Positions 1 to 34,070 of a DNA stretch of 34,070 nucleotides are shown here, one piece after another. Position 1 is the stretch's first letter. Each line of letters opens with the position of its first letter. This DNA comes from Prevotellaceae bacterium (lineage in GTDB: Bacteria > Bacteroidota > Bacteroidia > Bacteroidales > UBA932): contig JAISRS010000288.1 in the NCBI GenBank assembly GCA_031273485.1, forward strand, positions 1 through 34,070, written 5' to 3'. The notes under the pieces were generated by a model that worked only from the letters and a program-made list of their open reading frames with translations, searched no databases and was not told where the DNA came from. Made by a program: the position numbers and the translations under genes.

Positions 1-210
1 AGAATGAAATCAGGACGAAATTTTTCCCGTTCACTGTATGTGGCGGAAGACATGAAAGAAGGCGATGTAATAACAGACAAAAATGTGCGCTCGGTTCGTC
101 CGGGATATGGGCTGCACCCAAAGCACTTGAATGGGATATTGGGAAAGAAAGTGAACTGTAATATAAAAAAAGGAACGACTTTTAACCTAAGATTCGTTGA
201 CTGTTTTTGA
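1..210 (+). CDS. C-terminal fragment (gene starts upstream of the window) of a nonulosonic-acid synthase family enzyme (NeuB/PseI/LegI), SAF domain
   Basis: Open in frame from nt 1. RSLYVAEDMKEGDVITDKNVRSVRPGYGLHPKHLNGILGKKVNCNIKKGTTF fits the C-terminal SAF-domain pattern of sialic/pseudaminic acid synthases (RS[IV]RPG.GL.PK...ILGKK). It most resembles PseI from memory, but 69 aa cannot separate PseI, NeuB and LegI. Confidence 0.8.
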   Translation, partial: RMKSGRNFSRSLYVAEDMKEGDVITDKNVRSVRPGYGLHPKHLNGILGKKVNCNIKKGTTFNLRFVDCF

Positions 211-246
211 TGATGTTATTTTTGTGTTTATTTTTAATTGTAATTT

Positions 247-1527
247 ATGGAAAGATATTTGATTAATTATTTGAAAGAAGCAGCAGAAGACGATCTGCAT
301 AAGAAATATATCGACTATTTTAAAATGGAATTGGATGAGTATATTTATAATTATGGCGAGCATATATCTTCTGCATATAGAAGGAAACAACGAAGGTCAA
401 TCATATCATATGCACATGATAAAATACAAATAATCATCGCATTATATATGAAACCATATCAGCAGTCCAATCTTAAAAATATATTATCATGCATGTGGTG
501 GTTTCCTATAGATATGGCTTTAGATGCGGATTTCAATTTAATATCGTCCATGTTTTCGCCTTGGGGGAAAAAGAATATTATAGGTGATAAAAACTTGTTG
601 AAATTGCTTGAATATAAGCGGTGTGCTATTAGAAAAGGCGTATTTAAAGATCTTTATGATACGGATTTTTTTGAGAAATTAGAATCTCAAAAAGATAAGA
701 TTATAACTCAATATAAAAAATATGATTTTCAGGCATTGTTTTTACCTACAGATGCACATTTTGAGTGTAAATATCTAATTGATATTTTTAATGAGTTAAA
801 AAAACCAAGTTTGATTTTTAGTCATGGATTGCCTGGATTCTATTCATTAGACATAGATAATAGAGGTGATTACCTGATGGTTTGGGGAGAAAAGATTAAA
901 CAAAACTACATAAACACAGGATTTGATCCAAATAAGATTTTTGTTTCCGGAAATCCAAAATACAGTGAATTTGACAAAACAAAAGAATTACGGAATTCTT
1001 TAGAAAATATATTGATAATTCCATGTTCTTCCTCTATGTGGACTCAACTCGACTGGGGAACTCCTTTGTTGATAGATAGAAGCATGGTTATACTTTATCT
1101 TTATAAGGTTCAATCTGTTTTAAAAAAAATAGGGGTTAAGCATGCCAGATTTCGCCCCCATCCTTCCATTGATAAAAATTGGGTGCATGGCTTTTTAGAT
1201 CATGATTTTTATGAAAAAGACGAAGATTCTTTAAGTGAATCATGCTCAAAGGCAACACTTGTGATAGGAGCAACCTCTACTGTTTTTTTGGAGGCTTTAA
1301 TGTATGGCGTAAATTATATCATTTTTGAACCCAAAGAAAAAAATGAAACTCTTGCGAGATGGAATTTAGTTCCACCGTTCGATGGCTCCGAACAAGATTT
1401 GGAAATTGCTAATACCGAAGAAGAACTGGAATATCTTGTAAGGAATAAATATCAAGTAAATGTTAATATTTTACATGATTATATGAACCCGTTAGATATT
1501 TCTGTTGTGAAAAATATTATCTCATAA
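247..1527 (+). CDS. Uncharacterised 426-aa protein; C-terminal half looks like a GT-B-type (TagF/KpsS/sialyltransferase-like) glycosyl or glycerophosphoryl transferase with an HP motif
   Basis: Long ORF with no competing frame, and codon usage matches its AT-rich neighbours. The C-terminal half (LIFSHGLPGFY...VWGEKIK...IFVSGNPKY...RFRPHPS...VIGATSTVFLEALMYGVNYIIFEP) resembles Rossmann-type GT-B transferases. The N-terminal 190 aa are unrecognisable. Confidence 0.55.
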   Translation: MERYLINYLKEAAEDDLHKKYIDYFKMELDEYIYNYGEHISSAYRRKQRRSIISYAHDKIQIIIALYMKPYQQSNLKNILSCMWWFPIDMALDADFNLISSMFSPWGKKNIIGDKNLLKLLEYKRCAIRKGVFKDLYDTDFFEKLESQKDKIITQYKKYDFQALFLPTDAHFECKYLIDIFNELKKPSLIFSHGLPGFYSLDIDNRGDYLMVWGEKIKQNYINTGFDPNKIFVSGNPKYSEFDKTKELRNSLENILIIPCSSSMWTQLDWGTPLLIDRSMVILYLYKVQSVLKKIGVKHARFRPHPSIDKNWVHGFLDHDFYEKDEDSLSESCSKATLVIGATSTVFLEALMYGVNYIIFEPKEKNETLARWNLVPPFDGSEQDLEIANTEEELEYLVRNKYQVNVNILHDYMNPLDISVVKNIIS

Positions 1528-1709
1528 GTATCAATATAATTGTTTTATGTGTTCTCCAATATTTGAGAGTTTAACGGCTTTCGATGGCACAACAGAAGGT
1601 AACTTGCTTAACAGCGGTAAAATATGGTAATCAAATTAATACTTTCTCATAACAGAGAAAGGAATTTATCCAAAAATAGATGAACTAAAAAGAAAATGAA
1701 TAGTAACCG

Positions 1710-2486
1710 ATGAAAGTAGTTATCTTAGCAGGTGGATATGGCACGCGCCTTTCCGAAGAAACAGATTTACGCCCCAAACCGATGGTGGAAATCGGTGGGC
1801 GACCGATTTTGTGGCATATCATGAAAATCTATTCTTATTGGGGATTCAATGATTTTGTTATACTCACCGGTTATAAATCTCATGTTATTAAGGATTATTT
1901 TTTGAATTATTATACACGATACTCCGATATTACAATAGATATGGCAAATAATACGGTCGAAATTCATAATCACAGAAATGAACCCTGGAAAGTGACAATG
2001 CTCTATACGGGCCAAGATACCATGACAGGAGGTAGACTCCTGAGAGCAAAAGCATTCTTGAATGATGAACCCTTTATGCTTACCTATGGCGATGGACTGA
2101 GTGATATCAATATTTCTGCACTTTTAGAGGCACATAACAAATCGAATAAAACAGTAACAGTTACGTCCGTTCAGCCTCAGGGAAGATTCGGCGCTCTGTC
2201 ATTGACTGATGACGGTGCGGTCGTCTCGTTTACGGAAAAACCGAAGGGCGATGGCACTTGGATTAATGGAGGCTTTTTCGTTATGGAAAGCTCTGTTTTT
2301 AAGTATTTTGAGAGCGGTGACGAAACAATTTTAGAAAAAGAACCGATGCAACAACTTGCACTTGATGGACAGTTGCATGCGTATAAGCATACAGGTTTCT
2401 GGAAGTCTATGGATACATTGAAAGATAAAAATGATTTAACGTCCCTTTGGACAACTGGAATGGCTCCGTGGGCAGCTTGGCTGTAA
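1710..2486 (+). CDS. rfbF: Glucose-1-phosphate cytidylyltransferase
   Basis: MKVVILAGGYGTRLSEETDLRPKPMVEIGGRPILWHIMKIYSYWGFNDFVILTGYK is the canonical RfbF N-terminus. Length (258 aa) and the C-terminal FWKSMDTLKDKNDL motif are typical. Confidence 0.93.
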   Translation: MKVVILAGGYGTRLSEETDLRPKPMVEIGGRPILWHIMKIYSYWGFNDFVILTGYKSHVIKDYFLNYYTRYSDITIDMANNTVEIHNHRNEPWKVTMLYTGQDTMTGGRLLRAKAFLNDEPFMLTYGDGLSDINISALLEAHNKSNKTVTVTSVQPQGRFGALSLTDDGAVVSFTEKPKGDGTWINGGFFVMESSVFKYFESGDETILEKEPMQQLALDGQLHAYKHTGFWKSMDTLKDKNDLTSLWTTGMAPWAAWL

Positions 2487-2519
2487 AATCGCTGATTTCC
2501 TGATTTTTATAAATGAAAC

Positions 2520-3566
2520 ATGGCTCTGTCATTTTATCGTGGTAAAAAAGTTTTTGTCACAGGACATACCGGTTTTAAGGGAACATGGCTCTGTCATATC
2601 CTTTTGCATGCGGGCGCAGATGTGACAGGGTATGCACTTGAACCTCCTACAAAGCCCTCTCTCTTCGCACAAACCGGTTTGGCAAAAAAGATGCACTCGA
2701 TTATTGGTGATATTCGAGATAGAGAGGTGCTGATTGGGGCTATACAAGCGGTGATGCCCGACATACTTTTCCATCTCGCCGCGCAACCGCTGGTAAGATG
2801 CTCGTATCAGAAACCGGCTGAAACTTATGAAACTAATGTATTGGGGACGGTCAATGTCCTTGAAGCCATGCGATTCACCCGGTCTATCCGCTCAGTTGTC
2901 AATGTCACTACAGACAAGGTTTACGAAAATAAAGAATGGCTTTGGGGATACCGCGAAAATGAAAATTTATGCGGCTACGATCCCTATTCAAACAGCAAAT
3001 CTTGCAGCGAATTGGTGACAGCAAGTTACCGAAATTCTTTTTTCTCCAATAAAGATGATCCTGCTCTTTCTACAGCTCGGTCGGGTAATGTAATCGGAGG
3101 TGGAGACTATGCGACTGACCGAGTTATACCGGATTGCATCCGAGCTGCAATGTTCAGCAAGCAAATTATTCTGCGGAATCCACATTCTGTCAGGCCATAT
3201 CAGCATGTGTTGGAATGTCTCTCCGGTTACCTTTTACTTGCAGAAAAACAATATGATGATCCCGATCTTGCGGGAGCGTATAATTTTGGCCCGGATGAAT
3301 TAAATTGCATCACAACCGGTCAACTTGCGGAATTATTTTGTTCGGCATGGGGAGCAGGAGCTTGTTGGACGGCTCGGGAAGACAATGGCCCGCACGAAGC
3401 GGATTTACTCAAATTGGATTGTTCGAAGGCGAAAACAATATTGGGATGGAAACCTCGTTGGGATGTCAGGACAGCGGTAGAAAAAGTGATAGAGTTTGCT
3501 CGATGTGATAATGATACTGCGTATAAATACTGCCTTGATAAACAAGTGGAAGGATATTTTAAATAA
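2520..3566 (+). CDS. rfbG: CDP-glucose 4,6-dehydratase
   Basis: FYRGKKVFVTGHTGFKGTWL (GxxGxxG), the TTDKVY and YSNSK (YxxxK) SDR catalytic motifs, 348 aa, directly downstream of rfbF. Confidence 0.92.
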   Translation: MALSFYRGKKVFVTGHTGFKGTWLCHILLHAGADVTGYALEPPTKPSLFAQTGLAKKMHSIIGDIRDREVLIGAIQAVMPDILFHLAAQPLVRCSYQKPAETYETNVLGTVNVLEAMRFTRSIRSVVNVTTDKVYENKEWLWGYRENENLCGYDPYSNSKSCSELVTASYRNSFFSNKDDPALSTARSGNVIGGGDYATDRVIPDCIRAAMFSKQIILRNPHSVRPYQHVLECLSGYLLLAEKQYDDPDLAGAYNFGPDELNCITTGQLAELFCSAWGAGACWTAREDNGPHEADLLKLDCSKAKTILGWKPRWDVRTAVEKVIEFARCDNDTAYKYCLDKQVEGYFK

Positions 3567-3567
3567 A

Positions 3568-4101
3568 ATGATTATAGAAGATACACGCATTAACGGAGTT
3601 GAAGTCATTCACTCGCGGCCATTTAGAGACGACCGGGGATTTCTGAACCGGATCTTCTGCCAGGAAGAACTTGCAATAATCCGCTCCAATATAATAATTG
3701 CGCAGGCCAACCATTCGATGACCGCACTAAAAGGTACCGTCCGAGGGATGCACTTTCAGCATCCGCCTCATGCCGAAATGAAAATTGTGAGATGTGTGAA
3801 AGGCAGCATATTTGATGTTGCCGTAGATTTGCGGAAACATTCGCCAACATTTCTGCAATGGCACGGGGAAATACTATCTTCCGATAATATGAAAGCGCTT
3901 GTTGTGCCGGAAGGTTGCGCCCATGGGTTTCAGTCTTTGGAAGATGGAATTGAAATGATATATTTGCATACAAAGGCTTATTGCAAAGAAGCCGAGGAAA
4001 CGTTGCGCTATGATGATCCGAAAGTCGCCATACAGTGGCCGCTACCTGTTTTGCATATCTCGGTGAAAGATGTATCTTCGCCGCTCATAACTAACAACTA
4101 A
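3568..4101 (+). CDS. RmlC-like cupin sugar-nucleotide 3,5- (or 3- / 5-) epimerase family protein
   Basis: I start at the ATG at 3568 (MIIEDTRINGVEVI...), 1 nt after the rfbG stop, not at the tracked 3496 start, which would overlap rfbG. Motifs: RGMHFQ, KIVRCVKGSIFDVAVDLRKHSPTF, PEGCAHGF and the DP...I.WPLP tail, as in dTDP-4-dehydrorhamnose 3,5-epimerase. Confidence 0.88.
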   Translation: MIIEDTRINGVEVIHSRPFRDDRGFLNRIFCQEELAIIRSNIIIAQANHSMTALKGTVRGMHFQHPPHAEMKIVRCVKGSIFDVAVDLRKHSPTFLQWHGEILSSDNMKALVVPEGCAHGFQSLEDGIEMIYLHTKAYCKEAEETLRYDDPKVAIQWPLPVLHISVKDVSSPLITNN

Positions 4102-4112
4102 GAAAAATTTTT

Positions 4113-5336
4113 ATGAAATGTCGCCATTGTGGACAAGAACTGACTCAAGAATTTGTCAACTTGTATAATGCTCCGCCGTCGAATGCATATTTGACTGAAG
4201 AACAGCTGAATGAACCGGAAATATGCTATCCCCTTAGAATATTTGTATGCGATAAATGTTTTTTGGTTCAGATTGATGAGTACAAAAAATCTGCTGAGAT
4301 TTTTAGCTCTGAATATGCCTATTTCAGCTCTTATTCATCATTGTGGCTGAAACATGCACGTTCGTATGTCGAAAAGATGGTTCAAAAACTTGAACTGAAT
4401 GAACAGTCTTTTATTATCGAAATCGCAAGCAATGATGGATATTTGCTGCAATATGTTAAAGAAAAGAACATACCCTGCCTTGGTATCGAACCTACGGCTT
4501 CAACAGCTAAAGTGGCTAAGGATAAAGGAATTGATGTCTTAGAAGACTTTTTCGATTCCCGTATGGCATTGTCGCTCAAAAAAGCCGATTTGATTCTGGG
4601 AAATAATGTTTTGGCTCATGTTCCGGATATTAATGATTTTGTTAAGGGCATGAAAATCGCGCTAAAGCCCCAGGGCACTATCACGATGGAATTTCCGCAC
4701 CTGCTAAACTTAATCCAATATAATCAGTTTGATACTATTTATCATGAGCATTTTTCGTATCTTTCGTTAATGACGGTTCGAACTATTTTTGCATCGCAGG
4801 GCCTGAAAATATATGATGTGGAGGAACTCCCAACTCACGGCGGCAGTCTGAGGATTTATGCAACTCACGTCGAAAATGACATAAAGGCAGAAAAAACGGT
4901 CAATGATTTGATTGACAGAGAAAAACAGGCTCACTTGGATAGCATGGATGGATACAAAGGATTTGAACAAAAAATCCAAAAAATCAAATGGGATTTCTTG
5001 GATTTTTTGCTGCAGGCTCAACGCGATGGTAAAAAAATCGTTGCCTACGGCGCAGCTGCTAAGGGGAATACCTTTCTAAATTATTGCGGAGTTAAGGCTG
5101 ATGCTATACAGTTCGTGGTCGACGCTTCCCCGCATAAGCAAAATAAATTCCTGCCCCTTAGCCATATCCCCATTGTTTCGAAGGAACGATTGACGACGGA
5201 AAGAATAGATTATATCCTTATTTTGCCGTGGAATATCAAAAATGAAATCATAAATAGCTTAACATTCACTAACAGGAGGGGGGAGGTAAAGTGGGTTACA
5301 GCTATTCCAAAGCTGGAGTTATGGCACGCAGAGTGA
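4113..5336 (+). CDS. NDP-hexose C-methyltransferase family protein (TylC3/NovU-like architecture: N-terminal Zn ribbon, class I SAM domain, C-methyltransferase C-terminal domain)
   Basis: CRHCG...CDKCF four-Cys ribbon, YAYFSSYS motif, IIEIASNDGYLL SAM motif I, and a C-terminal AYGAAAKGNTFLNYCG...DASPHKQNKFLP...IPI Rossmann-like domain; 407 aa. Confidence 0.85.
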   Translation: MKCRHCGQELTQEFVNLYNAPPSNAYLTEEQLNEPEICYPLRIFVCDKCFLVQIDEYKKSAEIFSSEYAYFSSYSSLWLKHARSYVEKMVQKLELNEQSFIIEIASNDGYLLQYVKEKNIPCLGIEPTASTAKVAKDKGIDVLEDFFDSRMALSLKKADLILGNNVLAHVPDINDFVKGMKIALKPQGTITMEFPHLLNLIQYNQFDTIYHEHFSYLSLMTVRTIFASQGLKIYDVEELPTHGGSLRIYATHVENDIKAEKTVNDLIDREKQAHLDSMDGYKGFEQKIQKIKWDFLDFLLQAQRDGKKIVAYGAAAKGNTFLNYCGVKADAIQFVVDASPHKQNKFLPLSHIPIVSKERLTTERIDYILILPWNIKNEIINSLTFTNRRGEVKWVTAIPKLELWHAE

Positions 5337-5424
5337 GTGGTTGGTCTGTTAAACTTGAAACTCTCGGAATATAATGTTTTTTACGCCAATCGCATAGGGA
5401 TCGAAATTTAAATATGAAAATATC

Positions 5425-6603
5425 ATGAATCTTTTTTATCAATCAAATGTTCCTGCGAATCAAAATCTGTTATATAAAACGACCGAAGATGCCAAGAATG
5501 CCACTGTCGGTGAGTTGGATATACGTTTGGATGAGGCAAACGGTTTTATTTATAATCACGCCTTTGACCCTGATAAGGTAAATTATTCCGGAGAATATGA
5601 CAATAATCAAAATTGGTCGCCTTATTTTGCTGCCTATATTGACAGGCAAATTGATTACCTCGTGAGTAAATATATTCCGGAAGATTCGGTCATTGTAGAA
5701 GTGGGGTGTGGAAAAGGGTATTATGTTGAAAAACTCGTGCGAAAATTGAGTAATTGTACGGCGTATGGATTTGATACCAGCTATGTTTATGAAGAAGGTG
5801 AACCCCTCTTAAATAATCTTCAGTATTTCAAAGAGTATTATGATGGAAAATATGCATACCTGCGTCCGGATGTAGTTATCTGTCGTCATGTTATAGAGCA
5901 TATTCATAATCCTCTTGAATTTCTGAAAGAAATTCGGGCTACTATGCCGGAACATGCTTTGTTGTTTATAGAAACGCCGGATGTTAATTGGATATTGAAA
6001 AACACGGCGATTTTTGATTTCTTTTATGAACATTGCTCGTATTGGAATGAAAAGTCTATTGAATATGTTCTTCGGTTATCAGGTTTTGAAATCATTGAAT
6101 CAAAATGCGAATTTGGAGGACAGTATATGTGGATTGTATCCCGTGCAGTGAGCAGCGCTCCGATGCCGGCTGTTCATGACAACCATTTAAGCTATATGAA
6201 GAATTTATGCTGCAAATTTGCAAATGATCGAGTATGTGAAATCAATTCCGTTATGCATAGTTTGTATTTGTTAAAACAAAAAGGAACAGCAGTGTTTGTC
6301 TGGGGAGCTGGTGCCAAAGGAACAACATTTGTGAATTTGTTTGATGAACATAAACAGTTTGTATCTGCGCTTATTGATATTAGTCCGGCCAAACAAAATA
6401 AATTCGTTGGTAAAACATCGCACAAAGTACTGGAATCGATCTTTCTGATCAATATGTTAATAAGTAACAATACGGAGGGGGGGGTAATTCTTGTTTTAAA
6501 TGAAAATTATGTTTCAGAAGTTAACAGCCTGTTGATAGAATTGGACTTAAAATGTGTGGCTTACTCATATCCTGAATTTAAATCAATCGAAAAAATATTG
6601 TGA
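5425..6603 (+). CDS. Second SAM-dependent methyltransferase, paralogous to the preceding C-methyltransferase but lacking the Zn ribbon
   Basis: VVEVGCGKGYYVEKL SAM motif I. The C-terminal VWGAGAKGTTFVNLF...DISPAKQNKFVG aligns by eye with AYGAAAKGNTFLNYC...DASPHKQNKFLP of the 4113-5336 product. There are no N-terminal cysteines. Confidence 0.8.
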   Translation: MNLFYQSNVPANQNLLYKTTEDAKNATVGELDIRLDEANGFIYNHAFDPDKVNYSGEYDNNQNWSPYFAAYIDRQIDYLVSKYIPEDSVIVEVGCGKGYYVEKLVRKLSNCTAYGFDTSYVYEEGEPLLNNLQYFKEYYDGKYAYLRPDVVICRHVIEHIHNPLEFLKEIRATMPEHALLFIETPDVNWILKNTAIFDFFYEHCSYWNEKSIEYVLRLSGFEIIESKCEFGGQYMWIVSRAVSSAPMPAVHDNHLSYMKNLCCKFANDRVCEINSVMHSLYLLKQKGTAVFVWGAGAKGTTFVNLFDEHKQFVSALIDISPAKQNKFVGKTSHKVLESIFLINMLISNNTEGGVILVLNENYVSEVNSLLIELDLKCVAYSYPEFKSIEKIL

Positions 6604-7454
6604 TGCGTATACTGATTACCGGAGCTACCGGATTTATTGGTCGTCATGTCGTTGAGTATCTGCTCTCTCTGGGCAATCATTCGCTGATTACAACCGCAAT
6701 GAGCAGTGAAAAAGATGCGTTGTCTTTGTGCCCGTTACTGAAAAATACGAACTATATCTCTAAAAATCTTGACGAAAAAACCGATAACTATTATTCGTTT
6801 TTTTTAACTCCGGATTGTGTGATTCATTTGAGTTGGAGAGGATTGCCCAATTACGATGAACTGTTTCATATCGAACATAATCTTCCCGCTAATTATTATT
6901 TTATTAAAAATATGATACAGAATGGATTGTCTGATATCACCATCGCAGGAACTTGTTTTGAATATGGACTGCTAAACGGCTGTCTCAATGAAGAAATGCC
7001 TACGACACCTGTGACTGTTTATGGTTTGGCAAAAGATACACTCAGGAAATTCGTTGAAACATTGCAGCAACAATATTCCTTCAGTGTGAAATGGCTTAGA
7101 GTCTTTTACCCTTATGGGCATGGGCAAAGTGAAAAATCGCTTTGGACACAACTGGAGCAAGCTATAATCAATAAAAGGGAGCGATTCGACATGTCTTTAG
7201 GTGAACAGTTGCGGGATTATCTGCCATCAGAAACTGTTGCTGAATATATCGTGAAGGTGGCGCTTCAAAACGATGTGACAGGCATAATCAATTGCTGCAG
7301 TGGAAAACCCCTATCTGTTAGAAAATTTGTCGAGCTTTTTTTTGAAGAGCGAAGTTATAGTATATACTTGAATCGAGGTTTTTATCCATATCCCAAATAT
7401 GAACCTTTTGCTTTTTGGGGGGATAATGCAAAATTAAAACGTATAATAGGATAA
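6603..7454 (+). CDS. NAD(P)-dependent epimerase/dehydratase (SDR) family protein, probable sugar-nucleotide 4-ketoreductase
   Basis: MRILITGATGFIGRHVVEYL Rossmann motif and YGLAK (YxxxK). The ATG at 6603 overlaps the upstream TGA (6601-6603) by 1 nt, suggesting translational coupling. The tracked GTG at 6600 is less likely. Confidence 0.85.
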   Translation: MRILITGATGFIGRHVVEYLLSLGNHSLITTAMSSEKDALSLCPLLKNTNYISKNLDEKTDNYYSFFLTPDCVIHLSWRGLPNYDELFHIEHNLPANYYFIKNMIQNGLSDITIAGTCFEYGLLNGCLNEEMPTTPVTVYGLAKDTLRKFVETLQQQYSFSVKWLRVFYPYGHGQSEKSLWTQLEQAIINKRERFDMSLGEQLRDYLPSETVAEYIVKVALQNDVTGIINCCSGKPLSVRKFVELFFEERSYSIYLNRGFYPYPKYEPFAFWGDNAKLKRIIG

Positions 7455-7581
7455 TGGCAATAATCCGTGTATATTCTTTTTCAATGGAATGTGAATCTTG
7501 AAAAGAATAGACCTGCAATGAGAAAATCGCGACAATTATGATGATATTGAAGATGATCAACAAATAAACTCATATAATGCA

Positions 7582-8820
7582 ATGAATACTAAGCCCAAAT
7601 ATACAATTATTATCCCAACAAGAAATTCTCTTGAATATCTGAAAGATGCTATAGAATCCGTATTGTCTCAGCCTTTTTCGGATTACGAGCTTATTGTTAG
7701 TGATAATCATTCGGATGATGACACCCATGAGTATGTTAACTCTATTTCACATCCAAATCTCCGACTGATAAAGCCTGGAAAAGGGCTTTCTATGGTGGAT
7801 CACTGGGAATGGGCACTTACGTATGCAACGGGCGAATGGATTGTTTTTTTAGGTGCTGATGATGGTGTAATGCCCTATTTTTTTGAACTCGCCGAGTTTC
7901 TGACTCGCAAAGCTGAAAATAAAAATATCAAAGTAATAAATTCTGTTAGAGCTTACTTTTTTTGGGATGGATGTCAAAATGTATATGGAGACAAATCTAT
8001 CAGCTATGCAGCACATGCCAAATGCGTGGTAAGACAATCCAAATTAGAGTTGTTGGATGCAACTATCGGGCTAAGCAACTATCTTTATTTGCCTCAAATG
8101 TATACCGCTTCTATCGTACATATATCGCTCGTTCAAACCGCTAAAGCAAAAAATGACGGCGCTTTTTATAGTTCGCTCATTCCGGATGCTAATGGAGCAG
8201 CTATTATCTGCTCGATAGAAGATAAGTATCTTGAATCTCTTATACCATTGGGTTGGATCGGCAGTTCGCCTAAAAGTAATGGATTAATTTTTAGCATTGA
8301 TAAAGATAAGTTTAAAAAAGAAAATTCATTGAACTTCGATTCAACTATTATTCAATGGCATCCTTTAGCTGGAGTTTTTAATAAAGGTGTGGACGCCAGG
8401 AATGTTGATAATTTTAAAATGTATTTGTTTGAAGCATTAATGCAAACACAGCATTTGCAAAAACCTTTCTGGGCAAAAATATACAACTCAAGATGGTTTA
8501 AAACCATGCTTTTTGCAACAGTTTATAATCAAATAAAAAAAAAATCGAATGAAGTGGAGTTTTTGAAGGAAATCACCGCAATAAACAAAATTCCTTTCAG
8601 TTTGGTATTATTTTGTAGTTTCACTCTATCAAGGTTTGTTTGGGCTGTTTTAAAGAGTATGGATGTTATAATGAGAATTAAGAATGAAATATTCCTTAAA
8701 ACGATCCGATTGAAACTGCCTCATCGGCATGATTCCGAAATACGTCTTATGGATGCAAGTAATCGTATCCACAAATTAGAGGTGGAAAGAAACTTCATAC
8801 AAGGATTCATAAATAAATGA
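7582..8820 (+). CDS. Glycosyltransferase family 2 protein
   Basis: YTIIIPTRNSLEYLKDAIESVLSQPFSDYELIVSDNHSDDDT and FLGADD (DxD-type) are classic GT2 N-terminal domain features. The C-terminal half carries hydrophobic segments. Confidence 0.88.
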   Translation: MNTKPKYTIIIPTRNSLEYLKDAIESVLSQPFSDYELIVSDNHSDDDTHEYVNSISHPNLRLIKPGKGLSMVDHWEWALTYATGEWIVFLGADDGVMPYFFELAEFLTRKAENKNIKVINSVRAYFFWDGCQNVYGDKSISYAAHAKCVVRQSKLELLDATIGLSNYLYLPQMYTASIVHISLVQTAKAKNDGAFYSSLIPDANGAAIICSIEDKYLESLIPLGWIGSSPKSNGLIFSIDKDKFKKENSLNFDSTIIQWHPLAGVFNKGVDARNVDNFKMYLFEALMQTQHLQKPFWAKIYNSRWFKTMLFATVYNQIKKKSNEVEFLKEITAINKIPFSLVLFCSFTLSRFVWAVLKSMDVIMRIKNEIFLKTIRLKLPHRHDSEIRLMDASNRIHKLEVERNFIQGFINK

Positions 8821-8832
8821 AATGCCGGCGTT

Positions 8833-8856
8833 CTCCCTCGTTGGGAAACGAGGGAG
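8833..8856 (+). terminator. Perfect 10-bp stem / 4-nt loop hairpin just after the GT2 stop; possible terminator without a T-tract
   Basis: CTCCCTCGTT-GGGA-AACGAGGGAG read directly from the sequence. It is followed by AGCAAGAG rather than a U-run, so terminator function is uncertain. Confidence 0.4.
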
Positions 8857-9105
8857 AGCAAGAGAGTAAAAGTCATTGCATAGCCATACATCAGAGACAT
8901 AAAAACAGTAATGGACTCAGATTGCGCGTACAATCCGACATTATGTCGGTTATGCTTTAAAAATGGCGACATTCCGTAAGCATAAAACAAGTGATGCTGC
9001 CGGTTGCACGTATTTTTCAACCATTACCAAAGTAATGCTCCCGGAATGAACACAATTTCCGACAAAATGTCAGGTAATGCCTCCGGCGCATCAAAATGCA
9101 AATAT

Positions 9106-9395
9106 GTTTTTTCAATTTACAGTTGAATTGAAATCGCTTCATGCTGTCGTGTTCGATGCCGAAGAGATGGCTGTGAATCGGATAATAGTTGAATTGAAAA
9201 CTTGCAAGATTATTTAAACACCGTTCCAGTGTCCGGCTGTAAATCGGACACTGTTGGATTGAAATCGACTACACCAACATAGACAACAAGTTCGGCGAAT
9301 CTGTAAATCGGACAATGTTGAATTGAAACCACGGAAACGAGCTGGGTACTTTTTGTTTTGTGACACTGTAAATCAGACAATGTTTAATGATTCAA
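9106..9395 (+). CRISPR. Degenerate, cas-less mini-CRISPR-like array: about 5 repeats of about 30 nt separated by 34-35-nt unique spacers
   Basis: Repeat starts are 9106 (only the 3' 14 nt conserved), 9171, 9237, 9301 and 9366, a period of 64-66 nt. The best copy is CTGTAAATCGGACAATGTTGAATTGAAACC (9301-9330). The 9237 copy has 3 substitutions; the 9171 copy has 3 substitutions plus a 1-nt insertion; the 9366 copy has about 9 differences, mostly at its 3' end. The intervening segments are mutually unrelated. The repeat ends in ATTGAAA(C/T), the class 1 (Cas6-processed) 3' repeat signature. Confidence 0.5.
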
Positions 9396-9408
9396 TACGG
9401 TTTAATTT

Positions 9409-10157
9409 ATGGAATCAATTCATTCTTTTTATTTACCCCAGTTGCATAACGGGGAAAACGTGAATTTTCACGCCGAATCGCTCGAACAGTTGGACAAGGC
9501 TGATCCTGCAAAACTTGGCGTGGGAGAGCAAACGCTTGCGTATCGTGCTGCTTATGGCGACTTGAAATTTTCGGTTGACGTCTTTTCTGCCAGTGAACTT
9601 TCGCCCGAATCAAGTCGGCGGGACGCCGGTCGCGACCGCGCTTATTCGGCGTTTACATCTTTCGTGAAGGTATATGTCAATGACGATGACGAGGTCAAAT
9701 CCGTAGCCGCCGAGCGTGTTCTGGACGTTTCCGGAAGTCGAAACAGGAACTCGGCAATCCGCTTCATTTGGGACTGGCGAAGGAATCTACGGCGCTGACC
9801 AGTCTGTTGCGTAATCTCGAACCCTTTGCCGCCGACATCGAACGCATCGGCGCAACCAACCGGTTGAAACGCCTCGAAGAAGCCAATCAGGCATACATTG
9901 ATTTGCAGTTTGAGCGCTACATCGAAAAAAGCAGCAAACATTCGGGCGACGTCAAGGCGGCCCGCGCTGTTGCCGCCGCCTATAAGGACATCATCGACCG
10001 GATTAATGCGCAGATACTGCTGAACGGCGACGAAGGATTTGCTTCTTACGTGAAAGCGTAAAACGCCGTGATAGAACGGTACAGACTCATTCTGGCACAA
10101 CGTAAAGATCGCATCGGAAAAAATACGACAACTCCCGAAACGGAAACAAACGGATAG
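9409..10157 (+). pseudogene. Decayed gene for a roughly 245-aa uncharacterised Bacteroidota protein (recalled as DUF6261-like), with one frameshift and one in-frame stop
   Basis: ORF 9409-9798 and ORF 9768-10061 lie in adjacent frames and overlap. A 1-nt shift near the TTT run at 9728-9730 joins ...AAERVLDVF to RKSKQELGNPLHLGLAKESTALTSLL... After the TAA at 10059-10061 the same frame stays open and protein-like (NAVIERYRLILAQRKDRIGKN...) up to the TAG at 10155-10157. Confidence 0.6.
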
Positions 10158-10189
10158 ACAGTTGGGGAATTATAAATCCTTTAACAATT

Positions 10190-11134
10190 ATGATTGGATA
10201 CAACATATTGAATTTACTAAGTTTATTTAAATATCAAGCGGAGAAAATCAAGAAAACTCCGCGATATTTATTGACGAAACGTGTAGAGACCTATTTGCAG
10301 AAGCCTTGTCCCAATTTGGATGAAAACGACAGAAAGCAGTTTTTGAAATTTTTGCAATATCATTTGGTGAGTGTTTTCAACTATCCGTATATGGTGAAAT
10401 ATCGTCGCCGGAAAGTAAAGGTATTATCGGATGAGGAAAGGGGATTACCTTTTGTCCTGACGGAGAAAGGGCATCGCCTGTATTTTAAAAAAGGAATGAG
10501 GAAAGGAGAGATTGCTTCATTGTACAATAGTTTATGTGCCGAACAGGACGATCTGTCACCGCATAACTACGACTTCGATAAATTAACGATAACGGACGAA
10601 ACGGTTTTTGCCGATATAGGTTCGGCTGAAGGGAATTTCAGTCTTAAATATGTTGATGAAATAAAGAAACTGTATTTGTTTGAAACGGATGCCGAATGGA
10701 TTGAAGCATTAGAAGCAACATTTTATCCGTGGAAAGATAAAGTGACAATAGTCAACAAATATGTTTCCGACCGTGATGAAGGTGAGTATATATCCCTTGA
10801 TACTTATTTTCTTAACAGGGAAAAGCCAACACTTTTAAAATTGGATGTGGAAGGGGCAGAGAAATCTGTCCTGTCCGGGGCAAATCAGACACTGAACGAT
10901 GGAATAGACGACATATTGCTATGTACTTATCATCGTAATGGCGATACTCAATATTTTTCCGAGTGGTTGCGTAACAGGAATTATGACATCCGGACTTCTA
11001 ACGGGTATATGTTATATCTATGGGAAAAGCCAAACTATAGTTTAGAACCTCCTTTTGATTTTAGAAGAGGTTTAATTCATGCAAGATTGAAATCGCTCAA
11101 AAATGAGAATAAAAATAAAAAATCAGAAGATTAG
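10190..11134 (+). CDS. FkbM family methyltransferase
   Basis: FADIGSAEGNFSLKY (SAM motif I) and LLKLDVEGAEKSVLSGA are hallmark FkbM-domain motifs. Confidence 0.85.
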   Translation: MIGYNILNLLSLFKYQAEKIKKTPRYLLTKRVETYLQKPCPNLDENDRKQFLKFLQYHLVSVFNYPYMVKYRRRKVKVLSDEERGLPFVLTEKGHRLYFKKGMRKGEIASLYNSLCAEQDDLSPHNYDFDKLTITDETVFADIGSAEGNFSLKYVDEIKKLYLFETDAEWIEALEATFYPWKDKVTIVNKYVSDRDEGEYISLDTYFLNREKPTLLKLDVEGAEKSVLSGANQTLNDGIDDILLCTYHRNGDTQYFSEWLRNRNYDIRTSNGYMLYLWEKPNYSLEPPFDFRRGLIHARLKSLKNENKNKKSED

Positions 11135-11239
11135 TACACGAAATATGATATCCCGCAGTCTTGAATATGGTTTACCGGAAGCGGAATTTAAAATGCGGAA
11201 CGCCTTTGTGACGAATTTATTAATTTAATATTATTCGCT

Positions 11240-12142
11240 ATGTACAACATTCCCGTATTATTTTTGATATTTAACCGCCCGGACACTACGGCGCAGGTTT
11301 TTGAGCGTATCCGGCAAATCAAACCCACCCATTTATACGTGGCGGCAGACGGCGCAAGAGAAGGACGTCCGGATGAAGTAAAGCGTTGTACGGAAGTACG
11401 TGCTATTATTGAGGGGATAGATTGGCAATGCGAATTGAAAACTTTGTACAGGGAGAAAAATCTGGGATGTAAAATCGCTGTTTCGGAGGCTATTACCTGG
11501 TTTTTTGAACAAGAAGAATATGGCGTCATTTTGGAAGATGACTGTTTGCCGGATTTATCGTTTTTCCCTTTTTGTGAAGAATTGCTGATTCGTTACAAAG
11601 ACGACGACAGAATCGGACATATCAGCGGCGACTGCTTCTTTCCCGGAATATTCAAAAACGGATTAAGTTACGATTTTTGTTTCTTCGCGCATATTTGGGG
11701 CTGGGCGTCCTGGCGCAGAGTTTGGAAAAATTATGATATTCATTTCACCTATTGGGAGCAGGCTCAAAAGAACAAAAGAAAGACAAAAAATCTATTTCGA
11801 AACTTAAAAGAAAAAGTATATTTTTCTTCCTTTATTTCCGATGCTGTAAGCGGAAGAGGTATGGATACATGGGATGCTCAATATTTATTTATGTTGCGAA
11901 CCCAAAATCAACTTTCCATTTATCCGTCAGTGAATTTAGTTACCAATATTGGTTTCAACAATCCGAATGCTACAAACACAAAAAAAAGCGGTACGAAAGA
12001 CTGTATTCCGAGCAAACCCGTCCATTTTCCATTAAAACATCCCGAGTATGTAATGGATAATAAAGAAATAGATAATCGGATAATTACGTATAATTTTTTT
12101 TCCGTAAGGCGGACGTTGAGATATTTATTGCATGATTATTAA
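11240..12142 (+). CDS. Nucleotide-diphospho-sugar transferase (GT-A fold, GnT-I/GT2-like)
   Basis: PVLFLIFNRPDTTAQVFERIRQIKPTHLYVAADGAR and the ILEDDCLP acidic (DxD-type) motif; 300 aa. Confidence 0.75.
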   Translation: MYNIPVLFLIFNRPDTTAQVFERIRQIKPTHLYVAADGAREGRPDEVKRCTEVRAIIEGIDWQCELKTLYREKNLGCKIAVSEAITWFFEQEEYGVILEDDCLPDLSFFPFCEELLIRYKDDDRIGHISGDCFFPGIFKNGLSYDFCFFAHIWGWASWRRVWKNYDIHFTYWEQAQKNKRKTKNLFRNLKEKVYFSSFISDAVSGRGMDTWDAQYLFMLRTQNQLSIYPSVNLVTNIGFNNPNATNTKKSGTKDCIPSKPVHFPLKHPEYVMDNKEIDNRIITYNFFSVRRTLRYLLHDY

Positions 12143-12146
12143 TGAG

Positions 12147-12392
12147 CTATATTAAAGAAAGTTCTTCGATTTCAAACACTAATGCCGATTTCTCTAAAAA
12201 CTCCCGCTTTCATTTTGAAATTTGACTTGCTTCCAGTTCGTAACGTAAACTTAGTTCACTCAATGACGACGGTTCCTTGATGGTTTCTATCGCCACTTTT
12301 GCCTTAAAAGATGATGTAAATTTTCTCTTACTTTTCATACAACAAAATTAATACTTTTTTGTCTTAACTCGCTGTCCGAATTTTGGGGAACA
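12147..12392 (-). mobile_element. Truncated IS3-family insertion sequence remnant: possible terminal repeat plus an orfA N-terminal HTH fragment carrying an in-frame stop
   Basis: The minus strand from the ATG at 12338 reads MKSKRKFTSSFKAKVAIETIKEPSSLSELSLRYELEASQISK-stop(TGA, 12210-12212)-KREFLEKSALVFEIEELSLI-stop. This matches the IS3/IS911 OrfA pattern (...KFS.EFKAK.A.E......L.ELA....V...QIS.WK...LE.A..VF), with the conserved Trp codon TGG read as TGA. There is no orfB. TGTTCCCCAAAATTCGGACAGCGAG (minus strand, 12392 downwards) may be the IS end (starts TG, contains GGACA). Confidence 0.7.
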
Positions 12393-12395
12393 TTA

Positions 12396-12403
12396 TACTT
12401 TTG
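12396..12403 (+). promoter_or_regulatory. Candidate Bacteroides-type -7 promoter box (TAnnTTTG) for the 12420 gene
   Basis: TACTTTTG lies 17 nt upstream of the ATG at 12420 and immediately outside the putative IS end. No convincing -33 TTTG at the canonical spacing. Confidence 0.3.
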
Positions 12404-12419
12404 TGTAACTACAAAGAAG

Positions 12420-13277
12420 ATGAAAATGAAAATAACTATAGTCATACCCGTATATAAAAAGGATTTATCGGAAGATGAAATTAAATCCCTGAAACAATGT
12501 TTTAACATATTGTATCGTTACTCCGTTACTTTTGTTACACATTGTAAACTTGATACTGCTGTTTATACGCAATTAGCCGATGAAACAAACGTCAATCCGA
12601 AATTTGAATATTTTGATAAGGAATTTTTCTTAAGTATTAATTCTTATAATCGCCTTTTGCTTAGCCGTGATTTTTATTCGAGGTTTACGACGGAAGATTA
12701 TATATTTATTTATCAATTAGATGGATTTGTTTTCAAAGACGAATTGGAAGATTGGTGCAAAAGAGGATTTGATTATATCGGCGCTCCATGGCTGATTCAC
12801 TATGGGCGAGGTAAATACGAAAAAAGCAATCGACTGTATAAAGTGGGTAATGGTGGCGTTTCGTTACGCAGGGTTTCCGCTTTTTTAGAACGTTTCGACA
12901 GGAACATGCCATTGTCCGTTTTCCCTTTTTATGTAAAAAATATACGAAAAAAGAAACTTATACCAATGATGATTAAAACATTAAAACTTCTTTCTTTTCT
13001 AATATTCTCTCCTAAAACCATAGAATATTGTTTACTGCATTTGACCGAGGATGTTCTTCCCGAAGATTGCTTTTGGGCTGATGCTCTAAGTAACACAAAG
13101 ATTGCCCTCAAAGTTCCGGATGTAACGACAGCCGCAAGTTTTTGTTTTGAGATAGCGCCTTCCTGTCTCTATCAACTAACGGACAATAAATTGCCGTTTG
13201 CGTGTCATGCGTATAAAAAGTATGAATATGAAAGTTTTTGGGAAAAACACATTCGAACGCATAACAATGGCAGCTGA
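12420..13277 (+). CDS. DUF5672-like putative glycosyltransferase
   Basis: ITIVIPVYKKDLSEDEIKSLKQC..., GFDYIGAPW and VGNGGVSLRR resemble the DUF5672 family from memory. The ORF is clean and in the operon orientation. Confidence 0.6.
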   Translation: MKMKITIVIPVYKKDLSEDEIKSLKQCFNILYRYSVTFVTHCKLDTAVYTQLADETNVNPKFEYFDKEFFLSINSYNRLLLSRDFYSRFTTEDYIFIYQLDGFVFKDELEDWCKRGFDYIGAPWLIHYGRGKYEKSNRLYKVGNGGVSLRRVSAFLERFDRNMPLSVFPFYVKNIRKKKLIPMMIKTLKLLSFLIFSPKTIEYCLLHLTEDVLPEDCFWADALSNTKIALKVPDVTTAASFCFEIAPSCLYQLTDNKLPFACHAYKKYEYESFWEKHIRTHNNGS

Positions 13278-13343
13278 TTTTTTAAGTTGCTATAGGTAAA
13301 TTGAACACAAAATAAAAAAACGCGAAACCGTTTAAATTAAATC

Positions 13344-14201
13344 ATGCAACTTCAAGAAAAAAAGAGTTACGATGCTCATCAACACTGGTTAGAAAAACGA
13401 TTTGAAAAAAATCAAATCATCGAGCAATTGAAAGAAATATATGCAACAATCAAAAAGTTGGATACAAATCCAGTTTATGCCCACTTATTGCCTCTGTTAC
13501 AAAAGAAAGACACATGGTTGACGATGGGGGATAGCTATGGAACCGATGCTACACGGATTGCTCCTCTTTGTAAAGAGGCATTGCCAGCTGATATTGGTGT
13601 TGCATTTTTAGAAATAGCACAAAAAGAAGGGTTTATAAAAGCATACTCACAACAAAATGCCGAAAAAATGACTTTTGAAGATAATACTTTTGACTTTTTT
13701 CTATGTCGTGAAACCTATCATCATTTTCCCCGTCCCTATATTGCTGTTTACGAAATGTTACGCTGCGCAAAGAAAGGCATAGTTATTTCGGAGCCTCTTG
13801 ATCCGATATTTAAAATGCCTTTTCTTCTGTTTCTATGTAATATTTTGGATACGAAGAAAATGCCATTAAGAAGTCGTAAATTTTGGAAAAATAGATTTTC
13901 ATTTGAGATTGTCGGAAATTATGTATATAAAGTTTCTCAACGTGAATTTGAAAAAATAGCCATGGGAATAGGGCTTCCTGCTGTTGCATTTTATTATTTT
14001 AATGGAGTTGAAAAAAATAATATAAAGTCGGTGCTTAGAAATATTCTGACTAAATTGCGAATTATCCCCTATCAAAGACTTGTTGCCGTTTTATTTAAAG
14101 AACTTCCGGACGAAAAAACCAAAGAGAATCTTCGAAAAAAAGGTTATTATTATTATGAGTTACCCCAAAACCCTTATTTGAATGATGTACAAGCTGATTA
14201 G
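13344..14201 (+). CDS. Class I SAM-dependent methyltransferase (divergent motif I)
   Basis: MTFEDNTFDFFLCRETYHHFPRPYIAVYEMLRCAKKGIVISEP matches the Methyltransf_11-type post-I/II/III region. Motif I (WLTMGDSYGTDA) is atypical. Confidence 0.6.
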   Translation: MQLQEKKSYDAHQHWLEKRFEKNQIIEQLKEIYATIKKLDTNPVYAHLLPLLQKKDTWLTMGDSYGTDATRIAPLCKEALPADIGVAFLEIAQKEGFIKAYSQQNAEKMTFEDNTFDFFLCRETYHHFPRPYIAVYEMLRCAKKGIVISEPLDPIFKMPFLLFLCNILDTKKMPLRSRKFWKNRFSFEIVGNYVYKVSQREFEKIAMGIGLPAVAFYYFNGVEKNNIKSVLRNILTKLRIIPYQRLVAVLFKELPDEKTKENLRKKGYYYYELPQNPYLNDVQAD

Positions 14202-14363
14202 CGACAATCATTGTTGACAAAAGTTACGCATACATTGACTTATGTCAGTCATCCTTTGCCCGTCACTTGGAATTTTCTTATCTTCGCATCATTATAAAAC
14301 GGAACGATCATGAATACAGTCAACATTTGCCTCATGGAAACTGTAACATTGAGACCATCATAA

Positions 14364-15905
14364 ATGACTGAAAAAAGTAAATCTCGAAAAACGGCAATCA
14401 TTGCCGGAGCAGGTCCGGCCGGTCTGACAGCCGCTCTGGAATTGCTGCGGACAACGGACATCCACCCCGTCGTCTATGAATCTACCGACGATATAGGAGG
14501 CATATCCAAAACCGTCTGCTACAAAGGAAACCGCATGGATATCGGCGGACACCGTTTCTTCTCGAAAGATGACACGATTATGCAATGGTGGGCAAAGATG
14601 ATGCCCGTACAGAACACACCCTTACCCTCACGCTCCGACGAGGAACGCATCATGCTCGTGCGTCGGCGCGTATCAAGGATATTTTACCTTCGCAAGTTCT
14701 TCGAATACCCTATTGCACTGAAACCGGAAACGTTTCGCAATATGGGACTCCGGCGTACAATCCAAGCCGGAGCAGGCTATCTGCAATCCCTCCTTTTCAA
14801 ACGCAAGGAACTGTCGCTGGAAGATTTTTATATCAACCGCTTTGGGAAACCTCTCTACAAAATGTTCTTCGAAGACTATACGGAAAAGGTTTGGGGCATC
14901 CATCCGTCGGCTTTGGGCGCAGACTGGGGAAGTCAGCGGGTGAAAGGGCTGTCGCTGGCTGCGGTGCTGAAGGATATTGTGAGTAAACGGTTCGCTTCAT
15001 CAAAGGATATTCGTCAAAAACAAATTGAGACATCGTTGATAGAGCAATTTATTTATCCCAAATACGGACCGGGGCAGTTGTGGGAAATCGTGGCACGGGA
15101 GATCGTCGATCTCTCCGGCGAATTACATAAAAAACATGAAGTTATTGAGGTGAATGTTGAGAGTATGCGTGTCGTATCTGTGACAGTCCGTTCCGACAGT
15201 GGAGAAACAGAAGCTCGGTCTTGCGACTGTTTTATCTCGTCGATGCCACTGAAAGATTTGGTGGCAAGCCTCCGCGGCACGGAAATACCCGAAGACGTAA
15301 AGCAAGTGGCTCAGGCATTACCTTATCGCGACTTTATCACCGTCGGGCTATTAGTCAACAAACTAAAAATCAGAAACCGGACAAAGATCGAAACCTGCAA
15401 AAATCGTATCCCCGACACGTGGATATATATCCAAGAACGGGATGTGAAAATAGGTCGTATGCAAATATTTAACAACTGGTCGCCCTACTTGGTTGCCGAC
15501 AACGAAAACACGATGTGGATTGGGCTGGAATATTTCTGCACGGAAGGCGACGAGATGTGGAAAATGCAGAAAGATGATTTCATCAAGATGGCAATTAGTG
15601 AGTTGGTAAAGATTGACATTCTGGAAGAGAAGGATGTTCTGGATGCGACGCAGATAAAAGTCAGAAAAGCGTATCCTTCTTATTTTGGGAGTTATTACCA
15701 ATTGGATACGGTAAAATTATTCTTAGACAAAATAGAAAATTTATATTGTGTAGGAAGGAACGGTCAGCATCGTTATAATAATATGGATCACTCCATGATG
15801 ACAGCCATGGTCGCCGTTAACAACATCCGAAACGACGTGAAAACAAAAGATAACATTTGGTCTGTTAATACAGAAGAAGAATATCACGAAACTAAAAACA
15901 AATGA
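14364..15905 (+). CDS. NAD(P)/FAD-dependent oxidoreductase (amine-oxidase / UDP-galactopyranose-mutase-like fold)
   Basis: [20 protein letters not shown] dinucleotide-binding motif followed by [13 protein letters not shown] and GGHRFFSK; 513 aa. The C-terminal [15 protein letters not shown] is typical of this family. Confidence 0.8.
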
Positions 15906-15960
15906 CAATTTTTATTCCATGGAATGTCAGTAAAACGAACTATTTACTATTCGCAACACA

Positions 15961-16731
15961 ATGTCACATCATCATAAAAGTAATATACAATTCTCCATTA
16001 TCACCATCACCTGCAATGCTGAAAAGGTATTGGAACATACGATTTTGAGCGTATTGAGCCAATCATACCCTCATATTGAATATATCATTATTGATGGAAA
16101 TTCATCGGATGGAACGGTGGATATGATCAGGCAATATGCCCCCGGGCTTTCTTCTTGGATAAGTGAGCCGGACAAAGGATTGTATGATGCGATGAACAAA
16201 GGATTGCGGATGGCAACAGGAGATTATGTATGGTTTCTAAATGCCGGCGATACGTTGCAACACGGGAATACAGTGGCAGACATGGCAATGGTGGCAGAAC
16301 AAAACGGGATGCCGGATGTTTTATATGGTGAAACGGACTTGATGGACAGGAAGGGGAATATCCTTGCCGCACGCCGGTTGAAAGCGCCGAAAGTGCTAAC
16401 ATGGAAAAGTTTCCGCATGGGAATGTTAGTTTGTCATCAGGCATTTGTGACGAAACGCAGCATCACTCCGGAATATGATCTGCAATACCGTTTTTCGGCT
16501 GATTTTGACTGGTGTATCCGGTGCATGAAAAATGCAGGGACGATTGTCAATTCCCGGTTGCGTTTGGTAAACTATTTATATGAAGGATTGACAACGGCTA
16601 ACCGGAAAGCTTCCTTAAAAGAACGTTATGCTATTATGTGCAAATATTATGGCAAGCCTTCCACAATGCTGTTACATCTCTGGTTTGCCATCCGGTTTTA
16701 TTCGGCGAAATGGTTTAAAGGAAGGGTATAA
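15961..16731 (+). CDS. Small glycosyltransferase family 2 protein (WcaE-like)
   Basis: FSIITITCNAEKVLEHTILSVLSQSYPHIEYIIIDGNSSDGT and WISEPDKGLYDAMNKG...GDYVWFLNAGD; 256 aa. Confidence 0.85.
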   Translation: MSHHHKSNIQFSIITITCNAEKVLEHTILSVLSQSYPHIEYIIIDGNSSDGTVDMIRQYAPGLSSWISEPDKGLYDAMNKGLRMATGDYVWFLNAGDTLQHGNTVADMAMVAEQNGMPDVLYGETDLMDRKGNILAARRLKAPKVLTWKSFRMGMLVCHQAFVTKRSITPEYDLQYRFSADFDWCIRCMKNAGTIVNSRLRLVNYLYEGLTTANRKASLKERYAIMCKYYGKPSTMLLHLWFAIRFYSAKWFKGRV

Positions 16732-16794
16732 ACTTGCTTGTAAGCCAATTATTCATATTAACATGATTGATTTATCCACATTATATTAAATAAG

Positions 16795-19248
16795 ATGAAA
16801 GACAGATTAAAAAAAATCGTGCCACACTTGGCAGCCGTACTACTCTTTTTAGGGTTAACCATAACTTATTTTGCTCCGGCTGTCTTTGACAACAAAGACT
16901 TAATACAGGGGGATCTAACCAGCGCAGGAGGATGGGGAAAAGATTTAGCCGATTACCATCAACAAACAGGAGATTATGCTTTTTGGTCGAATGCCATGTT
17001 CGGTGGGATGCCGGCTAATTATACCTATATGCCGCCGATGTATAATATCTTTGCACATGTGTGCAGACTTTTTATCCTTGATTTACCCGGCTATCATGTG
17101 GGGTTAGTTTATATCTACTTATTAGGATTTTATATCTTTCTGGTATCGTTGGGATGTAAACCGTGGTTGAGTATTGTCGGGGCGATTGCTTATGCCTTCG
17201 TGTCGTATAATCTGATTATTATCGGAGCCGGACACATGAATAAAGGTTTAGTAATGGCTACGATGGCGCCGATAATTGGGGGTATTATTCTCTGTTACCG
17301 AAAAAAATACCTCTGGGGAATAATTGTCACACTACTCTTTACCGGCATGAACGTGGTATGGAGTCATCAGCAAATCAGTTATTATCTACTGATAACAATC
17401 GTAGTGCTGGCAATTGTTTATTTGATTTATGCCATCCGGGAGCGTACTCTTAAAGACTACTTCAAATCTTCCGTACTTTTGCTCGTCGTAGCGTTTTTAG
17501 CCATCGCGCCGGCATTAGGGCCACTGCTCACTACCGCTGATTATACGAAAGAAACAATGCGAGGAGGCGCTGTATTGCAAAACAATGCGCAAGGAGAAAA
17601 AACATCTTCCGGATTGGATATCGACTATGCCTACGCGTGGAGCTATGGACGGAGTGAAACGATGACATTGCTGATTCCCAATTTTCTGGGATCAAGTTCG
17701 CATTATGACATCGGAACGAAATCCGAATGTTACAGCGTGTTGCGCCCAACAGGCCAGGCTGCTCAATTCTGCAAGTATGCCCCGATGTATTGGGGCGACC
17801 AGCCGTTTACTGCAGGGCCGGTGTACGCAGGAGCCATTGTCTGCTTTTTATTTCTGTTGGGGATAATAATTGTGAAAGGCCCTGAGAAATGGTGGTTATT
17901 GGTGGCAACGATTATCTCTGTCATCATGGCATGGGGGAGGCATTTCCCACTGGTCAACGAGTTTTTGTTCTATCATCTGCCGCTGTACAACAAGTTTCGT
18001 GCACCCTCCATGTCACTGGTTATTGCCGGGATAACGATGGCGGCTTTGGCCGTATTGGCGTTGAAAACCTTTCTGGAAAAACCGAATAAGGAAAAATACC
18101 TCCGTGCGCTGTATATCGCTACAGGCATTACGGGCGGATTATGTTTGTTTTTCGCATTGTTTGGCGGAAATCTGATGAGTTTTTCGGCGCCGGCAGACGC
18201 CAATTACAAGAATTTTCCGGAACTCGTGGCGGCATTAGTGGCCGACCGCAAACAGATGTTGGCTTCCGATGCCTGGCGGTCATTCTTTTTCATCGCCTTA
18301 GCCGCAGGGACGTTATGGTTTTATCTCAGGAAACCGTTCAAAATCGCTTATCTTGCAATCATCTTCGGCGGATTAATTTTTATTGATTTGTGGACGGTAG
18401 ACAAACGTTTTATAAACCACGACAGTTTTGTCCCAAAGAAAAAAGCGAAAGAAATCGTCGCTACTCCGGCCGATCAACAGATATTACAGGACAAAGATCC
18501 GAATTACCGGGTATTTAATTTAACGAAGAATCCGTTTAATGAATCCGAGACATCTTATTTTCATAAATCCGTCGGAGGATATAGTCCGGCCAAATTACGT
18601 CGTTATCAGGATATTATCGACTACCATCTCTCGCAGAGTATCAACAAAAATGTGTTGAACATGCTCAACACCCGTTATGTGATTGCACCGTCTGAACAAG
18701 GCCCCCAAGTACAGATCAATGGTGAGGCATTAGGGAATGTCTGGTTTGTGAACAAATTGCAGTGGGTCAACTCGCCGGACGAGGAGATTGTGGCCCTGAA
18801 AGACTTTGACCCGGCGCAGACGGCAATCATAGACATTGTCTGGAAGGAGAACTTGCCTGCCTGGGAAACGCTGCAACATGAAACGGACAGTAACGCTGTG
18901 ATCCGGCTGGCGGATTATGCGAATCCGGGTTATCTGATTTATGAAAGCAATAGCGAGCAACCCCGTCTGGCCGTTTTCTCAGAGGTGTTTTACAAGACGT
19001 GGCATGCTTACATAGATGGTGTAGAGGCGCCTTTGGTGCGGGTAAACTATATCCTCCGCGGACTGGCTGTGCCTGCGGGGAATCACAAGATCGAATTTAA
19101 GTGTATAGACGACATGTACTACAAGGGTGCGAGACTTTCATTGGTTGCTTCTTATACCGTAGCCATCATTCTGTTAGGTCTGTTTGGGTATATTATTTGG
19201 GATACATTGAAAAAAGAGCGGGGCAGATTGAAAAAGAAAAAAGCATAA
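16795..19248 (+). CDS. YfhO family polytopic membrane protein (GT-C-like glycosyltransferase)
   Basis: 817 aa. The N-terminal two thirds have many hydrophobic helices, then a soluble domain and a final TM before a KKERGRLKKKKA tail. FWSNAMFGGMP and SYFHKSVGGYSPAKLRRYQD fit YfhO family members as recalled. Confidence 0.8.
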   Translation: MKDRLKKIVPHLAAVLLFLGLTITYFAPAVFDNKDLIQGDLTSAGGWGKDLADYHQQTGDYAFWSNAMFGGMPANYTYMPPMYNIFAHVCRLFILDLPGYHVGLVYIYLLGFYIFLVSLGCKPWLSIVGAIAYAFVSYNLIIIGAGHMNKGLVMATMAPIIGGIILCYRKKYLWGIIVTLLFTGMNVVWSHQQISYYLLITIVVLAIVYLIYAIRERTLKDYFKSSVLLLVVAFLAIAPALGPLLTTADYTKETMRGGAVLQNNAQGEKTSSGLDIDYAYAWSYGRSETMTLLIPNFLGSSSHYDIGTKSECYSVLRPTGQAAQFCKYAPMYWGDQPFTAGPVYAGAIVCFLFLLGIIIVKGPEKWWLLVATIISVIMAWGRHFPLVNEFLFYHLPLYNKFRAPSMSLVIAGITMAALAVLALKTFLEKPNKEKYLRALYIATGITGGLCLFFALFGGNLMSFSAPADANYKNFPELVAALVADRKQMLASDAWRSFFFIALAAGTLWFYLRKPFKIAYLAIIFGGLIFIDLWTVDKRFINHDSFVPKKKAKEIVATPADQQILQDKDPNYRVFNLTKNPFNESETSYFHKSVGGYSPAKLRRYQDIIDYHLSQSINKNVLNMLNTRYVIAPSEQGPQVQINGEALGNVWFVNKLQWVNSPDEEIVALKDFDPAQTAIIDIVWKENLPAWETLQHETDSNAVIRLADYANPGYLIYESNSEQPRLAVFSEVFYKTWHAYIDGVEAPLVRVNYILRGLAVPAGNHKIEFKCIDDMYYKGARLSLVASYTVAIILLGLFGYIIWDTLKKERGRLKKKKA

Positions 19249-19271
19249 CGTTTTACGTTATTGTGAACAAC

Positions 19272-19303
19272 AAAAAGGCAGTTCCAAACGGAGCTGCCTT
19301 TTT
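19272..19303. terminator. Bidirectional rho-independent terminator between convergent yfhO-like and rubrerythrin genes
   Basis: AAAAA-GGCAGTTCC-AAAC-GGAGCTGCC-TTTTT: a 9-bp stem whose 2 central bases do not pair, flanked by an A-run and a T-run. Confidence 0.7.
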
Positions 19304-19307
19304 CATT

Positions 19308-19859
19308 TTATTTCCCGAAATAACGTTTGAAAAGACCTTCAAAACCTTTTCCGTGGCGGGCTTCATCTTTCGCCATTTCATGAACCGTGTCATGGATGGC
19401 ATCCAGATTAAGCTCTTTCGCACGTTTGGCAATGCGGAATTTATCGGCGCAAGCTCCACTTTCCGCATTCATTCGTTTCTCCAGATTCGTTTTCGTATCC
19501 CAAACCACATCGCCTAACAATTCGGCAAACCGCGATGCATGTTCAGCTTCTTCCCATGCATAACGCTTGAAAGCTTCGGATATTTCGGGATAACCCTCGC
19601 GATCGGCCTGGCGGCTCATTGCCAAATACATGCCGACCTCGGTACACTCACCCGTGAAATGCGCATTCAGATCTTTGATCATTTCCGCATCACAGCCTTT
19701 GGCTACGCCGATTTCGTGCTCTGTGACGAAACTCAGCGCCTCATTTTCATTCAATTCCTTGAATTTACTGCCCGGAACTTTACATTGAGGGCATCTCTCA
19801 GGAGCGGAATCACCTTCGTGAACGTAACCGCATACAGTACAAATAAATTTCTTTTTCAT
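19308..19859 (-). CDS. rbr: Reverse rubrerythrin (N-terminal rubredoxin-like domain, C-terminal ferritin-like diiron domain)
   Basis: [24 protein letters not shown] (CxxC...CxxC) sits at the N-terminus, followed by diiron-ligand motifs [13 protein letters not shown] and DEARH. This order is the opposite of classical rubrerythrin. Confidence 0.88.
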
Positions 19860-19920
19860 CTCTTAGTCAGTTTAAAAAATTAATAATTCTAATCATTCAG
19901 CTCATTATATAACCATTATT

Positions 19921-20322
19921 TCACAATTTACATGCTTTGCAAAGCCCTTTCACATTAATATATGCTTCGTCGATGAAGAAATCCGGCCTGTCCGGCAGAA
20001 GACTTTGCATATCGGGCAATGGAACGTCTATGATACAACCGCACTTCTTGCATCGAAAATGCGCATGTGTTTTCATTTCGCCGTCAAACCGCGCATTTCG
20101 TTCATCAATATCTACGTATAACGCAACGCCATGTTGTACAAACAACTTTAAGGTATTATAAACCGTCGTTTTTGAAAGTGTAGGCATATCCGGCAATAAT
20201 ACCGTATATATCTCATCTGCCGTAGGATGCGTGCGGTGTTTCAGGAGATACTCCATGATTGCCAACCGCTGGACGGAAGGTTTGATGCCATGTATCGTCA
20301 GATATTGTTGCGTTGAGTTCAT
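19921..20322 (-). CDS. Fur family transcriptional regulator, PerR-like
   Basis: PSVQRLAIMEYLLKHRTHPTADEIY winged-helix region, HAHFRCKKCG and CKACK Cys pairs, 133 aa, immediately upstream of rubrerythrin on the same strand. Confidence 0.88.
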   Translation of the reverse strand: MNSTQQYLTIHGIKPSVQRLAIMEYLLKHRTHPTADEIYTVLLPDMPTLSKTTVYNTLKLFVQHGVALYVDIDERNARFDGEMKTHAHFRCKKCGCIIDVPLPDMQSLLPDRPDFFIDEAYINVKGLCKACKL

Positions 20323-20326
20323 ATAT

Positions 20327-20358
20327 TTGTAATTACTACAATTTTGATTTCATTACAA
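20327..20358. promoter_or_regulatory. Candidate Fur/PerR operator: 7-1-7 imperfect palindrome plus a second perfect inverted arm
   Basis: TTGTAAT-T-ACTACAA (20327-20341) compares with the B. subtilis Per box TTATAAT-N-ATTATAA. A perfect ATTACAA arm lies at 20352-20358. The site starts 5 nt upstream of the regulator start codon. Confidence 0.3.
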
Positions 20359-20551
20359 AAGTATGGAGAAAAAACAAATCCTCCAAATAATCCGATGATT
20401 TTTTTCATGCTCAAAAAGATAATCTGATCCGAGATATGACATTTCCGCTGATAATAAGACGGATAGCGAGAATGATAAAAATCCATAAAATGAAATATTT
20501 GGAAAACGCATTGCTGCTTTACCTGCAAACCGGATTGGAGATCAGGAAAAA

Positions 20552-20591
20552 CAAAAAAGGGGCAGCAAAATGAATCTTATTTTGCTGCCCC
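20552..20591 (-). terminator. Rho-independent terminator of trxA
   Basis: GGGGCAGCAAAAT-GAATCTT-ATTTTGCTGCCCC forms a 13-bp perfect stem, followed on the minus strand by TTTTTTGT, 19 nt downstream of the trxA stop. Confidence 0.85.
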
Positions 20592-20609
20592 CGCCGTTAT
20601 AAAGTCGGG

Positions 20610-20924
20610 TTACAGCAACTTTTCTATTTTCTCAACAAAAGCTGCTTTTGACGAAGCCCCAATTTGCTTGTCTACAATCTGTTTGTTTTTAAAAAACAGA
20701 ACGGTAGGAATGTTTCGGATACCGAATTGGTTAACGATTTCGTCATTATTATCTACATCTACCTTGCCAACAATAACGCGTCCTTCGTATTCGGAAGCCA
20801 GATCGTTGATAATGGGGGCAATCATTCGGCAAGGGCCGCACCATTCCGCCCAAAAATCAAGGACGACGGGTTTATCCTCATTTAATAACTCATTGAAATT
20901 CTCATCAGTAACTATCAGTGCCAT
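20610..20924 (-). CDS. trxA: Thioredoxin
   Basis: VVLDFWAEWCGPCRMIAP contains the WCGPC active site; 104 aa. Confidence 0.95.
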   Translation of the reverse strand: MALIVTDENFNELLNEDKPVVLDFWAEWCGPCRMIAPIINDLASEYEGRVIVGKVDVDNNDEIVNQFGIRNIPTVLFFKNKQIVDKQIGASSKAAFVEKIEKLL

Positions 20925-21003
20925 AATTTAAATGTGTTTAATAAATAATATGCGGTACAAAGATACAAATTGTTTTTCTGAACCATTCGTATCAAAAGTA
21001 AAA

Positions 21004-24000
21004 TTATTTATTAATGGTGAAATCAATATTTTCCGCTTCATTGATATAGTCAATTAAACTCTGTGTGACATGGAAGCGGATACTTCTTGAGAACAGGTTT
21101 AACGCTACGTGACTATCTCCGTCCATCACCTTAAAATATAATTGAGTTTTCCCCGGATTATTTTTAATAAAGACGGCGAGTTCATTAATGGTACGATCAT
21201 TCAAATCTTTAATGGAAAGCGAGATTTTAATTTTTTCGATCAGAGTGTCCTTTACATCTTGTAACCATTGAATGGATTTGATTTTAAAATCCAGTTCCGA
21301 TTCTTTCCATTGCCGGGGCTGTACTGTCGCTTTAATAAACAGATACATACCCAACTCACAGTATTTGCCGTATTCGATATAGTCATTTCCAAACAGCGCA
21401 ATTTCTCCGCTTCCCGTAAAGTCTTCCATCTTGGCGATGATGTATGGTTTTCCGTTTTTTGTCACATCTTTCCGGACGCCGGTTACAATACCGCCCAACA
21501 ACAGTTCTTTTCCTTTTAAAGCCTCACGGTCACCTATTTCAGCCATTCCGATATTGCATACATGAGTCAGGATGATGCGGTATTCATCCAGCGGGTGTGC
21601 CGATAAATAAATCCCGATCAGTTCTTTCTCCTTGTCAAGTCGTTCCAGATCGTTCCAGAGTTTACATGCCGGAATTACCGGTTTGGAAATCTCGATGCTT
21701 TCGAGATCGCCAAAAAGCGAATTTTCAGTCGATTTTTTATCCAACTGATACCGGTTACCATAACGTATGATGACTTCGGAAAAAGTATCGCCTTTTTCGT
21801 TGGGTGTAACGAACGGTTCCCGCCGGATATTGAAATTATCGAATGCTCCGGCCAGTGCGAGCGAATCAATTGATTTTTTGTTGCATGCAGATAGATTGAC
21901 ACGCTCAACAAAATTATACACATCTTTAAATGGGCCGTCTTTTTTCCGTTCTTCCAGAATATTTTCGACGGCTGTTTCGCCCACGCCTTTGATGGCGCCT
22001 AATCCGAAACGGATGTCGCCCTGCTTGTTTACACCGAATTTCAATACCGATTCATTGACGTCCGGCCCTAATACTTGGATACCCATTGATCTGCATTCGT
22101 CCATGATTTTTGTCACGTCCTTGATATTTGAGCGATTCCGGCTTAATACAGCTGCCATGTACTCCGACGGATAATAGGCTTTCAGATATGCAGTTTGATA
22201 TGCAATCCAGGAATAGCAGGTGGCATGGCTTTTATTGAAGGCATAAGAGGCGAATTTTTCCCAGTCTTTCCAGATTTTTTCCAGTACGGATTTTTCATGT
22301 CCATTGGCTTGTCCTCCGGAGATGAACTTTTCTTTCATCTCCATCATTTTATCTATCAATTTCTTGCCCATGGCTTTACGCAACGAATCACTTTCGCCGC
22401 GAGTAAAACCGGCCAACAGACGGGAAAGAAGCATCACCTGTTCCTGGTAGACGGTAATGCCGTAAGTGTCTTTCAGGTAACGCTCCATTATGGGAATATC
22501 ATAATGAATTTCTTCCCTTCCATGCTTGCGGGCGATGAAAGATGGGATATAATCCATCGGTCCCGGCCGGTAGAGAGCGTTCATCGCAATAAGGTCTTCA
22601 AATTTGGATGGCTGTAACTCCTTCAGATATTTTTGCATGCCGGCCGATTCAAACTGGAAGATTCCGGTTGTTTTGCCCTGGCAAAATAGCTCATACGTTT
22701 TGACGTCGTTCAGGTCGATATGATCTATATCTATTTGTATTCCGGTCGTTTGCGCAATATTATCAACGGCCTCCTTAATGATGGAAAGATTCTTCAATCC
22801 GAGGAAATCCATCTTAATCAATCCCGTATCTTCAATGACAGAGCCTTCATATTGAGTGACGAGGATCGTTTCGCCGGTATCCTTATCTTCGGCGGTGCTG
22901 ACGGGAACGATGTCCGAAATATCCTGTTGTCCGATGATGATTCCACAAGCATGTACGCCGGTGTTACGAACGTTTCCTTCCAGTTTTTGTGCATATTTCA
23001 ACGTGTTAAGCAAAAGAGGGTCACGGCTGCGAGCAGCTTCTTTCAGTTCAGGGACGTATTCGATCGCATTTTTAAGCGTAAGTTTCTGATCCGGGATTTT
23101 ATCCGGCACTAATTTGGCCAGCCGGTTGGATTCGTTCAGGGGCAGTCTTTCAACACGCGCTACATCTTTGATCGCCATTTTAGCGGCCATTGTTCCATAC
23201 GTAATGATATGAGCGACACGATTTTGTCCATATTTTTCCGTCACCCATTTCAACACTTTGCTCCGTCCGTCATCGTCGAAGTCAATATCAATATCGGGCA
23301 TGGAAATACGGTCGGGATTGAGAAAACGCTCGAACAGCAAATCATATTTTATCGGGTCAATATTGGTAATGCCCAGGCAATAAGCGACTACCGATCCGGC
23401 GGCGGAACCACGCCCGGGGCCAACAGATACGCCCATATTGCGGGCGGCGGAGATAAAATCCTGCACAATCAGGAAATAGCCCGGAAATCCCATGGTTTTC
23501 ATCGTATTCAACTCAAATTCGATACGGTCTTTCAATTCATCGCTGATATGTTCCCCGTAGCGTTCACGGACACGTTCCATTGTCAGATGAGCGAGATAAT
23601 TGGATTCGAGTTTAATACGAATGGCTTTATCGTAGCCGCCAAGGCGGAGATAATTTTTTTCTCCAAATTCTTTGATTAAATCCGTTTCGGAATATTTTTG
23701 CCGGTATCCTTCTTCTGTGCCGAATGACGGGTCTATTTGGAAAAATGGCATCAACGCTTCGGAATCAATGGAATAAAACTCGACCTTGTCGGCAATCTCC
23801 AGCGTGTTGCCGAGCGCTTCGGGAATATCGGCAAAAATGGCGTTCATCTCAGCCGTGGTTTTCATCCATTCCTGCTGGGAATAACGCATCCGCTTCGGGT
23901 CGTCCAGATCTTTGCCGGTGCTGAGGCAGATCAGTCGATCATGCGCCTCGGCATCATCTTCGTTGACAAAATGCACGTCATTAGTAGCGATCAACTTGAT

Positions 24001-24771
24001 TGAATGTTTGCGCGCTATTTCAATTAATTCTCTGTTGACTTCCCGTTGTTTGAGATAAATCTCCTGATCGGCATTCGGATCATGTGTTTCATGGCGTTGA
24101 AGTTCCAGGTAAAAATCGTTTCCAAAGAGTTTTTTGAACCATAAAACAGATTCTTCGGCTTTCTCTTTGTGACCGTTCATGATCAGTTGGGGGATTTCAC
24201 CTCCCAGACAGGCTGAACAAATAATCAGGTCTTCGTGATATTTTTCCAATAGTGATTTATCAATGCGGGGATTTCTGTAAAAACCTTCCGTCCACGACAG
24301 TGACACCATTTTAATCAGATTTTTATATCCCTTCAACGTCTTTGCCAATACAATCAGGTGCCATCCGCCAAGATCTTCCTTCGCGGTTTTATTTTCACGT
24401 CCGTTCCGGGCGCAATAACATTCGCATCCGAGGATCGGCTTGAATATTTTCCCGTTGCATTCGTGGATTTTTTCAGAAAGTTTCCGGATACGCAGTCTTT
24501 CTTCCGGAGTCGGATTTTCCTTATTGTTGAGAGTTTTCAATTCTTTTTCGCAATCCTTGATGATTCCGGAATATTTGCTGTTTTTCTTTTTTACCTTATT
24601 GTAAAATTCTTTGATTCCGAACATATTTCCATGATCGGTTACAGCCAGGGCTTTCATCCCGTCGTTTTGGGCTTTGTCAATCAGCGCATCAATAGAAGCC
24701 TGCCCGTCTAACAGGGAATATTGAGTGTGTACATGCAAATGAACGAATGATTCCATATAATTTTTCTGCAA
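21004..24771 (-). CDS. dnaE: DNA polymerase III alpha subunit
   Basis: FVHLHVHTQYSLLDG PHP domain start, GFPGYFLIV, PGRGSAAGS and MPDIDIDF polymerase core motifs; 1255 aa. All overlapping plus-strand ORFs are antisense artefacts. Confidence 0.97.
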   Translation of the reverse strand: MQKNYMESFVHLHVHTQYSLLDGQASIDALIDKAQNDGMKALAVTDHGNMFGIKEFYNKVKKKNSKYSGIIKDCEKELKTLNNKENPTPEERLRIRKLSEKIHECNGKIFKPILGCECYCARNGRENKTAKEDLGGWHLIVLAKTLKGYKNLIKMVSLSWTEGFYRNPRIDKSLLEKYHEDLIICSACLGGEIPQLIMNGHKEKAEESVLWFKKLFGNDFYLELQRHETHDPNADQEIYLKQREVNRELIEIARKHSIKLIATNDVHFVNEDDAEAHDRLICLSTGKDLDDPKRMRYSQQEWMKTTAEMNAIFADIPEALGNTLEIADKVEFYSIDSEALMPFFQIDPSFGTEEGYRQKYSETDLIKEFGEKNYLRLGGYDKAIRIKLESNYLAHLTMERVRERYGEHISDELKDRIEFELNTMKTMGFPGYFLIVQDFISAARNMGVSVGPGRGSAAGSVVAYCLGITNIDPIKYDLLFERFLNPDRISMPDIDIDFDDDGRSKVLKWVTEKYGQNRVAHIITYGTMAAKMAIKDVARVERLPLNESNRLAKLVPDKIPDQKLTLKNAIEYVPELKEAARSRDPLLLNTLKYAQKLEGNVRNTGVHACGIIIGQQDISDIVPVSTAEDKDTGETILVTQYEGSVIEDTGLIKMDFLGLKNLSIIKEAVDNIAQTTGIQIDIDHIDLNDVKTYELFCQGKTTGIFQFESAGMQKYLKELQPSKFEDLIAMNALYRPGPMDYIPSFIARKHGREEIHYDIPIMERYLKDTYGITVYQEQVMLLSRLLAGFTRGESDSLRKAMGKKLIDKMMEMKEKFISGGQANGHEKSVLEKIWKDWEKFASYAFNKSHATCYSWIAYQTAYLKAYYPSEYMAAVLSRNRSNIKDVTKIMDECRSMGIQVLGPDVNESVLKFGVNKQGDIRFGLGAIKGVGETAVENILEERKKDGPFKDVYNFVERVNLSACNKKSIDSLALAGAFDNFNIRREPFVTPNEKGDTFSEVIIRYGNRYQLDKKSTENSLFGDLESIEISKPVIPACKLWNDLERLDKEKELIGIYLSAHPLDEYRIILTHVCNIGMAEIGDREALKGKELLLGGIVTGVRKDVTKNGKPYIIAKMEDFTGSGEIALFGNDYIEYGKYCELGMYLFIKATVQPRQWKESELDFKIKSIQWLQDVKDTLIEKIKISLSIKDLNDRTINELAVFIKNNPGKTQLYFKVMDGDSHVALNLFSRSIRFHVTQSLIDYINEAENIDFTINK

Positions 24772-24933
24772 TATTTTTACTTAATTTGTTTTCAAAAACG
24801 CAAGTTTATTCTGCCCGTCCGATTCTGCATATCACATTGCATTTGGATGAGCGATTCAAAGGTACAGCATATTTTAGAAGGTGCCAATATTATTTTTCAA
24901 CACCTGATGAAACGGTTTGTGAGAAATAATATG

Positions 24934-24941
24934 TAACTTTG
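24934..24941 (+). promoter_or_regulatory. Candidate Bacteroides-type -7 promoter box (TAnnTTTG) for the OM beta-barrel gene
   Basis: TAACTTTG ends 22 nt upstream of the ATG at 24964. Confidence 0.3.
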
Positions 24942-24963
24942 TTTATTCAAATCGAGGAGCAGG

Positions 24964-25566
24964 ATGAAAAAATGGATGTTCACAGGTTTTATCATAATGT
25001 TTTCGTCTGCGGTAAACGCACAGATTACATTTGGCATTCGCGCAGGGATTTCCTACGCTTCTTTAACGCAGATTATAGAAGAGCAGGTGACATACGGCGG
25101 TCGAGTGGGTTTCAGCGTAGCCGGACTGATGGATATCCCTCTTTCCCGGAAGTTTTCGCTGCGTCCGGAACTGTCCTTTGCCAGTCTGGGCGGCGCGTAC
25201 TATTTGGAGTACATGGCTGAGAATCCGATTCATTTCAGAGTAGAACAAAACGAATATAACTACTATTCCATACAGGTGCCGATTCATCTTGCGTATAAAA
25301 TCATGGTGAATGATTGGCGATTCGGAGTATATGGCGGCCCCTCCGTTTCGGTTTCGACACAGATTCGGGAGGAAAAAGTGCCGGATGAACGAAAATTCCG
25401 CCCCTTTGATATTGGCTCGGGAATGGGCTTTTATGTGGAATGCCGGAAAGTCTTTTTTTCCATTTACACGTATACCGGATTCATAGACCGGCAGACCCGC
25501 AAACAGGCGAACGAATCGCAATTATATCAGAATAACGTGACGTTTTCTTTCGGATACTGGTTTTAG
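24964..25566 (+). CDS. Outer-membrane beta-barrel (porin family / OMP_b-brl_2-like) protein
   Basis: Signal peptide MKKWMFTGFIIMFSSAVNAQ, then alternating-hydrophobic beta strands (FGIRAGISYASL, FSLRPELSFASLG) and a terminal aromatic residue (FGYWF). Confidence 0.8.
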   Translation: MKKWMFTGFIIMFSSAVNAQITFGIRAGISYASLTQIIEEQVTYGGRVGFSVAGLMDIPLSRKFSLRPELSFASLGGAYYLEYMAENPIHFRVEQNEYNYYSIQVPIHLAYKIMVNDWRFGVYGGPSVSVSTQIREEKVPDERKFRPFDIGSGMGFYVECRKVFFSIYTYTGFIDRQTRKQANESQLYQNNVTFSFGYWF

Positions 25567-25629
25567 GAATGAACACGGCTTTTTGAATCCTCGTAAATCC
25601 TTCTCGCGCAGGTATTTCCTCATCCGTCA

Positions 25630-26232
25630 TCACAACTCCCCTTTTCCCTGCCGGATGATTTCAAATTTATCGGAAGTACAGTCCACGATCGTCGAGACGT
25701 CCAGTCCGCCATAACCCCCGTCAATCACCAGATCGACCTGGTGTTCATAACGTTCGTGAATCAGTTCGGGATCCGTGGTATACTCGCTCTGATCGTCGTT
25801 GTAATGCACGGACATCGTGAGAATGGGATTCCCCAGCACGCGCGCCAATTCGCAGGGAATCGAGTGGCAGGGAATGCGGATGCCGATTTCCTTGCGGTTT
25901 TTGTAAATCCGCGGCAATTCGTTGCTGGCGGGAAGGATGATAGTGTAGGGGCCTGGCAGACAGCGCTTCATCAGCTTGAAGGCAGCATTGTTGACTTTTG
26001 CGTACGCACTGATGTTCGAAAGGTCGGAACAGATGATGGAGAGATTGATTTTTTGCGGATTGACGCCCTTGATCCGGCATATTTTTTCGACGGCGCGCAC
26101 GTTTAGCGCGTCGCAACCGATGGCATACAGCGTGTCGGTCGGATAAATCACGAGGCCTCCGTCTTGCAACAGCTTCACTACTTTGTTGATTTCTTTCGGG
26201 TTCGGGTTTTCGGGATAAATTTTGAGCAGCAT
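25630..26232 (-). CDS. tsaC: L-threonylcarbamoyladenylate synthase (YrdC/TsaC family)
   Basis: LVIYPTDTLYAIGCDA, CLPGPYTIIL and PILTMSVH are YrdC-domain motifs. At 200 aa it is a single-domain form. Confidence 0.88.
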   Translation of the reverse strand: MLLKIYPENPNPKEINKVVKLLQDGGLVIYPTDTLYAIGCDALNVRAVEKICRIKGVNPQKINLSIICSDLSNISAYAKVNNAAFKLMKRCLPGPYTIILPASNELPRIYKNRKEIGIRIPCHSIPCELARVLGNPILTMSVHYNDDQSEYTTDPELIHERYEHQVDLVIDGGYGGLDVSTIVDCTSDKFEIIRQGKGEL

Positions 26233-26480
26233 AGGGAATTTTTTGTATTTCTAAAATTCAGGTCAGGGACGCGCCCTTCTCTTTTTTAACAATTAAATAT
26301 TCACGGCTCAAATATCACCAATCATTTTGAAACTTCAACGCTTTTCCTTCATGTTGTACAACACGTTTTGTGCAGGAAAAAACAGGGTCGGACTCATCAC
26401 ACATTGCGCTGCCGCAAACCGTTTCCCGGCCGCCATGCCATTCGCCGCAAAATATATTTCATCATTTACAATTAAATACG

Positions 26481-26488
26481 TATCTTTG
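26481..26488 (+). promoter_or_regulatory. Candidate -7 promoter box (TAnnTTTG) for the DEAD-box helicase gene
   Basis: TATCTTTG ends 27 nt upstream of the TTG start at 26516. Confidence 0.3.
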
Positions 26489-26515
26489 CCGCCACTTATC
26501 TTTATGAAATAAATT

Positions 26516-28279
26516 TTGAAAACATTTGAAGAATTAGGCATTGCCGCACCTTTGTTGCAGGCAATCCGCGAAATGGGTTACGAAGTCCCCATGCCGGTAC
26601 AGGAGGAAGTGATTCCGCTGCTGCTCGGAAACGACAACGACGTGATCGCCCTCGCGCAAACAGGAACCGGAAAAACGGCCGCCTACGGTCTGCCGGTTTT
26701 GCAAAACATCAATCAGCAGCAACAACAGCCTCAGGCATTGATACTTTGCCCCACACGCGAACTTTGCCTCCAAATCGCCGGAGACCTGAACGATTACTCC
26801 AAATACATGGACGGGCTGAAAATCCTCCCCGTATATGGCGGGTCGAGCATCGACAGCCAGATCAAGACGCTGAAAAAAGGCGTGCATGTTGTCGTCGCTA
26901 CGCCCGGAAGGCTGATCGACCTGATGGAACGCAAGACCGTGAATTTGAACGACATTAAAAACGTCATTCTCGACGAAGCCGACGAAATGCTCAATATGGG
27001 CTTTACGGACAGCATCAACGCAATCCTGGCTCAGGTGCCGCCTGCGCGAAACATGCTCCTCTTCTCGGCCACCATGCCCCAGGAAATCGCCCGAATTACG
27101 AAAAAATACATGCGCGAACCGCGCGAAATCGTCATTGGACGGAAAAACGAAGGCAACGAAAATATCCGCCACATTTATTATATGGTACACGCCAAGGACA
27201 AGTACCTCGCTCTCAAACGAATCGTGGATTTCTATCCCAACGTATACGGAATCATCTTCTGCCGCACCCGCAAGGAAACGCAGGAAATTGCAGACAAGCT
27301 GATTCAGGACGGATACAATGCCGATTCGCTGCATGGCGAACTCAGTCAGATGCAGCGCGACTACGTGATGCAGAAATTCCGCCTCCGTAACCTCCAGCTC
27401 TTAGTCGCCACCGATGTGGCAGCGCGGGGACTGGATGTGGACGACCTGACTCACGTCATCCACTACGGCTTGCCCGACGAAACCGAGTCGTATACCCACC
27501 GGAGCGGACGTACCGGACGGGCCGGCAAAACAGGCATCTCCATCGCGATCTGCCATATCCGGGAAAAAGGAAAAATCAGGGAAATCGGAAAAATCATCAG
27601 CAAAACTTTTGAAAAGGGTACGCTTCCCACCGGAAAAGCCATCTGCGAAAAACAACTCTTCAATCTGGTCGACCAGATTGAAAAAGTAAAGGTGAACGAA
27701 GCCGAAATCGCATCACTGATGCCCTCCGTCCTCCGCAAGCTGGAATGGCTGGAAAAGGAAGACATCATCAAGCGCCTGATCTCGCTCGAGTTTAACCGGA
27801 TGCTTGATTACTATCGCGATGCGGACGAAATCGCCATCGTCGACGAGTCTTCCCGGCAGGAAGACCGCAAGGAACGCGGCAATCATCGGTCATTTAAAGC
27901 CGAGGACGGCTACAAGCGATTTTTTATTAACTTCGGGAAAAACGACGGCATGTTTCCCAATCAACTGATCGAACTGATTAACCGTTGCGTCCCCGGCAAG
28001 GTGCAAATCGGAAAGATTGACCTGCGGGAAAGCTTCTCTTTCTTCGAGGTGGACAAAAAAGAAGCGCAACGCGTGATGGAGCGGATGAACAGCTACGAAG
28101 TGGACGGACGGGTGATTTCCGTGGAACCGGCGCAGGATAAAAACGGCGAAAAAAGCGGCGAAAAAAACAGATTCAACGGTGGCGGCACCTGGAAAAAACG
28201 CGATTCCGAACGCGGCAGCAACAGACGCAGCGGCGGGAAAAACGACAAGCCCTGGCGGAAACGAATGGAGCGCAGATAA
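26516..28279 (+). CDS. DEAD-box ATP-dependent RNA helicase with DbpA-type C-terminal RNA-binding domain and a basic tail (DeaD/CsdA-like); TTG start
   Basis: KTFEELG...PMPVQ (Q motif), AQTGTGKT, PTRELC, DEAD (LDEADEML), SAT, ARGLDV and HRSGRTGRAG; the C-terminus reads RFFINFGKNDG...GKIDL. A TAA at 26510-26512 closes the frame upstream, so TTG at 26516 is the only start that keeps the Q-motif aromatic residue. Confidence 0.93.
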   Translation: MKTFEELGIAAPLLQAIREMGYEVPMPVQEEVIPLLLGNDNDVIALAQTGTGKTAAYGLPVLQNINQQQQQPQALILCPTRELCLQIAGDLNDYSKYMDGLKILPVYGGSSIDSQIKTLKKGVHVVVATPGRLIDLMERKTVNLNDIKNVILDEADEMLNMGFTDSINAILAQVPPARNMLLFSATMPQEIARITKKYMREPREIVIGRKNEGNENIRHIYYMVHAKDKYLALKRIVDFYPNVYGIIFCRTRKETQEIADKLIQDGYNADSLHGELSQMQRDYVMQKFRLRNLQLLVATDVAARGLDVDDLTHVIHYGLPDETESYTHRSGRTGRAGKTGISIAICHIREKGKIREIGKIISKTFEKGTLPTGKAICEKQLFNLVDQIEKVKVNEAEIASLMPSVLRKLEWLEKEDIIKRLISLEFNRMLDYYRDADEIAIVDESSRQEDRKERGNHRSFKAEDGYKRFFINFGKNDGMFPNQLIELINRCVPGKVQIGKIDLRESFSFFEVDKKEAQRVMERMNSYEVDGRVISVEPAQDKNGEKSGEKNRFNGGGTWKKRDSERGSNRRSGGKNDKPWRKRMERR

Positions 28280-28351
28280 ATACAGGGTGTGATGGAAATC
28301 GGGAGACTCAAGGGCATCGGGAAATAAAGAGACGCCGGATTTATTGAGGTT

Positions 28352-28386
28352 AAACGCGGAGACGGTGTCTTCCGCGTTTTTTTATT
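28352..28386 (+). terminator. Rho-independent terminator downstream of the helicase gene
   Basis: AACGCGGA-GACGGTGTCT-TCCGCGTT followed by TTTTTTT. Confidence 0.7.
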
Positions 28387-28705
28387 CCTTTCATTCATGA
28401 TTGTGCTTCGCGCGGCTGGATTTCGCGGATTCAAAAATCCAACGATTCGATTATTCAACAAGTCAACTGTCCGATTTTCCACCTTTTAAATCATGGAACC
28501 GTTGAATCGGGGAGTGATTCCACGCACATAATTAAACGGAGCGGAGCATGTTTTCATTCTTCTCATTTTCCTCGTTTCCTTTTCTTTCTTTTTCATATTT
28601 ATCCACTGGAAAAACATTTGGCAGAACGCAGATGTTACTTTGAAGTAAGCGTTCCTTGTATGGAAGGCGGAGTATAATTATAAACTAAATTTATTTTGTG
28701 AATGT

Positions 28706-31700
28706 ATGAAAAAACATATTACGAACAGATTGCATAGTCTTATTTCGTTACGAAAGAGACTGAAAAGGGTTGCGGGAATGTATATGTTCCTGCTTATGAT
28801 GTCTACGTTTTCACTTGTGGCGTCCGGTTTATCTCCGCAAATGACGGCGAGCGGGCAGGAGAGGGTGGTCACGGGAACGGTGACTGATGTGAACGGCGAA
28901 CCGGTTATCGGGGCGAATGTGATTGTGGTGGGAACGACTGTCGGCAATATTACCGATGTAGACGGGAAGTATACGCTGAATGTGCCGGAGGGCGCTGTGC
29001 TTCAGTTTTCATTTATCGGCTATGTTACACAGGAAATACCGGTGGAAAACCGAACGGTCATCAATGTGCAGTTGCTGGAAGACAGACAGATGCTGGAGGA
29101 AGTGGTAGTTGTCGGGTACGGGATGCAGAAGAAGGCGACCCTGTCCGGTTCCATCAGTACGGTGAAGGGTGACGACATCGTGAAAGTCCCGGCTACAAAT
29201 GCCAGCCAGCTGTTGACGGGGCTTATGCCCGGATTGACGACGATCCAGCGCAGTGGCGAGCCGGGTAATGATGATGCCACGATCCGCATACGCGGTTCCA
29301 ACACGCTGGGAAACAATGATCCGCTGATTGTAGTCGATGGTGTGCCCGGGCGCTCCCTTTCGCGGATTGATCAGCACTCAATCGAGAGTATTACAATCCT
29401 TAAGGACGCTTCGGCGGCCATTTACGGCTCAGAGGCGGCCAATGGTGTGATTCTGATTACCACGAAGCGGGGAAAAGAAGGCAAACCGGTGATTACCGTC
29501 AACCTGAACCAGGGATTCAGCCAGCCTACGCGCATTCCAAGGATGAGTAACGGCTCGGAGTACGCCACATTGCTGAATGAAATCGACCAGTACGAAGGGC
29601 GGACACCTCGTTATACGGACGATGAAATTAAGCGTTTTACGTCGGGAACCGATCCGTGGCGATATCCGAACACCGACTGGTTTGATGCGGTACTGAAGCC
29701 CTGGTCCGGCCAGAACAATCTGAATGCCCAACTCACCGGCGGGCGCGAGGAAATCAAGTATCACTTCTCCGTCGGGTCGAAGTTTCAGGATGCGTTTTAT
29801 CGCAACAGTGTAAGCAATTATCACCAGTACGATATCCGGAGCAATATGGATATTAAACTCTCGGATTACATTAAATTCGGCGTCGATTTATATGGCCGGA
29901 CGGAGAATATCAATTCCCCGACCAGAGGCTACAATGCCATATTCCGGTCTACCACGATGGGCAATCCAAACGTGCATGCCGTATGGCCGGACGGCACGCC
30001 CGGACCCGATATTCTGGAAGGCAACAATCCGGTTACCATTGCCACGAACGCAGCCGGCTATGACCGGAACCGAGTTTACACGGTCAACAGCACGGCGCGG
30101 CTAACCCTCACCGTTCCCTGGATTAAGGGACTGTCTTTCAACGGCAGTGCGAGCTATGACAAGTCACTCCAAAACCGTACTCTCTGGGAAACACCCTGGG
30201 AGGTGAATACCTGGGACGGTAAAACGATCAAGGAGGACGGTTCCGGCACGCCCGTACTTCATTCGGCGATGGTGCCATTCCCGGATCCGCGGCTAACGCG
30301 CTTTATGTACGACAAGCAAACCGTTCTTCTCAACGGCATACTGAGTTACGAGCGGAAATTCGGCCTTCACGCCATGAACGTAATGGCCGGTATGGAGACC
30401 ATCGAAGGACGCGGGAACGATTTCAACGCTTTCCGGCGCCATTACGTTTCAACGGCCATTCCCGAACTCTTTGCCGGAGGCGGGCAGGACAAGGACAACA
30501 CCGGCACATCGTATGAAAACGCCCGGCTAAACTATTTCGGGCGTGTCAATTACAATTACCGGGAGGCGCTACTCTTTGAATTTGTCTGGCGCTACGATGG
30601 TTCGTATATTTTCCCCCGTCGCAGCCGTTTCGGCTTCTTTCCCGGCGCTTCCGTCGGCTGGCGGATTTCACAGGAAGACTTTTGGCGGGAGCATATTCCC
30701 TTTATCGAGGAGCTAAAACTGCGTCTTTCGTATGGCCAAACCGGTAACGACCGGATTGACGAGTGGCAGTACCTCTCTTCATACGGATATAACACGAGCG
30801 GATATGTATATAACTTCGGCGTGTCCGAAGCCAGCAAGCTGCTGTATGAAGCGCGGATTCCGAACCGAAACATTACGTGGGAGAAAGCCGATCAGTTCAA
30901 TGTCGGATTTGAATCTTACATCCTCAACAGCAAGCTGTTCTTTGAAGTAGACTACTTCGACTACCGCCGCTCCAATATCCTGTGGATGCGGAACGCCTCC
31001 GTGCCTTCCTCCACCGGACTTACGCTTCCGCGCGAGAACATCGGGAAGGTTTTAAACCAGGGCGTTGACTTCCTGATTCGTTATCGGGAGAAGATACGCG
31101 ATTTCGAGTTTCAGGTATCGCTTAACGGCGGATATGCACGAAATAAAATCACGTTCTGGGACGAAGCCCCCGGCCGTATGCCCTGGCAGACGTCAACCGG
31201 AAAGCCTATTCCCTCGGATCCGGAGAATCCCGACACCGAAATGTATTATGACGCCATCGGGATATTCAGAGACCAGGCGGCCATAGACGCATATCCGCAC
31301 TGGGAAAACGCACGTCCGGGTGATATTATCTTTCGCGACATAAACGGCGACGGAAAAATCGACGGTTTAGACCGTTTGCGGATTAACAAAAACAATGTTC
31401 CCCGCTTTACAGGCGGTTTAAATATCGGCATGTCCTTTCGCGGGTTCGATTTCACCGCTCTTTTCCAGGGCGCTGCCGGCGCCGTGCGGTATATCTCCAC
31501 GGAAAGCGGATATATCGGGAATTTCACGAAAGATTTCTACGATAACCGCTGGACGATAAATAATCCGGACGCTACCGGCCCGCGAGCTTTCAACCGCGAC
31601 GCCGAATACTGGCGAAATAACCGGAATACGTACTTCCTGAAAAAGTCAGACTACATACGTGTCAAGACTTTGGAGGCGGGATACACCGTGCCGGCCGCTT

Positions 31701-31879
31701 TTGCGCACAAACTTGGCCTGCAAAACCTGCGAATTTACGTCAGCGGGTATAATCTTTTCACGTTTAGCCCCGATATGAAGGACTTCGATCCCGAATCGAA
31801 TCACAGCGACATCGGAGGCGAGACGCAGCCATATCCTGCCCAGCGGGTAATTAACGGAGGAATCAGTCTTACATTATAA
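28706..31879 (+). CDS. SusC/RagA family TonB-linked outer membrane protein
   Basis: N-terminal carboxypeptidase-regulatory-like domain (VTGTVTDVNGEPVIGANVIVVGTTVGNITDVDGKYTL), plug (ITILKDASAAIYGSEAANGVILITTKRG), and a long barrel ending in GGISLTL; 1057 aa. There is no STN domain. The real start may be the internal Met at 28778 (MYMFLLMMS...). Confidence 0.93.
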   Translation: MKKHITNRLHSLISLRKRLKRVAGMYMFLLMMSTFSLVASGLSPQMTASGQERVVTGTVTDVNGEPVIGANVIVVGTTVGNITDVDGKYTLNVPEGAVLQFSFIGYVTQEIPVENRTVINVQLLEDRQMLEEVVVVGYGMQKKATLSGSISTVKGDDIVKVPATNASQLLTGLMPGLTTIQRSGEPGNDDATIRIRGSNTLGNNDPLIVVDGVPGRSLSRIDQHSIESITILKDASAAIYGSEAANGVILITTKRGKEGKPVITVNLNQGFSQPTRIPRMSNGSEYATLLNEIDQYEGRTPRYTDDEIKRFTSGTDPWRYPNTDWFDAVLKPWSGQNNLNAQLTGGREEIKYHFSVGSKFQDAFYRNSVSNYHQYDIRSNMDIKLSDYIKFGVDLYGRTENINSPTRGYNAIFRSTTMGNPNVHAVWPDGTPGPDILEGNNPVTIATNAAGYDRNRVYTVNSTARLTLTVPWIKGLSFNGSASYDKSLQNRTLWETPWEVNTWDGKTIKEDGSGTPVLHSAMVPFPDPRLTRFMYDKQTVLLNGILSYERKFGLHAMNVMAGMETIEGRGNDFNAFRRHYVSTAIPELFAGGGQDKDNTGTSYENARLNYFGRVNYNYREALLFEFVWRYDGSYIFPRRSRFGFFPGASVGWRISQEDFWREHIPFIEELKLRLSYGQTGNDRIDEWQYLSSYGYNTSGYVYNFGVSEASKLLYEARIPNRNITWEKADQFNVGFESYILNSKLFFEVDYFDYRRSNILWMRNASVPSSTGLTLPRENIGKVLNQGVDFLIRYREKIRDFEFQVSLNGGYARNKITFWDEAPGRMPWQTSTGKPIPSDPENPDTEMYYDAIGIFRDQAAIDAYPHWENARPGDIIFRDINGDGKIDGLDRLRINKNNVPRFTGGLNIGMSFRGFDFTALFQGAAGAVRYISTESGYIGNFTKDFYDNRWTINNPDATGPRAFNRDAEYWRNNRNTYFLKKSDYIRVKTLEAGYTVPAAFAHKLGLQNLRIYVSGYNLFTFSPDMKDFDPESNHSDIGGETQPYPAQRVINGGISLTL

Positions 31880-31891
31880 TATAAGTAACTT

Positions 31892-33682
31892 ATGAAAACT
31901 TTTAGCAACAGTATACAGCAATTCAAATATGGCGTGCTCAGTCTGGCACTAACCGTGCAGCTTAGCGCCTGCAGCGGATTCCTCGACAGAGAGCCGCTTG
32001 ATCAGTACGGAGAGGACGCGGTCTGGAGCGACCTGGCCATGATCGAACATTTCGTGAATAACATCTATTGGAACATTGGCCACAGCTTTGACCGGCCGAT
32101 GATCGGCGTGTTTACGGACGAATCCATGTTTGATCCCGGTTCCGACCAGGGACACGGCAATGTGGTGAAGAGTCTGATCACGCCCAGCGACTATGGTCTC
32201 TTTGATACATGGGGACGCGCGCAGAAAATGCGCTGGGAGCACCATTATAAATGTGTACGCGCGTGTAACGTGTTCTTTGAACAGATCGGGAAGCACACCT
32301 ACAAGGATGAGGCGTTTAAACAGCGCCTGATCGGTGAAGTTTATTTCCTGCGCGCATATCACTATCACAACTTGGTGTTCCTGTACGGCGGTATCCCGAT
32401 CATTACAAAGGCCTATACGCTGGACGACGACTTCCAGACAAAGCGCAACAGCTTTGAGGAATGCATTAATTTCCTGGTCGACGACTGCAACCGGGCGGCC
32501 GAAATGCTTCCGCGCGAACAGACAGGCAGCAACTACGGGCGTGCAACCCAGGGCGCGGCACTGGCGCTGAAAGCGCGCATCCTGCTCTATGCCGCCAGCG
32601 AGCTTTACAACTCGAATGCCTCATGGACAAACGGATACGCGCACCCGGAACTTGTCGGCTACGTCGGCGGCGACCGGAACCAGCGCTGGAAAGCCGCAAA
32701 GGATGCGGCCAAAGCCGTTGTGGACATGGGCATCTACCGTCTCCACAGGGAAATCCCCGCACCGGGCGATTCCGTTGCCCGCAACTATGACGAAGTGTTT
32801 ACGCGCAAGCAGACCAGCGAAGGTATTTTTGTCCGCAACTTCACTTCCGCCAATCAAATATGGACAATGCACATTGCCCAGCAGAATCTTCCGGCCGGTT
32901 ACAAAGGATGGGCGAATGTTAGCCCCATCAACGCGATGGTCGACGATTTTGAAATGGCTGACGGAACAAAATTCGACTGGAACAATCCGGAACACCGACT
33001 GCATCCCTACGCCAACCGGGAGCCGCGGTTTTATACGGTCATATTTTTCGACGGAGCCAAGTGGCGCCAGCGCCCGCCCGACGTGATTGCATCCGATCCG
33101 CACGGTATCATACAGACAGGCAACTACGAGCAGCCCAATGGTTCGTGGCTCGGCGGACTGGATGCACTGAACAATCCCGTTACGACGTGGAACGGTACGT
33201 TTACTTCCTACTATCTGCGTAAGTTCCAGGATATTTCAGTCAACAGCCCGCAGGAGCGAACCACGACTCCCTGGCAGTTCATCCGATATGCGGAAGTCCT
33301 GCTCGGCTATGCCGAGGCCTGCATCGAGTTGGGCGAATACGGCGAAGCGCGCCAGTATATTAACATCATTCGCCGGCGTGCCGGTCTTCCGGACGTAACG
33401 GGCAGCGACGCCGAATTGCGAGAAAAACTTCGACACGAACGGAAAATCGAGCTTTGTTTTGAAGATCAGCGCTTTTTCGACATCCGCCGGTGGATGATTG
33501 CGCCGCAAGTGATCGTTAATGCACACGGGCTGGACATTCGCTACTATCACGGACAGGAGAATCCGACATATAAAATCATTCCCGTACAGGAAAGAGACTG
33601 GAAAAATCGCTTTTACTTCTTCCCTATCAAGCTGGACGAGATGAATCGCAATCAGTTGCTGATTCAAAATCCGCTGTACTAA
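31892..33682 (+). CDS. SusD/RagB family nutrient-binding outer membrane lipoprotein
   Basis: Lipoprotein signal with Cys (LTVQLSACSGFLDREP), FLRAYHYHNLVFLYGGIPI, the YAEVLLGYAEACIELG...A..YIN.IR.RAG TPR-like core, and a C-terminal FPIKLDEMNRNQLLIQNPLY; sits 12 nt after susC. Confidence 0.93.
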   Translation: MKTFSNSIQQFKYGVLSLALTVQLSACSGFLDREPLDQYGEDAVWSDLAMIEHFVNNIYWNIGHSFDRPMIGVFTDESMFDPGSDQGHGNVVKSLITPSDYGLFDTWGRAQKMRWEHHYKCVRACNVFFEQIGKHTYKDEAFKQRLIGEVYFLRAYHYHNLVFLYGGIPIITKAYTLDDDFQTKRNSFEECINFLVDDCNRAAEMLPREQTGSNYGRATQGAALALKARILLYAASELYNSNASWTNGYAHPELVGYVGGDRNQRWKAAKDAAKAVVDMGIYRLHREIPAPGDSVARNYDEVFTRKQTSEGIFVRNFTSANQIWTMHIAQQNLPAGYKGWANVSPINAMVDDFEMADGTKFDWNNPEHRLHPYANREPRFYTVIFFDGAKWRQRPPDVIASDPHGIIQTGNYEQPNGSWLGGLDALNNPVTTWNGTFTSYYLRKFQDISVNSPQERTTTPWQFIRYAEVLLGYAEACIELGEYGEARQYINIIRRRAGLPDVTGSDAELREKLRHERKIELCFEDQRFFDIRRWMIAPQVIVNAHGLDIRYYHGQENPTYKIIPVQERDWKNRFYFFPIKLDEMNRNQLLIQNPLY

Positions 33683-33683
33683 A

Positions 33684-33767
33684 GTATGAAGTATGAGGTA
33701 TAAAGTATGAATAATAAACGTTGAACGATGAATTATGAACGATAAACGATGAATGATAAACATTAAA
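33684..33767 (+). repeat. Array of 12 tandem degenerate heptamers NNATRAA starting 2 nt after the SusD stop
   Basis: GTATGAA GTATGAG GTATAAA GTATGAA TAATAAA CGTTGAA CGATGAA TTATGAA CGATAAA CGATGAA TGATAAA CATTAAA, read directly in register. Confidence 0.85.
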
Positions 33768-33801
33768 ATGCGAACTTTGAGAAGTCGTTTATTTTTTCAG
33801 C

Positions 33802-33834
33802 AGCCCCGGCAGGATTTGAACCCCTGCCGGGGCT
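33802..33834. terminator. GC-rich 12-bp hairpin at the centre of the convergent intergenic region (probable bidirectional terminator)
   Basis: AGCCCCGGCAGG-ATTTGAACC-CCTGCCGGGGCT. A T-run (TTTATTTTTT) lies just 5' on the plus strand and AATTATTT lies 3'. The flanks are weaker than a textbook U-tract. Confidence 0.6.
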
Positions 33835-33850
33835 AATTATTTAAACCTCA

Positions 33851-33955
33851 TTTATTGTTCATCGTTCATCCTTCATACCTCATACATCATAATTCATCCA
33901 TCATACCTCATAATTTATCGTTTATTGTTCATCGTTCATCGTTTATAGTTCATCG
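33851..33955 (-). repeat. Array of 15 tandem degenerate heptamers (TTYATNN on plus strand = NNATRAA on minus strand), mirror image of the 33684-33767 array
   Basis: TTTATTG TTCATCG TTCATCC TTCATAC CTCATAC ATCATAA TTCATCC ATCATAC CTCATAA TTTATCG TTTATTG TTCATCG TTCATCG TTTATAG TTCATCG. The array ends 2 nt from the stop codon of the minus-strand ORF. Confidence 0.85.
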
Positions 33956-33957
33956 TT

Positions 33958-34070
33958 CTAACTTTTAAACGGTTGTCTGTCTTTTATTGAACGTCCTAAA
34001 GTAATTTCGTCGGTATATTCTATTTCATCGCCGAAACTTATTCCTCTGGCAATTATTGAAACCATGACAT
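33958..34070 (-). CDS. 3' end of an unidentified minus-strand ORF running off the window (or a 35-aa ORF from the ATG at 34065)
   Basis: Minus-strand frame reads [36 protein letters not shown]-stop (TAG, 33958-33960). No family recognised. It is called only because the frame is open to the window edge and the heptad/hairpin architecture mirrors the SusD side. Confidence 0.35.

What the first reader, a model, noticed from the sequence alone, without database searches (positions are those of the whole stretch)
9106..9395. Cas-less, eroding mini-CRISPR-like array inside a glycan biosynthesis locus
Five direct repeats of about 30 nt occur at a 64-66-nt period (starts 9106, 9171, 9237, 9301, 9366), separated by 34-35-nt segments unrelated to one another. 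The best copy is CTGTAAATCGGACAATGTTGAATTGAAACC. It ends in ATTGAAAC; the 9106 and 9237 copies end in ATTGAAAT. This is the conserved repeat 3' end that becomes the 8-nt crRNA 5' handle in Cas6-processed type I/III arrays. No cas gene lies anywhere in the 34 kb, and every copy is mutated: 3 substitutions; 3 substitutions plus 1 insertion; about 9 differences in the last copy; only the 3' 14 nt survive in the first. The first copy also carries ATTTACAG, the reverse complement of the repeat 5' end. Core-like AATC[CG]GACA motifs recur upstream near 8932 and 9058, but out of phase. The array sits in a GC-rich island next to a decayed gene, so it may be a fossil or orphan array. Alternatively it is a repeat family that merely mimics CRISPR spacing.
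Basis: partly seen in the sequence, partly recalled or inferred. Interest (0 to 1): 0.7.

Follow-up and report, generated by a model that had tools for sequence, protein, structure and literature searches.

The report
Stranded type I-B CRISPR mini-array
A real but tiny piece of a CRISPR immune-memory array (four spacers) sits without its leader or cas genes between a sugar-chain gene and a dead gene in a Bacteroidales chromosome; such isolated or orphan arrays are a known, fairly ordinary phenomenon.

Summary
Three full and two partial ~29-30-nt direct repeats lie at 64-66-nt spacing (9122-9394, + strand), separated by four unrelated 35-36-nt spacers.

The repeat is not a mimic. It is 24-26/30 identical to the 30-nt repeat of three long arrays (67-72 repeats, period 64-69). 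These arrays are in Chitinophaga sp., Edaphocola sp. and Candidatus Symbiothrix, where the repeat follows cas4-cas1b-cas2, cas1b-cas2 or cas2 in the same orientation. So this is a fragment of a type I-B-family CRISPR array.

It lacks the leader that those three arrays share, and it lacks their -7 promoter box. There are no cas genes anywhere in the 34 kb, which is probably a whole contig. Compared with array-free relatives, it is about 250-265 nt of extra DNA between a conserved upstream element and the ATG of a DUF6261 pseudogene. No spacer matched phage, plasmid or IMG/VR sequence, or the window itself.

Most likely it is a stranded array fragment that cannot grow. It would be inert unless I-B Cas proteins are encoded elsewhere in the genome, and that could not be tested.

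An Edaphocola genome that carries the full system also has a similar leaderless mini-array whose first repeat is cut at the same position. That coincidence is unexplained.

Verdict: a new member of a known kind, of modest interest.

The parts
9122..9388 (+). Whole CRISPR-derived block: partial repeat, then four spacers alternating with three full repeats, then a final partial repeat.
   Evidence: It is extra DNA relative to array-free DUF6261 loci.
9122..9134 (+). c1: only the 3' 13 nt of a repeat (GTTGAATTGAAAT), in phase, including the 8-nt handle ATTGAAAT.
   Evidence: The 16 nt before it match the repeat at 3/16.
9135..9170 (+). Spacer S1 (36 nt; 35 if the repeat is read one base longer).
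   Evidence: No hits.
9171..9200 (+). c2: full 30-nt repeat CTGTGAATCGGATAATAGTTGAATTGAAAA.
   Evidence: 26/30 to the Chitinophaga repeat, 25/30 to Edaphocola, 24/30 to Symbiothrix.
9201..9236 (+). Spacer S2 (36 nt).
9237..9265 (+). c3: 29-nt repeat CTGTAAATCGGACACTGTTGGATTGAAAT.
   Evidence: 24-25/30 to the references.
9266..9300 (+). Spacer S3 (35 nt).
9301..9329 (+). c4: 29-nt repeat CTGTAAATCGGACAATGTTGAATTGAAAC.
   Evidence: 25-26/30 to the references. Unstructured as RNA.
9330..9365 (+). Spacer S4 (36 nt).
9366..9384 (+). c5: the 5' 19 nt of a repeat (CTGTAAATCAGACAATGTT). Beyond about 9385-9388 the sequence merges into the native DUF6261 5' region.
   Evidence: The last 45 nt before the ATG align with L016 and L002 (5-11 of 2000 shuffles reach the score).
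9108..9122 (+). Left junction: TTTTTCAATTTACAG, 12/15 complementary to the repeat 5' end. It forms an A/U-rich hairpin with the c1 remnant (DNA arms 9110-9117 and 9126-9133).
   Evidence: I5; -8.1 kcal/mol, z -2.4. Window 9096-9135 also resembles a native heptad-repeat arm in L001 (0 of 2000 shuffles).
9035..9116 (+). Context, not CRISPR: a conserved ~80-nt element found near DUF6261 genes (core CCGACAAAATGTCAGGTAATGCCTCCGG). It marks the native left flank.
   Evidence: nhmmer E 7e-14. It ends 48-60 nt before the ATG in L014, L002 and L016 but 292 nt before it here.
9409..10154 (+). Context: DUF6261 pseudogene, with a 1-nt deletion near 9730-9732 and TAA at 10059-10061. Homology continues to the old stop at 10152-10154.
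8830..8859 (+). Context: 13-bp G+C-rich hairpin just after the GT2 gene (7582-8820), with no U-tract. It is a possible barrier to read-through into the array.
   Evidence: -24.1 kcal/mol, z -5.2.

Best explanation
This is a genuine fragment of a type I-B-family CRISPR array, with four spacers, three complete repeats and two end-truncated repeats.

It lies in the 5' region of a DUF6261 gene inside a glycan-synthesis cluster of a Bacteroidales chromosome. Its position is between a conserved native upstream element and the gene's ATG.

It came without a leader. It therefore lacks the integration signals and the -7 promoter box found in cas-linked arrays of this family, and it cannot acquire spacers. 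That last step is inferred.

It can be transcribed only by read-through on the + strand, in the sense orientation for crRNA (inferred).

In a cell with I-B proteins, Cas6b would cut 8 nt before each repeat end. This would give AUUGAAAN-spacer crRNAs for Cascade and Cas3 (established for I-B generally, not tested here).

I judge it most likely a stranded, no-longer-growing remnant. It was probably acquired by illegitimate or short-homology recombination of array DNA. It is functionally inert unless cognate I-B cas genes exist elsewhere in the genome.
For: **Repeat family shown**
- c2-c4 are 24-26/30 identical to the repeats of three long arrays. Those arrays have 67-72 repeats, period 64-69 and spacers of 34-39 nt.
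- The Chitinophaga and Edaphocola arrays lie directly downstream of profile-confirmed cas genes in the same orientation: cas4, cas1b (449 and 430 bits against a cut-off of 304) and cas2. In Symbiothrix, cas2 and a cas1 3' end are read from the sequence only.
- The window's period is 64-66 nt and its spacers are 35-36 nt.
- The repeat RNA is unstructured, as reported for I-B repeats (PMC5965381; B. fragilis type IB, PMC5704556).

**No leader or promoter**
- A profile built from the three real leaders finds only its own sources (E 1e-45 to 1e-51) and nothing in the window at E <= 10.
- TAnnTTTG sits at -57/-56 in two of the real leaders and is absent from 8821-9408.

**No cas or defence genes in 34 kb**.

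**Insert-like position**
- The native element ends at 9116 and the ATG is 292 nt away, against 48-60 nt in L014, L002 and L016.
- None of seven other DUF6261 loci has any repeat copy.
- The sequence after c5 aligns with the native 5' regions.

**Unstable neighbourhood**
- The adjacent gene is dead.
- Relatives carry unrelated DNA or an IS1 element after the same GT2 gene.

**Degenerate and truncated copies are typical of the old ends of real arrays**.
Against: - The rest of the genome is unseen, so I cannot tell 'isolated but usable' from 'orphan fossil'.
- All four repeats that precede a spacer keep ATTGAAA intact. The array is also in the sense orientation with the operon. Both fit retained function, although the lack of changes in the handle is not significant (about 0.17 by a simple count).
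- An Edaphocola genome with a complete I-B system carries a similar leaderless mini-array. Its first repeat is cut at the same position, which hints at selection or a specific mechanism rather than random stranding.
- No donor array with the exact window repeat was found in any collection.
- The recombination route is inferred from short junction similarities only.
Confidence: 0.6

Rival explanations
1. It is a working isolated array. The genome encodes type I-B Cas proteins on another contig. The mini-array is transcribed by read-through from the glycan operon and processed by Cas6b, and its crRNAs (at least S2-S4) still guide Cascade and Cas3 against invaders.
For: - The handles (ATTGAAA) are intact in c1-c4.
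- The array is in the sense orientation, co-directional with every gene from 247 to 19248.
- The window is a single 34-kb contig, so cas genes could lie elsewhere.
- Edaphocola has both a full I-B locus (L005) and a leaderless mini-array among housekeeping genes (L010).
- Isolated arrays are known to function in trans (PMC13142298; Listeria RliB, PMC3886909).
- A minimal I-B crRNA needs only a 7-nt 5' handle plus the spacer (PMC4326828).
Against: - No -7 promoter box is present, and a strong hairpin lies upstream.
- The repeats differ from each other at about 6 of 30 columns, including a 1-nt length difference.
- c1 lacks the 5' part that Cas6 enzymes usually bind, so the 5' end of S1 may never be made.
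- No spacer has a detectable target.
- No array with this exact repeat exists in the collections searched.
Confidence: 0.25
2. It is a de novo array made in situ. The host's Cas1-Cas2 integrated spacers off-target into a native sequence that resembled a repeat, creating a new array at this site.
For: - This is a recognised route to isolated arrays (reviewed in PMC13142298).
- The left junction resembles a native heptad-repeat arm that looks like the repeat 3' end.
- The array is short and has no leader.
Against: - Repeats made this way are copies of the native pseudo-repeat. Here c2-c4 are 80-87% identical to canonical I-B repeats over their full length.
- The native 5' regions of six relatives show no significant similarity to the repeat (p 0.12-0.9).
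- c5 lacks the 3' 10 nt that c1-c4 share, and c1 lacks the 5' half. Neither is expected from faithful repeat duplication.
- There is no leader-like sequence.
Confidence: 0.05
3. It is a regulatory crRNA-like mini-array (CreA/CreR type). Its degenerate repeats flank spacers that pair partially with a promoter, so that Cascade represses a gene such as DUF6261 or a glycan gene.
For: - Mini-arrays with degenerate repeats are common around I-B loci (PMC10120712).
- This one sits immediately upstream of a gene.
Against: - It is not in or near a cas locus.
- It has four spacers, where such elements nearly always have one (only 12 longer cases in PMC10120712).
- No spacer has a seed match of 10 nt or more in the window. 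Best ungapped identities of 20-22/35 fall within the shuffled null of 19-24.
- The adjacent gene is a pseudogene.
- Seven other DUF6261 loci lack any such array.
Confidence: 0.03
4. It is a non-CRISPR repeat (protein-binding iterons, an intergenic repeat family or a structured RNA) that only mimics CRISPR spacing.
For: - The region is rich in other dispersed intergenic repeats.
- The copies are imperfect.
- No spacer target was found.
Against: - c2-c4 match cas-linked I-B repeats over their full length at 24-26/30, with the same length, period and orientation.
- There is no Rfam match.
- The repeat is absent from all related array-free loci.
Confidence: 0.03

Closest known systems
Cas-linked type I-B CRISPR arrays of Bacteroidota (Chitinophaga sp. 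sic0106 L013/L011; Edaphocola sp. L005; Candidatus Symbiothrix sp. L009; compare B. fragilis type IB, 29-bp repeat and ~37-nt spacers, PMC5704556)
   Same: - The repeat belongs to the same family, [CG]T.T.AATCGGACAA..(G/T)TTGAATTGAAA[TC], at 24-26/30 identity.
- Repeat length is 29-30 nt, period 64-66 nt and spacers 35-36 nt.
- The repeat RNA is unstructured and ends in ATTGAAAN.
- The transcribed strand is the same.
- Degenerate and truncated copies resemble those at the trailer ends of these arrays.
   Different: - It has only 4 spacers, against 67-72 repeats.
- It lacks the conserved leader (GTTCTTTGACATATT ... GTTGTCGA-N-TCGACAAC ... T-run).
- It has no -7 box and no adjacent cas genes.
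- Its first repeat lacks the 5' half.
- Three of its copies are 29 nt rather than 30 nt.
Isolated and orphan CRISPR arrays ('CRISPR arrays away from cas genes', as summarised in PMC13142298; P. aeruginosa CR3)
   Same: - The array lies far from, or without, cas genes.
- Its repeat is related to cas-linked arrays.
- The proposed origins are the same: mobile-element or recombination transfer, cas loss, or off-target integration.
   Different: - The well-studied functional isolated arrays keep a leader more than 70% identical to the cas-linked one, and they keep acquiring spacers. This one has no leader.
- Here the host's own cas status is unknown.
Leaderless mini-array in Edaphocola sp. (L010, 7780-7638, minus strand)
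   Same: - It has the same repeat family and the same layout. The first copy is reduced to the 3' ~13 nt (GTTGAATTGAAgc), in phase.
- Its spacers are 35 nt, and its last copy is degenerate at the 3' end.
- It has no leader and no -7 box, and it sits among ordinary chromosomal genes (dnaX, dnaN).
   Different: - It has two spacers, not four.
- Its genome demonstrably carries a full I-B locus with an identical repeat.
- It is not next to a DUF6261 gene.
Listeria RliB-CRISPR (PMC3886909)
   Same: It is a short cas-less array with 29-nt repeats and ~35-nt spacers at a chromosomal site, and it is usable only with cas genes encoded in trans.
   Different: - RliB is conserved at one locus across the genus.
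- It is expressed from its own promoter and processed by PNPase.
- Its spacers match phages.
- None of these properties is shown here.
B. fragilis 'orphan' 3-repeat array upstream of hipAB (PMC5704556)
   Same: It is a short cas-less repeat-spacer element in a Bacteroidales genome, sited just upstream of a gene.
   Different: - Its repeat is 24 bp and is not tied to a cas-linked family.
- It is conserved across strains.
- The window's repeat is clearly I-B-derived, and it was found at only one locus.
Regulatory crRNA-like mini-arrays (CreA, CreR; PMC10120712)
   Same: They have degenerate repeats flanking spacer-length sequence and no leader.
   Different: - Those elements sit inside or beside cas loci.
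- They usually have one spacer, with a partial PAM-flanked target in a nearby promoter.
- None of this is met here.

Membership tests
CRISPR array (type I-B repeat family) | Several direct repeats of 23-50 nt with near-constant length and spacing | tested here: met
   Three full copies (29-30 nt) and two partial copies at a 64-66-nt period. Never seen in shuffles.
CRISPR array (type I-B repeat family) | Repeats (near-)identical to one another | tested here: inconclusive
   c2-c4 differ at about 6 of 30 columns, including a 1-nt indel. This is below the usual standard for an active array, but it matches the trailer ends of the reference arrays.
CRISPR array (type I-B repeat family) | Unique spacers of uniform length | tested here: met
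   S1-S4 are 35-36 nt with no mutual similarity beyond weak edge effects. Reference spacers are 34-39 nt.
CRISPR array (type I-B repeat family) | Repeat homologous to repeats of arrays that adjoin cas genes | tested here: met
   24-26/30 identity to arrays downstream of cas4, cas1b (430-449 bits, cut-off 304) and cas2. The Symbiothrix cas genes were read from the sequence only.
CRISPR array (type I-B repeat family) | Adjacent cas genes | tested here: not met
   Pfam and PADLOC scans of the window's ORFs find none. The only PADLOC hits are generic helicase matches of a DEAD/DbpA RNA helicase.
CRISPR array (type I-B repeat family) | Leader with promoter and integration signals upstream of the first repeat | tested here: not met
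   The leader profile hits only the three reference loci. TAnnTTTG is absent from 8821-9408.
CRISPR array (type I-B repeat family) | Spacers match mobile elements (protospacers) | tested here: inconclusive
   No hit better than E = 1 in 50,697 phage records or E = 3 in 72,556 plasmid records. There were no exact hits for 22-mers in IMG/VR. Most spacers in nature have no known match.
CRISPR array (type I-B repeat family) | Transcription and Cas6b processing to crRNAs with an 8-nt 5' handle | not testable with these tools
   Needs RNA data. The handle sequence ATTGAAA is intact in c1-c4.
Isolated array (cas genes elsewhere in the genome) versus orphan array (no cas genes at all) | Presence of cognate cas genes on other replicons or contigs | not testable with these tools
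   The window appears to be one whole 34,070-nt contig. Its proteins are not retrievable from the contig index.
Regulatory crRNA-like mini-array (CreA/CreR type) | Located within or beside a cas locus | tested here: not met
Regulatory crRNA-like mini-array (CreA/CreR type) | Spacer with a partial, seed-anchored match to a nearby promoter | tested here: not met
   No seed of 10 nt or more. Best identities of 20-22/35 fall within the shuffled null of 19-24. Only the window could be searched.
De novo array from off-target spacer integration | The repeat equals a pre-existing native sequence at the site | tested here: not met
   Native 5' regions of six related DUF6261 genes are not repeat-like (p 0.12-0.9). 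The direct ancestor allele is unavailable.

The most novel reading that the evidence does not exclude
Leaderless mini-arrays of this I-B repeat family may be a recurrent and specifically generated or selected cassette, not random debris.

Two cases from different orders share one layout: the window (Bacteroidales) and Edaphocola L010 (Chitinophagales).
- Both begin with a repeat cut at the same nucleotide, so that only GTTGAATTGAA... remains.
- Both then carry a whole number of spacer-repeat units.
- Both end in a repeat degenerate at its 3' end.

This layout would fit a circular spacer-repeat excision product, or another array-derived intermediate, that is opened at a fixed site in the repeat and re-inserted into the chromosome. 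It would then act as 'parked' immune memory expressed by host read-through.
Probability: 0.07. Interest if true: 0.65.

Novelty: new member of a known kind. Interest (0 to 1): 0.3.

Why it matters
- It shows that a naked-eye CRISPR call can be verified without the host genome, by tying the repeat to cas-linked arrays in other taxa.
- It documents a type I-B repeat and leader family shared by Chitinophagaceae and Bacteroidales related to termite-gut lineages.
- It gives a clean example of array DNA lodged inside a surface-glycan locus next to a freshly dead gene. Such fragments are raw material for studying how arrays break up, move and decay. If cas genes exist elsewhere in the genome, they also bear on how immune memory can be kept away from the cas locus.
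- It does not change current understanding, because isolated and orphan arrays are already well documented.

Tried and rejected
1. **Rfam.** At gathering thresholds and at E <= 10 on 8700-9500 there were only chance-level hits.
2. **Strict repeat pattern.** It found 0 hits in JGI metagenome contigs and IMG/VR. A looser pattern in IMG/VR gave 7 single matches, the number expected by chance, all in coding-like DNA.
3. **Single genome hits.** L003, L004, L006, L007, L008 and L012 are chance matches inside genes.
4. **DUF6261 loci.** The search for related loci with a DUF6261 alignment in metagenomes returned nothing usable. I used exact-protein look-ups instead.
5. **Is the array a general feature of DUF6261 upstream regions?** No. 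Seven other loci lack it.
6. **Are the upstream AATC[CG]GACA motifs decayed repeats or a decayed leader?** No. They belong to an ~80-nt element present in array-free loci. Its profile does not hit the real leaders or the L010 flank.
7. **Is there a repeat-like native target site?** Not supported.
8. **Synteny test across strains.** The closest GT2 relatives (75% and 68% identity) carry different DNA after the gene, so conservation could not be tested.
9. **Look-ups of the window's own proteins.** None is on record, nor is the closest DUF6261 homologue P0001.
10. **Self-targets and shared spacers.** The spacers have no self-target in the window and share nothing with the reference arrays.
11. 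**Retro-insertion of a Cas6-processed RNA.** I considered this and set it aside. The left end lies 13 nt, not 8 nt, from the repeat end, and L010's last repeat extends past the cleavage site.
Full report
**1. What is in the sequence**

Between a family-2 glycosyltransferase gene (7582-8820) and a DUF6261 reading frame (from 9409) lies a 588-nt non-coding stretch.

On its + strand there are five copies of a ~29-30-nt unit:
- c1 is a 3' fragment only, GTTGAATTGAAAT, at 9122-9134.
- c2 is 9171-9200 (30 nt).
- c3 is 9237-9265 (29 nt).
- c4 is 9301-9329 (29 nt).
- c5 is 9366-9394, where only the first 19 nt are convincing.

Start-to-start distances are 66, 64 and 65 nt. The intervening 35-36-nt segments are unrelated to each other.

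Shuffled windows never give the 29-mer at up to 3 mismatches.

**2. The repeat is a bona fide CRISPR repeat**

I scanned one genome from each of 185,579 species with AATCGGAYA-N2-4-GTTGRATTGAAA. This returned two loci with 67 matches each, plus a third array that matched the pattern only once.
- Edaphocola sp. (L005) has CTTTTAATCGGACAAGAGTTGAATTGAAAT.
- Chitinophaga sp. sic0106 (L013, continuing into L011) has CTCTTAATCGGACAATAGTTGAATTGAAAT.
- Candidatus Symbiothrix sp. (L009) has GTGTTAATCGGACAATTTTTGAATTGAAAT.

These arrays have 67-72 repeats, a period of 64-69 nt and spacers of 34-39 nt.

Immediately upstream, in the same orientation, lie a cas7-like gene (weak, sub-threshold match), cas4, cas1 and cas2 in Chitinophaga, and cas1 and cas2 in Edaphocola. 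In Symbiothrix an 87-codon ORF read as cas2, and what looks like a cas1 3' end, lie there; neither was run against a profile. The two Cas1 proteins score 449 and 430 bits on the type I-B Cas1 model, whose cut-off is 304.

The window's full copies are 24-26/30 identical to these repeats. They share the repeats' length, phase and transcribed strand, and like them are unstructured as RNA. Unstructured repeats are reported for I-B (PMC5965381; PMC5704556).

The 'mere mimic' alternative is therefore rejected. Other single matches from the scan lie inside genes and are chance.

**3. What the mini-array lacks**

*Leader.* The three cas-linked arrays share a strongly conserved leader across two orders, with blocks GTTCTTTGACATATT, GTTGTCGA...TCGACAAC and a T-run. 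A profile built from it recovers only its three sources (E 1e-45 to 1e-51) and nothing in the window at E <= 10.

*Promoter.* The Bacteroidota -7 box TAnnTTTG (consensus from my own knowledge) sits at -57/-56 from the first repeat in two of the leaders. It is absent from all of 8821-9408.

*cas genes.* No cas or other defence gene is present in the 34 kb. The window carries glycan-synthesis genes, rubrerythrin, Fur, thioredoxin, dnaE, Sua5, a DEAD/DbpA helicase and a SusC/SusD pair, so it is an ordinary Bacteroidota chromosome segment.

The window length equals the longest contig recorded for its own protein. It is thus probably a whole contig, and nothing can be said about cas genes elsewhere in the genome.

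**4. How it sits in its surroundings**

DUF6261 genes of related Bacteroidales (48-83% identical) often lie inside glycan clusters. Their GC content is mostly above that of their neighbours.

Most of these genes are preceded by a conserved ~80-nt element with core CYGACAAAATGTCAGTTRATGC. In L014, L002 and L016 it ends 48-60 nt before the ATG. In the window it spans 9035-9116 and ends 292 nt before the ATG.

None of the seven other DUF6261 loci contains any copy of the CRISPR repeat.

The last 45 nt before the window's ATG, including the 3' part of c5, align with the native 5' regions of L016 and L002 (5-11 of 2000 shuffles reach the score).

The repeat-spacer block from 9122 to about 9384 is therefore about 250-265 nt of extra DNA, bounded by a repeat 3' fragment on the left and a repeat 5' fragment on the right.

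Its profile hits neither the real leaders nor the flank of the Edaphocola mini-array.

The neighbourhood is unstable:
- The DUF6261 gene carries a 1-nt deletion near 9731 and a TAA at 10059-10061, yet remains 83% identical to an intact homologue, with homology running on to the old stop at 10152-10154.
- The nearest relatives of the GT2 gene (75% and 68% identity) are followed by unrelated DNA or an IS1 element.

**5. Degeneracy**

The copies differ from one another at about six columns, including a 1-nt length difference.

This need not mean erosion in place. The trailer ends of the reference arrays show the same features:
- five mutated terminal repeats in Symbiothrix;
- a 29-nt repeat with a 1-nt deletion in Chitinophaga;
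- a 5'-truncated last repeat, also in Chitinophaga.

All four repeats that precede a spacer keep ATTGAAA. With so few changes this is not statistically meaningful (about 0.17).

**6. Spacers**

- No match better than chance was found in 50,697 phage records (best E = 1) or 72,556 plasmid records (best E = 3).
- 22-mers from each spacer gave no exact hit in IMG/VR.
- No spacer is shared with the reference arrays.
- Nothing in the window matches above a shuffled null, and no seed of 10 nt or more was found.

This neither supports nor refutes acquisition, because most spacers lack known targets.

**7. Mechanism**

*Established for I-B.* The array transcript is cut by Cas6b 8 nt before each repeat end. 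The resulting crRNA (8-nt handle plus spacer) guides Cascade and Cas3 (PMC5965381). In Haloferax a 7-nt handle plus the spacer suffices (PMC4326828).

*Shown here.* The window's repeats are in the sense orientation and co-directional with the whole operon.

*Inferred.*
- With no leader the block cannot acquire spacers.
- With no promoter box it depends on read-through past a strong hairpin at 8830-8859.
- c1 lacks the repeat's 5' part, so S1 may not be processed.

I consider a stranded, non-growing fragment most likely (0.6). It was probably inserted by illegitimate or short-homology recombination. The left junction resembles a native heptad-repeat arm that looks like the repeat 3' end.

A still-usable isolated array is the main rival (0.25). 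Telling the two apart needs the rest of the genome. Off-target de novo formation, a regulatory mini-array and a non-CRISPR repeat are each unlikely, for the reasons given under the rival explanations.

**8. An unexplained parallel**

The Edaphocola genome has the full I-B locus. On another contig, between ordinary chromosomal genes (an AAA-domain gene and dnaX on one side, dnaN further off; the ORF on the other side was not scanned), it also has a leaderless mini-array. That array has a partial first repeat GTTGAATTGAAgc, cut at the same nucleotide as c1 and in phase. It is followed by 35 nt, a full repeat, another 35 nt, and a repeat degenerate at its 3' end.

Two independent cases with the same cut point could be coincidence, selection for the handle-coding parts, or a specific mechanism.

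**9. Comparison and verdict**

The feature belongs with isolated and orphan CRISPR arrays. This is a documented class with three proposed origins: mobile-element or recombination transfer, cas loss, and off-target integration (PMC13142298 and the work it cites).

- It resembles Listeria RliB (PMC3886909) and the B. fragilis orphan array (PMC5704556) only in being short and cas-less.
- It fails the defining features of regulatory mini-arrays (PMC10120712).

It is a new member of a known kind. The finding is real and correctly interpreted, but of modest interest (0.3).

Noticed in passing
window 8923-9116 (best copy 9035-9116); also L002 3081-3160, L014 2771-2851, L016 2217-2296, L019 3707-3786, L017 3753-3831, L001 973-1054 and 4857-4932: A conserved ~80-nt intergenic element (GATGCCC..GGATACA..CYGACAAAATGTCAGTTRATGCTCCCGGAAGG..TTGAAAG) lies mostly 50-250 nt upstream of DUF6261 genes. 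In the window, sub-units GT[GA]ATGC..CCGG repeat at 41-42-nt spacing (8991, 9032, 9074). It is not in Rfam and is unrelated to the CRISPR leader or repeat. Its function is unknown; it could be a promoter or operator, or an RNA element.
   Followed up: partly
window 9409-10154: The DUF6261 gene is a fresh pseudogene, with a 1-nt deletion near 9730-9732 and a CAA-to-TAA change at 10059-10061. It is otherwise 83% identical to an intact 254-aa homologue. DUF6261 genes recur inside glycan clusters of related Bacteroidales and mostly have a higher GC content than their neighbours.
   Followed up: partly
L010 7780-7638 (minus strand), Edaphocola sp. contig DASSSY010000003.1: A leaderless two-spacer mini-array of the same repeat family lies upstream of an AAA-domain gene, with dnaX and dnaN further along the contig, in a genome that also has the full I-B locus on another contig. 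Its first repeat is truncated at the same nucleotide as the window's c1.
   Followed up: partly
L009 7294-7505 (minus strand), L005 1744-1951, L013 3358-3565: The type I-B leaders of Symbiothrix (Bacteroidales) and two Chitinophagaceae are strongly conserved. Shared blocks are GTTCTTTGACATATT, a GTTGTCGA...TCGACAAC hairpin and a T-run. A TAnnTTTG box sits at -57/-56 in two of them.
   Followed up: partly
L011 189-217 and 311-329 (Chitinophaga array trailer): A genuine long array ends with a repeat carrying a 1-nt deletion and then a 5'-truncated last repeat (ACAATAGTTGAATTAAAAC) after a shortened 27-nt spacer. The array is followed by a tRNA-like sequence.
   Followed up: no
window 33682-33960: A large imperfect palindrome lies after the SusD gene. 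Arms of 7-nt tandem repeats (AAGTATG / AACGATG on one side, GTTCATC on the other) flank a G+C-rich hairpin (GCAGCCCCGGCAGG...CCTGCCGGGGCT). Similar heptad-repeat arms occur in L001 (about 1040-1130) and L019 (3620-3700).
   Followed up: no
window 8830-8859: A 13-bp G+C-rich hairpin (-24 kcal/mol, z -5.2) lies 10 nt after the GT2 stop codon, with no following T-run.
   Followed up: partly
L021 6423-7128: In a relative that shares the methyltransferase/epimerase, CmcI and GT2 gene set, an IS1-family transposase sits directly after the GT2 gene. This is the position where the window has the array and pseudogene.
   Followed up: no

What the first reader, a model, noticed from the sequence alone, without database searches (positions are those of the whole stretch)
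33684..33962. Mirror-image heptanucleotide arrays bracketing a GC hairpin fill a whole convergent intergenic region
Right after the SusD stop there are 12 consecutive 7-nt units of form NNATRAA (GTATGAA/CGATGAA/CGATAAA types). Next come a 34-nt spacer, a 12-bp GC hairpin (33802-33834) and a 16-nt spacer. Then 15 consecutive units read TTYATNN, the same heptad on the other strand, ending at the stop codon of the convergent minus-strand ORF. Each convergent transcript would therefore carry the same-sense (C/G)(G/U)AU(G/A)AA heptads in its 3' UTR before the shared hairpin. The two arrays are also partly complementary (CGATGAA vs TTCATCG), so they could form a very long imperfect stem enclosing the terminator. 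Because 7 = 1 mod 3 and every unit holds TGA or TAA, the arrays place stops in all three frames. Strict 7-nt phasing over 12-15 units is not what simple AT-rich spacer DNA looks like. Possibilities include a REP/MITE-like genome-wide element, a 3'-UTR binding array for an oligomeric RNA- or DNA-binding protein, or an mRNA-stabilising or insulating structure. The tracked ORF 33236-33763 (MFIIHRLSFIIHRSTFIIH...) is an artefact of this repeat.
Basis: seen in the sequence. Interest (0 to 1): 0.65.

Follow-up and report, generated by a model that had tools for sequence, protein, structure and literature searches.

The report
Inverted heptanucleotide repeat arrays around a hairpin
The gap between two converging genes of an uncultured Tannerella-like gut bacterium is filled by two opposed arrays of a 7-base repeat around a strong hairpin; this is a real, non-coding example of a widespread but barely studied kind of bacterial and phage repeat, and its function is still unproven.

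Summary
After the native SusD stop come 12 phased heptads (33683-33766), then a perfect 12-bp GC hairpin (33802-33834), then about 16 heptads of the same family on the other strand (33850-33961), ending at the recR stop. Period-7 z-scores are 7.8 and 9.6. Nothing similar lies elsewhere in the 34 kb. Units read K-A-T-R-A-a-N, with A2, T3 and A5 invariant.

It is not a known RNA family, tRNA, CRISPR or gene. It belongs to the known but functionally unexplained class of intergenic heptanucleotide repeats. Inverted pairs close behind genes were already described in Xanthomonas.

New here:
- The closest available relative, a Tannerella MAG, has the same GATGAAC-type architecture at a non-orthologous convergent gap.
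- That MAG also has short inverted-repeat-bounded palindromic copies that differ by exactly one heptad. One copy is absent from the orthologous site of a sister MAG.
- The same mirrored design occurs in several phyla and in phage genomes, with a polarity bias.

Best reading: slippage-built foldback repeats that spread within a lineage and are tolerated behind genes. They probably act as a terminator or insulator; that step is inferred. No RNA data, source genome or orthologous site could be obtained.

The parts
31892..33682 (+). SusD-family gene (flank). Its native, conserved C-terminus ...LIQNPLY is followed by TAA at 33680-33682.
   Evidence: Pfam SusD_RagB and SusD-like_3. The C-terminus is identical to 7 homologues (alignment A1).
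33683..33766 (+). Left heptad array: 12 phased units, sense on the + strand (TATGAAG, TATGAGG, GATGAAT, GATAAAC ...). It is A-rich (48% A, 6% C), unstructured as RNA, and carries stops in all 3 frames.
33767..33801 (.). Left spacer. Two degenerate in-phase units (AATGCGA, ACTTTGA) are followed by a T-rich stretch, GTTTATTTTTTCAG.
33802..33834 (.). Perfect 12-bp GC-rich hairpin with a 9-nt loop (as minus-strand RNA, 14 bp including G-U pairs and a 7-nt loop). It occurs only once in the window.
   Evidence: -27.4 and -29.7 kcal/mol, z about -5.
33835..33849 (.). Right spacer (TAATTATTTAAACCT). It is U-rich on the + strand and grades into degenerate heptads from about 33840.
   Evidence: inverted pair I16.
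33850..33961 (-). Right heptad array: about 16 phased units of the same family, sense on the minus strand (GATGAAC x5, TATGAGG, TATGATG, GATAAAT ...). The outermost unit, TTAGAAC, contains the recR stop.
33958..34068 (-). 3' end of recR (flank). 36 codons are visible; the gene runs off the contig end at 34070.
   Evidence: Pfam RecR_C, E = 6.7e-11.
33236..33763 (-). Spurious ORF. It starts in the stop-free antisense strand of the left array and runs antisense through SusD.

Best explanation
What it is. This is a non-coding, chromosomal example of the intergenic heptanucleotide repeat class, in its inverted-pair (foldback) form. Two independent arrays of the degenerate unit K-A-T-R-A-A-N (modal GATGAAC) each start at the stop codon of one of two converging genes. 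Each points inward toward a stable GC hairpin.

How it arose (partly shown).
- The arrays grow and shrink by 7-nt replication slippage.
- The heptad family is propagated within this Tannerellaceae lineage as short foldback elements, some bounded by terminal inverted repeats. It is not re-invented at each site.

Why it sits where it does (inferred).
- Gene-distal 3' gaps tolerate such insertions.
- The orientation seen places TGA or TAA in all three frames directly behind each gene, so expansion cannot extend the proteins.

What it does (inferred, not shown).
- Each mRNA would end with 80-110 nt of unstructured, A-rich, C-poor heptads followed by the GC hairpin.
- Beyond the hairpin the RNA turns U/C-rich and G-poor.
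- Any read-through transcript would fold the two arms into a long imperfect duplex.
- Together this should act as a reinforced, two-way transcription stop or insulator between SusD and recR.
- It is unlikely to be a specific structured RNA.
For: Real periodic arrays.

Conserved core and variable edges: departures from the majority base per position are 14, 1, 0, 8, 0, 5, 14 (chi-square p about 1e-6).

The arrays start at native stops: the SusD C-terminus is conserved, and recR ends inside the outermost unit.

Same family in the nearest relative. The DeaD helicase is 83% identical to that of Tannerella sp. MAG Gsp477_bin28.
- On its contig L148, a gene stop is followed 1 nt later by (GATGAAC)n, a 78-nt centre, then (GTTCATC)n facing the convergent GAPDH gene. 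This region folds with z = -9.1.
- L148:10376-10465 and L051:1690-1810 are homologous palindromic GATGAAC elements. They share the terminus TATACTTCACGCGGTCTAAA and differ by exactly one heptad.
- The orthologous helicase-to-U32 gap of a sister MAG (L157) lacks the element.

Recurrence elsewhere.
Mirrored pairs occur in L008, L027 (two), L040, L049, L096, L108 and L109.
- Phage contigs hold 24 mirrored sites. These often fill whole gaps between structural genes, and some are followed by T-runs.

Polarity: the sense-then-antisense order outnumbers the reverse by 24 to 4 sites in viral contigs and by about 9 to 1 in genomes.

In Bacteroidota loci, arrays tend to start right at a stop codon in the sense orientation: about 15 against 3, from crude ORF calls.

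RNA properties.

Literature.
- Xanthomonas has heterogeneous heptamers with a conserved core. 70-75 of them are convergent inverted pairs, they lie on average 28 nt behind the upstream ORF, and they are under-represented between divergent genes (PMC4692102).
- Heptamers are the most over-represented long simple repeats, and slippage is the proposed cause (Mrazek 2007, as cited in PMC4679880).
Against: - No transcript 3'-end data exist for this organism or its relatives, so the terminator or insulator role is inference only.
- The hairpin has a reasonable U-rich tail only on the + strand (TAATTATTT). On the minus strand it is followed by GCTGAAAAAAT, and the simple terminator scan did not call it.
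- In L148 the GAPDH gene has its own canonical hairpin-plus-U terminator outside the element. One arm there is probably seldom transcribed.
- Unit order in the window is not adapted for arm-arm pairing.
- Many heptad arrays elsewhere are single and cannot form hairpins.
- Reverse-polarity elements exist (L123, L144-L147). The outer arms of the L027 element are T-rich first.
- A broad viral scan shows no sense bias: 27 against 39.
- Only one copy is visible in 34 kb. No terminal inverted repeat or target duplication is visible in the window. Its centre shares no similarity with the relative's elements.
- Distribution is patchy: six other Tannerella-like contigs have none.
Confidence: 0.5

Rival explanations
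1. Selfish or neutral DNA only. The arrays are slippage-prone simple repeats, seeded near stop codons and occasionally copied as foldback elements. They persist because 3' intergenic DNA is permissive, and they have no effect on expression.
For: - Distribution among close relatives is patchy.
- Copies differ by exactly one heptad.
- Unit order is not adapted for pairing.
- Several different heptads can fill the same gap in other Bacteroidota.
- No function was found for the Xanthomonas repeats despite tests (PMC4692102).
- The broad viral scan shows no strand bias.
Against: - Positions 2, 3 and 5 are invariant across 26 units while positions 1 and 7 vary freely.
- The same modal unit occurs at non-orthologous sites in two genomes.
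- Polarity is biased: 24 against 4, and about 9 against 1.
- AT-rich ATGAA-type palindromes are kept in phage contigs of 60-70% GC and recur several times per phage genome.
Confidence: 0.25
2. Binding platform for an oligomeric nucleic-acid-binding protein. One protein unit would bind per heptad, on double-stranded DNA (as the ribbon-helix-helix protein omega/ParB binds the contiguous heptads of the pSM19035 parS) or on single-stranded RNA (as CspB-type or other single-strand binders do). The inverted arrays would give a symmetric assembly.
For: - A conserved 4-5 nt core is spaced by 2-3 free positions at strict 7-nt phase.
- In phage elements the variable dinucleotides differ between the two arms while the ATGAA phase is kept.
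- Polarity is biased.
- The sense arms are unstructured single strands.
- There is precedent for functional 7-bp contiguous repeats in mixed orientation (PMC9499535). CspB binds heptamers (discussed in PMC4679880).
Against: - No candidate protein is known. The window has no ParA or ribbon-helix-helix gene and is plainly chromosomal.
- The unit differs from WATCACW.
- The site lies between convergent genes, where there is no promoter to regulate.
- Many different heptads show the same architecture, even within one phage. That would need many different binding specificities.
Confidence: 0.12
3. A translated or ribosome-engaging 3' region. The sense arrays carry an AUG in most units, each followed 5 codons later by an in-frame stop (for example MNDER*, MKYEV*). 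After terminating, ribosomes might re-initiate and cover the 3' UTR as far as the hairpin, which would change mRNA decay or Rho access.
For: - The left sense arm has 7 ATGs and the right has 13, with stops in every frame.
- The sequence is A-rich and unstructured, which favours Shine-Dalgarno-independent initiation in Bacteroidota (general knowledge).
Against: - Many related arrays lack ATG, for example GATAAAC units, TAACTGA, GGGAATC and GGGTRCA (PMC4679880; PMC4692102).
- No ribosome profiling or peptide evidence exists.
- This is speculation from the sequence alone.
Confidence: 0.05
4. Assembly artefact: a foldback chimera or a repeat-induced mis-join at the end of a metagenomic contig.
For: - The contig ends only 110 nt beyond the right array.
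- In lake metagenomes, contigs break at heptad arrays.
Against: - The right flank is a bona fide recR 3' end, not the reverse complement of SusD.
- The same architecture lies inside other contigs with genes on both sides (L148, L096).
Confidence: 0.02

Closest known systems
Xanthomonas/Nostoc G-rich heptameric repeats, GGGAATC / GGGGAYT (Rehm et al. 2015, PMC4692102)
   Same: - Intergenic, strictly 7-nt phased, heterogeneous units with a conserved core and free positions.
- Often two arrays on opposite strands in convergent orientation.
- Close to the end of the upstream ORF and rare between divergent genes.
- Function unknown.
   Different: - The unit here is AT-rich (KATRAAN), has no G-tracts and cannot form a G-quadruplex.
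- The arrays are longer (12-16 units, against mostly 4).
- They bracket a separate GC hairpin and fill the whole gap.
- The host is a Bacteroidales bacterium.
Long simple sequence repeats of prokaryotes (Mrazek et al. 2007) and TAACTGA repeats of Beggiatoaceae, Cyanobacteria and some Bacteroidetes (MacGregor 2015, PMC4679880); cyanobacterial STRR heptamers
   Same: - Tandem heptanucleotides in intergenic DNA.
- Sporadic phylogenetic distribution that includes Bacteroidetes.
- The units carry stop codons.
- Slippage is the presumed origin.
   Different: - TAACTGA arrays are mostly short, single, near-perfect and lie just upstream of start codons.
- Here the arrays are degenerate, inverted and lie directly downstream of stop codons.
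- GATAACT (which is TAACTGA rotated) was recovered only in cyanobacterial hits.
MITEs with internal tandem repeats, such as BrickBuilt of Porphyromonas gingivalis (Klein et al. 2015, PMC4596501); eukaryotic foldback elements
   Same: - Non-coding, intergenic, with terminal inverted symmetry and an interior made of tandem repeats with variable copy number.
- Present in a related Bacteroidales family.
- The short Tannerella elements (L051, L148) have terminal inverted repeats, dispersed copies and an empty orthologous site.
   Different: - BrickBuilt has 23-nt direct 'bricks' with leader and tail subunits and carries promoters.
- The window element shows no distinct terminal inverted repeat or target duplication.
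- Mobility of the window copy itself is unproven.
Intrinsic (bidirectional) terminators and REP/BIME elements
   Same: - A GC-rich hairpin between convergent genes, with an A-rich upstream flank and a U-rich downstream flank.
- A palindromic, extragenic location.
   Different: - The flanks here are 80-110 nt phased heptad arrays, not short A- and U-tracts.
- The U-tail is weak and present on one strand only.
- There is no REP consensus, and no RAYT gene is seen.
parS / operator heptads of plasmid pSM19035 bound by omega (ribbon-helix-helix ParB) (PMC9499535)
   Same: Contiguous 7-bp units without spacers, in direct and inverted orientations. At least 4 units are needed for function.
   Different: - The pSM19035 unit is WATCACW, with 7-10 units next to promoters on a Firmicute plasmid, alongside delta/omega genes.
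- The window element is chromosomal, has another unit, has no partner genes and has no promoter context.

Membership tests
Intergenic heptanucleotide simple-sequence repeats (LSSR class) | Head-to-tail units of 7 nt, in arrays longer than chance allows | tested here: met
   12 and about 16 units. Period-7 z = 7.8 and 9.6. TRF reports both. 18 pattern hits against 0.2 expected.
Intergenic heptanucleotide simple-sequence repeats (LSSR class) | Non-coding, intergenic location | tested here: met
   The arrays lie between the native SusD stop and the recR stop. The only overlapping ORF is spurious.
Intergenic heptanucleotide simple-sequence repeats (LSSR class) | Unit-number variation between copies or strains (slippage) | tested here: inconclusive
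   No second strain of the window locus exists in the collections. In the relative MAG, two homologous elements differ by exactly one heptad.
Xanthomonas-type inverted heptamer pairs (PMC4692102) | Two arrays of one heptad family on opposite strands, in convergent orientation, close behind an ORF | tested here: met
   Both arrays abut stop codons.
Xanthomonas-type inverted heptamer pairs (PMC4692102) | G-tract unit (GGGAATC) able to form a G-quadruplex | tested here: not met
   The units are KATRAAN, with 20-23% G and no G-runs.
TAACTGA repeats (PMC4679880) | Unit TAACTGA, mostly a few nucleotides upstream of start codons | tested here: not met
   The units differ, and the arrays follow stop codons.
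MITE / foldback transposable element | Terminal inverted repeats | tested here: inconclusive
   The arms themselves are inverted repeats (70-84% complementary), but no distinct terminal sequence is present. The relative's short elements have the terminal repeat TATACTTCACGCGGTCTAAA, which is absent from the window.
MITE / foldback transposable element | Target-site duplication | tested here: not met
   No direct repeat flanks 33683-33961. The arrays run straight into the stop codons.
MITE / foldback transposable element | Multiple dispersed copies in one genome, and empty sites in relatives | not testable with these tools
   The source genome is not available. In the relative MAG there are at least 3 loci, and one orthologous site is empty in L157.
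Intrinsic terminator | GC-rich stem-loop directly followed by a U-tract | tested here: inconclusive
   The stem is strong. The + strand tail is UAAUUAUUU. The minus-strand tail, GCUGAAAAAAU, is not U-rich. The consensus scan did not call it, because the loop exceeds 8 nt.
Intrinsic terminator | Transcript 3' ends map at the U-tract | not testable with these tools
   No sequencing runs hold this DNA.
REP/BIME | A 20-40 nt imperfect palindrome with a family consensus, many copies, and an associated RAYT gene | tested here: not met
   The hairpin stem occurs once in the window. No RAYT-like gene is present in the window. Genome-wide copy number cannot be tested.
pSM19035-type heptad parS / omega operator | Heptad WATCACW, with ribbon-helix-helix ParB and ParA genes and an adjacent promoter | tested here: not met
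   The unit differs. The window has no ParA or ribbon-helix-helix gene. The context is a convergent gap with no promoter.
Rfam RNA families / tRNA / CRISPR | A match to a curated model, or repeat-spacer structure | tested here: not met
   No Rfam hit reaches gathering score. The only weak hit is a chance one (E = 0.077). There is no tRNA. The units are contiguous, without spacers.

The most novel reading that the evidence does not exclude
Mirrored heptad arrays may form one unrecognised class of 'heptad foldback' elements. These would be shared by several bacterial phyla and their phages, spread as small mobile units, be resized by slippage, and have a preferred polarity (purine-rich sense arm first). 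On this reading they would work either as tunable two-way transcription stops or insulators, or as the assembly site of an unknown protein that binds one unit per heptad. The SusD-recR element would be a large chromosomal example.
Probability: 0.2. Interest if true: 0.75.

Novelty: new member of a known kind. Interest (0 to 1): 0.5.

Why it matters
Heptanucleotide arrays are the most over-represented long simple repeats in prokaryotes, yet no function has been shown for any of them.

What this case adds:
- It extends the inverted-pair form to Bacteroidales.
- The same unit family recurs at unrelated gene ends within a lineage, in part as small elements bounded by terminal inverted repeats.
- The same design is common in phage genomes.
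- It raises testable regularities: polarity, and starting exactly at stop codons.

If the elements prove to be slippage-tunable terminators or insulators, or protein-binding platforms, that would explain a widespread genomic feature. It could also give a compact tool for insulating genes in Bacteroidota.

Practical consequences:
- These arrays create spurious ORFs (FIIHR... repeats).
- They break metagenomic assemblies.

Tried and rejected
1. Orthologous-site comparison. No sequence closer than 79% (SusD) or 87% (DeaD) protein identity exists in the collections. The SusD and DeaD neighbourhoods of relatives are not syntenic with SusD-recR.
2. Sequencing runs. None is listed for the window or for L051. 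L148 could not be submitted.
3. RNA 3' ends from lake metatranscriptomes laid on phage locus L141. Only assembled contigs are kept, and these break at the arrays in DNA and RNA alike, so they say nothing about 3' ends.
4. Known RNA, tRNA or tRNA-fragment. The minus-strand loop GGTTCAAAT looks like a T-loop, but ARAGORN and Rfam find nothing.
5. Similarity between the window's centre or flanks and the Tannerella elements. None was found.
6. The terminal repeat of the Tannerella short element was used for the single metagenome scan. It gave 3 homologous hits with unrelated interiors and 1 chance hit. That terminus therefore belongs to a broader MITE-like family and is absent from the window.
7. 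Selection for arm-arm pairing. Rejected for the window by the unit-order permutation test.
8. A general sense-strand bias, tested in a broad viral scan. The scan was swamped by AT-rich giant-virus TATAAAA arrays and showed no bias.
9. A cultured relative of the heptad-rich phage L139, Winogradskyella phage Peternella_1. It has no heptad arrays.
10. Plasmid partition site. No par genes are present and the context is chromosomal.
Full report
1. OBSERVATION

- SusD is identified by Pfam SusD_RagB. It ends with its native, conserved C-terminus LIQNPLY (alignment with 7 homologues) and TAA at 33680-33682.
- From 33683 to 33766 there are 12 phased 7-nt units.
- A 35-nt spacer follows, then a perfect 12-bp GC hairpin at 33802-33834, then a 15-nt spacer.
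- From 33850 to 33961 there are about 16 units of the same family on the other strand. The outermost unit holds the stop of a minus-strand gene whose visible 36 residues match RecR_C.
- Period-7 autocorrelation is 0.70 and 0.72, against 0.31-0.33 in shuffles (z = 7.8 and 9.6), with harmonics at 14 and 21.
- A three-unit pattern hits 18 times, all inside the region, against 0.2 expected. No other part of the 34-kb window has such arrays.
- ORF 33236-33763(-) is an artefact of the stop-free antisense strand.

2. ANATOMY

- In the register K-A-T-R-A-A-N, the 26 good units have A2, T3 and A5 invariant in 25-26 of 26. R4 is G in 18 units and A in 8. Positions 1 and 7 are nearly free. Departures from the majority base per position are 14, 1, 0, 8, 0, 5, 14 (p about 1e-6).
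- There are 14 unit types. GATGAAC is the commonest.
- The sense strands are 45-48% A and 6-7% C. They carry 4-6 stops in each frame and 7 (left) and 13 (right) ATGs. The antisense strands are almost stop-free.
- Each sense arm alone is unstructured as RNA. The left arm has -2.2 kcal/mol, and 196 of 200 shuffles fold at least as well.
- The hairpin has -27.4 kcal/mol on the + strand and -29.7 on the minus strand.
- The full region can fold into a long imperfect stem around the hairpin (z = -8.9 and -6.4).
- Permuting unit order within each arm gives equal or better folds (z = +1.05). The pairing therefore follows from having the same heptad family on both strands; unit order is not adapted to it.
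- The hairpin has a U-rich tail only on the + strand, and the consensus scan does not call it.
- No Rfam family, tRNA or CRISPR-like structure is present.

3. ORGANISM AND CONTEXT

- The window is chromosomal. It holds a polysaccharide-synthesis cluster, rubrerythrin, Fur, thioredoxin, DnaE, TsaC, DeaD, SusC/SusD and RecR.
- The best protein matches are to 'Tannerella sp.' and Tannerellaceae MAGs: SusD 77-79% and DeaD 83-87%.
- No near-identical sequence and no sequencing run could be found.
- The neighbourhoods of relatives are not syntenic.

4. RELATED SEQUENCES

(a) Closest relative. Contig L148 comes from the same MAG as L051 (Tannerella sp. Gsp477_bin28, GCA_031267935.1; DeaD 83% identical).
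- It carries the same architecture with the same modal unit at a non-orthologous convergent gap. The stop of a hexapeptide-transferase gene is followed 1 nt later by (GATGAAC)n with TGTGAAC variants, a 78-nt non-repeat centre, and (GTTCATC)n facing GAPDH. It folds with z = -9.1.
- There, GAPDH's own canonical hairpin-plus-U terminator lies outside the element.
- The same MAG has two homologous short palindromic GATGAAC elements with a CCGG loop. They share the terminus TATACTTCACGCGGTCTAAA, which forms terminal inverted repeats in L051. The two copies differ by exactly one heptad.
- The orthologous helicase-to-U32 gap of a sister MAG (L157) has no element.
- Six other Tannerella-like contigs have none.
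- L148 was chosen by protein homology and scanned with a motif-free period-7 detector. The shared unit is therefore not a search artefact.

(b) Genomes in general.
The hits lie mostly in Bacteroidota, Cyanobacteria, Planctomycetota and Chloroflexota.
- Many hits are pure arrays. They include GATAACT, which is the published TAACTGA repeat rotated.
- Mirrored pairs in the sense-then-antisense order occur in L008, L027 (two copies with the same loop), L108 (same MAG as L027), L040, L049, L096 and L109. The reverse order occurs only in L123.
- In L096 the pair again fills a convergent gap, from 1 nt after one stop to 8 nt before the other gene.
- In Bacteroidota loci, arrays often begin right at a stop codon in the sense orientation: about 15 against 3, from crude ORF calls.

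(c) Phages.
- The mirrored ATGAA-type pattern gives 24 sites in viral contigs of 25-70% GC. The reverse polarity gives 4.
- Some phage genomes have 3-4 such elements plus mirrored arrays of a different heptad (GGGTRCA) and many single arrays.
- The elements fill whole gaps, with 5-18 nt margins, between terminase, portal, capsid and tape-measure genes. Several are followed by T-runs.
- The variable dinucleotide is not kept complementary between arms, for example GGATGAA opposite TTCATAA.
- In lake metagenomes the 31-mers of (GGATGAA)n are 15-400 times more abundant than the flanking phage sequence, and they join more than 10 different flanks. They also occur in metatranscriptome assemblies.
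- A broader viral scan was dominated by AT-rich giant-virus arrays and showed no strand bias.

5. LITERATURE

- Heptamers are the most abundant class of long simple repeats in prokaryotes, and polymerase slippage is the proposed cause (Mrazek 2007, as cited in PMC4679880 and PMC4692102).
- Xanthomonas carries about 185 heterogeneous GGGANTN arrays. 70-75 of them form convergent inverted pairs. They lie on average 28 nt behind the upstream ORF, are twice as frequent between convergent as between divergent genes, are mostly transcribed, and have no function found.
- TAACTGA arrays occur in Beggiatoaceae, Cyanobacteria and five Bacteroidetes, mostly upstream of start codons.
- BrickBuilt is a MITE with an internal tandem array in Porphyromonas.
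- The parS of pSM19035 is made of contiguous 7-bp units in mixed orientation, bound by a ribbon-helix-helix ParB.

6. INTERPRETATION

Shown:
- The arrays are real, non-coding, phased and inverted.
- They start at native stops.
- The same unit family and architecture recur at a non-orthologous site in the nearest relative.
- Short homologous copies there differ by one heptad, and one site is empty in a sister genome.
- The design recurs across phyla and phages, with a polarity bias.

Inferred:
- Growth by slippage.
- Spread as small foldback elements.
- Tolerance behind genes, because the sense orientation supplies stops in all frames.
- A terminator or insulator effect. Each transcript would run through an A-rich unstructured arm, the GC hairpin, and then a U/C-rich, G-poor arm. 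Read-through RNA would fold into a long duplex.

Against the functional step:
- The U-tail is weak and present on one strand only.
- GAPDH has an independent terminator in L148.
- Single arrays exist that cannot form hairpins.
- Reverse-polarity elements exist.
- There are no RNA data.

I give the combined explanation a confidence of 0.5. Rivals: purely neutral or selfish DNA 0.25; a protein-binding platform 0.12; a ribosome-engaging 3' region 0.05; an assembly artefact 0.02.

7. NOVELTY AND VERDICT

This is a new member, in a new taxon and with a new AT-rich unit, of a kind already described. The kind itself is poorly understood. The case is interesting mainly because it shows lineage-wide recurrence, inverted-repeat-bounded mobile-looking relatives and a phage connection. 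Interest: 0.5.

Noticed in passing
window 28706-33682, compared with L001-L004: This SusC/SusD pair lacks three things that all close homologues have: the upstream ECF sigma and anti-sigma genes, the STN domain of SusC, and the downstream GHL6-family glycoside hydrolase. The heptad element sits exactly where the locus is cut short, so it may mark a rearrangement breakpoint.
   Followed up: partly
L051:1690-1810, L148:10376-10465, L152, L153, L154: The terminus CA(A)TTTTAGACCGCGTGAAGTATA also occurs in unrelated metagenome contigs of 34-56% GC. L153 has an inverted partner (TTATACTTCACGAGGTC) and a GC-hairpin interior instead of heptads. This looks like a broad MITE-like family with exchangeable interiors. 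It has no Rfam match.
   Followed up: partly
L139, L140, L141, L133, L137 (IMG/VR contigs): These are genuine tailed-phage contigs (terminase, portal, capsid, tape measure). Heptad arrays, single and mirrored and of two or three different units, lie in several of the gaps between their structural genes. The L139 terminase is 49% identical to that of Winogradskyella phage Peternella_1 (Flavobacteriaceae host), which itself has no arrays.
   Followed up: partly
L141:4302-4518 and 8425-8641 in runs X1, X12, X15, X17, X21-X24: The words of (GGATGAA)n are 15-400 times deeper than the flanking phage sequence in lake metagenomes, and they connect to many different flanks. They are also present in metatranscriptome assemblies. 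Contigs break at the arrays.
   Followed up: no
L027:2805-2975 and 5159-5227; L108:6133-6262: One Thermoanaerobaculia MAG has at least three GATGAAC palindromes. Two share the loop TGCTTTG. One is nested inside a second palindrome made of GATTTTA/GATTTTG heptads.
   Followed up: no
L013, L064, L089 (Bacteroidota genome loci): Single intergenic regions hold two or more adjacent arrays of different heptads, for example TATGAGT next to CCGTGAA, or CTTATGC, or CAATAAC.
   Followed up: no
window 34070 (contig end): The contig stops 110 nt beyond the right array, inside recR. This fits with repeats breaking the assembly and hints at further copies in the sample, but it proves nothing.
   Followed up: no
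window 27557-27596: An 18-nt tandem repeat (ATCAGGGAAAAAGGAAAA, 2.2 copies) lies inside the C-terminal region of the DeaD helicase gene.
   Followed up: no
window 33778-33853 (-): There is a weak Rfam match to the mycoplasma frameshift element (31 bits against a gathering score of 88, E = 0.077). It is driven by the GC hairpin and is regarded as chance.
   Followed up: yes
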